A stretch of DNA of 64,000 bases, from positions 186,001 through 250,000 of the forward strand of contig NIVC01001216.1 of assembly GCA_002269645.1 (NCBI GenBank). The letters run 5' to 3'. This document shows, piece after piece, positions 1 to 64,000 of this stretch. The number at the start of each line of letters is the position of its first letter. Position 1 is the stretch's first letter. The translations under genes were made by a program, and so were the position numbers. This DNA is from Macrostomum lignano. Taxonomy: Eukaryota. Under the pieces are notes generated by a model. It was not told where the DNA came from. It made no database searches and was given only the letters and a program-made list of their open reading frames with translations.

Positions 1-590
1 AATCGTTAGTCTTTTTTTGCACCTAAATCATCAGTCTTTGTAACTGAATCGTTAGTCTTTTTTTGCACCTAAATCATCAGTCTTTGTTTGCATCTAAATC
101 ATCAGTCTTTGTTTGCACCTAAATCATCAGTCTTTGTTTGCACCTGAATCGTCAGTCTTTGTTTGCATCTAAATCATCAGTCTTTGTTTGCACCTGAATC
201 ATCAGTCTTTGTTTGCATCTAAATCATCAGTCTTTGTTTGCACCTAAATCATCAGTCTTTGTTTGCACCTGAATCGTCAGTCTTTGTTTGCATCTAAATC
301 ATCAGTCTTTGTTTGCACCTGAATCATCAGTCTTTGTTTGCATCTAAATCATCAGTCTTTGTTTGCACCTAAATCATCAGTCTTTGTTTGCATCTAAATC
401 ATCAGTCTTTGTTTGCACCTAAATCATCAGTCTTTGTTTGCACCTGAATCGTCAGTCTTTGTTTGCATCTAAATCATCAGTCTTAGTTTGCACCCGAATC
501 ATCAATTTTTGTTTGCACCTCAACAGTCTTTGGTTGCACCTAAACCATAGTCTTCGTTTGTACCTGAACCGCCAGTCTTTGTTTTCACCA
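1..590 (+). repeat. 25-bp tandem array (AAATCATCAGTCTTTGTTTGCACCT)n in the intron upstream of the first MON2 exon in the window
   Basis: Unit read directly with 25-nt period; it degenerates about 70 nt before the acceptor at 662. Confidence 0.9.
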
Positions 591-662
591 CACCGGATCA
601 TCCCAGCAAGCCTCGAAGAGCTTATACACAGCACGAATCCCTCCCCGTAACCTCGTCAACAG

Positions 663-1142
663 GCCCTCCAGCGTCTTCTAGGCGCTCGACTAATCAGCGA
701 AGAATCCGGCGCCATGGTAGTCCAGAGCATGTGGACCCTGATGGAGGAATCAGTTGAAGAGGTTCGCCTACTCCAAACCGCCATGCTGCTAGTTAGCAAT
801 TGTCCCGGTCTAACTGGCCGACCCCTGTCCAAAGCGCTGGCTCTGGTGCTCAGACTGCATTTTAGTCGTAGCTCCATGGTGACTCAAACAGCCGCTGCCA
901 CTATTCGACAGTGCCTTACGGCCGTGATGGACCGCGTGATGGTTGAAGACGCGGCCGCTCCGCCGCCAACTGGAAGCTCCTCGGAGGAGATTCAACCGGC
1001 CGCGGAGGACGCCAAGAATCTGCTGACAGACCTGTGCCTGCTGGTTAACGGAGAGCAGCCGCACTGGTTGCACGGCCTCACTACGATGACTCGGTCGCTG
1101 GGCTTGGAGCTGCTGCACGCTGCTTTGGCCGACTTTCCTAAG
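663..1142 (+). CDS. MON2: MON2 coding exon 1 of 12 in window (internal exon; N-terminus upstream of window)
   Basis: Acceptor caacag|GCC, donor AAG|gtcagt, 480 nt, phase 0. Encodes ALQRLLG...LWTLMEESVEEVRLLQT...LRLHF...TAAATIRQ...DLCLLVNGEQPHWL...MTRSLGLELL, recognisable as the MON2 N-terminal DCB/HUS region. The 12 exons join in frame to 4842 nt. Confidence 0.93.
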
Positions 1143-1174
1143 GTCAGTGAACTCGGGAGCGGCTTTCTCAGAAA

Positions 1175-2050
1175 CACTTTGGCATATCTGGATTTTGGCG
1201 CCACCGTTTTAGCATCCGAGCGTATCCGGGTTTTTGCGCCCACCTCTGGCTTATTCGAGTTTTCTGGCTTATCGAGTTTTCTGGCTTATTCGAGCTTTCG
1301 CGCCGTCCTTTTAGCATATTCGGGTTTTGGCGCCGCCCTTTGAGCATATTCGGGTTTTGGCGCCAACCTCTGGCTTTTACGAGTTTGGCGCCAACCTCTG
1401 GCTTTTACGAGTTTTGGCGCCAACCTCTGACTTTTACGAGTTTTGGCGCCAACCTCTGGCTTTTACGAGTTTTGGCGCCAACCTCTGGCTTTTACGAGTT
1501 TTGGCGCCAACCTCTGGCTTTTACGAGTTTTGGCGCCACCCTCTTATAATATTCGGGTTTAGGCGCCGCCCTTTGAGCATATTCGGGTTTAGGCGCCGCC
1601 CTTTGAGCATATTCGGGTTTTGGCGCCAACCTCTGGATTTTACGAGTTTTGGCACCAACCTCTGGCTTTTACAAGTTTTGGAGCCACCCTCTTATAATAT
1701 TCGGGTTTAGGCGCCGCCCTTTGAGCATATTCGGGTTTTGGCGCCAACCTCTGGCTTTTACGAGTTTTGGCGCCAACCTCTGGCTTTTACGAGTTTTGGA
1801 GCCACCCTCTTATAATATTCGGGTTTGGGCGCCGCCCTTTGAGCATATTCGGGTTTTGGCGCCGCCCTTTGAGCATATTCGGGTTTTGGCGCCGCCCTTT
1901 GAGCATATTCGGGTTTAGGCGTCGCCCTTTGAGCATATTCGGGTTTTGGCGCCAACCTCTGGCTTATTCGGGTTTTGGCGCCAACCTCTGGCTTATTCGG
2001 GTTTTGGCGCCGCCCTTTTAGCATACATGGATCTGGGTTTTGGCGCCGGT
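1175..2050 (+). repeat. About 29-bp tandem array with two unit types sharing TTTTGGCGCC (MON2 intron 1)
   Basis: Units TTTGGCGCCAACCTCTGGCTTTTACGAGT and TTCGGGTTT(T/A)GGCGCCGCCCTTTGAGCATA read directly. Confidence 0.9.
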
Positions 2051-2237
2051 TACCTGGCATGGCCGAGGTTTGTTTTCCATTGCAACCAAGTTGTAGATTC
2101 CTAATGGAATGCAATTTAATACACTTCTGGCGCCCAGTATTGGCAGCGCCGCATGTGACTCAATTTTAGCGCCTCTGTTTCAGCACTTCTGATTACGCAA
2201 TTCAACTCCCACCGCACCCCAACCCTACCTGCCGCAG

Positions 2238-2820
2238 GTGTTCTCCGGCAATCCGCACTTTACTCGCCTACTAAAAGAGCAAGTCTGCCCGTTAATTATT
2301 CGCCTGTTTGGGCCAACACACAAGCACTCGCAGGCTGCTAATAGTGCTTTGTCATCGACCGGAATCTCGTCTGGCGGCGGCGCCTCGTCCTACCCGGCGC
2401 CGCCGGCGGCTCCTCTCGGCGATTTGCCGCCAACTGCTGCATCGATGGCTTCGTCAGTGTCGACGCAAGCGTCGGCTAATTTTGCTATTCACGTCCGACT
2501 GCACAGGCTGGTGGGAGTGCTGCTGCATTCTTACTTTGGTCTGGTCAGCACAGAGTGCGAGATTTTCCTCACGCTACTGATTCGTTTAGTAGACTCGGAT
2601 AAATGGCCCTGGCAACGAATGCTAGCCTTGGAAGTGCTGCACAAGCTGGTGCAACGGCCTGGCTTGGTGGCCGCAATCTGTTGCGCCTACGATATGAAAC
2701 GGCACGCGTCGAAAATCTTTGCCGTCCTAGTCGGCGCTCTGGCTGGCTACGTTCAGGGCGTGTTCACCGCGCCCAGGGAGGTTGGCGTGGGCGCTGCGGG
2801 CTCGTCTGGTTCTGCCGCTA
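2238..2820 (+). CDS. MON2: MON2 exon 2
   Basis: Acceptor ccgcag|GTG, donor CTA|gtgagt (phase 1). Encodes LLKEQVCPLIIRLF, STECEIFLTLL and YDMKRHASKIF motifs. Confidence 0.9.
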
Positions 2821-2846
2821 GTGAGTGCTTAGCGGCTGTCGGTTGA

Positions 2847-3565
2847 GCTCTTCTGGCTACCCTCCTGGCTACCCTCCTGGCTACCCTCCTTGCTGCCCGA
2901 TCTTTGCTACCCTCCTGGCTACCCTCCTGCCTACCCTCCAGGCTACCTTCCTGGCTACCTTCCTGCCTACCCTCTAGGCTACCTTCCTGCCTACCCTCTA
3001 GGCTACCTTCCTGGCTACCTTCCTGGCTCCCCTCCTGGCTACCCTCCTGGCTACCTTTTAGCTACCCTCTTGGCTACGCTTCTGGCTACCCTCCTACCTA
3101 CCCTCCAGGCTACCTTCCTGGCTACCCTCCAGGCTACCTTCCTGGCTACCCTCCTGGCTACCCTCCTGGCTACCCTCCAGGCTACCCTCCTGGCTACCCT
3201 CCTGGCTACCCTCCTGGCTACCCTCCTGGCTACCCTCCTGGCTACCCTCCTGGCTACCCTCCTGGCTACCCTCCTGGCTACCCTCCTGGCTACCCCCCTG
3301 GCTACCCTCCTCGCTACCCTCCCGGCTACCCTCCTGGCTACCCTCCTGGCTACCCTCCTGGCTACCCCCCTGGCTACCCTCCTCGCTACCCTCCCGGCTA
3401 CCCTCCTGGCTACCCTCCTGGCTACCCTCCTGGCTACCCTCCTCGCTACCCTCCCGGCTACCCTCCTGGCTACCCTCCTGGCTACCCTCCTGGCTACCCT
3501 CCTGGCTACCCTCCTGGCTACCCTCCTCGCTACCCTCCCGGCTACCCTCCTGGCTACCTCCTTGC
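2847..3565 (+). repeat. 12-bp tandem array (GGCTACCCTCCT)n (MON2 intron 2)
   Basis: Read directly; source of the spurious PPGY and LATL ORFs. Confidence 0.95.
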
Positions 3566-3736
3566 TGCTCTCCTTGCTACCCGACCTCTTCTACCTTCAG
3601 ACTCTTACTTTTAACCTTTAAGAATGGTTGTCTTTCTTTTTGAAACTTACGCAATTAATCAGTATTTACTCGTAAAAAACAAAATGCTTACTTTGCTACT
3701 GACATAGTCTAAGTATATTTTTTTATCAATTTTCAG

Positions 3737-3857
3737 TGAAAGAGACGCCGCCTGCTATGCTAGGCGGCATGCAAGTCGGTCCGGGCAGCAGTCCAAGCCC
3801 TTGCTTTGTGTACAAAGGCTTGATTGTGCCGCTGCACACCAGTCCCAAGGCTGTGTA
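3737..3857 (+). CDS. MON2: MON2 exon 3
   Basis: Acceptor tttcag|TG, donor TA|gtaagt, 121 nt. Encodes KETPPAMLGGMQVGPGSSPSPCFVYKGLIVPLHTSPKAV; the phase joins TA|C (Tyr) into LDMLDK of exon 4. Not in the ORF track frame list. Confidence 0.85.
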
Positions 3858-4027
3858 GTAAGTGTCTGTTCATTCTTAGTATTGGTACTATACAAATCTT
3901 TACATTTGCTAGGATTCCTGGAAGGTATTTTTTGCTACGATCTCGCTAGGGAAAGAAATCGGATTTCAACACAATCCCCGAAAAAAAAGATTTTCCTGCC
4001 GCAGGGGATTTTTTTAAAAATCTCATA

Positions 4028-4165
4028 CAGTGCTTTAGAGCATACTAAATGCGCTGGCGGAATTTGTCTATGGCGAAACCTCATTCACTGCTTAGAGCAT
4101 ACTAAATGCGCTGGCGGAATTTGGCTATGGCCTCATTCAGTGCTTAGAGCATACTAAATGCGCCA
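4028..4165 (+). repeat. Short 52-57-bp tandem duplication (about 2.5 copies, AGAGCATACTAAATGCGC core)
   Basis: Core seen at 4037, 4094 and 4146. Confidence 0.7.
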
Positions 4166-4299
4166 GCAATACGTAAAACATGCGCTCCTTACTTCAGTGG
4201 TCATGGTAATCGTTTCATGAAATGCTACGAGCGTACTAGAGACCGGGGCAAGAAGTCAAAGTTCAGGCAAAATTCCAATTATTCATATCTTCGTAACTT

Positions 4300-4849
4300 G
4301 AAAACGTTGCCGTCACAAGAATCGCTAAAGTCACTAGAGTTAACCACTCACTAGTGACTCTAGCGACTCAGGGACGACACTTTTTGACTTTTTACCGACT
4401 GAAACGACTGAGAGGCGACTGTTGATTCACGTCACGCATCAAGTGAGTTGTACGCAGAGTTGCAAAAAGTAGTTTAAGAGTCGTTGTCTTAGCGCTCAAT
4501 TTTCCACTAACTCAAGTGGACTGAATAGAGTTTTTTAAATGCAAAATTCGATTAAAATTCATAAATTGACGATTTAGACGCAATTCTACAGCGACTAGAG
4601 CACGCCTCTCAAATACGACTCTACGACGCCAGAGTCACTTCAGAGTCTCAGACAATAAAACGCCTCAAGGTGACTCTTCGGCGACTCTTTGACGACTTGT
4701 TTGCAACTTGTACCGTGACATCTTATCGTTTTAGAGTCGTCTAGAGTCAGCTTCTATTCTATTTTAGCCGTGTTACCTGAAACAAATTTGAAACGATACT
4801 GAAGCGCTTCTAGGCCTGGGTAACTGTTTTCATCGGGCGGCTTTTTCTA
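4300..4849 (+). mobile_element. Diverged copy of the GACTC/GAGTC-rich element also present at 6251-6931; its 3' part is interrupted by a SINE
   Basis: Colinear shared blocks such as AATTCATAAA, TACGACTCTACG, ACAATAAAACG, TTTGACGACTTGTTTG and TCGTTTTAGAGTCGTCTAGAGTCA. Confidence 0.7.
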
Positions 4850-4860
4850 CGGCAAAAACC

Positions 4861-5217
4861 TTTTTTTTTAGAGGCAGGGGGGTTGTGTGCACCCTGGCGC
4901 AATTTAAGCGTCATTGGCACACAACCGGCGAGAGGCATTGCTGCCCATTCCGCCGACTCCCCTGAGCAGGCATACAAGCGCGCAGATACGTACGCAGGCA
5001 CACACTCACACAGGAGTGTACAGCGGCCCTAACTTTATCAATTGTTAGGCATGTACACTTCACTGCGCCTTGGGGGGTTGGCTCTCAAGGCCGTTAATTG
5101 CACAAGCGAGCCAAGCCAAGATTCCAATCCAGCCCCAAATTAATGTGGCTGCACTTGGAATCGAGCCTGGGTCGCGGCACACCAGAGCAGCTGCGCTACC
5201 GCTGGGCTACGGCCCCC
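4861..5217 (-). mobile_element. tRNA-derived SINE, near full length, with A-tail and 11-bp TSD
   Basis: Minus-strand head GGGGGCCGTAGCCCAGCGGTAG (A-box) and GGCTCGATTCC (B-box-like); poly(T) at 4861-4869 on +; direct repeat CGGCAAAAACC at 4850-4860 and 5221-5231; second copy at 29930-30243. Confidence 0.8.
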
Positions 5218-5456
5218 TTTCGGCAAAAACCATAAATCTTCAAAAAATCGTTTTAGACGAAAAAAACGTATTTTTAAAGTGAAGTGAATGGAAACAACAG
5301 TAATGAGTATCACGAAATATTGTTTTTATAATAATTTTGATATCTTCCATTTATTTATATAGCTGTTACTCTGTATGTCTTCTAGTGCGTATCTGTACAG
5401 AGAAACCAAAACAATAACTATGAGGAGTTTATTAAATTATAAATAAAAACCTCATA

Positions 5457-6097
5457 CTACAGCTCGTCCATCTGTCTGTAGATCTGTTTTAACTGTTGGA
5501 CATTGTCTCTCAGCAATTCGGCATTCACTTTCCAATTGGCTGTCTTGTGTGGCATGGCGTGCATTGAGGCCATCCTGCCAGATGCGGTAGCCGTTACTAG
5601 CATGTCTCTTAGTTGTGTCAGCGCTTTATGCGCCCCGGATAATTGCTTGTTGAAGCCCGCCATTATTGGTATCGATCGGTGTCGATTATTTGTTCGCTCG
5701 TCCTCTTCAGCATCCTCATTGGCGTCTAAGTGCTCTTGATCCAGATAGGTTGCCAGATCCTTTAGCATGGCGTCTAAGCGTTCGAGGCTGGCTTCGGCTT
5801 CCCTCTCCCGGCCCAAGTGTCATCGTCTTCGTCGGGCTCTTTGCCAATGTCGGCATCGTTCAAGTAGCTTCTTTTACTTCTTCGGTTGATTTTTTCTTCC
5901 ATGAATCGTAGATTAATTCCCGCTTGAATGATATCACCCTGCGGACCGTCGTTCAGGTGATCCAGTAGTTCTGTCAGGCTTTCAAAGTTGGGTAAATCTT
6001 CTTCTATGGTGAAGAAATCTATTGTTGAGGAATCCTTTTTGGTATTGTCCGTGGATCGACGCTGCCGATTGTGATGCTCTTTGGCGCGCGACTGGTA
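5457..6097 (-). CDS. Exon 2 of nested antisense secreted preproprotein (contains an apparent 1-nt frameshift near 5816)
   Basis: Acceptor ctctttaactgtacag|TAC in phase 0 with the exon 1 donor. YQSRAKEHHNRQRR...NRRSKR...EDDDT shifts into LGREREAEASLERL...IYRQMDEL-stop. AATAAA on the - strand at 5433-5428. Confidence 0.7.
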
Positions 6098-6250
6098 CTG
6101 TACAGTTAAAGAGATAATGCGGAATTGTCTGATAAACGCATATTGAATATTGTTATTCTCAGATGTATGCGACTTTTCCAAGGGAATATGCAAATACAAT
6201 AACACTTTAATCGAATGACTTAAAGGCAAGGTGGCCGGAGTGACGGCTAA

Positions 6251-6931
6251 GGCCGGTTCACATTACATTCAGTAACTCCGCGGGTCAAACCCGTTAATAA
6301 CGTTACCATTACATTACGTTACATTTTAACGACTCAACGACTGTAATGCGACGAAGAGGAGACGACTTTTGAGTCACTAACACATCACGTGAGCTGCAGA
6401 ATCGTAAGAGTCGCGAAAAAGTCGCTCAGGAATCGTTGTGCTAGCGGTTAACTTTATACTAACCTTAAGTATACTAAATAGAGTCGTTATAAATGCGAAA
6501 TGCGATTATAATTCATAAAGTGACACAGATGTACTTTAAACGCAACTCAGTGATTCTACAGTGACTCCGGCACGCCTCAGCTACGACTCTACGGTCCCAT
6601 AGTCACTATAGAAGCGTCACTTGCGTCGTTTCAGAGTCGCAAACAATAAAACGATTCAAATTGACTTTTAGGCGACTGTTTGACGACTTGTTTGGCGAAT
6701 TGTACCAGGACATCTCGTCGTTTTAGAGTCGTCTAGAGTCAACTTCTTTCCTATCTTACTTGTGTTACCAGCAAAAACTTTGAAACAAATCTGGGACGCT
6801 TCTTAGCCTAAATACCGTTTTCAGTGGGAAAGAAGATTGCTCAAATCAATGTTAAAATAGGTCTAAAGAACTTTACATACCTTTAAGCAATGTTTGACCT
6901 GTAAAGCTATTATCGGTAATGTGAACCAGAC
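6251..6931. mobile_element. MITE / non-autonomous DNA transposon with 16-17-bp TIRs (PIF/Harbinger-like termini), in the intron of the nested gene
   Basis: Left GGCCGGTTCACATTAC; right GTAATGTGAACCAGAC (14/16 complementary); flanked by TAA and TTA. Confidence 0.65.
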
Positions 6932-7188
6932 TTAACAACATAGCAAGGGTAATTTAGCTGCAAATCCGAGGTCTGTTTACTGCAGTGGTGGCATGTACTG
7001 GTCAGGGTTGAACTGCATAGCTCAGCTTATGTCTTTTGTTCAATGTGGCTGCCTTGAAGAGTAAAAGTAGCCTATCAGCTGTGTACTAACCACGACCAAC
7101 TCTGCTGAACTTGCTCTTAGCATGTTAAGGACATATTAAGAGATACACAATTCAAATAAAAATACTAAATGGTGAAATAGTACATCAC

Positions 7189-7695
7189 CTGTCTCAGCTC
7201 CTCCATGTGATCCAGCAAATAGCCAGAACCGTCAAACAGATCTGCGTATCGTCTCGATCGTTTGATTCGCTCGCCGTGTTGACTGGCGAATTCGCGCATT
7301 AGGTCAGACTTTATTCCGGCTATATGCTTGTCTTGCTTGGCTTTGTCATGGTTGGCCTTGTTTTTTTGATGCCTACTTTTTAATGCTCTCCGATTTGTCT
7401 GCCTTTTGCTGGTAAATCCGCCGATTTTCTCGTTCGACTTGATACTTTCGGTAAAATTGTCTGCACTTTTCCGTAGCTGCAATAAATCGCTGTTTGGTAC
7501 AGCTGAAGCTGGTGTAGTCCAAAACCAAGTGATATTGTATACCTGTCGGCTATAGCGGCTTTGTTTACCAACGGAGGCTTCAAATGTTTTAGACTGGTCG
7601 TCATGGTGTTGACATCTTGCTGATTGTACTAGCACCAGCAATATTAACAGCAGTGGCGGCAGCAAAAGCGATCGCGTCAACTTTTTTGTCAGCAT
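7189..7695 (-). CDS. Exon 1 of nested antisense secreted preproprotein (signal peptide plus basic cleavage sites)
   Basis: ATG start; hydrophobic LLLPPLLLILLVLVQSARC signal; RK, KR, RR and KRSRR sites; donor CAG|gtgatg at 7189/7188; 169 codons. Confidence 0.78.
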
Positions 7696-9342
7696 TCCGT
7701 GTAGAATGATTCGTTTAGTTTTGTTTCTCTGCTTAAAAAAGCAATTTTGTCAACGCAGTAAGGTCTTATAATTCTGGTGTGTTGATGCGTTTTGCGGCTC
7801 GACTTCAACTGAATTTGTAAGGTCTCTTTAACAGACAGGCTTTGCAAGATAAATTGCTTTAGCCTGCGCGTGTTTTAACCTCAGTTGAATTGCACTTTAG
7901 TCCAACCACTGTCGATATCTCTATGGTCAAAAGATCGACAAATGATTTAGTGTCAAGCGTGGAAATCGTGTTAGTAAAATTTATATAATTCTAGATCTAG
8001 TCTCAGAATGAAATACGCATTAATAAAAGCTAGAAGATGGAACACCAGATCACCTGTTTTTGTTGTCTTTATTGTTGCTTTATTGAAAAATGAGCAGATA
8101 TAATGCGACACTATATGTCGTAAATCAGGTCATAAGCGAAGTCCCATTATGCTCGTAGTTTGTGAATGAAAAACAGATGTGTTACTCTTCTCAAACAAGA
8201 AAGCTTCACAAATAAAGATCTAAGATCTTGTTTCTTTGACGCCTGACCCTCGTAATGATTTAGTGCTGCGTAAAATAAACCTAAATTCCTTACGAGTGTA
8301 CAACGCTCTATTTAAAAACTACAAACACCTGTAAGTCGAAACATTCAAAAGTGTACTTTCATCACCAAAATAGTTATACTAAATAGCTTGCGGATTCGAG
8401 AACGTCAAGAAAATTTCAAATGAAAAGTCACTGTCTAATAGTATAACCTCAGACAGTAGCTAGTCCAAAATGACTGTCTGTAGCATGAAACGCCAATCTA
8501 AATAATTCAGTTACAAATGTCCAAATTTAGGGTCTGCTAGTTGTCAAAGCTGTGCAATAAGCGCCAGATTTTACATGTAGCAAATTGCATTTCCAATCGT
8601 ACTGTCATTCCGTTGCTGCTCAAACAGATGGTGTGGAAACGAATTGCATCAGTCAACGTCTGTCAAGCACTTTTTATTCTCAAAGTCAATTCAGAATGGA
8701 ATAAACATATTGGAAAATAATGCTAGAACACTTTTGTAAACAGCATTTACAAGCCAGACCTTTTCAATTGGTCATTTTCAATAAAACAGCTATTTTTATC
8801 CGAGAGTGAACTCAAGTTCAGAATCTTCGCATCACTGATGTAACTATCAAAGCATCGGAATAGCAAGGTCTTTGAAACAATCCAATACTTCCTTTCGTTT
8901 CTAAGACTGTCTCATTAATTTTGAAAAAAATCATCTAGTTGCTAGGTATTAAAATATTTCAATATTTCCTTTCATTGTATTCATTTTGACTTTGTTTACG
9001 AGTTATTTTCTTCATTGACCATTGACGGCCTTCGCTTTAAGCTCTTATTGACTGACCATCTGCCGATATAATTAGAACTGATGGCGCATGACTTGGATTA
9101 AAAAAATAGGATTTCTAGTTAGCTGTACTTTACTTTTATTTTTCTTTTAGTCAAAATATTTCTAGCATAGCTCTATTGAATTCAGATAAAAAATTTATTT
9201 CTGAATTCAATTTTAGTCAGTTAAAATTGTCAGTTAAACAAATCTACTAGAGTGAGTTTGATCAACTGGGATCTAACATTCCAGCGAAGTAAAGCAGTTG
9301 CTAAGCAACTCTGTTTCCCACCCCATTTCGCCCTTCAAACAG

Positions 9343-9639
9343 CCTGGACATGCTGGACAAACAGGAGCCGCCGCCCCCGCCAGAAGGCCAGGCCCTGTCG
9401 CTGGCGTTCTACACCTTAGTGGAGGTGATTCGCTCCGTCCAAGCCATCCTTGAGGATCGCTGCCAGCCGCCCAGCATGTGCGAGAGTCTCCTGCCGCCTC
9501 CCGCGGGCTCAGCCAATTCCGACCAATCCACCACAGACAGCGGCGCAGGTGATGGGAAACGCGAGGAGCTGCACAATACTCTGGTGTCCTCTCTGTGGTG
9601 CGCCGCGCTTGCCGCCCTGTCTCTGCTGCTGGAGACCAG
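9343..9639 (+). CDS. MON2: MON2 exon 4
   Basis: Acceptor aaacag|C, donor AG|gttagg. Encodes [22 protein letters not shown]...[15 protein letters not shown]. Confidence 0.92.
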
Positions 9640-9659
9640 GTTAGGCTCTTGATGGTTGG

Positions 9660-10552
<893 letters not shown>

Positions 10553-11451
10553 TATATCGTAAGTCCCGTTTATTCTCTTTGCGTGTCTGTCTTTTTAGCC
10601 TCGCTTTCCTGTAGGTTGCATTTTGTCCAAAAATTCACCTGCCAGTGTTTGACCACCTCGGGTCATCATACAAAATTGTTTTGCTTCCTTCTGTTGGAAT
10701 TTTCACCCTCTTGCCACGACGCGATGAGGTCACACCTTGTTCTGATGGGGTACTTTTAGGATGAAGCCGTAACTTCAGCCTCTCGTTTGCACTGATTAGC
10801 ACGCTTAGCGAATTCACGCGTGCTACATGTAATCTTTTTCCTAGAAACTGTTTCCTAGCGCGTGCTGCACTTACTGCCTGGCGCGTGCGTTTTCCTCCTA
10901 TAAACAGGCCCGTTTCATCTTTGTTTTTTATTCTTAGTTTAACTTTTTTCGGCCTAGGCTTGTGATTTAGGGCTTCTGCTTTTATGCTTTAACATTTTAC
11001 TGTTTGTTACTTGCCGGGTGAAATCCATTTTAGCCTGGAGGTACTTTAAAGACAAGAATTTTTTTGACGAAAAGGTTGACCAGGTAAATACGTTTCCCGT
11101 CTATATCAATTGCTTAGAAGAATATCAGTCTTATTTTCCGTCTGAGTCCATATTTTGCGTCCCTGCCCGGCTGAAGTGCTCCGTTGTTTGTCCTTTAATC
11201 AATGGCCCCGTCGTTGTTACACCTGCATCTTGTGCCAGGTGATGAGTTGAGCACTATAGTTTTGCGACAGGAATGTTTTGTTGCTTCGATTGGATCTGTG
11301 CTACTTATTTCTTAACCTTTACTTTCTGGATTCCCGTGCCATAACTTCCTGCGTCGGGATTTGTACAGTATGGATTGCAGTGCGGACACACTTTGATCGA
11401 TAGGTGCAACTTTTTTAATCAATACCCATGTGTTTGCCTGAGTTCTGGCTT

Positions 11452-12165
<714 letters not shown>

Positions 12166-13334
12166 GTCAGACTAAAAGAAACAAAATCAGATGCAGGAAA
12201 AAGGCAATTTAAGACTTCATTTCGCCGGAGACAGGCAGACACTCGATCGTTTTGCCCATGGCTGTCCTCATTCGGAATTTCTATCCTCTCTCAAATAGTG
12301 GAAGATGATGACCGCTTGGTTGGGAAGTGAAATCCGACCTACCTTCCCCCCGACTGTCGAGGCCCCTCCGCTGTCGAAGTCTATCTCCGCAGGCCCATTG
12401 CTCTCGCACGCTGATGCTAGTTTTGTTATCGCTTCCGCTGTTGCACTGGGCTAGGGTTACCGCTTGATTAGTGATGGCGTGCTCCGCTACCGTAACTGTA
12501 ATATTACTAACATTATAGCCTTACTATAGATTATTTATTGTACTTCTAAACTGTACTTGCCACTGCCGGTCTCGGTTTTATTTGTGAGAATGAGGCGGCC
12601 CTCTCAATCTGCAGACTCTTACTATCCGTATAGCTATAGTTATTCGTGCGCGTGTCTCTCCTCCCCTCTTTGGGAGTTTCTGCTATCGATCTACAGGGCT
12701 GCCTGTTTTTCGCCCACTCTCTCTCTCTCTCTCATTCTTCCACCGTCCTGCTTCTCCCCGCAGGCAAAAGTTGTTTTCGATTCTGTGTGCTTCTTTATTT
12801 TCCGCGGCGCCATTGGAATCTATAATTAAAATATTGTGACGATCATGTAGCTGTGGCTGGAAGGCGCAAGTTTTGAGGGAAATGAGGGTGGGCGGGGGTG
12901 AAGATGTTCAGTTCTGGCCTCTGTCCGGCTCAGTAGCTTGCGTACTTTTTTAATGTTTAATCGATTCTGTTTTAGCATATTTAATTATTTTGACCCAATG
13001 ACCCAGTGGGAGCGCTGAAATTGTGCTTTCCATGTTAGCCATCCAGACTTTGTCATTTTTAATTAGACATGAAAGTTGTAACCTTTGAATATGTCATTTT
13101 TATCATGAAACATAGAAGATGATGTGACATTTGATATTTCATGTTCGACATTTGATGGATATAAGATAAGGCATGACAATTTACGTGTCATTTTTAACAA
13201 AAGAAATTTAGGGAGTGATATTGGAAATGTCACACCATCTACTTCCAATTTCAGACATTCCATTTCTAAAGTCACTTTTTATTTCTAATTTATTTCTCGT
13301 AATATCACACCCTCAGTTTCTAATTTCATGAATT

Positions 13335-13815
13335 CCATTTCTAATGTCACACATTCCATTTCTAATGCCACACATTCCATTTTCAATGTCACACATTCCA
13401 TTTTCAATGTCACACATTCCATTTTCAATGTCACACATTCCATTTTCAATGTCACACATTCCATTTTCAATGTCACACATACCATTTTCAATGTCACACA
13501 TTCCATTTTCAATGGCACACATTCCATTTTCAATGTCACACATTCCATTTTCAATGTCACACATTCCATTTTCAATGTCACACATTCCATTTTTAATGTC
13601 ACACATTCCATTTTCAATGTCACACATTCCATTTTCAATGTCACACATTCCATTTTCAATGTCACACATTCCATTTTCAATGCCACATTCCATTTTCAAT
13701 GTCACACATTCCATTTTCAATGCCACATTCCATTTTCAATGTCACACATTCCATTTTCAATGCCACACATTCCATTTTCAATGCCACATTCCATTTTCAA
13801 TGTCACACATTCCAT
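13335..13815 (+). repeat. 21-bp tandem array (AATGTCACACATTCCATTTTC)n
   Basis: Read directly; NVTHSIF periodicity in the ORF track. Confidence 0.95.
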
Positions 13816-14544
13816 TAGAAACAAAGAACGTGACATTTTGAATGTACTGTTGGACATTTGAAGCGGTAAGTTATCTAATAAATAAAACAATTACAATTAG
13901 TAATGACAATAAATTATGATTATAATACGCGTGTGTATTAACAAATGTATACATGCCTAGCTTTGTACCTTGAGTCGTCTGCAGCAATGCTTTTCGTTGA
14001 ACTTTGCCAAAAAGCCCTCGGGAGATTTTAGCTAACAATATCGAGGCGAATTGGCTATAGGCTAGTTAATAAGAGTCGTACACGCTATCGGCTAGTTTTT
14101 TTAAAGGCCTCTTGCCTCTTAACTAGATTGTTCCTGATAATCTGGCCATGGTTGCTAGCACAAATTTAATATGATTTATGGCTTCCTTGAGTGCAGTAGT
14201 GCCGGTCACTAAGCGACTGAGATCTTATTAATTAACCTTTGCCTTGTCCCTATCTTATTTGAGGTGGTTTTTCTTGTGTTAAAGTCGAACATCCGAGAAC
14301 CACTATTCTGTAGTGTAAACCTCGGATTCTAGCGCTTATACTTACTGTTTTAACCTGTTCGTGCGATCAAAGACTGCGTTAATTATAATTATTAGGTTTC
14401 ATTGTGTCTGTGTAGCAATAAATATATATGCGTTATTCATAAGCAACTGGTGGGCTATTTACCATATTCATGTGGCCTCCAGAAATGTATTTCCCTAATT
14501 AGTATTAGAACTAGCTAATTCCCTTAACAACAGAGATAATTCCC

Positions 14545-15040
14545 TTAGCAACCGAACTAGCTACCCTAGCAACCGTACAATTAGCTTTAGCAACCGAACT
14601 AGCTACCCTAGCAACCGTACAATTAGCTTTAGCAACCGAACTAGCTACCCTAGCAACCGTACAATTAGCTTTAGCAACCGAACTAGCTACCCTAGCAACC
14701 GTACAATTAGTATTAGCAACCGAACTAGCTACCCTAGCAACCGTACAATTAGCTAGCTACCCTAGCAACCGTACAATTAGCTTTAGCAACCGAACTAGCT
14801 ACCCTAGCAACCGTACAATTAGCTTTAGCAACCGAACTAGCTACCCTAGCAACCGTACAATTAGCTTTAGCAAGCGAACTAGCTACCCTAGCAACCGTAC
14901 AATTAGTATTAGCAACCGAACTAGCTACCCTAGCAACCGTACAATTAGTATTAGCAACCGAACTAGCTACCCTAGCAACCGTACAATTAGTATTAGCAAC
15001 CGAACTAGCTACCCTAGCAACCCACAATTAGTATTAGCAA
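14545..15040 (+). repeat. 42-bp tandem array (TAGCAACCGAACTAGCTACCCTAGCAACCGTACAATTAGCTT)n
   Basis: Read directly; 14-aa periodicity. Confidence 0.93.
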
Positions 15041-15464
15041 TCGATTATCAAACTAGATTTAATAGTTCAGCCCTCTACGAGTATATGTAATGGAAATCGA
15101 ACAATCCATTGAAATCGGCTTATAAATGAAACTTGATCTTTCTGTTGAATTTTATTCAAGCCAGTTTCTCGCTATTCTCTCCAGCTATTCACTGCACTTA
15201 AAATATTCCGTTCCTTTAATATTTCCCAGCGAATATATTTATCCCTAAGAGGAGTTGCATTTCGCTTTCTAGATCTGTCGATCTGAGAATTCAACTGGAA
15301 TTGTAAACAGATCCCGATGGAAATATTTTCACTGCTAAGTCGTTGGGGTTGTTCTGGTATTGGCTTTTTATATGATCCTTGTGTGGATGTGGCTCTTAAT
15401 TCTAAGCTAAATTTTATATTGTATATCCGCATTTTCTACTTGCTAACTTGTTTGTCTGACTCAT

Positions 15465-16830
15465 TTTCTCTGAAACTGTCTTTGTCTGACTCATTTTATT
15501 TGAAACTGTCTGACTCATTTTCTTGGAAACTAACTGTCTTTGTCTAACTCATTTTCTTGGAAACCGGCTTTGTCTGACTCATTTTATCTGAAACTGATTT
15601 CGTCTGACTCATTTTCTTTGAAACTTTTTTGTCTGACTCATTTTTTCTAAAACTGTCTTTGACTCATTTTCTCTGAAACTGTCTTTGACTCATTTTCTCT
15701 GAAACTGTGTCTTTGTCTGTCTCATTTTCTCTAAAACTGGCTTTGTCTGACTCATTTTTTGAAACTTTTTTTTCTGTCTTATTTTCTCTAAAACTGTCTT
15801 TGTCTGACTCATTTTCTCTGAAACTGTGTTTCTCTGACTCATTTTCTCTAAAACTGTCTTTGTCTGACTCATTTTCTTGGAAACTGGCTTTGTCTGACTC
15901 ATTTTCTTGGAAACTGGGTTTGTCTGACTCATTTTCTCTGAAACTGATTTTGTCTGACTTGTTTTCTTCTAAACTGTCTTTGTCTGACTCATTTTCTTCG
16001 AAACTGTCTGACTCATTTTATTTGAAACTGTCTGACTCATTTTCTTGGAAACTAACTGTCTTTGTCTAACTCATTTTCTCTGAAACTGTCTTTGTCTGAC
16101 TCATTTTCTTGGAAACTGGGTTTGTCTGACTCATTTTCTCTGAAACTGATTTTGTCTGACTTGTTTTCTTCTAAACTGTCTTTGTCTGACTCATTTTCTT
16201 CGAAACTGTCTGACTCATTTTCTTCTAAACTGACTTTGTCTGACTCATTTTCTTCGAAACTGTCTGACTCATTTTCTTCTAAACTGACTTTGTCTGACTC
16301 ATTTTATTTGAAACTGTCTGACTCATTTTATTTGAAACTGTCTGACTCATTTTCTTGGAAACTAACTGTCTTTGTCTAACTCATTTTCTCTGAAACTGTC
16401 TTTGTCTGACTCATTTTCTTGGAAACTGGCTTTGTCTGACTCATTTTCTTGGAAACTGGGTTTGTCTGACTCATTTTCTCTGAAACTGATTTTGTCTGAC
16501 TCATTTTATCTGAATCTGTCTTTGACTCATTTTATCTGAAACTGTTTTGACTCATTTTCTCTGAAACTGATTTTGTCTGACTCATTTTCTTCTAAACTGT
16601 CTTTGTCTGACTCATTTTCTTCGAAACTGTCTGACTCATTTTCTTCGAAACTGTCTGACTCATTTTCTTCGAAACTGTCTGACTCATTTTCTTCTAAACT
16701 GTCTTTGTCTGACTCATTTTCTTTGAAACTGTGTGTGTCTGACTCATTTTCTTGGAAACTGTGTGTGTCTGACTCATTTTCTTGGAAACTGTGTGTGTCT
16801 GACTCATTTTCTCTAAAATGGTGTGTGTCT
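15465..16830 (+). repeat. 24/30-bp tandem array GTCTGACTCATTTTCTCTGAAACT(GTCTTT), containing TGACTCA
   Basis: Read directly; ends about 45 nt before the exon 5 acceptor. Confidence 0.93.
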
Positions 16831-16874
16831 GTCTGTCGCCCTTCAATCACCCCCTTCCCTGCTATTCAATTCAG

Positions 16875-17056
16875 CACCGACGAGTCAGCCACAGAATCAA
16901 TTCTAAAGAGTCTGGAGACGATGGTGTCTCTATGCGGCCGCTTGGGCCTGACAACGCCTCGGGACGCTTTCATCACCGCCATGTGCAAAGCTTCTTTGCC
17001 TGCGGCCTACGCCCTGGCCGTGCTGAGCAGCGCCTCCGTTAGTCAGCATCATAAAG
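16875..17056 (+). CDS. MON2: MON2 exon 5
   Basis: Acceptor ttcag|C, donor AAG|gtgaga. Encodes (S)[11 protein letters not shown]...[24 protein letters not shown]. Confidence 0.94.
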
Positions 17057-17219
17057 GTGAGAGTATATCTTCATCATTATTGTGGTGTACTTGTTGAGCT
17101 CATGTAGAATTTGTTGATTCCGGGCCGCTTTACATCCTGCCTGCGTGAGTGCGTGCTCAGGGATCAGCGGAATGGGCTTAACTGCTCGGCTCCCATTTGG
17201 CTGCCTAACTCTCTAGCTA

Positions 17220-17330
17220 AGGGGTTTTAGCCTAGTGCTAGAGCGTCAGATTCACGACTTGAAGGTCAGGGGTTCGATTCCCGATCCTACTGGAACAATA
17301 TTTGTCCTTGATCAAGGATAGCTTACCTAC
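17220..17330 (+). mobile_element. tRNA-derived SINE head / pseudo-tRNA
   Basis: A-box TAGCCTAGTGCTAG, B-box GGTTCGATTCCC, followed by TGTCCTTGATCAAG; acceptor stem does not close. Confidence 0.6.
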
Positions 17331-17430
17331 TAGGTAGAGATTAGGTAGAGAGGTTGACTCAACTGACTAACTGAATAACTAACCGCCGGCATTGCTAATC
17401 TACTCTCTGCCTTGTCCAACTCCACATCAG

Positions 17431-17993
17431 GCTCTTCAGCCGGCCAGTCGTCGTCTTCCACGTTTGCTGCGGCAAATATTCAAGCAGCCACGGCGGGAGC
17501 CGCAGCCACAGCTTCGTCTGCGGCATTGGCTGCGGCTGATTTAACGCCGTCTCGCGAGTTCAACCAGGTTGTGGTGGTCGGCCCGGCCCTGCCCACGCCC
17601 GGCCTGAGCTCCGGTTCGGCCGCGGTCGAGCTCGGCAAAGTGCACCTGACTGCTAAGAATATGCAGTGCATGAGGGCCATATTGAGCGTGGCGCATTGTC
17701 ATGGCGCTATACTGGGCACAGCTTGGCACCTGTTGCTGACCACACTGCAGCACCTGACCTGGGTTCTGGGCTTGAAACCGGTCTCTGGTGGCAGCCTGGT
17801 GCACGCTAAAGGTTCAGGCGAGAGCGGCACGGTGGTCACTACCGCTGTGGTAGCTGATCTCGCAGTGCTTTCTAGCATGCTGAGCAGGCTGTTTGAGAGC
17901 TCACAATTCCTGGACGATGTGGCTCTGCATCACCTGATATCGGCTCTGTGCAAGCTGTCTATGGAGGCTATGCAATTGGCCTCTGCTAATAAG
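17431..17993 (+). CDS. MON2: MON2 exon 6
   Basis: Acceptor catcag|GC, donor AAG|gtattt. Encodes [27 protein letters not shown]...[31 protein letters not shown]. Confidence 0.94.
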
Positions 17994-18134
17994 GTATTTC
18001 AAGCTTTGTAATGTCTTGTTAAAAAAGTCGCATTTGTTGTGTATGTTGCGTCTGGCATATTTATCGCCTGTAGTGTTTGTTTGTTCTGAAAGCTCTTTTG
18101 CTGACTTATTTTCTCTGTAAGACTCTGGTGATAT

Positions 18135-20695
18135 TATCTAGAATAGTCTATGGACTGGCTCAGGCCTCAAATTGTCCAGAATAGTCTATGGACTGACTCA
18201 AGCCTCAAATTGTCCAGAATACTCTATGGACTGACTCAAGCCTCAAATTGTCCAGAATGCTCTATGGACTGACTCAAGCCTCAAATTGTCCAGAATAGTC
18301 TATGGACTGACTCAAGCCTCAAATTGTCCAGAATAGTCCATGGACTGGCTCAAGCCTCAAATTGTCCAGAATGCTCTATGGACTGACTCAAGCCTCAAAT
18401 TGTCCAGAATAGTCTATGGACTGACTCAAGCCTCAAATTGTCCAGAATAGTCCATGGACTGGCTCAAGCCTCAAATTGTCCAGAATGCTCTATGGACTGA
18501 CTCAAGCCTCAAATTGTCCAGAATAGTCTATGGACTGACTCAAGCCTCAAATTGTCCAGAATAGTCCATGGACTGACTAAAGCCTCAAATTGTCCAGAAT
18601 AGTCTATGGACTGACTCAAGCCTCAAATTGTCCAGAATAGTCTATGGACTGACTCAAGCCTCAAATTGTCCAGAATGCTCTATGGACTGGCTCAAGCCTC
18701 AAATTGTCCAGAATGCTCTATGGACTGACTCAAGCCTCAAATTGTCCAGAATAGTCTATGGACTGACTCAAGCCTCAAATTGTCCAGAATAGTCTATGGA
18801 CTGACTCAAGCCTCAAATTGTCCAGAATGCTCTATGGACTGGCTCAAGCCTCAAATTGTCCAGAATAGTCCATGGACTGACTCAAGCCTCAAATTGTCCA
18901 GAATGCTCTATGGACTGACTCAAGCCTCATATTGTCCAGAATAGTCCATGGACTGGCCCAAGCCTCAAATTGTCCAGAATGCTCTATGGACTGGCCCAAG
19001 CCTCAAATTGTCCAGAATACTCTGGCTGACTCAAGCCTCAAATTGTCCAGAATAGTCTATGGACTGACTCAAGCCTCAAATTGTCCAGAATGCTCTATGG
19101 ACTGGCTCAAGCCTCAAATTGTCCAGAATAGTCCATGGACTGACTCAAGCCTCAAATTGTCCAGAATGCTCTATGGACTGACTCAAGCCTCATATTGTCC
19201 AGAATAGTCCATGGACTGGCCCAAGCCTCAAATTGTCCAGAATGCTCTATGGACTGGCCCAAGCCTCAAATTGTCCAGAATACTCTGGCTGACTCAAGCC
19301 TCAAATTGTCTAGAATGCTCTATGGTTGACTCAAGCCTCAAATTGTCCAGAATAGTCTATGGACTGACTCAAGCCTCAAATTGTCCAGAATGCTCTATGG
19401 ACTGGCTCAAGCCTCAAATTGTCCAGAATAGTCCATGGACTGACTCAAGCCTCAAATTGTCCAGAATGCTCTATGGACTGACTCAAGCCTCATATTGTCC
19501 AGAATACTCTATGGCTGACTCAAGCCTCAAATTGTCCAGAATGCTCTATGGTTGACTCAAGCCTCAAATTGTCCAGAATAGTCCATGGACTGACTCAAGC
19601 CTCAAATTGTCCAGAATGCTCTATGGTTGACTCAAGCCTCAAATTGTCCAGAATAGTCCATGGACTGACTCAAGCCCCAAATTGTCCAGAATGCTCTATG
19701 GACTGACTCAAGCCTCATATTGTCCAGAATACTCTATGGACTGGCCCAAGCCTCAAATTGTCCAGAATAGTCTATGGACTGACTCAAGCCTCAAATTGTC
19801 CAGAATACTCTGGCTGACTCAAGCCTCAAATTGTCTAGAATGCTCTATGGTTGACTCAAGCCTCAAATTGTCCAGAATAGTCTATGGACTGACTCAAGCC
19901 TCAAATTGTCCAGAATGCTCTATGGCTGACTCAAGCTTCAAATAGTCTAGAATGTTCTATGGTTGACTCAAGCCTCATATTGTCCAGAATACTCTATGGA
20001 CTGGCCCAAGCCTCAAATTGTCCAGAATACTCTATGGCTGACTCAAGCCTCAAATTGTCCAGAATAGTCCATGGACTGACTCAAGCCTCAAATTGTCCAG
20101 AATAGTCTATGGACTGACTCAAGCCTCATATTGTCCAGAATACTCTATGGCTGACTCAAGCCTCAAATTGTCCAGAATGCTCTATGGTTGACTCAAGCCT
20201 CAAATTGTCCAGAATAGTCCATGGACTGACTCAAGCCTCAAATTGTCCAGAATGCTCTATGGTTGACTCAAGCCTCAAATTGTCCAGAATAGTCCATGGA
20301 CTGACTCAAGCCCCAAATTGTCCAGAATGCTCTATGGACTGACTCAAGCCTCATATTGTCCAGAATACTCTATGGACTGGCCCAAGCCTCAAATTGTCCA
20401 GAATACTCTGGCTGACTCAAGCCTCAAATTGTCTAGAATGCTCTATGGTTGACTCAAGCCTCAAATTGTCCAGAATACTCTATGGACTGGCCCAAGCCTC
20501 AAATTGTCCAGAATACTCTATGGCTGACTCAAGCTTCAAATAGTCTAGAATGCTCTATGGTTGACTCAAGCCTCATATTGTCCAGAATACTCTATGGACT
20601 GGCCCAAGCCTCAAATTGTCCAGAATACTCTATGGCTGACTCAAGCCTCAAATTGTCTAGAATGCTCTATGGTTGACTCAAGCCTCATACTGCCT
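18135..20695 (+). repeat. 38-bp tandem array (CTATGGACTGACTCAAGCCTCAAATTGTCCAGAATAGT)n, about 2.5 kb
   Basis: Read directly; 38-nt period. Confidence 0.97.
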
Positions 20696-21919
20696 ATAGT
20701 ACTAGCTTTTCTAACTTTAATTGCCACATGAAATATTGCCACACGGAAAGCAATTAGAAAATTTATGGCATCAAAATCGGATCATAAATAATCATGGTTT
20801 TACCGATTCGGCGCTAAGTGTGTGCGATGTGGGACTCTACGTAAATGCCATCACGTGAATTGATAAATTTTCCATTTAGATTAATCTCCAACTGCCTAGT
20901 GATAGACGTAGCTTACAGCAGTTCCGCAAATTGAGCAAGAGCAATCCACTTATTTCCATTTGTAAAATATAATGCAGCGAAATTCAATTCCTACCTACGG
21001 GCTATATATGGTTCGTTGCCTTTTCAGATATTTTTTTTTGATTTTTAATTGCCAATTTCTCCTGTTATCGAATTAAATAGATATTTGCTCTAGCTGCACG
21101 TCAACAGTACATTGTCCCTTAATGCTGTTTATCTGAGGTTTTAACTTAATAAAATCCAATTTCACTGCATCACTTGTATGTGCCTGTGTGGCTATTCGCA
21201 AAGATTTTTTCCCAATATTTTATACGCTATCTGTGTTCCGTTCGACCATAGACTACGTAACGGCAATTCTCCAGCTTATATACAAAATACCATCTGATTC
21301 CCTACCCTTAATGTACATGTACACCCTAGAGTTTTCTGCCCCCTCCCAATGTACACTCTAATTCTCTACCCCCAATCTACAGTCTTGAATTCTCTACCCT
21401 CCCCCAATGTACAGACCCTTATATTTTCTGCCCCTAATGTACACCCTTAAATTGTCTCTCCCCAGTGTACATCCTTAGATTCTCTACCTTAAATGTACAC
21501 TTCTAGCTGCGCATTTTATCAAGCAACTTAAAGCCCAAACATCCAAAAATCTTTTAAAAGTCCATGGAAGCTTAAGCATCAAATAGAATGCGTGGGCCGA
21601 TTTATTGCCAGAGCATTGATGTAACTACAGCAGCACAAATAACAGGCTTTGTGTAGCAATATCACTTTTGTTTCTATTCAGCCCTTTTTTCCTCACTGCC
21701 CCCACATTTATTCAAATTTGTCAATCCGATTTTGTAAAACCAAATATAGATGAGGAGGAAATTCTAATGACACTTCTGTTTCTCAAAAAGCTGCTTTTTT
21801 AAATTGAAATTAATTGGACAAACTACTATAGATTGAATGCGTATGTCCTAAGAGTGAACCACAAAAGTGGTGTGTCCACAAAAGTTTAAAGCAAATATCT
21901 AGGAATATAAAACACATTC

Positions 21920-22275
21920 CGTGTCCAGAGATATAAAACACACGTGTCCAGAGATATAAAACACACGTGTCCAGAGAAATAAAACACACGTGTCCAGAGA
22001 TATAAAACACACGTGTCCAGAAATATAAAACACACGTGTCCAGATATATAAAACACACGTGTCCAGATATATAAAACACACGTGTCCAGATATATAAAAC
22101 ACACGTGTCCAGATATATAAAACACACGTGTCCAGAGATATAAAACACACGTGTCCAGAAATATAAAACACACGTGTCTAGAGATATAAAACAAACATGT
22201 CCAGAGGTATAAAAAACACGTGTCCAGAGATTTAAAATACGCGTGTCCAGAGATATAAAACACGTGTCCAGAACA
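21920..22275 (+). repeat. 23-bp tandem array (GTGTCCAGAGATATAAAACACAC)n forming CACGTG at unit junctions
   Basis: Read directly. Confidence 0.92.
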
Positions 22276-22779
22276 GTGTTTCGTAGTTCTGGAAAAGTAA
22301 AACACACGTTTGCAGACATACACAACAAACGTGTCCAGTGATCTAGAACACATGTGTCCGGAGATCTAAGACGTGTTCAGAACTCTCAAAGTCTTGTCCG
22401 GGGACCTAAGCCATTAGGAAATATGTGTCCTGATTTTTCGCTTTTTTATTTTGCTCATCAGTTTTTATGTATGATCAGCAGGATTCGGATGGAATGATGA
22501 GAAAACATAAGGATCATAAAGCTAATAAAAGCGGATGTCGCATATCCCTTCTTTACAGTGTAATTGCAGATGTGCATAGGGAATCAGCAAAATTTTATCT
22601 TTGGCGTGTTGTCATGCGGGACTCAAATGTTTTCCCCACATCTGGATTCCTTTCTGGATAATATACAAGCGTAATAAAAACATAACTAAAAGTAAAAAAC
22701 CTTATATATAAATGAATGAGTTCATATTTACCTTTATTTGCGCCATTTTATTTGAGATAGGGTTTCTGCTTTTTGAGTT

Positions 22780-22975
22780 GGGAATCTATTTCATTTAAGA
22801 TGGGTGCCATTTCATTTGAGTTGGGCTGCCGTTTCATTTAAGATAGGGTGCCATTTCATTTGAGTTGGGCTGCCGTTTCATTTAAGATGGGGTGCCATTT
22901 CATTTAAGTTGGGCTGCCGTTTCATTTGAGTTGGGCTGCCGTTTTATTTGAGATGGGGCGCCATTTTATTTGAGA
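22780..22975 (+). repeat. About 22/44-bp tandem array (TTTCATTTGAGTTGGGCTGCCG / TTTCATTTAAGATGGGGTGCCA)
   Basis: Read directly. Confidence 0.8.
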
Positions 22976-23027
22976 GGATCATTATTATTTTCAATAACAA
23001 TGCTTAGCTTCTGTGCGGCGTGTGACA

Positions 23028-23352
23028 AAAGTCAAGGTCAGTCAAGGTCAGACTAGGTCAGTCAAGGTCAGACTAGGGTAGTCAAGGTCAGACTAGGTCA
23101 GTCAAGGTCAGACTAGGGCAGTCAAGGTCAGACTAGGTCAGTCAAGGTCAGACTAGGGCAGTCAAGGTCAGACTAGGTCAGTCAAGGTCAGACTAGGGCA
23201 GTCAAGGTCAGACTAGGTCAGTCAAGGTCCGACTAGGTCAGTCAAGGTCAGACTAGGTCAGTCAAGGTCAGACTAAGCCAGTCAAGGTCAGACTAGGGCA
23301 GTCAAGGTCAGACTAGGTCAGTCAAGGTCAAAGTCAAGGTCAAAGTCAAGGT
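23028..23352 (+). repeat. 20-bp tandem array (GTCAAGGTCAGACTAGG(T/G)CA)n
   Basis: Read directly. Confidence 0.95.
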
Positions 23353-24440
23353 CTTGATAACAGCTGGAACAGAGTCTCAGGAGTCACAAGGTGCGCCTCT
23401 GGACTGCGCCGCTGACCAAATCTGGCAGTTTGTCGAAACAAAATGGCGCTACAAGTCTCTTAGACGGTCGAAATGAAATCTTTCTAGAAAAATAATAAAT
23501 GGTCTGTCCGGCAATGATGGGTGAACAGTTAATATTAATAACTGATAACAAATAATAGCAGAACAACAAAACTGCTCTCCCCGTAGAAGACCTTTTGCGT
23601 CAGCAAAGCCTCTAATTCGAGAAAAAAACAAAGAAAATGAAAAAAGGCAACAAAATTAGCTGTGGAAACAAGTAGAAGCCAATACGCCTATCTGCTATCA
23701 GCTCTAGTTGATTTTGTTTGTGCTGTCTTGCCACATAGCCGACACAGCGGCGTCATCTCTAGGATATCGAATGACTCAAAGAATTTCTACTGCAGCTATG
23801 CACTTTCAGCCTGACTTTCCCTCCCCATCTACCTTTCCCTCCCCTCTCACCCTTCATCTCTCAACCCCCTTTAATCTCTTTCTCCCATCTCATCTCTCTG
23901 CTTTATTCAATCTTCTAATTTCTCTCCCTCTCTTATATCCGTCTCTGCCTCTCCCTCTGATCTATCTCCCTCTCCTCCTCCTTCCCTTCTCCCCCCATCT
24001 CTCTGCCTCTAATCTCTCTCTCTCTCTTTTCCCTTAAACAGCTGTGTTACCGCGCCAGTGCTCGTGATTTGGATTTGTGGACTCTTCCCTTTCTCTCTCT
24101 CCCTCTGTCCCTCTCTGTCTGTCTCTACTTCTTTACTTTTCGCCCTTAGGAAGCATTTTGTAATCTGAAAGTCTAGCAAGCATAGCTTAATTTATAGTGA
24201 CTCTTCTCTCTTTGGTTGTCTTCGCACATTTACCGCGTCAGAAGCGCTTTTTGGATTAGGGAGTAGAGTGATGCGTCCTGTCTCTCTGTTCCTTGATTTT
24301 TTTCTCCGTTCTCATCTATCCAAAATCCAAAAATTTTCTGTTGAATACCGCGTGTCTCTGTGTTTAAAGTAAAATGTCATAGTGTACAGTGCATGCAGCT
24401 ATGCTACATAGTATGCAACCGGCATCCCCCTCTAACACAG

Positions 24441-24542
24441 GAGCCTTCACTATTCGCCGTGGCCAAACTGCAAGAGACCGGCTTAGTGAATTTGAAACGC
24501 ATGGAAGTACTGTGGAAGCCTGTAACGCATCACCTGCTTGAG
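24441..24542 (+). CDS. MON2: MON2 exon 7
   Basis: Acceptor acacag|GAG, donor GAG|gtaagc, 102 nt. Encodes [34 protein letters not shown]. Confidence 0.94.
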
Positions 24543-25164
24543 GTAAGCAAATTTATTAATAATGTATGTACACATGTACTAGCTTTTTGTACTGTCAACA
24601 ATTTGACTATAGTTTATACAGTCTCTCTCTGTTGCTTAAAGCTTTACATGGATATATATGCTCATGCAAAGTGCGCTCAGCTTAGTAAATAGCTAGCCAA
24701 ACAATTGCTATGTCAGGCGGGCAGATGGCACTCAGTCGCCTATTCAGCAACTGTATGAGTTAGGCCCATTATTTTGAAAAAATGCATTCTTAAAACAGTC
24801 TGCAGTCTGCTTGTCAGTTTGTTGTTGACCCATTGATGGATAGAGTGCTGGGTCAACCATCTGTGAGCGATTTTGCGTCTTCAATATTTAACAGAGTCAC
24901 TTTAAAGATTTGAAGAGACATTTTAAGTGGCACTAAATGACTTGCAGTGACTATAAGACGTTGAACTGTTATGAGAATTACCTCGTATAAGTGGTACTGG
25001 AGTTCATGTAATATAGCAGTTCCAGACTTTAAGTGACAATAAAGCTCGGTAGGGTGACAACATAGTCTCGGAGATCGGAGTGACAAAAAGAGTCTCAGAG
25101 TGACAGAAAAGGCCTTAGAGTGACATAATGAATCTCGGAGTGAAAAAAAGAGCTCGGGTGACAC

Positions 25165-25960
25165 TAATAGGTTTGGGGTGATAGAAAGAGTTTCGAAGTG
25201 ACACTAATAGTCATGGAGTGACACTAATAGTCTCGGAGTGACACTAATAGTCTTGGAGTGACACTAATAGTCTTGGAGTGACACTAATAGTCTCGGAGTG
25301 ACACTAATAGTCTCGGAGTGACACTAATAGTCTTGGAGTGACACTAATAGTCTCGGAGTGACACTAATAGTCTCGGAGTGACACTAATAGTCTCGGAGTG
25401 ACACTAATAGTCTCGGAGTGACACTAATAGTCTCGGAGTGACACTAATAGTCTCGGAGTGACACTAATAGTCTCGGAGTGACACTAATGATCTTGGAGTG
25501 ACACTAATAGTCTCGGAGTGACACTCATAGTCTCGGAGTGACACTAGTAGTCTCTAAATGCCAAAAATGTCTCGGAGTGACACTAATGGTCTTTGAGTGA
25601 CAGAATGAGTCTCGGAGTGACACTAATGGTCTTTGAGTGACAGAAAGAGTTTTAGGGTGAGATGAAAGAGTCTCAGACAGACAGAAGAAAAAGTCTTACA
25701 GTGACAGAATAAGTTTCAGAGTGACACTAACGTATTGGAGTGACACTAATCGTCTTGGAGTGATAGAAAAATGGTCGGAGTGACACTAATAGTCTCAGAG
25801 TAACATAAAGAGCTCGGGAGTGACATTAATACTCTTGGAGTGACAGAAAAAAGTCTTAAAGTGACAGAATGAGTCTCGGGGTGTCAGAAATAATTCGGAG
25901 TGACACTCACTAGTCTCAGAGTGCTAAAAGGAGTCTTAGAAATGTCTCGGAGTGATACTA
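25165..25960 (+). repeat. 20-bp tandem array (GTGACACTAATAGTCTCGGA)n with degenerate flanks
   Basis: Read directly. Confidence 0.92.
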
Positions 25961-26529
25961 ATCGCTTCGTAGTGACAGAGTTTTAGACATGGCAAAAAAT
26001 AGTCTAAGAAGTGACAGAATAAGCCATAGTTGGAAATTTAGAATGAGAGGACACTCGTATAGTTTTATTTGAGTTTTAGCTGGTAACCAAAACTGCTGTA
26101 ATATAAACTTTAAAGTGTAAATGCTAGTTCTAGCGTAACTTATTAGATATGGGCAAGTTGGCTCTCGGCCTAATCAGCATATCCCTGAGCAGTCTTTGAG
26201 CTAATCAGGTTAAACTCTGAGAGATTTTAGCTAGCTATATTGCCTACAACCGCCGATAAGATCCGGTATCTCGTGACTTTAAAAATCTTCTCCCGCGATC
26301 CTATACGAGCTTGCCCTTTTCCGTGTCACGCATCTGTCTAAAGCTTTTTTTACCGCTTGCCGATGGTTTGTGTCTCTCTGACTATGTCCCATGCTTATAT
26401 TGTGTTTATTATCACAGCTAAATATCCAATTTAAGACTATACTTGTCTCCTAGTGTCTCTTAGATCTTATTCCAATTATTAACACTTTTTTCTGTTTTAG
26501 ATGCTTTTAGATGCTATTTGCTTATTGAT

Positions 26530-27160
26530 CGCTGGTTTCTTTCTCATCAGCTCTCTTCTGTTCTCTCTCATCTTCTCCTCTCTTCCCCTTCTCTCTCCTC
26601 TCCACTCTCCTCTCTCCCCTTTATCTTCTCTCCTCTCTCATATCTCCCCTATTATCTCATCTTATCTACTCTCTCCTCTCCCACACTTTATCTCCTCTCT
26701 CCCCTTTTATCCCCTCTTTCCCCTCTTCTCTCTCCCTTTTTATCTCCTCTCTATCTCCTCTCCCCCTATATCTCCTCTCCCGCTTTATCTCCTCTTCCCC
26801 TTTATCTCCTCTCTCCCATCTCCTCTCTCTCTTTTATCTCCTCTCCTCTCCCACGCTTTATCTCTCTACCCTTTTATCTCATCTGTCCCCTCTCCTCTCT
26901 CCCATTTTATCTCCTCTCCTCTGCCCCCTCTCCCCTTTTATCTCCTCTCTCTCTCACCTATCCGATTTCCCCATTTCTCCTCTCCGTCTCCCCTCTCCTC
27001 TTCCCTTATGTCTCCTCCCCTCTCTCCCCCTTTTTTCCCTAGCCTCTCCTCCTTTTCTCTTATCTCATCCCTCTCTTTTCTCCCCTCCCTCTTCTCTTCC
27101 TTCTCTCCTTTTTTCTCCTATCTCCCACATCTACTCTGTCCTCTCCTCTCTTCCTCTCTT
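26530..27160 (+). repeat. CT-rich low-complexity tract (similar tracts at about 23790-24140 and 30940-31120)
   Basis: Read directly. Confidence 0.85.
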
Positions 27161-28256
27161 AAACTGTATGCATACTTTATTATGAATGTTGCATTAGAAG
27201 CAGTTAAAATATGTGTAGCACTTTGGAATCTTCTCCTCTCCGGTGAAATACATACGCTCGTATATTGTAATATTTGCTGTATAGTATGAATAAGGAATGT
27301 TTTTATATTAACAGCAATGTCGAGTGCCAACCGTGCTGTTTCTGCATCGCACCTAGTCCATCAGGGGCCGGGCCAGCATAGCAGAGCACTAAAAGCGCGC
27401 CCAGATGATCTTCTTTAGCATCCGTCACCAATTTTCCCTTCCCTAATTGATGTGGATGGCATTTATGTGTGCGCGCGAAGGGCAATGCGGGGTGAGTTCC
27501 AGTTGAGGTTTGTGGTGGTAAACGAAAGGCCGACCCGTTTTAGAGGCCGATCTTGTGTGTTATAAACAATCTGTGTATGGCATGCGTGCTCCTAGTTGTT
27601 AGGAAACAAAGTGCACCCGCCATGAGAGAAGAGTGGCTTGCTTTCTCTCTTCTGTGCCTTCTCTTCCCCCCCACTCTCCCACTGCCCCCCCCCCCCAGTT
27701 TCCGGCATTAATCTGTGTCGCAACGATCAGTTACTAACCTCTAGAGGCCCTCCGTCTCCGCCAGAGGCAGAGGCTGAGCAGAAATATATAACGGAGAGCG
27801 ATCCTTTTTAGACGAATTACTCTATTTATCTATCTATCTGTTAGATAAGAGATTTATAGTCATGCATCAATCCATATATAACTATCGATCTTGCTTAGCA
27901 ATGATAGTCCCATTGGCTTGTGTCGTTTATTCTACTCGTTATTCAATCTTCGATTTTCTGTTCAATCTGTTTTTGGCTCTGCAATGGAGATTCCATCTAG
28001 TGGAAGTTAAATGGTCAGGCGCAAAATTTGTGCCAAATTTGTGCAAAAATATTGCGGTCAGGGTCTGATATCTCGTGGGGGTTAGATTAGTTAGATTAGT
28101 TAGATTAGTTAGATTAGACAGTCAGGACCGCCGTACACCCTGTCGCTTGTATTCATATGCTCTGAGGAGTCAGCGGAATGGGATGCCAGGGTGCCCGCAA
28201 CCCTCCTGCGAATATTTGTTTGTTTATATGCTGGGATATGTCTCTTTCCTGTTTGC

Positions 28257-28273
28257 ATGTCTGCCTGTCTGCA

Positions 28274-28360
<87 letters not shown>
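28257..28360 (+). repeat. (TCTG)n microsatellite
   Basis: Read directly. Confidence 0.95.
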
Positions 28361-28363
<3 letters not shown>

Positions 28364-28696
28364 CCTTTTAAGATTTCTAAAAGGCAATGCGTTTCAGAGA
28401 AAAACTTACCCGAAAATATGTCTTTAATAATACTGTTAAGTTTTTTGTTTTCATGATTTTGTTTAAAGAGGCGCGCGCTTTTGCATTCACAACTCTGCAG
28501 GCTTACTTTATCTCCATCCGTATATTGTGCTTCAATTTAGATAATACGAGTTTTATTTTCGCAAGTTTACAAGTTTACAAGAAGAAGAATAGCTTAGGTT
28601 TCGCAGAAAGTTTTGTCAACAATTACTCTAATAAATATGCTTAATAAGTTATTTTGATAAAGTTTCGTTGGTAATAAATATTTAGCTCTGTTATTA

Positions 28697-29130
28697 ATCT
28701 GTACGTCTGTACAGCAGTAGATCTGTACGTCTGTACAGCAGTAGATCTGTACGTCTGTACAGCAGTAGATCTGTACGTCTGTACAGCAGTAGATCTGTAC
28801 GTCTGTACAGCAGTAGATCTGTACGTCTGTACACCAGTAGATCTGTACGTCTGTACAGCAGTAGATCTGTACGTCTGTACAGCAGTAGATCTGTACGTCT
28901 GTACAGCAGTAGATCTGTACGTCTGTACAGCAGTAGATCTGTACGTCTGTACAGCAGTAGATCTGTACGTCTGTACAGCAGTAGATCTGTACGTCTGTAC
29001 AGCAGTAGATCTGTACGTCTGTACAGCAGTAGATCTGTACGTCTGTACAGCAGTAGATCTGTACGTCTGTACAGCAGTAGATCTGTACGTCTGTACAGCA
29101 GTAGATCTGTACGTCTGTACAGCAGTAGAT
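28697..29130 (+). repeat. 24-bp near-perfect tandem array (GTAGATCTGTACGTCTGTACAGCA)n just downstream of the GPCR stop
   Basis: Read directly. Confidence 0.97.
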
Positions 29131-29194
29131 ACCTCTCGATGATAGACGACAGAACAAATTAATTATTGATTTATGTCCGGGTTATTCAATAAAT

Positions 29195-29794
29195 TCATAC
29201 AATCGGCGTGACAGTCTCTGTTGCCGTCTTCTGCGGAACAACGTTGTCGTTTAGTACGCAGTCTCCTCCGCCGCTGTCGCCTCCGTTCCTTTTGTTATTG
29301 TTGCTAATATTAGCAACACTCGGTGTCACCTGTTTCCTATTGGCCGCCACTATATCAAGGTAGTTCACTTGCTTCTGTTGCATTGGCTGCGGCTGCTGCT
29401 GCTGGTGTCCGTGCAGTTGCAGAAGAAGCTGCTGCTGCTTCCTGTGCCGGTTCTCTTGCCGCAATTTCCTAGCATCGGCCACGCATTTTGGCGCAAATGT
29501 AGATACGAAAGTTTCGCGAAATTGCGAACTCATGCCGTAGAGCCAGAAGATGTTAGTAGCGGAATTCAGTATGACCAGAATGTCCATGAGGTTGCCAAGT
29601 TGGAAATAGATCACCTTGAATATGCAGTCGTCCATTGCTGCGCCTAGATTGAGGCAGCCTTGAGGAAATTCCGTCACGGTGAAGCTGAACACTACAGCGA
29701 CTAGTAGAATTGTTCGCCTAGTGTGCTCGCGCAGATTTCTGGCCTCCTTGCAGCGAACTCGGTCAGCTTTGAGTCTTTTTCGTCGGATTCGTAC
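29195..29794 (-). CDS. Nested GPCR exon 2 (ICL3, TM6, TM7, poly-Q C-tail)
   Basis: Acceptor aaatgcag|GTA. Encodes RRTILLVAVVFSFTVTEFPQG (TM6) and DILVILNSATNIFWLYGMSSQFRETF (TM7/H8); TGA at 29197-29195. Confidence 0.88.
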   Translation of the reverse strand, partial: VRIRRKRLKADRVRCKEARNLREHTRRTILLVAVVFSFTVTEFPQGCLNLGAAMDDCIFKVIYFQLGNLMDILVILNSATNIFWLYGMSSQFRETFVSTFAPKCVADARKLRQENRHRKQQQLLLQLHGHQQQQPQPMQQKQVNYLDIVAANRKQVTPSVANISNNNKRNGGDSGGGDCVLNDNVVPQKTATETVTPIV

Positions 29795-29929
29795 CTGCAT
29801 TTTAATTTATGAGTGATTGTTATCTTAATGAGCTGTAATCGTTAGAACTGATATTATTATTTGCACGGTAAATATCTAAGATAAACTGAGGTCTTTATTT
29901 TAGGTAATACAGTGTACATGTGGTTAGGA

Positions 29930-30243
29930 GAGGGCGTAGCTTAGTGATGTACCAGCGGCCCAGGCTCGATTCCAAGTGCAGTCGCATTAATTTGGGGCTA
30001 AATTGGAGTCTCGGCTTGGCTCTGTTCGTGCAATTAACACCCAGCTTAAGGGCCAACCCCCAAAGCACAGTAAAGTGTACATGCCTAACGATAAATAAAG
30101 TTAGGGCCGCTGTACACTCCTGTGTGAGTGTGTGCCTGTGCGTTTGACTGCGTGCAGCGTACGTGTCCGTGCGCTTGTGTGCCTGCTCAGGGGAGTCGGC
30201 TGAGTGGGCAGTGATGACTCTCGCCGGTTGTGTGACAATGTCT
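29930..30243 (+). mobile_element. Second copy of the tRNA-derived SINE (head partly deleted), in the GPCR intron
   Basis: Colinear with the reverse complement of 4905-5200, e.g. CCCAGGCTCGATTCCAAGTGCAG, AAGTGTACATGCCTAAC, AAAGTTAGGGCCGCTGTACACTCCTGTGTGAGTGTGTGCC and GCCTGCTCAGGGGAGTCGGC. Confidence 0.85.
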
Positions 30244-30874
30244 ATGTATGTTTAAGGGCTGTTTTACATGTACCGGTGTACAATAAGAAGCGACATTTTA
30301 AATTAGAAATACAGCTAATCAGAATTGAACAATACGAAGTAAACAAAGTATCAATGAGTAGCATGCATTGTTCTGCAGTCAAATTTTACGAATCCAGAAC
30401 AGCTTTAATTAAAATAACATACAGCTGTTTCCCTGGCAACTGTGTGTAAATCTCTGATTCTTCTATTTCCAGATGCATACCATCAGTTCTTGTTATTGTC
30501 ACAAACAGAAGAGCTCGTTATATGGCGTTAATACCCTATCTAATGCTAAGCGGTTCGTTTGATCTTTGATGAAAGATGCAAAGACAGGAAATATGTTTGT
30601 ACATCTCTGTGCATTTACATATAGCTGGTTGTTTGTAATTGACAGTGGTGTAGCACGCCTGTTTTATTCTAAACTGCAGGCGATGCCTTTATCGAAGACG
30701 GGATTAGCCAAAACTAACGACATTTTACGAGCTCGTAATAGTTTTCTCACATATGTCAGCCTGCTTGTCAACAACTGTCGTAGTTGTTTTTCTTTTTTTT
30801 TCTATATGATTTATTATTGTGGGAAACTTACCAAGACATGCACTTTATCTGATGCTGTCGCGGTCTATTTAGTA

Positions 30875-30920
30875 CAGGGGTCGGCAAACCCCGGCCTGTG
30901 GGCCACATGCAGCCCCCGAA
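30875..30920 (+). mobile_element. hAT-like terminal fragment
   Basis: CAGGGGTCGGCAAACCCCGGCCTGTGGGCCACATGCAGCCC resembles typical hAT MITE ends; partner end not found. Confidence 0.45.
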
Positions 30921-31314
30921 GCCTCTCTATTCAGGGTTTGTCTCTTCTCAGTGCTCTTCTCTCTCATCTACTCTCCCTCTCCCTCTCTCCTCTCCTTTCT
31001 CCTATCTTTGTCCTCTCCTATTTCAAGTCTCCTCTCATCTCTCTTTTTCCTTTATTCCATGGCCTCTTCTCTTTCTCTTATTTTCTTTCTCTCTTCTCTA
31101 TTCCATCTTATTTCTCCTCTTATCTGGCTGCAGTCATGCTCTAGGTTCTATATCTGGCCCTTGAGGTGCTCACGCCTCACCTACTGAGTATAGATTGTAA
31201 GTCTATGCATGAATTACAGCCTAAAGTACGAGCTATTTGACGGATGCAATCAGAATGCTCATGGTAGTGCAGTTGCTAATTGTATCAAATATCAATCAAT
31301 ATTGCACTACTAAC

Positions 31315-32022
31315 CTGTCTGAGCGCGTACAATAGCATTCCACTGAAGATGCAGATTAACAGGGAGCTAAACATCTTGACAAATATGCCATAGATGTACA
31401 TGTTGAGCTTCTCGATCTTCAACCGTTTAACCCAATCGTAGACATCGAACCACCAGCTATCGGTGTTTTTGCTCTGCTTCAACTTGAAGCTCATCGAGTT
31501 AGGCAGTGTAGCCAGCACAGACACAACCACTATGCCAATTAGGCAGTACTTTGTCCTCTTCATGCTGCACCAAGTCGGTCCTTCGGTTGGAAAGTACACT
31601 GCTATAAATCGAAAGAAAGCCAGAGCCACCGTGAACAGCGTTGCAATCACGTGACCGATGATAGTAATAACATTGTGCGCAAGAATTAGTAGCATGGCCA
31701 ATTTGGAGTGTATAGCGTCTGGTATTGGTTCGCTAATTATGTACATGTAGATAGCGTAATAAGCGTAAGTTGTCATCTTGATAGTGTCGCAAACGCTAAT
31801 CCCAGTTAGAATGACGTTGAACGGATTTCGCATCGTCTTTCGAGTCAGTACGACGCACATAATGATGTTTAGCATGATGCCAACAATGCAGATGCTGCTG
31901 CTTAAATAGCCGTGCACTCTGCCGCTGAGCCTCTGGTCTAGATAGTAAATCAAACTGAAGTTGTATCTGCTGCAGTTGCTTGTCGGCACCCAGCTGCCAT
32001 TGTCCGTCTCCGGTTGCGACAT
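31315..32022 (-). CDS. Nested class A (rhodopsin) peptide GPCR, myosuppressin/DMSR/sex-peptide-receptor-like, exon 1 (TM1-TM5)
   Basis: N-glycosylation sites NGS, NCS and NFS; TM1 GIMLNIIMCVVLTRKTMRNPFNVIL; TM3 LAFFRFIAV (DMSR-type replacement of DRY); donor CAG|gttagt, phase 0. Spliced product 435 aa; upstream in-frame Mets (e.g. 32160) make the start uncertain. Confidence 0.88.
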
Positions 32023-32212
32023 GGCCAAGTTTATTTGTAGCAGGCAATGTTCTCTTTTTCTTAGGCGGCTCTGCCTGTTTACTCGGCTTTTCTGTTTCTG
32101 TGTGAAGGAAATTCGAGTTTTGTCGTCGTGAGTTGATGCTCTCATATATGCTGATAGCATTCCTCTGAGGAGAAGTGTAGAAGTGAAATATATGCTTTCA
32201 TCCGGCTGCCTA

Positions 32213-33213
32213 ATTGGTTCTCGGTGGGGCGTCCACAGCTCGTCTCTGATTGGCTGGCTGTGCCAGTGTGTCACGCGCGGCGAGGACTCTCTGAACGACA
32301 AGGAAAAAAATAATATGGAGAGAGGCTTTCGGTGCCGCTTCTGGTTGTTTCACCACGCAAATCTCTTTGGCTGACTAGTACTAGTCAACCTGGATGGCTG
32401 AAGTCTTGCTTTGTATCTTGCAGTTTCTTGCTCTCATTCTTACTGCTCTTCCCTTTTTGCCTTTCATCTATGTGCGTGTTTCTGCACTCGTTTAGCTCGT
32501 TGTACATAGCCAGGTGGGGTTAGCGCCCTAGGTCGGCCTGACACTTGAACAGAAGCCATATATTAATTGCTAGAACTTTTGCATCACGTATGTATGAATT
32601 CTCTGCCGGCTTTCTTTAGCCCTTTTTCTTTTCTCATTCCCATTTTCGCTTCGTTTTATCTTTAGGAGAGCGTTTAGTACTTGGCAAGATGCCATTTTCC
32701 TGTTTGTTGTGAGCTCTAAGAAACTGATTTTTATTTGTTAACAAATTATTAAATATTTATTTGCAAGCTGAACAAAAGCAGACACGTGTCTTAAGACGGT
32801 GTCTTAAGTTGGCTATATCCCAACGCTCTATGCGAGCACTGAGACTCGAGACTCAGCACTTCAAGTCCCACTGCTTGCCAAACTCACTGTCGCACTAACG
32901 AGCAGGCCCTGGTGACAATGGTCTAAACTGAACCCGAAGGAACAGAAGCAGGGTCACTAGTCACAATTTGCGGTTGCTGGCATTTTGTCGCTCTAAACAG
33001 TCTCACAAGTGCAAATCACTTAGATATTTGGCTTGGAGGGCAGGGGCAACGGGCGGTGGGAAAGCTGCACGCAAAAGTGAGGTGGGGCGTAAGCTGCAGG
33101 GTAAGAGAAACGGTGGGATGGGGCTGAGGGAGAGAGATGATTGGCTGCGGCCGACCTGGACACAGTGGGGGGGGTAAAAAACTAGGATGGCTGGCGACAA
33201 GCGAGCAGCCAAT
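32213..33213 (-). promoter_or_regulatory. Putative GPCR promoter region with CCAAT boxes
   Basis: ATTGG/CCAAT at 32213, 32249, 33140 and 33209 in GC-richer context upstream of the GPCR start; function not shown. Confidence 0.3.
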
Positions 33214-33254
33214 CAGCGCGGGGGGGAGGATAAAGCATCATTGGGGGCTGCTAA

Positions 33255-33717
33255 AGTACAGTTCCGGGCCAATACATTAGATCATCACAACAACTACTCG
33301 TAAAGTGTCATCCGGTTGAATATAAAGGAATATTTTTTTCAACATGGTTAGCAACGCATTGAATTAACTGTGTTGCTTTCGCAACAACTAGACTGGTTTT
33401 ACAGTCAACGAATAACTGTTCAGCTTGTAGAAATACTGGAATGCCAAGCTGTTGCAGGAAAAAACTGCTTTCATCTGAATGCAGTTTGTGCTGACTTATG
33501 ACGCTAAAGCTATTTGTACTTGTGCCTTACCATTTTGTATCTTCTTTGCAGCGGAACCAGGGCAGTTCTTGAAAAAGGCAGCAAAATATCTGAATGGTCT
33601 TGTCCTTGCTGGTGGACATTGTTTAAAAATGTCAAACTAGATGTAGTGCGCATTCTTTTAGTATCTCCATCTTTAGCATCCGTCTTTGCACTAGATAGAT
33701 ACTACTTCGACTGTACT
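33255..33717. mobile_element. Kolobok-like non-autonomous element
   Basis: Termini AGTACAGT ... ACTGTACT flanked by CTAA and TTAA (RR..YY ends with a TTAA-type target); short TIR only. Confidence 0.45.
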
Positions 33718-33724
33718 TTAATGT

Positions 33725-34510
33725 CTAGCTGTGATTGTAATCTCTAGCTGTGATTGTAATCTCTAGCTGTGATTGTCACCGCTAGCTGTGATTGTAATCT
33801 CTAGCTGTGATTATCACCTCTAGCTGTGATTGTAATCTTTAGCTGTGATTGTAATCTCTAGCTGTGGTTGTAATCTCTAGCTGTGGTTGTATTTTAATCT
33901 CTAGCTGTGAGTGTAATTAATCTCTTACTATGATTGTAATCTCTAGCTGTGATTGTACTGTGGTTATATTGTAATCCCTAGCTATGCTTGTAATCCCTAG
34001 CTGTGATTGTAATCTCTAGCTGTGGTTGTAATCTCTAGCTGTGGTTGTATTGTAATCCCTAGCTATGATTTTAATCCTAGCCATGGTTGTAATCCCTAGC
34101 TATGATTGTAATCTCTAGTTGTGGTTGTAATCTCTAGCTGTGGTTGTTATCTCTAGCTGTGTTTGTAATCTCTAGCTGTGGTTGTTATCTCTAGCTGTGT
34201 TTGTAATCTCTAGCTGTGGTTGTTATCTCTAGCTGTGTTTGTAATCTCTAGCTGTGGTTGTTATCTCTAGCTGTGTTTGTAATCTCTAGCTGTGGTTGTT
34301 ATCTCTAGCTGTGTTTGTAATCTCTAGCTGTGGTTGTTATCTCTAGCTGTGTTTGTAATCTCTAGCTGCGGTTGTAATCTCTAGCTGTGTTTGTAATCTC
34401 TAGCTGCGGTTGTAATCTCTAGCTGTGTTTGTAATCTCTAGCTGTGGTTGTAATCTCTAGCTGTGTTTGTAATCTCTAGCTGCGGTTGTAATCTCTAGCT
34501 GTGTTTGTAA
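33725..34510 (+). repeat. 19-bp tandem array (TGTAATCTCTAGCTGTG(A/G/T)T)n
   Basis: Read directly. Confidence 0.93.
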
Positions 34511-36419
34511 TATCTTCAAAATTCCTAATAGTTAAAATTATGATAACGCTTTTCAATATATTGTTTATGACAAATTCAAAGAATGACCAACACTAGAAGT
34601 TAATCCATAAGTTTAATCGTCTTCTAAAAAGAGCGCCAATTTTTTTTTTACCTGCTAAAATCGTTTCATTCGTTTCAATCTTCGGCCTCAGTCAGTGCTT
34701 ACTGATTAACCCGAAAATTTGCTTTCAAATAAAGCTTCTTGTCCATGCGATTTCATTTTAGCGAGAAGGAAGTCCCGAGAGATGTTCAGGCTGGGAGAGT
34801 AGACAGGATTATCAGGGTCCCCCAGACAGGATTGGCGGCGCTCTCTGATTCAGGTTCTCACGGCCACAAAATGTCGAGCAGCTTTTCATCTCTAGGAGGC
34901 AGTTTTTTTTCTCTTTAATTTCCCCGCCCACTCGTCGTTGGTTCATCCGTCAGGCGGGGCATGCTGGAAATTGGAAAAATGTCAGCTCGCTGTTAGTCGC
35001 TTCTCTCTAAATCCCCCATGTGAAGAGCTCAAAGGAGAGTATGGCTGCCGTTATGTGGAATTCCGCTTTCCCTGCTCTCTTTGGCCTCAGTTGCCTTTTT
35101 ATAAAAAGTTTTCTCCCTTAATACTAGCTTTCTTCAGCTGGACTATGCAGTAATAGAATCCAGCAATAGAGGGCCGGAGCAGTTCGCGGCCCAGGGAGTT
35201 GTCACCATGAGAGGGCCAGCCCCCAAGGCACAGGGAGGTGTACATGCCTGTGTGAGCTTCTGTATGAGTGCGTGTCTGCGTACGGTATTGGCGCGCTGGT
35301 TGTGAAATGATTTAGTCGAAGGCGGAACAGAAAAGAACAAAACAGAAATTCTTGTCGCGCTTGCAGACGAAATGATTTCGGTTTAGCAGTCAATTTGTGG
35401 CAGTCAAATTATTCAGATTTATGCATTGTATTAAGCCTCAGGAAAAATTAAGACTTAATTGGAAATTATTCTTTGTAACTTTAATTTCCGTTTTTAATTT
35501 TCTTGTCAAATCTCTTCTAATTTTTATCTAGCTTTTTTTAGCCTGCTTAAAAGCGATTTAAAAAAGCAAATTAGGCAGAAAATGCTTTCTTCTTCTTTGA
35601 GAGATTTTAGGCTTGATTGGATCGGATGTGCGTTGGTTTAGCAGAGTCCGGAACACATTCTCTTTGAAGGCATTATTTTTAGAGAACGATTGAACTGTTC
35701 TGAACGCCGCCATACATGTTCACAGGGCTAATGGCCTTCAGTTTAGTTTTGGGACGAGCCGGAAGTCTGAATATTAATTAAAATTAAAACTACACTCGCC
35801 TTGCGTCAGAACCATATAATTTTGAACGATTTTCACAAAAAATAGATGCGCTGTCTTGTTTGAGAAATCAGTAGATCCAAAATCGCAGACTGACTTTTAT
35901 ATTACACCCTCCTGCAGTAAAACTCATTCTAATTTCATAAATAATTTGGCATACATAAATCAGAGTAGTAATAGAAAATTAGACTTAACGCCATCGGGCT
36001 TTAAAATCGCATTAAAGCTAACAGTTATTAATTCAAATATATGCAAAAAATAATCTTGCAAAAATACAATTAGAAAAACAAAATTTACGAGCGTACTAAC
36101 CTTAGCTATTGTTTTACTCGTTATGTTTTTCTATTGCAATCCATATTGTTAGCTCCTCTTTGAAATCCCGAAATTACTTTTGAAACAAATCAACCGAATG
36201 CACGCTTCGTGAACAGGAGAATTGAATTTTTTTCTACTATCACTATCACATAGAATATGCATGAATAGACTCTGTCCACCAGTGCGTAACAAAACAGACA
36301 AAAAATCTATTTAAAACACACTACAAAACTACATGATATTTTTTCTGAGCAAATTCACTGTTGAGTTCGCGGAATCAGTGTCGTATTAGAAATGAGAATC
36401 AATCGTTTCCCGTCAGGAT

Positions 36420-36900
36420 TCAGTCAGTCAGAATCAGTCATCTTGCAGTCAGAATCAGTCATCTTGCAGTCAGATTGAGTCATCTTGCTGTCAGAATCAG
36501 TCATCTTGCAGTCAGAATCAGTCATCTTGCAGTCAGAATCAGTCATCTTGCAGTCAGAATCAGTCATCTTGCAGTCAGAATCAGTCATCTTGCAGTCAGA
36601 TTGAGTCATCTTGCTGTCAGAATCAGTCATCTTGCAGTCAGAATCAGTCATCTTGCAGTTAGAATCAGTCATCTTGCAGTCAGAATCAGTCATCTTGCAG
36701 TCAGATTGAGTCATCTTGCTGTCAGAATCAGTCATCTTGCAGTCAGAATCAGTCATCTTGCAGTCAGAATCAGTCATCTTGCAGTCAGAATCAGCCATCT
36801 TGCAGTCAGAATCAGTCATCTTGCAGTCAGAATCAGTCATCTTGCAGTCAGAATCAGTCATCTTGCAGTCAGAATCAGTCATCTTGCAGTCAGAATCAGT
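36420..36900 (+). repeat. 21-bp tandem array (CAGAATCAGTCATCTTGCAGT)n
   Basis: Read directly. Confidence 0.96.
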
Positions 36901-36904
36901 CGTT

Positions 36905-37445
36905 TCCAGTTAGAATGAGTAATGAGTCATCTGAAGTCAGAATGAGTCATTACCTGTTAGAATGAGTCAGTTTGAGTTAGAATGAGTCATTTGCAGTTAA
37001 AATGAGTAATTTCCGGTTAGAATGGGCCATTTCCTGTCATAATGAGTCACTTCCAGAGTCACTTCCAGTCAGAATGAATCATTTCCAGTTAGAATAAGTC
37101 ATTTCTAGTCAGAATAAGACATTTCCAGTTCGAATGAGTCATTTCCAGTTAGAATGAGTCATCTCTAGTTAGAATGAGTCATTTCTAGTTAGAATGAGTC
37201 ATTTCCAGTTAGAATGAGTCATTTCTAGTTAGAATGATTAATTTCCAGTCAGAGTGAGTCATTTCCAGTTAGAATGAGTCATTTCTAGTTAGAATGATTA
37301 ATTTCCAGTCAGAGTGAGTCATTTCCAGTTAGAATGAGTCATTTTTAGTCAAAATAAGTCAGTCCCAGTTAGAATGCGTAATTTGCAGTTAAGATGAGTA
37401 ATTTCCATCTAGAATTGGTCATTTCCAGTCAGAGTGAGTCATTTG
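36905..37445 (+). repeat. 20-bp degenerate array (ATTTCCAGTTAGAATGAGTC)n containing ATGAGTCAT
   Basis: Read directly; grades out of the adjacent 21-bp array. Confidence 0.88.
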
Positions 37446-37522
37446 TTGTGAAAATCATTCATTTGTTTGTGGTAACATTTTCAAGCGCATTTATGCGAAA
37501 TGTCCAACTCCACCACCCCCAG

Positions 37523-37825
37523 GTTGCCAGTCACAGTCACCCGGGTCTCCGAAACCTTGCCACCGACGCTCTGGTCTCGTTAGTCAACGCCGCTGTCGAA
37601 TGCGTCGACGTTGAAATTTCCGACAGCGCCGACGAAAGTTCCAAGTCTGGCGCCGCGGCTGCCACCGTGTGGGAGAGCGACCGTCTGGCTCGCCTGGTCC
37701 TCGAGCCGCTGTACCAGCTGTCGCAGTATCACGCTGATACTCGTACGAAGCAGCTGGCCTGTCTGCAGCACCTGCTGAATGTGTGCGGCGATAGGCTGGG
37801 ACCACACTGGAAGCGGTTCATACAG
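37523..37825 (+). CDS. MON2: MON2 exon 8
   Basis: Acceptor ccccag|GTT, donor CAG|gtgtgc, 303 nt. Encodes VASHSHPGLRNLATDALVSLV...TRTKQLACLQHLLNVCGDRLGPHW. Confidence 0.88.
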
Positions 37826-37869
37826 GTGTGCTGATGTGGCTGTTTTTAGTTGGGAAAATTTTATCAGAA

Positions 37870-38400
37870 CTGGTCATATCAGAGTTCAATAGGTCATATC
37901 AGAGTTCAATAGGTCATATCAGAGTTCAATAGGTCATATCAGAGTTCAATAGGTCATATCAGAGTTCAGTAGGTCATATCAGAGTTCAATAGGTCATATC
38001 AGAGTTCAATAGGTCATATCAGAGTTCAATAGGTCATATCAGAGTCCAATAGGTCATATCAGAGTTCAATAGGTCATATCAGAGTTCAATAGGTCATATC
38101 AGAGTTCAGTAGGTCATATCAGAGTTCAATAGGTCATATCAGAGTTCAGTAGGTCATATCAGAGTTCAGTAGGTCATATCAGAGTTCAGTAGGTCATATC
38201 AGAGTTCAGTAGGTCATATCAGAGTTCAGTAGGTCATATCAGAGTTCAGTAGGTCATATCAGAGTTCAGTAGGTCATATCAGAGTTCAGTAGGTCATATC
38301 AGAGTTCAGTAGGTCATATCAGAGTTCAGTAGGTCATATCAGAGTTCAGTAGGTCATATCAGAGTCCAATAGGTCATGTCAGAGTTCAATAAGTAATGCC
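37870..38400 (+). repeat. 20-bp tandem array (AGGTCATATCAGAGTTCA(A/G)T)n
   Basis: Read directly. Confidence 0.96.
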
Positions 38401-39009
38401 AGAGTTCCATTTGAGTCATAAGTAGATAAATAATAATTAATTAAATGTCATAAATAATTCATATCTGAGTCATAAATAGGTCATAATTAAACAAAAACAA
38501 CAAAATCAGTTCAATACAAATTTAATCTAACCTTGAGAGAATATTTTAAATGACTCAAAAGCATATTTTTTCGTGTGCCATTTTTGCTTTCTTGGCAAAT
38601 TTTATCCATAGAAATTTGGATAGTTAGTGTTTTTAAGCCATTGCTTTTTGAGCTCTGCCTACGTCTGAAAATATTTTTGCACTAGCTTTGCCCAGAATGG
38701 TTTTAGATAGCGCTGTAATTTTCTTGTCAGGTGGTTTCTGTAATTTATCTCATCTTCTTTGCCTCTAGAATTAGTCCTACGTAATTACTGTGTTACCCTC
38801 AGATTCTACTGGCACAGCCTTTGAACCGCGACAAACTAGCATGATATGCTTTACTGAATCTTTATTTTCATCAAGTACAACTGTGCTTGTCTCCCAGAAT
38901 TAGTTGTCTTGTGGTCATACTGATCGGCAGACAGTAGGACCTTCTAGACAGAGTGACGGGAAGGCAAAAACAAAGGAAAAAAACACAGACAGATTGATAA
39001 ATAGCAGGA

Positions 39010-39321
39010 CACACAGACAGACAGACAGACAGACATACAGACAGACAGACAGACAGACACTAAGACAGACACCTGTGCTTGACACTAAGACAGACAGACA
39101 CTAAGACAGACACCTGTGCTTGACACTAAGACAGACAGACACTAAGACAGACACCTGTGCTTGACACTAAGACAGACACCTGTGCTTGACACTAAGACAG
39201 ACACCTGTGCTTGACACTAAGACAGACAGACACTAAGACAGACAGACAGACATACATACAGACAGGCAGGCAGGCAGGCAGGCAGGCAGACAGACAGACA
39301 GGCAGACAGACAGACATACAT

Positions 39322-39360
<39 letters not shown>

Positions 39361-39361
39361 T

Positions 39362-39404
<43 letters not shown>

Positions 39405-39447
39405 TACAGACAGACAGACAGGCAGGCAGACAGACAGACAGGCAGGC

Positions 39448-39508
<61 letters not shown>

Positions 39509-39716
39509 TACAGACAGGCAGGCAGACAGACAGACAGACAGACAGGCAGACAGACAGACAGACAGGCAGACAGACAGACAGGCAGACAGGCAGGCAGGCA
39601 GACAGACAGACAGGCAGACAGACAGACAGACAGACAGGCAGACAGACAGGCAGGCAGGCAGACAGACAGACAGACAGACAGGCAGGCAGACACACACAGA
39701 CAGACACAGACAGACA
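39010..39716 (+). repeat. (AGAC/AGGC)n microsatellite, reverse complement of the TCTG arrays
   Basis: Read directly. Confidence 0.96.
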
Positions 39717-39769
39717 AGCTCGGCAGCACCAACAAGCTACACAGTCCCGCATTCCCCGCTGCCATGCAG

Positions 39770-40051
39770 GTGGTAGGTGAAATCAACGGTCACGAGTCGC
39801 ACTCGGAGGCGCACATTCGGCTGGCATTCCGCTGCCTGCAGCAGATTCTCACCGACTTTCTCTCTACGCTAAGCCTGGACTGCTATGAGGCGTGCATCGA
39901 CGTGACGGCTTCTTTCGCTAAGCAGCAGCAAGATCTGAACATCGCCCTGACTGCCGTCGGCTGCGTGTGGAATATCACCGATTACTTCTTTGGCAAGCAG
40001 CCAATTGATAGCGGGGATTGGAAGCCTGACCAGCTGTGGATCTGTGTACAG
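39770..40051 (+). CDS. MON2: MON2 exon 9
   Basis: Acceptor atgcag|GTG, donor CAG|gtgaga. Encodes [16 protein letters not shown]...[22 protein letters not shown]...LWICVQ. Confidence 0.93.
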
Positions 40052-40740
40052 GTGAGATTGTTAGCATTGATGCCTGAGTGTACAGGTGAGATTGTTAGCA
40101 TTGATAACTGAGCGTACAGGTGCGATTGTTGGCATTGATGGCTGAGTGTACAGGTGAGATTGTTAGCATTGATCTCTGGGTTTACAGGTGAGATTGTTAG
40201 CATTGATGTCTGGGTTTACAGGTGAGATTGTTAGCATTGATGCCTGAGTGCACAGGTGAGATTATCTGTTAACAGCATCAGTGCCTGAGTGTACAGGTGA
40301 GATTATCTGTTAACAGCATCAGTGCCTGAGTGTACAGGTGAGATTATCTGTAAACAGCATCAGTGCCTGAGTGTACAGGTGAGATTATCTGTTAACAGCA
40401 TCAGTGTCTGAGTGTACAGGTGAGATTATCTGTTAACAGCATCAGTGCCTGAGTGTACAGGTGAGATTATCTGTTAACAGCATCAGTGCCTGAGTGTACA
40501 GGTGAGATTATCTGTTAACAACCTCAGTGCCTGAGTGTACAGGTGAGATTATCTGTTAACAACCTCAGTGCCTGAGTGTACAGGTGAGATTATCTGTTAA
40601 CAGCATCAGAGCCTGAGTGTACAGGTGAGATTATCTGTTAACAACCTCAGTGCCTGAGTGTACAGGTGAGATTATCTGTTAACAACCTCAGTGTCTGAGT
40701 GTACAGGTGAGATTATCTGTTAACAGCATCAGAGCCTGAG
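40045..40740 (+). repeat. 34-bp then 41-bp tandem array whose unit includes the exon 9 splice donor (TGTACAG|GTGAGATT)
   Basis: Donor-like GT at 40052, 40086, 40120, 40154, 40188, 40222, 40256, then every 41 nt from 40297 to 40707. Confidence 0.93.
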
Positions 40741-41784
40741 TCTTACCTACTTTACGAGGATTTTATTTTTTTAAGTTAACCAAAGGACTGAGTGAAGCGG
40801 GCCAGTACGAGTAGAATTCAATTTATGAGCTTATATTTCGCAGCTGGTTATAATGGCCGCATAGAAATTCACATTATAATGGTATAGATATTATGCTCCA
40901 GTCGCTTAGTGATTGATTGAGTTAAGGACTGACTTGGGGCAGTGCGGATGGTCATCGCCTTTAGTGATAACTCTAAATTAATTTATCGGTCGTATTGACT
41001 GAGTCTTTATATTAATTTTCACGGCCTAGGCAATTCCATTATAAAAGGCTTCACAGTTTACCCCAGCTGTTTTATGAATAGTGACTCAATGATGAGTAGC
41101 TGAGAAGGTGGGTAGGTTTTACATTTATCCAGGCTGCAATTCATATGCTAATGAAACTTTTCCTCTATTTAGTCTGTCATCGGATCTGTCCTCTCTCTCC
41201 CGATGGATGTTATCGAATGATCTATTATCATTTTATCACTGATAAGGGCGCGATGGCGTGTGTGTGCGCCCCTGGCGGAACGCCTTCATCGACATGGTTC
41301 CACAACACAGCCATACGCAGCGTCGAGCATCATCTCCAGTATCTCCCTTTCTTACAGCTTGATTTCAAGCAGATTTTCACTGAACTGAACTTTATTGAAC
41401 CTCGTCAATCAACTCTCTTTCAGCTTCTCTGTCGCCATCAATCTCTACTCTCCTTTCTGTGTAGCCAATAGTTAGTTAGCTTTGAGCTGGCTGATTTTGA
41501 ATTTCCGGCATTAAAAAAGTATGCAGTATTGTTAGGCGTCTCGGTTAAAGTATCCGCATGCGGTAACTTTCTATAAAAGTAGTTGCCAAGTGCTTGCTCA
41601 CCGAGGCTTTCATACTTAGAGCACTGGTTTTCACTCTCTAATGTAATGACGATCATCTCGTTTGTACTTCTGGCTAGGCTAGATATCGAAAAAATAGGCT
41701 CGATATAAGAAAACTGAGATCGGAAGAGGCCAGATGAAAGGTTGGTAGGTAAGCGGAGGGGAAAGTCCGGTGAGATAGGGTCAG

Positions 41785-42282
41785 TTCAGTAGCATTAGTA
41801 GTAGTAGTAGTACTAGCAGTAGTAGTAGTAATAATATTATTAGTAGTATTAGTAGTATTAGTAGCAGCAGTAGTAGTAGTAGTAGTAGTAGTAATATTAA
41901 TAGTCGTAGTAGTAGTACTAGCAGTAGTAGTAGTAGTAGTAATATTAATAGTAGTAGTAGTAGCAGTAGTAGTAGCAGTAGTAATATTAATAGTAGTAGT
42001 AGTAGCAGTAGTAGTAGTAGTAGTAATATTAATAGTAGTAGTAGTAGCAGTACTAGCAGTAGTAGTAGTAGTAGTAGTAGTAATATTAATAGTCGTAGTA
42101 GTAGTAGTAGCAGTAGTAGTAGTAGTAGTAATATTAATAGTCGTAGTAGTAGTAGTAGCAGCAGTAGTAGTAGTAGTAGTAATATTAATAGTCGTAGTAG
42201 TAGTACTAGCAGTAGTAGTAATATTAAGTCGTAGTAGTAGTACTAGCAGTAGTAGTAGTAGTAGTAGTAGTAGTAATATTAA

Positions 42283-42314
<32 letters not shown>

Positions 42315-42364
42315 ATATTAATAGTCGTAGTAGTAGTAGTAGTTGCAGTAGTAGTAGTAGTAGC

Positions 42365-42401
<37 letters not shown>

Positions 42402-42480
42402 ATAATAATATTAATAGTCGTAGTAGTAGTAGCAGTAGTATTTTTAATAGTAATAGTAGTAGTAGTAGTAATATTAATAA
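41785..42480 (+). repeat. (TAG/AGT)n microsatellite with AATATT interruptions
   Basis: Read directly; reverse complement of the (CTA)n tract at 11452. Confidence 0.96.
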
Positions 42481-43189
42481 TAAGGATGGGAGAAAAAGAG
42501 ATGCAGGGAAGGTGAGATATGAAGCGAGAGAAAGTGAGAAAAAGGGATGTAGGAGGAAGTGAGATAAGCTACAGTTAAGGTGAGATAAAGCTGTGGGGTA
42601 AGGTAAGGTCATAGGTTATTATGCAGGGTGATATGAAAGGGCGATGAGGCAGGTTAATTAGTGCAAAATACTTTAAATACTGCTCACCCATTGCTCCATG
42701 TCAGCAGCTAGAAGATAAGAATTTTTTAAAAGTTTTTTTACTTACAGTCACGCAACAACTAGGATGATTAGAACTTCATAATTTGCAAAGGATCTGCTTT
42801 TCCAATTAACGTTCGACTTGGCCTCCTTATTCTTGACTTTTTGTGTACTTTCCTAGTTAACTTCGGTCTTGTCGCATAAAGTATGCAAGCGTTCGGTTTT
42901 GATACTTTTGTCGATTAATCAAACCAAATTGCTGTCCGAACACCGCACGCAATTTATTTTACAATCAGATATTAATCCAATTCAGAATTTGCTTTTGTTA
43001 ATACAGACATCAATCAATTTGAGCGAGTGTTAGGGAGTGGGAAGTGTGTTTAACTTGACTTTTCGTCTGTATGCTTCAAAGATTTTTTGTAAATTATTAT
43101 TGCGTGAAATTTAATTTGTGCGTGATCTCTCTGAGACAGTTTTCATTTGTAACTTTTGTGTAATTTAGTGACAACACCGGTACGAAAGC

Positions 43190-44085
43190 TGTCATTTACA
43201 GTAGTATCACCGGTTACCACAGGTGTCATTCATAGTAGCATCACTGGTTACCGCAGGTGTCATTCATAGTAGCATCACCGGGTACCACAGGTGTCATTCA
43301 TAGTAGCATCACCGGGTACCACAGGTGTCATTCATAGTAGCATCACTGGTTACCGCAGGTGTCATTCATAGTAGCATCACCGGGTACCACAGGTGTCATT
43401 CATAGTAGCATCACCGGGTACCACAGGTGTCATTCATAGTAGCATCACCGTTTACCACAGGTGTCATTCATAGTAGCATCACCGGTTACCACAGGTGTCA
43501 TTCATAGTAGTATCACCGGGTACCACAGGTGTCATTCATAGTAGCATCACCGGGTACCACAGGTGTCATTCATAGTAGTATCACCGGTTACCACAGGTGT
43601 CATTCATAGTAGTATCACCGGTTACCGCAGGTGTCATTCATAGTAGCATCACCGGGTACCACAGGTGTCATTCATAGTAGCATCACCGGGTACCACAGGT
43701 GTCATTCATAGTAGTATCACCGGTTACCACAGGTGTCATTCATAGTAGTATCACCGGTTACCGCAGGTGTCATTCATAGTAGCATCACCGGGTACCACAG
43801 GTGTCATTCATAGTAGCATCACCGGGTACCACAGGTGTCATTCATAGTAGTATCACCGGTTACCACAGGTGTCATTCATAGTAGTATCACCGGTTACCAC
43901 AGGTGTCATTCACAGTAGCATCACCGGGTACCGCAGGTGTCATTCATAGTAGCATCACCGGTTACCACAGGTGTCATTCATAGTAGTATCACCGGGTACC
44001 ACAGGTGTCATTCATAGTAGTATCACCGGTTACCACAGGTGTCATTTATAGTAGCATCACCGGTTATCACAGATGTCATTTATCA
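43190..44085 (+). repeat. 34-bp tandem array (GTGTCATTCATAGTAGCATCACCGG(T/G)TACCACAG)n
   Basis: Read directly; ends about 40 nt before the exon 10 acceptor. Confidence 0.96.
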
Positions 44086-44123
44086 GCCAGGTACATACAA
44101 GCTCCCCAACCGGTCCAACCCAG

Positions 44124-44582
44124 GTAAAGCTGAAGGACCTGTGCCTGGACCCGAGGCCTGCGGTGCGCAAGTCAGCCGGCCAGACTCTGTTCAACACCAT
44201 CGGCTCGCACGGCAGGCACCTGCAGGCAGACACCTGGCGTGTGGTACTCTGGAAAGTACTTTTCCCTCTGTTAGAGTCCGTCTCCGAAGCCGCTCTGGCA
44301 GCCGCAGAAGCCGATGCTAAACAGGCTGCCGAGCCTCAAGGAGGCGGCGCTGGCGGCGGCGGCATCCTGATGCACCACAGCCGGGACACAGTCGGCAAGC
44401 AGTGGGCCGAGACGCAAACCCTGGCTCTAGCCGGCGTGGCCAGCGTGTTTCACGCGCAACAACGCCTCCTGCTGGGTTTGAACGATTTTGCTAGGGCGTG
44501 GAAACTGCTGCTGGAATGTATTGAACAATCTGCACTATCGGCTAATAGCGAAATTGCTCAAAATGCTTTAAATAGTTTTCAG
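44124..44582 (+). CDS. MON2: MON2 exon 10
   Basis: Acceptor acccag|GTA, donor CAG|gtgagc. Encodes LCLDPRPAVRKSAGQTLFNTIG...ILMHHSRDTVGKQWAET...ALNSFQ. Confidence 0.95.
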
Positions 44583-44929
44583 GTGAGCTTCGTGTCTTTT
44601 TAACTTGGTCATTTTTTTCCAATAATTCTCAGAAACTATCCATGAAGAATTTCTAGTAAAATTATTGCCTTATTTTCTTATAAACCTGTTGTAAAACTGG
44701 ACAGTTTCTTAGAAAACTAGTCTAGTGTTCAGTGGGTTTCTAAGAAAATTAATTTTAGGTATGTTTCTAAGAAAGTAACCAAATAATTGTTTTTATGGGA
44801 TCAGTTCGAAAAGCATTGAATAAGTTTTCTACAAAATTGTCATTGGAATTTGTTTCTATTAAATTATTTTGACGGTTATCCCATGGGATCAGTTTCTTCG
44901 TGAGTTATAATATGATATTAAACGTGTGG

Positions 44930-45410
44930 GATACGTTTCTAAGAAAATCTGTATGGAATGAGTTTCTAAGAAAATCAGTATGGAATGAGTTTCTAAGAAA
45001 ATCAGTATGGAATGAGTTTCTAAGAAAATCAGTATGGAATGAGTTTCTAAGAAAATCAGTATGAGATGAGTTTCTAAGAAAATCAGTATGATATATGTTT
45101 CTAAGAAAATCGGTATAGGATGGATTTCTTAAAAATCGGTTTTAGATGAGTTTCAAAGAAAATAAGTATGGGATGAGTTTCTAAGAAAATCAGTATGGGT
45201 GAGTTTCTAAGAAAATCTGTATGAGATGAGTTTCTAAAAAAATCTGTATGGGATGAGTTTCTAAGAAAATAAGTATGGGATGAGTTTCTAAGAAAATCTG
45301 TATGAGATGAGTTTCTAAGAAAATCAGTATGGGTGAGTTTCTAAGAAAATCTGTATGAGATGAGTTTCTAAGAAAATCAGTATGGGTGAGTTTCTAAGAA
45401 AATCAGTATG
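44930..45410 (+). repeat. 27-bp tandem array (GTTTCTAAGAAAATCAGTATGGAATGA)n
   Basis: Read directly. Confidence 0.9.
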
Positions 45411-45879
45411 TAAATGTATATTAATGATTAGTTGTAATAGACTAACGAAAATATTTTACCTATAAATTAGTCTTCACGTTAGTAATCCTAATTTCGATTT
45501 CTTTTTGTAGTCAACTTTTGTTCAGGTAATTACAGAAAAGCAAGTGGCGTTTTGTTTAATTAATTTAATTAGTTTTGAAGTAGTTTGATGCATCAATGCA
45601 ATAATTATTCCCAATTTACAGAATATCCCCAGTCAATTCTTCTGATCCTGAAAGCAAAGCGTTTTAAAAACGATTTTTGCAAAATTTGTCACTGCAATTC
45701 GATTCTAAAATTTGCAAATATTAATGTAATTTTTTCATGTATTCGATGTATATTGATTAAGATTATACTTAATATCTGGTTTCATCGCTCATTAAAATAA
45801 TCAATCCAATTTCATATATGACAACTGTTCTGTGAGTGGTAGTGTGAGTTTCAAGCATTCTAGTCATTATATGACTTAG

Positions 45880-48110
45880 GTGTGTTATACAAGGTGTGTT
45901 ATGAGAGTTGCGTTATGCCAAGTGTGTTATGCAAGGTGTGTTATGGAATGTGCGTTATGCCAAGTGTGTTATGCACTCTGTATTATGCAAGATGTGTTAT
46001 GCCAAGTATGTCATGTGCGGTGTGTTATGTAATCTGTGTTCTGCGAGGTGTGTTTTTCCAAGTGTATCATGTTAGGTGTGTTATGCAAGGTGTGTGTCAT
46101 GTTAGGTGTGTTATGCAAGGTGTGTTATGCAAGGTGTGTTATGCAAGGTGTGTGTTATGCAAGGTGTGTGTTGTGCAAGGTGTGTGTTATGCAAGGTGTG
46201 TGTTGTGCAAGGTGTGTGTTATGCGGTGTGTGTTGTGCAAGGTGTGTGTTATGCAAGGTGTGTGTTGTGCACGGTGTGTGTTATGCAAGGTGTGTGTTAT
46301 GCAAGGTGTGTGTTGTGCAAGGTGTGTGTTATGCAAGGTGTGTGTTGTGCAAGGTGTGTGTTATGCGGTGTGTGTTGTGCAAGGTGTGTGTTATGCGGTG
46401 TGTGTTATGCAAGGTGTGTGTTGTGCAAGGTGTGTGTTATGCAAGGTGTGTGTTGTGCAAGGTGTGTGTTATGCGGTGTGTGTTATGCAAGGTGTGTGTT
46501 GTGCAAGGTGTGTGTTGTGCAAGGTGTGTGTTGTGCAAGGTGTGTGTTATGCAAGGTGTGTGTTGTGCAAGGTGTGTGTTATGCAAGGTGTGTGTTGTGC
46601 ACGGTGTGTGTTATGCAAGGTGTGTGTTGTGCAAGGTGTGTGTTATGCAAGGTGTGTGTTGTGCAAGGTGTGTGTTATGCAAGGTGTGTGTTGTGCAAGG
46701 TGTGTGTTATGCAAGGTGTGTGTTGTGCAAGGTGTGTGTTATGCGGTGTGTGTTGTGCAAGGTGTGTGTTATGCGGTGTGTGTTGTGCAAGGTGTGTGTT
46801 ATGCAAGGTGTGTGTTGTGCACGGTGTGTGTTATGCAAGGTGTGTGTTGTGCACGGTGTGTTATGCAAGGTGTGTGTTGTGCAAGGTGTGTGTTATGCAA
46901 GGTGTGTGTTGTGCAAGGTGTGTGTTGTGCAAGGTGTGTGTTATGCAAGGTGTGTGTTATGCGGTGTGTGTTATGCAAGGTGTGTGTTGTGCACGGTGTG
47001 TGTTATGCAAGGTGTGTGTTGTGCAAGGTATGTGTTGTGCAAGGTGTGTGTTATGCAAGGTGTGTGTTGTGCAAGGTGTGTGTTGTGCAAGGTGTGTGTT
47101 GTGCAAGGTGTGTGTTATGCGGTGTGTGTTGTGCAAGGTGTGTGTTATGCGGTGTGTGTTATGCAAGGTGTGTGTTGTGCAAGGTGTGTGTTGTGCAAGG
47201 TGTGTGTTATGCAAGGTGTGTGTTGTGCAAGGTGTGTGTTATGCAAGGTGTGTGTTATGCGGTGTGTGTTGTGCAAGGTGTGTGTTGTGCAAGGTGTGTG
47301 TTATGCAAGGTGTGTGTTATGCAAGGTGTGTGTTGTGCAAGGTGTGTGTTGTGCAAGGTGTGTGTTGTGCAAGGTGTGTGTTATGCAAGGTGTGTGTTGT
47401 GCAAGGTGTGTGTTGTGCAAGGTGTGTGTTGTGCAAGGTGTGTGTTATGCAAGGTGTGTGTTATGCAAGGTGTGTGTTGTGCAAGGTGTGTGTTGTGCAC
47501 GGTGTGTGTTATGCAAGGTGTGTGTTGTGCAAGGTGTGTGTTGTGCAAGGTGTGTGTTATGCAAGGTGTGTGTTGTGCACGGTGTGTGTTATGCAAGGTG
47601 TGTGTTGTGCAAGGTGTGTGTTGTGCAAGGCGTGTGTTATGCAAGGTGTGTGTTGTGCAAGGTGTGTGTTATGCAAGGTGTGTGTTATGCAAGGTGTGTG
47701 TTGTGCACGGTGTGTGTTATGCAAGGTGTGTGTTGTGCACGGTGTGTGTTGTGCAAGGTGTGTGTTGTGCAAGGTGTGTGTTGTGCAAGGTGTGTGTTGT
47801 GCAAGGTGTGTGTTATGCAAGGTGTGTGTTGTGCAAAGTGTGTGTTGTGCAAGGTGTGTGTTGTGCAAGGTGTGTGTTGTGCAAGGTGTGTGTTGTGCAA
47901 GGTGTGTGTTATGCAAGGTGTGTGTTGTGCAAGGTGTGTGTTGTGCAAGGTGTGTGTTATGCGGTGTGTGTTGTGCAAGGTGTGTGTTATCCAAGCTGTG
48001 TCATGCGAGCTGTGTTATGCAATGTAATGGGCTTTATGCAAGATTTGTTATGTAAGATGTGTTGTGCAAGGTGTGTTATGCAAGGTGTGTGTTATGCGGT
48101 GTGTGTACTA
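45880..48110 (+). repeat. 16-bp tandem array (GCAAGGTGTGTGTT(A/G)T)n, about 2.2 kb
   Basis: Read directly; source of the long Cys/Val-rich ORFs. Confidence 0.97.
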
Positions 48111-48202
48111 CTAATGCATATTCTAGTCCGTACTTGCCCCGGAGCTGAGCATGCATAATCTGACCGCACTAATCCCAGCCTTTCTGTCCCCATCCCATTC
48201 AG

Positions 48203-48941
48203 GAGCTGGCAAATCTTGACGCATCAGCTGACACGCAGGAGGTTCTGTGGCAGCTGGCCTGGCACAGCTGGTTGCGCATAGCACAGCAGGGCTCACTGCC
48301 CAGGCCTGGGCCTCCAATACTGGTGCCGTCGCAAGACTTCCTAACCAGCCTGTGCCGTCTGCTGCCCTGCCTGTTTAACCGGGTTACTACCTCGTTTGGT
48401 CAGGCCGACTTTACTCAACTATCAGCTGGTCTGAGCCAGGCTTTAGTCTGTCCGATTCTGTCCGACTCCAGGGCACCGTATATTCTGCCAACTAACTATT
48501 TTGACAGCGGCTTGACACCGTTGCAAGAGTCTGTGATTGCCGCGCTGGAAACTTTAGCCAGAGCTTTCCTATTGGGTCCAGAGAGTCTGCGACCGCAGCT
48601 GCCAAACTTCTTCAACCTGCTATCAGTTTACGCTAACTACGCTGTGCACACGCCAAAGCCAGCCAAGCTGACTCCAGCTGCGGACAATCGGCCAGAAAAT
48701 TTTGTCTCGTTAAGCTACGTAGCTTTCGGCGAGCGCTGCTTTGAACTGATGGTTGATTTGTACAAAGACTGCGCTAGTCAGCCTGTGGTTGTGCGAGCTG
48801 CCGTATTGGAGGGCATGTACAAAGCTCTGAGGCAGCCTCTGTGCATCAAGTATAATTGTCCGTCTCAGTCTACTTGGCGCTTGGCTTACAAATGTTTGAC
48901 TAGTTTAATAGTTTGCGGCACTCCAGTTGCTAGGCAGCATG
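48203..48941 (+). CDS. MON2: MON2 exon 11
   Basis: Acceptor attcag|GAG, donor G|gtgagg (phase 1). Encodes LWQLAWHSWLRI...LTPLQES...YVAFGERC...LRQPLCIKYNCPSQSTWRLA. Confidence 0.9.
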
Positions 48942-49064
48942 GTGAGGCTGTTTCCGGAATTTTGCTTTTTAACTGGCGTGTTGTTCTCTTATTTGTTGTC
49001 ACGGCCGGGTGTCATTGTGGGTAAGGAGAGGAAATCTATCCGAGGAAAGGATCATAGAGTAGTA

Positions 49065-49520
49065 CTGGTCACATCACTGAATAGTCATAGAGGGTAGCAA
49101 CGGTGTGTCATCACTGAATGGTCATAGAGGGTAGCAACGGTGTGTCATCACTGAATGGTCATAGAGGGTAGCAACGGTGTGTCATCACTGAATGGTCATA
49201 GAAGAGGGTAGCAACGGTGTGTCATGGTCATAGAGGGTAGCAACGGTGTGCCATCACTGAATGGTCATAGAGGGTAGCAACGGTGTGTCATCACTGAATG
49301 GTCATAGAGGGTAGCAACGGTGTGTCATCACTGAATGGTCATAGAAGAGGGTAGCAACGGTGTGTCATGGTCATAGAGGGTAGCAACAGTGTGCCATCAC
49401 TGAATGGTCATAGAGGGTAGCAACGGTGTGTCATCACTGAATGGTCATAGAGGGTAGCAACGGTGTGTCATCACTGAATGGTCATAGAAGAGGGTAGCAA
49501 TGGTGTGTCATCACTGAAAG
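49065..49520 (+). repeat. 37-bp tandem array (GTCATAGAGGGTAGCAACGGTGTGTCATCACTGAATG)n
   Basis: Read directly. Confidence 0.93.
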
Positions 49521-51584
49521 CTATGATGACTTCGATAAGTTATAGAAGCCCAAGCTTGCAGGCGCGTAACAACTTGCTAATTTTTTTCAGCAATAATGTA
49601 CATTAGCCGGTCCACTGAATGTACATGGCAATTCCGAGAAAGCTGGAATTCCGAGAAAGGCAATAAAAAGTGGGGCTGGTGTGGAAAGCGCAGTTGGAGG
49701 GTTTAAGCTGGGGCGGGGGTAAGAGCCAATAAATGAGCATTGTCTTTAAAAATACATTAAAATGCTTCTGTTCAACTTACTACTGAACTGAAAGTAGCTT
49801 ACACGCAAATGTGCTGAGTGGCCCATTTAGTTATTCTACTCGTAGTATCTCTGTGTCTGTGAATAAGACTTACTTCAGTCTACTAAAAAAATTCTTACGT
49901 GGATTTGCCACACTAACTACTGTATAACATCATATAAGTGCAACTAAGAAGGCCTATTATGAGATGAAAATTGATTTTGCTTGAAACAATTCTGCAGCAG
50001 CGGACATGCAGACGAATGTTGCAGTGTCTGCATCAGCAAATGAGTCTTCTGCGAACGCTTCAGCTGTCCAGAAGACAGCTGCTCCCAGCTGGCATCATCA
50101 GTTGCGCAATCATTTCATTAAGCGCTCGTTGGAATCTAATGATCCCTATAGTGGGTGGCCGTTTGTTATCAATTAAATTTAATTGTTTTACTAATTGTTT
50201 GAGTTATTCTTCTCAGTTGTGAGTTTTTGGTCGCAGATGTTTCTAAAACTAGTTAATGAAGACAAAGTCTTTTCGCCCCAGTGAGCTTTGGGGTTGGAAT
50301 TTTATAATACCTAGTGTTGTATCGATTATTTAAAGACTTTCAAGGCATTATTAACGCTGATGCTCCTAATATTTTGCGTCGTGTCATACATAAAGTTAGC
50401 CTAATAGATAAAGTAGGGCGAGAGTTGTAAAATGTCTCTAACGTCAAATGATTTATAGGAAGGGAATTAGGGATGTCGATTCCCCAGGGAATTATCTTAT
50501 CGGGGACCCCGGTGAAAAGAAAAAATAAGTAAAAACGGCGGATCACTTAGATTGTAAGTGGAATTTTTTAAACTTTGATTTAAGCTTTGTACTACATGTT
50601 CAAGGCGCAGGGGTAAAAATTTTAAACAATGTTTTTTTAAACTGTATTTGACAATGTGGCATCACGAAATCGTGCGCGCACCTTTATCGGAAAAGTGCAT
50701 TTGTTGGAATGCATGCTAAACAGCTACGCTCGTGAGAGGATAATTAATGAATGAGACTGTTTTTATAATCGGAATTTTATTTCTTGCATATATATGTAAA
50801 TCACCATTTTGTCCTTGTCTAATAGGGAGTATATGTATGACACCCCCCTATGCGTCAGTGCCTGATACATGACGCAGCGCTGCGCCTGCGTCAAGCCGTC
50901 AACGCAGACCAACACAGCAGTCACTAGTCAGTAAGGCTTCTTTTTCCTGACGGGTTTCTTTTCTACGTGCAATTTGCTTGATTGAATGACTTATTAGTGA
51001 AAAAACAATCAAACGTGTGTTGTGTTTCAAATACATGTAATGCATTGAAATAAGCAATTATGCGGTAAAAGAGCATAGACAGAGTTTCAATCAGCTTTCT
51101 GTGAATCAGTTTCTTATTTTAATGGCAAAAATTAAGTTACAAATGCATTTTTTCATATTTTTTCTCCCCAGGGTCCCCGGTTAAATTCCCCGGAGAGTAT
51201 TCCCCGACAAGCTCCCCGGGGAGCACTCCCGGGGTCAACATCCCTAGAAGGGAAACTACGAGCATAAGTTCTGCAACACATATACAAGTAGCTAAGCATT
51301 AATAGACGCACTGCACCGATAAAATGTAATGGAATTGCTCGAATCACCGACACCAAGACCCATAAAACTGGAGAAACTGGCAGGATATAGTAGATACATG
51401 TAGGTCAGAATCAGAAGTGATCATGGGTGGGTGGGTCAAGTGATCATGGGTTCGACCTCGATTGTATTATTCCTTCTTAATCTTATGCAATTAATTGTAA
51501 ATTAGGTATGAAGTAACAGTAATTATCCTTGACCATGCTAGAGTAAAGACAAGTCAAAGTCAAGTTAATAAAAATAGACACACA

Positions 51585-51844
51585 GGGCCTTTTCATATTA
51601 CCAATTCCAGAACCAGAATCGGTTCGGAATTCCAAGAAAAACAGCAGTATAACTATTAAACTCTGTTAATATTTGACTGCCTTAACAGCCTCACTTTGCA
51701 CGATTTTTCACTTTCTTTTTGGCGATTGTCATTCAATAATAAAAACTTTATAGCACGTATCTCCCTCTAGTTATGGAGACAAAAAGTTATACCTCACAAA
51801 TTGGTTCTGGTTCTGGAACCAGAACAAGCAATATGAAAAGGCCC
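51585..51844. mobile_element. 260-bp MITE with GGGCCTTTTCATATT TIRs and 3-bp TSD (ACA); PIF/Harbinger-like
   Basis: aca|GGGCCTTTTCATATT ... AATATGAAAAGGCCC|aca; subterminal CCAGAA/TTCTGG repeats. Confidence 0.75.
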
Positions 51845-53974
51845 ACAGTGTAACAATAACAATGGTTTTTAGAGCCATTTTTCTTGTCTGTGTTTGTCTT
51901 TGTACATACATGTACATTTGGGAAGACTTATCTGGACCCAATCCCTTCTTATTCTACATGTACGCTGTTTTGGGTATGGGGGTTAGAGTTGGGCCGTCTG
52001 ACACCCCCCCCCCCCCCCTACCATAGTGGACTGGAGAGAAAGAAGCACATGCTATCGCTATTGGCTAGCCTGTCGTTCTCTTTCTCTTTACCTTCTGTCT
52101 TGTGTAGCGTACACTATCCAATGCACAAGGCCCAACTTTCCACTAAAGGAAGGTTCATATAGTCCGCCCATGGGCTTCCTCTTGCTTTCGCGTACACTCA
52201 AGGCCACTCACTCTCAACACCAGCCACTAGAGGCTTGTTTTAAATAATCGATCGATAATATTAAATGTACACTTGAAAGCTTGCTTTGGATCCTAGCAGA
52301 AGGGGGAGAAAGTGGCCAAGGCCACCACACCCCACAAGGCAGGCAGGCCGGCCCGAGTGCGATAACGAATGACAAAAAATAGAAAAGTACAATTTACACA
52401 TCAACTTTCAATACAATAAATACAATAATAGGTACGGTATTAATGACAGTGTATTTTCGCACAAAGTAGCTACGTTCAAACCACCAGCACGTAAACAGCT
52501 AAAATTTCACTGTTTATGAAATTTTATAAAATTTAACACATCATTTTAGATATTGAAAACTTTTAAAGGAGGGTATTACTGTTGCATGTGACTATAAAAT
52601 CGTGGTAGGTATAGCTGATGATGAAACTGGTGATTGGTATCTAGCTTTTTTGATAACTTAGCCGGTTAGACCCCGAAATAGCTATTGTAATTTGTAACGC
52701 TGGAGCCAAATACAAATACAATGGAGCAATTAGTTTCTCTCAAATCTGTCTCTGCCAGTGCCAGTTTAGTCCATAGTAAGTAACCAAAGTAAAATACCCA
52801 TTAGTGGTCCCGTTTCTAATGTTTATAAATATTAAGCTTCAGTTTACTTTTGGCACAGTATGCAATTTTGAAAATTCACCCTAATAACGGTTTGCACCAG
52901 CAGGAAAGCAACTATTTTGTTGTTGGAAATCGGATTAAGCAGTCAAAAGAGTGTATTTCTATGAAAAAAGGTACTTTTTTTCCATTTTTTCAAATATTTA
53001 AACAGGTTTCGCTCTTTCAATAAAAAAATCATCGCAGTACCTTAAAGTACAGTTAGTTTGGAATTAGATGACGGCGTTGAATTGTTTCTTCCATATTCCA
53101 AAAATTATAATGAGCACTTTTCCTCAAATCAGTTTGAGATCATGATTTTTAGTCTTTCGTCGATAACTTTCTGATTTCAAATGTTTAAGAATTGAAAACT
53201 TCCACACTTGTGTATCTTTGAATTGCGCATCAATTGGTGCATAGTATGTATGCTTAACTATTAGCAGTATAGAAAAAAATGCAAAAAACTGTAAAAGTAC
53301 ATTTTCAATTTTTGCATTTTTTGCAACCAAAGTGCCAACTTTTTGATACAATTGAAAAAAACAACCCAATAATGTTATGCATCTTAGTAAGGCGCACCTA
53401 TAACCCTCGAACATTTTTAGCTCGAGTTTTAATGTGCATGAGGAAATGCACTTTTGTAAAGACATAATCTTAAGACAAACATTTCAACTGAAGCCTGTTC
53501 CTTTTCTCCGCAGTGAATCCATACAAAACTATACTCGTTAAATAGATCAGATTCTTCTCTTTAAAATGACACCTCACTTGTGAAATTCGCACTTGTAGTT
53601 TTGAAGTTACAGCAGTTTTTGTGAGATTTTTCTTGTCATTTTTTCGATGCACACGTCTCATATTATTATATTCGTCACAAGCCAGACCACCCAATGCGCT
53701 TCGCGCATTGGCTGGCTGTTTGTTCCTCATGCTCGGCACTTTGTGCCTCGCGCGTTCGCTCCGCTCACCGCGTTCCGCTCACTCACTAAGATGAAGCGCG
53801 TGTCCTTGGGTTTGTGGGGTTCGCGGAGCTCACTGGGAACTAGATTGATTGCCTTTGCCTTGCCTTAGCGTGCCTTTTTAAAGGATATTTTAAGTTTCTT
53901 AACTCGAAAACAGCCGTATCTGGCTTTCTAAAAGCTGACCCATTACGCTCGTAACTTAGCATTTTCACCCTGCC

Positions 53975-54212
53975 CAGACAGACACCAGGACAGACACAAG
54001 CAGTATGACATATCTAAGACAGATACTCTAGGACAGACACTAGGGCAGACACCAAGACAGACACTAAGGCAGACACCAAGACAGACACTAAAACAGAGAC
54101 TAGGACAGACACTAGGGCAGACACCAAGACAGACACTAAGGCAGACACCAAGACAGACACTAAGACAGAGACTAGGACAAACACTAGGACAGACACTAAG
54201 ACAGACACTAAG
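53975..54212 (+). repeat. 12-bp degenerate array (AGACAGACACTA)n
   Basis: Read directly. Confidence 0.85.
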
Positions 54213-54439
54213 ATTATTTGACTATATAAAAACTGAAAATAGAAATGAGAGCACTGGACCAGTCCTTATTTGTTGGTAATTCCATCCTTCGAATGCGAAT
54301 AATTCATGCTTAAATGTCTACCATGGTGCATTGGATTTTTTAAGAATGTCTTCTGCTGGCTGAGGAATCGATCTAATTGGCTTTTATAATTTGTTCTTTC
54401 TTCTATTTGTTGCTTTACTTTGACGTCTCTCCTTTACTG

Positions 54440-54850
54440 CTCTCTGATCATTGGCTGAGCCAGGTTGGGCCTGCTCCTAGCCTGAGTTTCGTCCAGGAGC
54501 AGGCCAAAACTCCCTTTCCCTTTCTTCTTACTACTCTTCTTACTACTTACTTCTAAGAGACTTTCCCTTTCTTCTTACTGCTCTCTCATTGGCTGAGCCA
54601 GGTTGGGCCTGCTCCTAGCCTGAGTTTCGTCCAGCTGACTTTCCCTCTCTCCTTACTGCTCTCTCATTGGCTGAGCCAGGTTGGGCCTGCTTCTAGCCTG
54701 AGTTTCGTCCAGCTGACTTTCCCTCTCTCCTTACTGCTCTCTCATTGGCTGAGCCAGGTTGGGCCTGCTTCTAGCCTGAGTTTCGTCCAGCTGACTTTCC
54801 CTCTCTCCTTACTGCTCTCTCATTGGCTGAGCCAGATAGGGCCTGCCCCC
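54440..54850 (+). repeat. 78-bp tandem array (about 5 copies) with CATTGGCTGAGCCAGG core
   Basis: GGTTGGGCC recurs at 54601 and 54679, and similarly onward. Confidence 0.88.
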
Positions 54851-55110
54851 CTAGGCTCAGTTTCTTTGTCTTTCGTTCACTTGGTCACATTCGAGTTTAT
54901 GTTTGGCTTTTCTTTGGAAAGGAAAGGAAAGACTATATGAGACAATGTTTTGCTACAAAACGTGCAATGTTAAAAATAGTCTACATAATAAAGGATTTTT
55001 AATGCAAAATTCGATCATGATAATAATTCACGATAAAAAGAATAATTCGATCACGTCGGTGTCAATCAATCTGTGCATCAAAACTTTTCTCACCCTTCAA
55101 ACTTTACCAG

Positions 55111-55841
55111 CCGACCATTTCTCCGGCATGTGGGACGCCCTAGCCCAAGCTATCGAGGATTTCCTGTTCGCTCCGCACAAATACCCGCCCGGACTGACTG
55201 TGGAAGATTTCGAAGAGCACGAAGCGTTAGACTGCGCCCTAGTAACGCTGGTTCGCGACACTTTCCTATCTAGACCAGACGGTGTGCCAGTCCAGTTTGT
55301 TGACCGAATGATTGCCCTGCTGAACAGGGGCAGCATTCACAGTGTGCCAGTCAGTGCGGCCGCCAGCGACCTCGAGCTGCACCGTTGGCTGCGCGAGGAA
55401 CTGGCTCAGCTGTGCTTTCACACTTTGCTGTCTTATTCGTTTTCTGTTGAAGCAAATGGCGCCGCTACAGGCGGCGGCGGCGGCAGCGGCGGTGAGGCCC
55501 GCGGCGCGGTGTCCAGAGCCGCTGTTCGCACCATTCTGACTCGGTGTCGCGATGTCCTGCGTAAATTTGTCGACGACCAACGCCTGTCGGGTCATTGTCC
55601 GCTGCCTAGGGCGCGTCTAACTGAAGTTGGCTTGTCATTGAAAGCTCTATCCTCTTTGCTGACTGCCTTCAAAGCTGCACCGCAGGATCGCGTTGACCCG
55701 CAGGCGTGGCAGATCCTGCTAGACACTTATCCTGCTGTGGTGGAGGCTGTGCTGCCCAACTGTACCAACTTTCTCAAGCCCCTGAAAGAGCTGCTTCATC
55801 TCTACTCTGATCTGCTGCGGGTGCCACAGTCGGCCGAGTAG
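55111..55841 (+). CDS. MON2: MON2 terminal coding exon 12
   Basis: Acceptor taccag|CC (phase 1 gives Ala). Encodes MWDALAQAIEDFLF...LLNRGSIHS...REELAQLCFHTLLSYS...RCRDVLRKFVDDQRLSGHCPLPRAR; TAG at 55839-55841. Confidence 0.93.
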
Positions 55842-56990
55842 ATTATTATTAACTACTAATTATCATTAATTACATGTGTAATTATCGTTTAGACAGAATT
55901 GAATTGAACAAATGCTGGTATCAACATTCCCTAGTTATCGTTATGGATTTATATTTTATTATTTATTAATCGGTGTTGGATGTGTAGAGTAGTAATTAAA
56001 ATCAACAATATGCATGCACATTATTTGCATAGTTCTCTGTGATTCTAATGATACTTATGTATTGAATGCCAGTAACATTGTTCTGCAACTGTTGCTAAGC
56101 TAAAATGCGATCAACTACACTACTTTTCTGTCTAGTAGTATATAATCTCAATTTAAAAAATTTTTTTTTGCCTTGCAAAATAGTATAGCAAAACTTCTAA
56201 ATCTACTGAATAGGAATTAGGTGAGACATTGGCGAGAGAAAACCAATAATACAGTTTAATAGAATTAATTATCCAGCTTTGTAGGGTGTCTTTTCATTTT
56301 ACCTCTCTAAAGCATGTTCTAAGCATTAACCTTCTTAATAACTTATCTCAGTATATTGTTCACACTTGCTTTCTCAGATTGTCGATTTCTTGAACCAATA
56401 TTATATTAACTCTCTGTAGTTATATATATGATGTATTAATTAAGTTCTTTTTGTATGATTGGTGATTGATAATTTTTTGTGTTTGCACTCTGCCAAATAA
56501 TATTATTTATAGGAACAGAAAAGGATGCATTGGTAATGTTTAATCAGATCGTCAAGAACAATTTAAATGTTTAAAAGCCGAATTTTCAAATCTATTTATT
56601 GGTTTCTATCTGACCGAACATTATGTCAATGACAGTGGGTAATTGACAGTAGAACCACTATCTATCTATAAGATGTCACCTGTTGAAGGTCCAGGAGCTC
56701 CGCCTGGGTGGAAGTCAGAGCTGATGCAGACACATGCGGTCGACATGCTGATGAAATTTAAAGGCTTGGCAAGGCTGCAAGACTTTAACTCGACTTAATT
56801 TGGGTTTCTCATCTTTTAAGTTTCAAGTTGGTATGTACGTCAAATTGTGGAACTATTAGTTTGAAAGTTATTTTGGATAATTTCTTAGGATTTTGTGTCT
56901 TCAACATGAGGCATGCTAGATATTCTCCGAAATCTTATTCTAATATACGTAAACACACTACAAGCATTAATCTTATTCAGTTTTTTGACT

Positions 56991-57217
56991 CTAAGCTGTG
57001 TCATCCGAAGAGAATTCCGCTTCAACAGCCATCCTCTTTGATGTCCAAATTGCCGCCTCTTGTGGAGGACAGAAATTCAAATTACTTTCCGGGTACTCGA
57101 TCCAAAAGTAGCCTTTGCGCGCGACTTTAATTAGATAGTCTACTGCTTTGTTGAGCTCATCGTTCTGCTGGTCATTTGAGCCCTGGCTGCGTTGATCCAA
57201 TGTAAAGAGAAGCGTAC
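56991..57217 (-). CDS. Exon 3 (terminal) of orphan 3-exon gene
   Basis: Acceptor ttttatttgcacag|GT; phase 1 T|GT gives Cys, then TLLFTLDQRSQ...AVDYLIKVARKGYFWIEYPESNLNF...DDTA-stop. Confidence 0.7.
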
Positions 57218-57239
57218 CTGTGCAAATAAAATTGGTTCA

Positions 57240-58040
57240 GTGTGATTTTTGTTTTGATTTGACTGGATTTGACTCTGGATGGTAGAAAGATCATTGGGCG
57301 TATTGGTTTGAATAGAGGGTAGAAGGATCATGAGGTGGTGGGTTTGATTGAATTGATTGGTCGTAGAGAGTAGAATAAGGATCATGGGGTGGTGGGTTTG
57401 ACTGGATTCTTTTGGCTCTATAGGGTAGAAGGATCATGGGGTGGTGGGTTTGACTGGATTCTTTTGGCTCTAGAGGGTAGAAGGATCATGGGGTGGTGGG
57501 TTTGACTGGATTCTTTTGGCTCTAGAGGGTAGAAGGATCATGGGGTGGTGGGTTTGACTGGATTCTTTTGGCTCTAGAGGGTAGAAGGATCATGGGGTGG
57601 TGGGTTTGACTGGATTCTTTTGGCTCTAGAGGGTAGAAGGATCATGGGGTAGTGGGTTTGACTGGATTCTTTTGGCTCTAGAGGGTAGAAGGATCATGGG
57701 TGGTGGGTTTGACTGGATTCTTTTGGCTCTAGAGGGTAGAAGGATCATGGGGTAGTGGGTTTGACTGGATTCTTTTGGCTCTAGAGGGTAGAAGGATCAT
57801 GGGGTAGTGGTTTTGACTGGATTCTTTTGGCTCTAGAGGGTAGAAGGATCATGGGGTAGTGGGTTTGACTGGATTCTTTTGGCTCTAGAGGGTAGAAGGA
57901 TCATGGGGTAGTGGGTTTGACTGGATTCTTTTGGCTCTAGAGGGTAGAAGGATCATGGGGTAGTGGGTTTGACTGGATTCTTTTGGCTCTAGACGGTAGA
58001 AGAATCATGGAAGAAGGATGAGAAGGATCATGGAGTGGGT
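57240..58040 (+). repeat. 52-bp tandem array (GAGGGTAGAAGGATCATGGGGTGGTGGGTTTGACTGGATTCTTTTGGCTCTA)n filling intron 2 of the orphan gene
   Basis: Read directly. Confidence 0.95.
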
Positions 58041-58049
58041 CTGACTCAC

Positions 58050-58272
58050 AATTCTTGCTGTCATATTTCGTCCAAGTAACTCTTAGTCCAGCTGTCAGGT
58101 AGCTGTTAACTAATTGGCGTTCGACGTTGAGCTCAAATCGAGCCAGCACGCACTCGGGTTTGTCATCGGTCCATTTCAATTCGTTGTGCAGCAGGTCTTT
58201 GCTAAATCCGATACCCAATGTGACCAATTGACTGCCTAGGCTAGCGGCAAATAGTCGGCGCTCTTCGGCCAT
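58050..58272 (-). CDS. Exon 2 of orphan 3-exon gene
   Basis: Acceptor aatccag|ATG, donor T|gtgagt; 223 nt. Encodes MAEERRLFAASLGSQLVTLGIG...LRVTWTKYDSKN. Confidence 0.7.
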
Positions 58273-58498
58273 CTGGATTTTAAGGCCAGGGTTTTTTTAA
58301 TTGATTTTAGCGATCGTGAGTTCAATAGCAAGATTGGCTATACGTACTAATGTACAACCGCGAGACATCTTCAACTATTGACTGTTAAATACGAGCGTAA
58401 CCTATAAGATAAGGAGCCACATCTGCTGATAAGCAGCTCTTATCTGTTAGTTAATTTAAGATGAGAGTTGATCAACTCGGAAAAAGTACACACTGTAC

Positions 58499-58891
58499 CG
58501 TCAGCGTTAAAGCCACCATCTTGCTGCCAGCCGCCTCCAGCAATCCGTCCGGACTTGCGGCTGCTAACTTGCCCAGTCCGTCTCGTGGACTGCAGCAACA
58601 GCAGCAGCTCCCGCCGCCGCCGCCGCCGCCACTGCTGTCCTTGCGCAACTGCGCCGACATGAGACCGGCGATTGTCCAAACGGCCGATCCAATCGACGAG
58701 GCACCGGTGTTGGTGACGGCGGCGGATGCGAGGCTGTCATCGCGCGGATGTCGCCTCTCGCTGGAGGCTGCCACGCCAACCAAGGAGCGGTGGACCGCTT
58801 GAGCTCGGAGCAGCAGCTCGTGCAACGGCGTTGACAGAGGACTGCCAATGATAGGCAGGTCTTCACTGCCTGGCGATGACATAGGCTGCAT
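58499..58891 (-). CDS. Exon 1 of orphan 3-exon gene (low complexity; Gly7-Ser-Cys5 tract)
   Basis: ATG MQPMSS; donor ACG|gtacag in phase 0 is the only frame compatible with exon 2; start and frame less certain. Confidence 0.5.
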
Positions 58892-59469
58892 GATTTGACT
58901 AAATTTATATGACAGCTCGTTGCAGAGTGCATGTAAGCCTTGCTTTAGCTCTGATTTGGTTCTTAAGACTGTCGTCTCAAGTTTAGTTTGATTCGATTGT
59001 TTTCATAGTCTATGGCTTTGACTACTGATTTCTTTGTTTGATAGACACCGTCTGAATTCGGTAGCTCGGTCACTAACTCACTCACTCACTCATGCAGACG
59101 CACACGCATACACACAACAACAACAACAGCAAAGCTGCTGCCGCGGTGGCGATCTCCCGTTTCTTTTGGTCAGGGAACATCGGGAAGACGGGAAGAACGG
59201 CGTTCGGGTACAGACGTCTAGTGACGATAGGCAGAAAGCCAGCGGACTGCTCCTTTGAAGCAATATCCCTCAAAGTTAATCGAGCAGATTTGTGTGGATG
59301 GCGATGGATCTTTTCATCTCAACGCTCTCAGCCACTTGTTCCTCATTTTCCTGTCCTTTGAAAAAGTATGGAAGGACAGTCTCCCCCAGAGACACCGCTG
59401 CGTTGTTTCAACGAGCCATACAGCAGCTCTTTTTCTTTCTCTCAGCAATTTGGAAGATTCCCCGGCTGC

Positions 59470-60030
59470 AATTTTCTGCCTAGGCACTGACGGACAGGCG
59501 CTGACGAGGCTTCCGTGCTGTCAGCAGTTCGTCTACCTCGGCGGTCTGGTGCCTGACGTTCGCGAGGATCTGCGACGTCGCCGTGGACTTCCCTGGGGTG
59601 CCTTCCGTTCCGTGAGGGCTGTCCTGCAGTCCGAGGCCCTACCTGACCGCCAGAGGGTGGCGTTGTTCCAGGCGGTGATTGAGACCGTCCTGTTGTACAA
59701 CGCCGAGACCTGGACGCTGACGGATTCGCCCGAACACTGGCCTGCTTCGCGCCGCCTCCAAGATCGGCTGCGAGCGAGTCACCAAAGCGCCACTCTATCG
59801 CAGCACTGGCCTGCTCCGTCCCAGCAAACTGTTGCGCCGTCGGCGACTCCAGCTGGCAGGCCATTTTATCCAAGCCGAGTCGTACTGCCCACAGCCGATG
59901 TAGGAGGTGCTGCTGCTGACGCTGCAGGCACCCTATCGCCGGGGGCAGGCGCGCACTCGGCGTTTCGTCGATTGCCTGCTGGTTGACGCCGGCGCCCCAG
60001 ACACTGCCGGCGGTGCTGTTCTTGCTGTTC
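59470..60030 (+). mobile_element. 5'-truncated, rearranged RTE-like non-LTR retrotransposon fragment (RT C-terminal/thumb region)
   Basis: FVYLGG...DLRRRRGLPWGAFRSVRAVL...RVALFQAVIETVLLYNAETWTLT matches the YLG and LLYxxETWTL motifs of RTE-clade RT ends; frame breaks after TLTDS. Confidence 0.8.
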
Positions 60031-60123
60031 TTGCATTTTGTTTTGGGGGGTTATTCTTTTCCATAACCAACTGGCTACCTAGCTGGCTTTGGACCACATG
60101 AGCTGCAGCTAGAGGGTTTCTAT

Positions 60124-60245
60124 GGCTGGGCCAAGGACTTCTCTATAATTAGAACCTGGATGAGAAACCGAGGTAAAAAAACAGTTTTACGAGCGTAGAG
60201 GTTCCAGTTCTAGGTTCTAGTTATAGAGAAGTCCTTGGCCCAGCC
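60124..60245. mobile_element. 122-bp MITE / foldback with 34-bp TIRs
   Basis: GGCTGGGCCAAGGACTTCTCTATAATTAGAACCT versus AGGTTCTAGTTATAGAGAAGTCCTTGGCCCAGCC (33/34 complementary); TSD not clear. Confidence 0.8.
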
Positions 60246-61529
60246 CACTAAATTATCAATAAAACACTGATCCCCATAAACATCCTCGCCATAGCTACGT
60301 GCCCGCGTATGCCTCAGCTTCCCCCATGCCTAATTGATGCAGCCGCGTTGCCCTCTAAAGCGATCGCTGGCCTCCGTAAAGTCTGACGCTCAGGAGTCAG
60401 GAGTGAGGGGGAGGTTGACTGATTCCATATATTTACAGCTTCTGCCTGTCTTTATAACTCATAAATATTTCATTTCCCTAAGCTGCAGTGCTACTAGTCT
60501 CCCATCTGCAATATGTCTCGCTGCCTTCAATGAATTCGCAAATTAATTTTAACAATTTGTCTGAAAGCTTGTTGAGTTGAGTTTATCAACTCAAGCAACG
60601 GAGAGATACGGTGGGAGATGTGTCATATGGAAGTGCATGTACAGAGCAGTCATTAGCAGGATCCTCAAGCCAAAGCATCTCACAGTATGCTTTGCTGGTT
60701 TGCACAATCGGCAAGCAGCATCTTAGTTGTGTTTGATTTAGAAAGTAAACAGGCAGCAATCACGATATTGTTGCTAGCCAATATTTTATCATAACGATGC
60801 ATACTTCGTTCGCTCGTACAGTAATTTACAGCTACTGTAAAGGGGATCAAACAGTCAAATAGCTCTGTCACCGAAAAGTAAAATAAAGCGTTATTCATCA
60901 TTGGGTAATTAGGTAAGCTGTCAAAGTTTAGTACAGCAAACAGTTTTAGAATATAAGAATATCAAAACAAAGACCTGCTAGCTGCTGTAATATGCATAAG
61001 GTCTCTAGAAACCAATATTGGCAACCCAGATTTTTTTCTTGGCGTCCCTAGCAACCAGGATTAACTCACTTTAGCGTCTCTAGAAACCATTATTGGCACC
61101 CCCGGGCCGGCCATCGTTGACGTCAGCCAAGAGGAGGCCGTCACCTGCCTGTTGCTGGGCAGCCGAGGTCTGGGTTTAAGTTCGACGCACCTATCTCGGT
61201 AGCGTGTCGGGTTATGTGCTGCATCATTCCCGCGAGCCGGTGCTCATTGTGCCGTGATTTGAAAATAATAAAATATCGTATCTATGTATTTATTTCGACC
61301 GCATCTTTCCGCATCTAATTAGTTTTTTTTACGTTCTACCGATATGTATCGAAAGCTATATAAAAATTTAATTTCTATCATTTTGGAAAGTAATTTTTGT
61401 TGTATCTTTCGATTGACAAAGATGAAGACGTTTTTATGTTAACAAAGCACGGCTGGAAGCCTTTCTGTCTTTCCTTTTTATTTTCTTATTTCCTTAGCTG
61501 CCGGAGTCGGCTCTTGCTTTGGCTTAAAA

Positions 61530-62880
61530 TGAAATACCGTACCCTATACCCCGTGGGCTGTGGCCGTTCACTCCTTCTTAGAGGTACGGGTGTACCACCA
61601 TCCTGTATTGGTGCCTTCCAACCCGGCGTTGGTCGGTGTCACCGACTCAGGCTCGACCATCGGCTGAGTCTGAACTCGGAAAGTCGCTTGAACAACGCTG
61701 TTCGGGACCCCTGTGGCTATCTCCTGTTTTTGCAGCGGGTCACAACAACGCTGTATTTGCAGTCCCGATGTGCCCTCATGATGCGCTGATCCAAATCAGC
61801 CGGACAAGAGCCGTATTTGAACCCAGCGGACTCACCATTGTGGCCTCGCAACTACGCACTCCAACTCGATACACCAGCTTGTCGGATGGACTCCATTCGG
61901 CCGATCGGAGGGGTACTCTTAGCTTTCGCCCTGACAGAAGTTCCACAGGAGACAACAGCCCTTGCTTCTCCTTCTCTATAGAATAGTAGATAGCGATCGA
62001 TACGTGGCTCTCGATAATGAGCATTGCAGCTACATGGCTCATTCCGTTGGCCTTGACAGCCTCCTTAATGCAGCTACATGGCTCAGTCCGTCGGCCTTGA
62101 CAGCCTCCTTAATGCAGCTACATGGCTCAGTCCGTCGGCCTTGACAGCCTCCTTAATGCAGCTACATGGCTCAGTCCGTTGGCCTTGACAGCCTCCTTAA
62201 TGCAGCTACATGGCTCAGTCCGTCGGCCTTGACAGCCTCCTTAATGCAGCTACATGGCTAAGTCCGTCGGCCTTGACAGCCTCCTTAATGCAGCTACATG
62301 GCTCAGTCCGTTGGCCTTGACAGCCTCCTTAATGCAGCTACATGGCTCAGTCCGTCGGCCTTGACAGCCTCCTTAATGCAGCTACATGGCTCAGTCCGTT
62401 GGCCTTGACAGCCTCCTTAATGCAGCTACATGGCTCAGTCCGTTGGCCTTGACAGCCTCCTTAATGCAGCTACATGGCTCAGTCCGTTGGCCTTGACAGC
62501 CTCCTTAATGCAGCTACATGGCTCAGTCCGTTGGCCTTGACAGCCTCCTTAATGCAGCTACATGGCTCAGTCCGTTGGCCTTGACAGCCTCCTTATTGTC
62601 CTCACGAAATGCTCGGTCAAGCCGTTGCTTTCCGGGTGATAAGCCGTAGTACATGTAGTTATCGATGAGACAGACAACCAGCTCCGAAACTGGGTCCGTT
62701 GTCAGACACCAGAATATACAGGAACACCATATCTGAGATCACGGCGGCTGATTTCATAAATTTTGTTAACTGCACTTCAGGATAGTGGAAAATGCGTCTA
62801 CAAGCACTCGGAGATACATCTAGGTTCCGTCGATGGGGCCGGCGAAGTCCAAGTAGACTCTCTCCCACGGAGCGCCTGGA
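61530..62880 (-). mobile_element. Decayed Ty3/Gypsy-type integrase remnant, interrupted by a 44-bp array
   Basis: Across shifted - frames: YPEVQLT..SAAVIS, ILVSDNGPSF, TTAYHPESNGLTEHFVRTI, LSPVELLSGRKLRVPL and LRRSER. Confidence 0.8.
62025..62597 (+). repeat. 44-bp tandem array (CAGCCTCCTTAATGCAGCTACATGGCTCAGTCCGT(C/T)GGCCTTGA)n
   Basis: Read directly; about 13 copies. Confidence 0.96.
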
Positions 62881-62964
62881 TAAGACCAGTCGACCGATAA
62901 TTCCTATTCTTAGACATAACCAACTTGCACATTTGACATCCCCTCACCAGAAATCTTGAACCAG

Positions 62965-63290
62965 AAATCAATTTAGGTCCTGACACACACACACACGCCT
63001 GTGATTTAATTTCGGTCCTGACACACAACCTGTGATTTAATTTAGGTCCTGACACACACACACACAGCTGTAACTTAATTTAGGTCCTGACACACACAAT
63101 TGTAATTTAATTTAGGTCCTGACACACACAATTGTAATTAAATTTAGGTCCTGACACACACAACTGTAATTTAATTTAGGTCCTGACACACACACCTGTA
63201 ACTTATTTAGGTCCTGACACACACACACACACACCTGTGATTTAATTTAGGTCCTGACAAATACATCTGTAACTTAATTTAGGTCCTGAA
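62965..63290 (+). repeat. Array of ATTTAGGTCCTGA(CA)n units with variable CA run
   Basis: Read directly. Confidence 0.88.
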
Positions 63291-63294
63291 ACAC

Positions 63295-63480
63295 ACACAC
63301 TCAATCAATCACTCACTAAACTACTTACTCATTAAGTCACTCACTCACTAAATCACTCACTCACTAAAATACTCACTCACTAAATCACTCACTCACTAAA
63401 ATACTCACTCACTAAATCACTCACTCACTAAAATACTCACTCACTAACTCACTCTCATTAACTCACTCACTCGCTCATTC
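63295..63480 (+). repeat. (TCAC)n-based array CACTCACTAAA...
   Basis: Read directly. Confidence 0.85.
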
Positions 63481-63956
63481 GCAAGAGTTGCCAAGCTGAA
63501 TGCAAGTAGCCCGCCACAATGCAGTTTGGTAAAAGCTACCCTAACCCAATATGGCTCCCGCTGCCTTTGCTTAACCCTAAACAAGTGAGGTTCTGTCTTT
63601 ACCATTATTTTCGTTACTACCCTTTCTGTGCTCTCTGCATTACGGAAGGATCAGTAGGGGGATTTCAGCTGAGCATAGCTCTAGAGAAGTCTAAAGCTGC
63701 ATTGGCACAATGGCAGTAGCGCTTGTTCAACTCTTTTTGTCTGGCGTCCCCCTTTCCAGTTTTGCCCGCAAATTGTTGCCATGCGGTGCGCGCTCAGCTT
63801 AAATCAATCGATTTTAGTCCTTGCCCGCCTCTCCCCTCCTTCCTTTCCTTTACTTAAGCCACTAGACTCCACCGCCCCGGATATGAAATTCTGCTAAGCT
63901 ATTCTTCTGTCTTTTTAGCAATTATGCCTAAGGCTTTTCTCGCCTTTTTCCTGCAG

Positions 63957-64000
63957 GTTCTGCTGCTTCTGCAGGCTCAAGCAGCAACAACTGCATCATC
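63957..64000 (+). other. Possible start of an exon of a downstream gene
   Basis: Strong polypyrimidine tract plus ctgcag| followed by GC-richer sequence open in all three frames; too short to verify. Confidence 0.3.

What the first reader, a model, noticed from the sequence alone, without database searches (positions are those of the whole stretch)
5457..7695. Unannotated secreted multi-peptide precursor nested antisense in MON2 intron 3
Seen: two separate ORF-track hits splice in phase (CAG|gt at 7189 to cag|TAC at 6097). The product has a signal peptide, no Cys after the signal, and repeated convertase-type sites (RYSR, RK, KR, RR, KRSRR, RQRR, RRSKR, RHR). Released pieces include YADLFDGSGYLLDHMEELRQ..., STDNTKK...LTELLDHLND... 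(LLDH motif repeated) and SIPIMAGFNKQLSGAHKALTQLRDMLVTATAS-GR (possible amidation). Inference: this is a neuropeptide/prohormone or seminal-fluid-type precursor. The helical L..L.DML and VNAELL segments faintly recall the CRF/DH44/egg-laying-hormone family and the YAD start recalls GHRH, but this resemblance is by eye only.
Basis: partly seen in the sequence, partly recalled or inferred. Interest (0 to 1): 0.75.

Follow-up and report, generated by a model that had tools for sequence, protein, structure and literature searches.

The report
Annotated orphan secreted proprotein inside MON2 intron
This is a real two-exon gene of the flatworm Macrostomum lignano, already in GenBank as a hypothetical protein, that sits backwards inside an intron of MON2 and encodes a species-restricted secreted protein with three strong furin-type cutting sites; nothing ties it to any known hormone family.

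Summary
The window is Macrostomum lignano contig NIVC01001216.1 (assembly Mlig_3_7). Its product equals GenBank PAA70651.1 (BOX15_Mlig017689g1, 276 aa), so the gene is not unannotated. It is nested antisense in MON2 intron 3, as are its two homeologous copies.

In the window the frame stops at 5774. The C-terminal pieces it listed (SIPIMAGF...) lie in another frame, because a G-run (5814-5812) is one base shorter than in the other two copies. Those copies, and a UniProt entry, give 382 aa.

The protein has a classical signal peptide and no Cys after it. It has no homologue among 1.84 billion representative proteins, no Pfam or PDB match and no confident fold. Plain dibasic sites occur at the chance rate and the LLDH repeat is chance. 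Furin-type R-x-[KR]-R motifs are enriched about tenfold (P about 6e-4) in three clusters.

Best reading: a lineage-restricted, convertase-processed secretory proprotein whose tissue and role are unknown. CRF, ELH and GHRH membership is not supported. A KDEL-like C-terminus (-MDEL) keeps an ER-resident rival alive.

The parts
7189..7695 (-). Exon 1 coding part (residues 1-169). It includes the signal peptide (7695-7612) and the basic N-terminal piece.
   Evidence: ORF and translation. Identical to the N-terminus of PAA70651.1.
7249..7269 (-). Multibasic cluster 1: R143-I-K-R-S-R-R149, two overlapping R-x-[KR]-R motifs.
   Evidence: enrichment test.
6098..7188 (-). Intron (GT...AG, 1091 nt). It holds a dispersed repeat at 6338-6823 that is 71% identical to 4396-4832.
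   Evidence: It is 3.3% diverged from the homeologs, against 0.3-0.8% for the exons.
5774..6097 (-). Exon 2 as annotated in this copy (residues 170-276, stop TAG 5776-5774). It includes RQRR (6067-6056) and RRSKR (5884-5870).
5812..5814 (-). G-run that is one base shorter than in the two homeologous copies. It shifts the frame after Trp263.
   Evidence: Alignment of window, L002 and L003. Frame A read to DDDTW plus frame B read from GRERE equals UniProt A0A1I8JEZ8 exactly.
5457..5816 (-). Out-of-frame continuation ORF. In intact copies it encodes residues 264-382: an acidic spacer, then helix-prone C-terminal segments (single-sequence AlphaFold2 model, low confidence) ending in -QMDEL. Stop is TAG 5459-5457.
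   Evidence: It stays open and is identical at protein level to P0003 over this stretch.
5428..5433 (-). AATAAA polyadenylation signal, 24 nt after the full-length stop codon.
7766..7770 (-). TATAA motif 75 nt upstream of the ATG. Candidate core promoter by inference only.
2193..2843 (+). Open frame containing MON2 exon 3 (end of the Sec7-like HUS domain). This is the host-gene exon upstream of the nested gene.
   Evidence: Pfam HUS 77-161/161, E = 2.6e-20.
9305..9649 (+). Open frame containing the next MON2 exon (exon 4), downstream of the nested gene. Assigned by inference: this translation had no Pfam hit.
   Evidence: no Pfam family for this piece (protein 9). The host gene is called as a 1697-aa MON2 spanning the locus.

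Best explanation
This is a bona fide, RNA-seq-annotated, two-exon gene of Macrostomum lignano (BOX15_Mlig017689g1). It is nested antisense in intron 3 of MON2 and is present at the same place in all three assembled homeologous loci.

The intact product is 382 aa. It enters the secretory pathway through a cleavable signal peptide (inferred). The mature chain is Cys-free, highly charged, helix-prone and without a confident fold. It carries three clusters of furin-type sites: RIKRSRR 143-149, RQRR 180-183 and RRSKR 241-245.

Most likely mechanism (inferred): a furin/PC-type convertase in the trans-Golgi or in secretory granules cuts it into four pieces:
- a basic N-terminal piece (29-142, pI about 10.5);
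- a 30-aa acidic peptide (YADLF...EHHN);
- a 57-aa acidic peptide (STDNT...EEKIN);
- a 137-aa C-terminal piece (acidic spacer plus a basic helical end).

So it works like a prohormone or granin-type proprotein. Its tissue and target are unknown.

The window copy reads only 276 aa because of a G-run that is 1 nt shorter. This is most likely an assembly error or a very recent polymorphism, because the downstream frame is otherwise intact.
For: - Identity and annotation.
- Nested in MON2 at all three loci. Intron 3.
- The Mlig_3_7 annotation was built from RNA-seq (StringTie/TACO/TBONE) according to PMC5730564, so the junction has transcript support.
- Exons are 4-10 times less diverged than the intron between homeologs: 6/1148 against 36/1087 substitutions, Fisher p about 1e-6.
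- Signal-peptide architecture and the UniProt name.
- R-x-[KR]-R motifs: 4 against 0.4 expected, P about 6e-4, robust to local shuffles.
- AATAAA lies 24 nt after the full-length stop.
- The window's two frames joined equal UniProt A0A1I8JEZ8 exactly.
- Amphipathic-helix signal is slightly above shuffles, P = 0.024.
Against: - No cleavage has been observed.
- No homologues exist to test whether the sites are conserved.
- The three copies are 98-99% identical and so are uninformative.
- No Gly-basic amidation sites and no repeated peptides.
- The predicted products (30-137 aa) are long for neuropeptides.
- The C-terminus -MDEL resembles an ER-retrieval signal, which would keep the protein away from furin.
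- The basic clusters could instead be binding motifs in a charged helical protein.
- Six of the nine coding differences between copies change the amino acid, so constraint on the protein is not demonstrated by dN/dS.
Confidence: 0.5

Rival explanations
1. It is a gland or seminal-fluid type secretory protein (prostate, cement, pharyngeal or epidermal glands). It is released essentially intact, and the basic clusters act as binding or charge motifs rather than cleavage sites.
For: - Signal peptide, orphan status and rapid-evolution profile are typical of M. lignano reproductive secretory genes. In PMC5977470, 31 of 76 prostate-limited transcripts had no BLAST hit and 38 of 65 had signal peptides.
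- Six of nine coding differences between homeologs are non-synonymous.
Against: - The gene is not among the 192 M. lignano genes with transferred ISH annotation (prostate, antrum and so on) in the uncut Table S11 of PMC7336406.
- The furin-motif enrichment (P about 6e-4) is left unexplained.
Confidence: 0.2
2. It is a resident protein of the ER or early secretory pathway, retrieved through its KDEL-like C-terminus (-QMDEL). It would be an acidic, helical luminal protein, perhaps an escort or chaperone-like factor, and is never exposed to furin.
For: - The C-terminal D-E-L has a composition-based chance of about 6e-4.
- It has a signal peptide, acidic stretches, no Cys and helical propensity.
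- Many non-PROSITE residues at position -4 work in human cells (PMC2140024).
Against: - Met at -4 is outside PROSITE [KRHQSA]-[DENQ]-E-L and is not among the residues reported as efficient (K, R, H, N, F, W, Y).
- ER residents are usually conserved, whereas this protein is an orphan.
- No Pfam hit, including the RAP domains.
- The furin-motif enrichment is left unexplained.
Confidence: 0.12
3. It is a precursor of a CRF/DH44/egg-laying-hormone-type or GHRH/secretin-type peptide hormone.
For: By-eye only: a YAD start after a multibasic site, and the KALTQLRDML and VNAELL helical segments.
Against: - No Pfam-A family matched the whole protein or any of the five fragments at E <= 10.
- No phmmer hit in 1.84 billion representative proteins or in the PDB.
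- The putative C-terminal peptide is bounded by weak sites: RHR, and a monobasic GR with no upstream basic residue.
- In the window copy this region is out of frame.
Confidence: 0.03
4. It is a young lineage-specific transcribed ORF with little or no function. In this particular copy it is a pseudogene truncated by the frameshift.
For: - No homologue anywhere.
- Frame break in the window copy.
- The non-synonymous to synonymous count of 6:3 is compatible with relaxed constraint.
- No confident fold.
Against: - Exons are much more conserved than the intron between homeologs (p about 1e-6).
- The post-frameshift ORF is still open over 119 codons and identical in protein to an intact copy.
- An intact version of exactly this allele exists in UniProt.
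- It has a well-formed signal peptide, splice sites and a poly(A) signal.
Confidence: 0.1

Closest known systems
Furin/PC-processed prohormones and granin-like proproteins (for example the Aplysia ELH prohormone, whose first cut is at a tetrabasic site; proSAAS; VGF; secretogranins). This comparison rests on general knowledge.
   Same: Signal peptide; Cys-free, charged, largely unstructured or helical chain; acidic spacers; several multibasic R-x-K/R-R sites that would release peptides of 30-60 aa.
   Different: No sequence or profile similarity to any of them. No Gly-dibasic amidation sites, no repeated peptide units, no evidence of neuroendocrine expression, and a KDEL-like C-terminus.
Macrostomum lignano prostate-limited seminal-fluid candidates (Mlig-pro1-76; PMC5977470)
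   Same: Same species; secreted; many are orphans without BLAST hits.
   Different: Not among the ISH-annotated genes transferred to the Mlig_37v3 transcriptome (PMC7336406 Table S11). Its tail or prostate expression is untested.
KDEL/HDEL-tailed soluble ER proteins
   Same: Signal peptide plus C-terminal x-D-E-L; acidic regions.
   Different: Position -4 is Met, which is outside the PROSITE motif and is not reported as efficient. The protein has no conserved domain and is an orphan.
Nested intronic genes (host-nested gene pairs on opposite strands)
   Same: A small two-exon gene lies entirely within a large host intron on the opposite strand. The arrangement is kept in all three homeologous loci.
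   Different: Nothing unusual. The same host gene carries a second antisense nested gene, an Srw-like GPCR.

Membership tests
Neuropeptide/prohormone precursor (generic) | N-terminal cleavable signal peptide | tested here: met
   The n-region is KK..R, followed by a 15-residue Leu-rich core (mean Kyte-Doolittle 2.9), then A-R-C or V-Q-S at positions -3 to -1. UniProt names the 382-aa copies 'Signal peptide-containing protein'. SignalP itself was not available.
Neuropeptide/prohormone precursor (generic) | Convertase sites in excess of chance flanking the peptides | tested here: inconclusive
   Plain dibasic sites: 9 against 9.08 expected. Furin-type R-x-[KR]-R: 4 against 0.4 expected, P about 6e-4, in three clusters. 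Actual cleavage is untested.
Neuropeptide/prohormone precursor (generic) | Amidation signals (Gly before basic site) and/or repeated related peptides | tested here: not met
   G[KR][KR] occurs 0 times. The only repeated 4-mer, LLDH, is expected by chance (P = 0.58).
Neuropeptide/prohormone precursor (generic) | Peptide segments conserved in orthologues; neuronal or endocrine expression | not testable with these tools
   No homologues outside M. lignano. The expression tables in paper supplements were truncated in the held copies.
CRF / DH44 / ELH hormones | Match to the family profile; amidated peptide of about 36-44 aa bounded by dibasic sites | tested here: not met
   No Pfam-A model matched the whole protein or the C-terminal fragment at E <= 10. 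The boundaries are RHR and a monobasic GR.
Secretin/GHRH/glucagon superfamily | Match to the Hormone_2-type profile at the peptide N-terminus | tested here: not met
   The fragment YADLF...EHHN gave no Pfam family at E <= 10.
KDEL-type ER-resident proteins | C-terminal [KRHQSA]-[DENQ]-E-L or an experimentally efficient variant | tested here: inconclusive
   The C-terminus is M-D-E-L. Positions -3 to -1 fit. Position -4 Met is outside PROSITE and is not listed among the efficient residues in PMC2140024. Flatworm receptor specificity is unknown.
M. lignano seminal-fluid (Mlig-pro) candidates | Prostate-limited ISH signal | tested here: inconclusive
   Mlig017689 is absent from the uncut list of ISH-annotated genes. 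That list covers only screened candidates.
MON2 (host gene) | DCB, Sec7-like HUS and Mon2_C domains in order on the plus strand | tested here: met
   Pfam hits: DCB 4-80 and 80-177; HUS 2-49 and 77-161; Mon2_C 356-574 and 571-819. The gene is called as a 1697-aa MON2.

The most novel reading that the evidence does not exclude
The gene encodes a Macrostomum-specific peptide hormone precursor. Its long acidic helical peptides, or its basic helical C-terminal domain, would signal through an orphan receptor. One conceivable receptor is the Srw/FMRFamide-receptor-like GPCR nested on the same strand in the same host gene about 21.5 kb away, which would make a co-located ligand-receptor pair inside MON2.
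Probability: 0.04. Interest if true: 0.7.

Novelty: new member of a known kind. Interest (0 to 1): 0.3.

Why it matters
If cleavage and a signalling role were shown, this would add a lineage-specific peptide precursor to a transgenic flatworm model whose peptide-hormone repertoire is poorly charted.

As it stands it is an already annotated orphan secretory gene with a suggestive but untested processing pattern. It is a useful candidate for ISH, RNAi and peptidomics, but not a discovery in itself.

It also illustrates a practical point. One homeolog in the Mlig_3_7 assembly carries a homopolymer-length frame break that truncates the annotated protein.

Tried and rejected
- Homology: a word-indexed search of 5.8 billion proteins found only the M. 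lignano cluster. Exhaustive phmmer against 1.84 billion representatives found only the protein itself. Pfam on the whole protein and on five predicted fragments gave nothing, apart from a sub-threshold RRN3 hit on the acidic spacer. The PDB sequence search gave nothing at E <= 10.
- Structure: single-sequence AlphaFold2 of the full protein gave pLDDT 48. The C-terminal 118 aa gave pLDDT 58 and pTM 0.41, as three helices. Both are too poor, so no fold search was run.
- Literature: 'Mlig017689' occurs in no searchable full text. It occurs in none of the held supplements of the eight papers with held files (PMC7336406, PMC5816591, PMC5730564, PMC8662610, PMC10092323, PMC12732829); PMC10786194 had no held files. 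The genome-wide expression tables were cut when stored, so absence from them is uninformative.
- The LLDH 'repeat' is chance.
- Cryptic intron: I considered a 103-nt intron (donor AGAA|GTAAAA near 5877, acceptor TTAG| at 5774) that would restore the frame in the window copy. I rejected it because it has no pyrimidine tract, it is not used in any annotated model, and the intact copies read straight through.
- Transposon origin: the exons are unique in the window, and there are only three genomic loci, all in MON2.

Full report
**Source and identity.** The reverse complement of window bases 1-17,695 is 100% identical, without gaps, to locus L001. L001 is GenBank contig NIVC01001216.1 of the Macrostomum lignano assembly GCA_002269645.1 (Mlig_3_7). 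A protein search with the conceptual product found a single cluster of four M. lignano entries:
- PAA70651.1, BOX15_Mlig017689g1, 276 aa.
- PAA54206.1, g2, 382 aa.
- PAA83450.1, g3, 382 aa.
- UniProt A0A1I8JEZ8, 382 aa.

UniProt calls the g2 entry (A0A1I8GX33) and A0A1I8JEZ8 'Signal peptide-containing protein'; the g1 and g3 entries are only 'Uncharacterized protein'.

**Checking the observation.**
- On the minus strand an ORF starts at ATG 7695 and runs to ...GAG CTG AGA CAG, ending at 7189, followed by gtgatg.
- The acceptor ...tctctttaactgtacag precedes TAC at 6097.
- Exon 1 is 507 nt, so the junction is in phase 0.
- Exon 1 joined to 6097..5774 translates to exactly PAA70651.1.
- The Mlig_3_7 annotation was derived from RNA-seq (STAR mapping, StringTie/TACO, TBONE boundaries from trans-splice and poly(A) reads) according to PMC5730564. 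The model therefore implies transcript support, although I could not inspect reads.
- 'Unannotated' is wrong.

- In the window, exon 2's frame ends at TAG 5776-5774 (…DDDTWAGRGKPKPASNA*).
- The segment holding SIPIMAGFNK…QMDEL is the separate ORF 5816..5457, in another frame.
- Aligning the window with the two other loci (L002, L003) shows one difference responsible. The window has GGG at 5814-5812 where both others have GGGG.
- Frame A read to DDDTW and then frame B read from GRERE reproduces UniProt A0A1I8JEZ8 residue for residue, including the four residues that distinguish the window allele from g2 and g3.
- The downstream frame is still open for 119 codons and is identical in protein to g2.
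- AATAAA (5433-5428) lies 24 nt after the full-length stop.
- I therefore read the break as an assembly homopolymer error or a very recent polymorphism. The biological product is 382 aa.

**Context.**
- All three loci lie inside, and antisense to, a gene called as a 1697-aa protein with DCB, Sec7-like HUS and Mon2_C domains.
- On the window's plus strand the first MON2 exon lies just upstream of base 1 (DCB profile 4-80).
- The second exon is within 651-1340 (DCB 80-177, HUS 2-49).
- The third is within 2193-2843 (HUS to 161/161).
- The next is within 9305-9649; that assignment is by inference, since the piece had no Pfam hit.
- MON2 continues to about 55.8 kb.

**Is it a constrained gene?**
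- Between the window and L002 the coding parts differ at 6 of 1148 sites. The gene's own intron differs at 36 of 1087 sites, plus 52 gap columns (Fisher p about 1e-6).
- The exons are unique within the window.
- Among the copies there are six non-synonymous and three synonymous differences.
- The non-synonymous changes fall in the signal peptide, the basic N-terminal region and the acidic spacer. The three synonymous changes fall at residues 341, 342 and 375.
- The counts are too small for a dN/dS statement.

**The protein.**
- Residues 1-28 form a classical signal peptide: KK/R n-region, a 15-residue Leu-rich core, then small residues before Q29.
- The mature chain has no Cys and is 16% K+R and 17% D+E.
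- Charge is segregated. The N-terminal piece has pI about 10.5, the middle and the spacer have pI 3.7-5.2, and the last 73 residues have pI about 10.7.
- AlphaFold2 without an alignment gives only low-confidence helices (pLDDT 48 for the whole protein, 58 for the C-terminal 118 aa).
- Mean helical hydrophobic moment is slightly above shuffles (P = 0.024).

**Are the 'convertase sites' more than chance?**
- Overlapping dibasic pairs: 9 observed against 9.08 expected from composition.
- KR or RR: 7 against 4.95 (P = 0.21).
- R-x-x-R: 5 against 2.6 (P = 0.10).
- G-basic-basic: 0.
- The furin-type motif R-x-[KR]-R occurs 4 times against 0.4 expected (P about 6e-4).
- Those motifs form three clusters: RIKRSRR 143-149, RQRR 180-183 and RRSKR 241-245.
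- Three or more clusters has P about 4-6e-3, even when shuffling only within 40-120-residue blocks.
- This is the one feature that really argues for proteolytic processing.
- Cutting there would give pieces of 114, 30, 57 and 137 residues.
- The LLDH repeat is expected by chance (P = 0.58).

**Relatives.**
- None were found. Exhaustive phmmer against 1.84 billion representative proteins returned only the query's own cluster.
- Pfam-A returned nothing for the whole protein or for the five predicted fragments at E <= 10. The one exception was a sub-threshold RRN3 hit on the acidic spacer.
- The PDB sequence search returned nothing.
- The putative C-terminal peptide is bounded by weak sites (RHR, and a monobasic GR without an upstream basic residue).

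**A feature pointing the other way.**
- The full-length protein ends in -QMDEL.
- D-E-L at a C-terminus has a composition probability of about 6e-4, and on a signal-peptide protein it suggests KDEL-receptor retrieval.
- Met at -4 is outside the PROSITE motif.
- In the human reporter screen the efficient -4 residues were K, R, H, N, F, W and Y, with a continuum of partial motifs (PMC2140024).
- The flatworm receptor's specificity is unknown, so an ER-resident reading remains a live rival.

**Expression.**
- I could not get tissue data.
- The identifier occurs in no searchable full text and in none of the held supplements; PMC10786194 had none held.
- The genome-wide tables of PMC7336406 and PMC10092323 were truncated in storage.
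- The one complete relevant list is Table S11 of PMC7336406, which holds 192 M. lignano genes with transferred ISH annotation, including prostate and antrum genes. It lacks this gene. This weakly disfavours a known seminal-fluid candidate.

**Verdict.**
- The best-supported reading is a lineage-restricted secretory proprotein cut at three furin-type clusters. It works like a prohormone or granin-type protein, but it is not a demonstrable member of any hormone family.
- Rivals are an intact gland or seminal secretory protein, an ER resident retained through MDEL, and a weakly constrained young gene.
- Confidence by step:
  - real expressed gene, about 0.95;
  - entry into the secretory pathway, about 0.9;
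  - convertase processing, about 0.5-0.6;
  - neuropeptide or hormone function, about 0.2.

Noticed in passing
window 32301-31285 and 29800-29195, minus strand: A second gene is nested antisense in MON2: a two-exon rhodopsin-type GPCR. Pfam 7TM_GPCR_Srw matches profile 3-223 (E = 3e-15) and 224-316 (E = 1e-10). It has weak PDB matches to CysLT1 and SSTR4 receptors. It lies on the same strand as the secreted-protein gene, about 21.5 kb away.
   Followed up: partly
window 1-589, 1218-2025, 2853-3582, 9668-10553, 11455-12159, 13317-13816, 14545-15044, 15451-16818, 18133-20000+: MON2 introns are packed with long mini- and microsatellite arrays, for example a 12-mer x61, TGTC x224, CTA x234 and a 38-mer x50. 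These create many long spurious ORFs.
   Followed up: partly
window 6338-6823 and 4396-4832: A dispersed repeat of about 490 nt (71% identity, same orientation). One copy lies inside the nested gene's own intron and the other lies elsewhere in MON2 intron 3. It is probably a non-autonomous mobile element.
   Followed up: no
L002 versus L003 (homeologous loci), gene region: The two other copies are identical through the 5' flank, exon 1 and the whole 1135-nt intron. They then differ at 5 sites in exon 2 and at about 7.6% of sites in the 3' flank. This mosaic suggests gene conversion, recombination or an assembly chimera between homeologs.
   Followed up: no
window 45882-48158, plus strand: A roughly 2.3-kb G-rich tandem array (GC skew +0.70) gives 650-760-codon Cys/Val-rich pseudo-ORFs in three frames within a MON2 intron. 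It is repeat-generated, not a gene.
   Followed up: no
window 59255-59986, plus strand: An ORF downstream of MON2 carries a reverse-transcriptase-like motif (LLYNAETWTL) but had no Pfam hit. It is probably a decayed retroelement fragment.
   Followed up: partly
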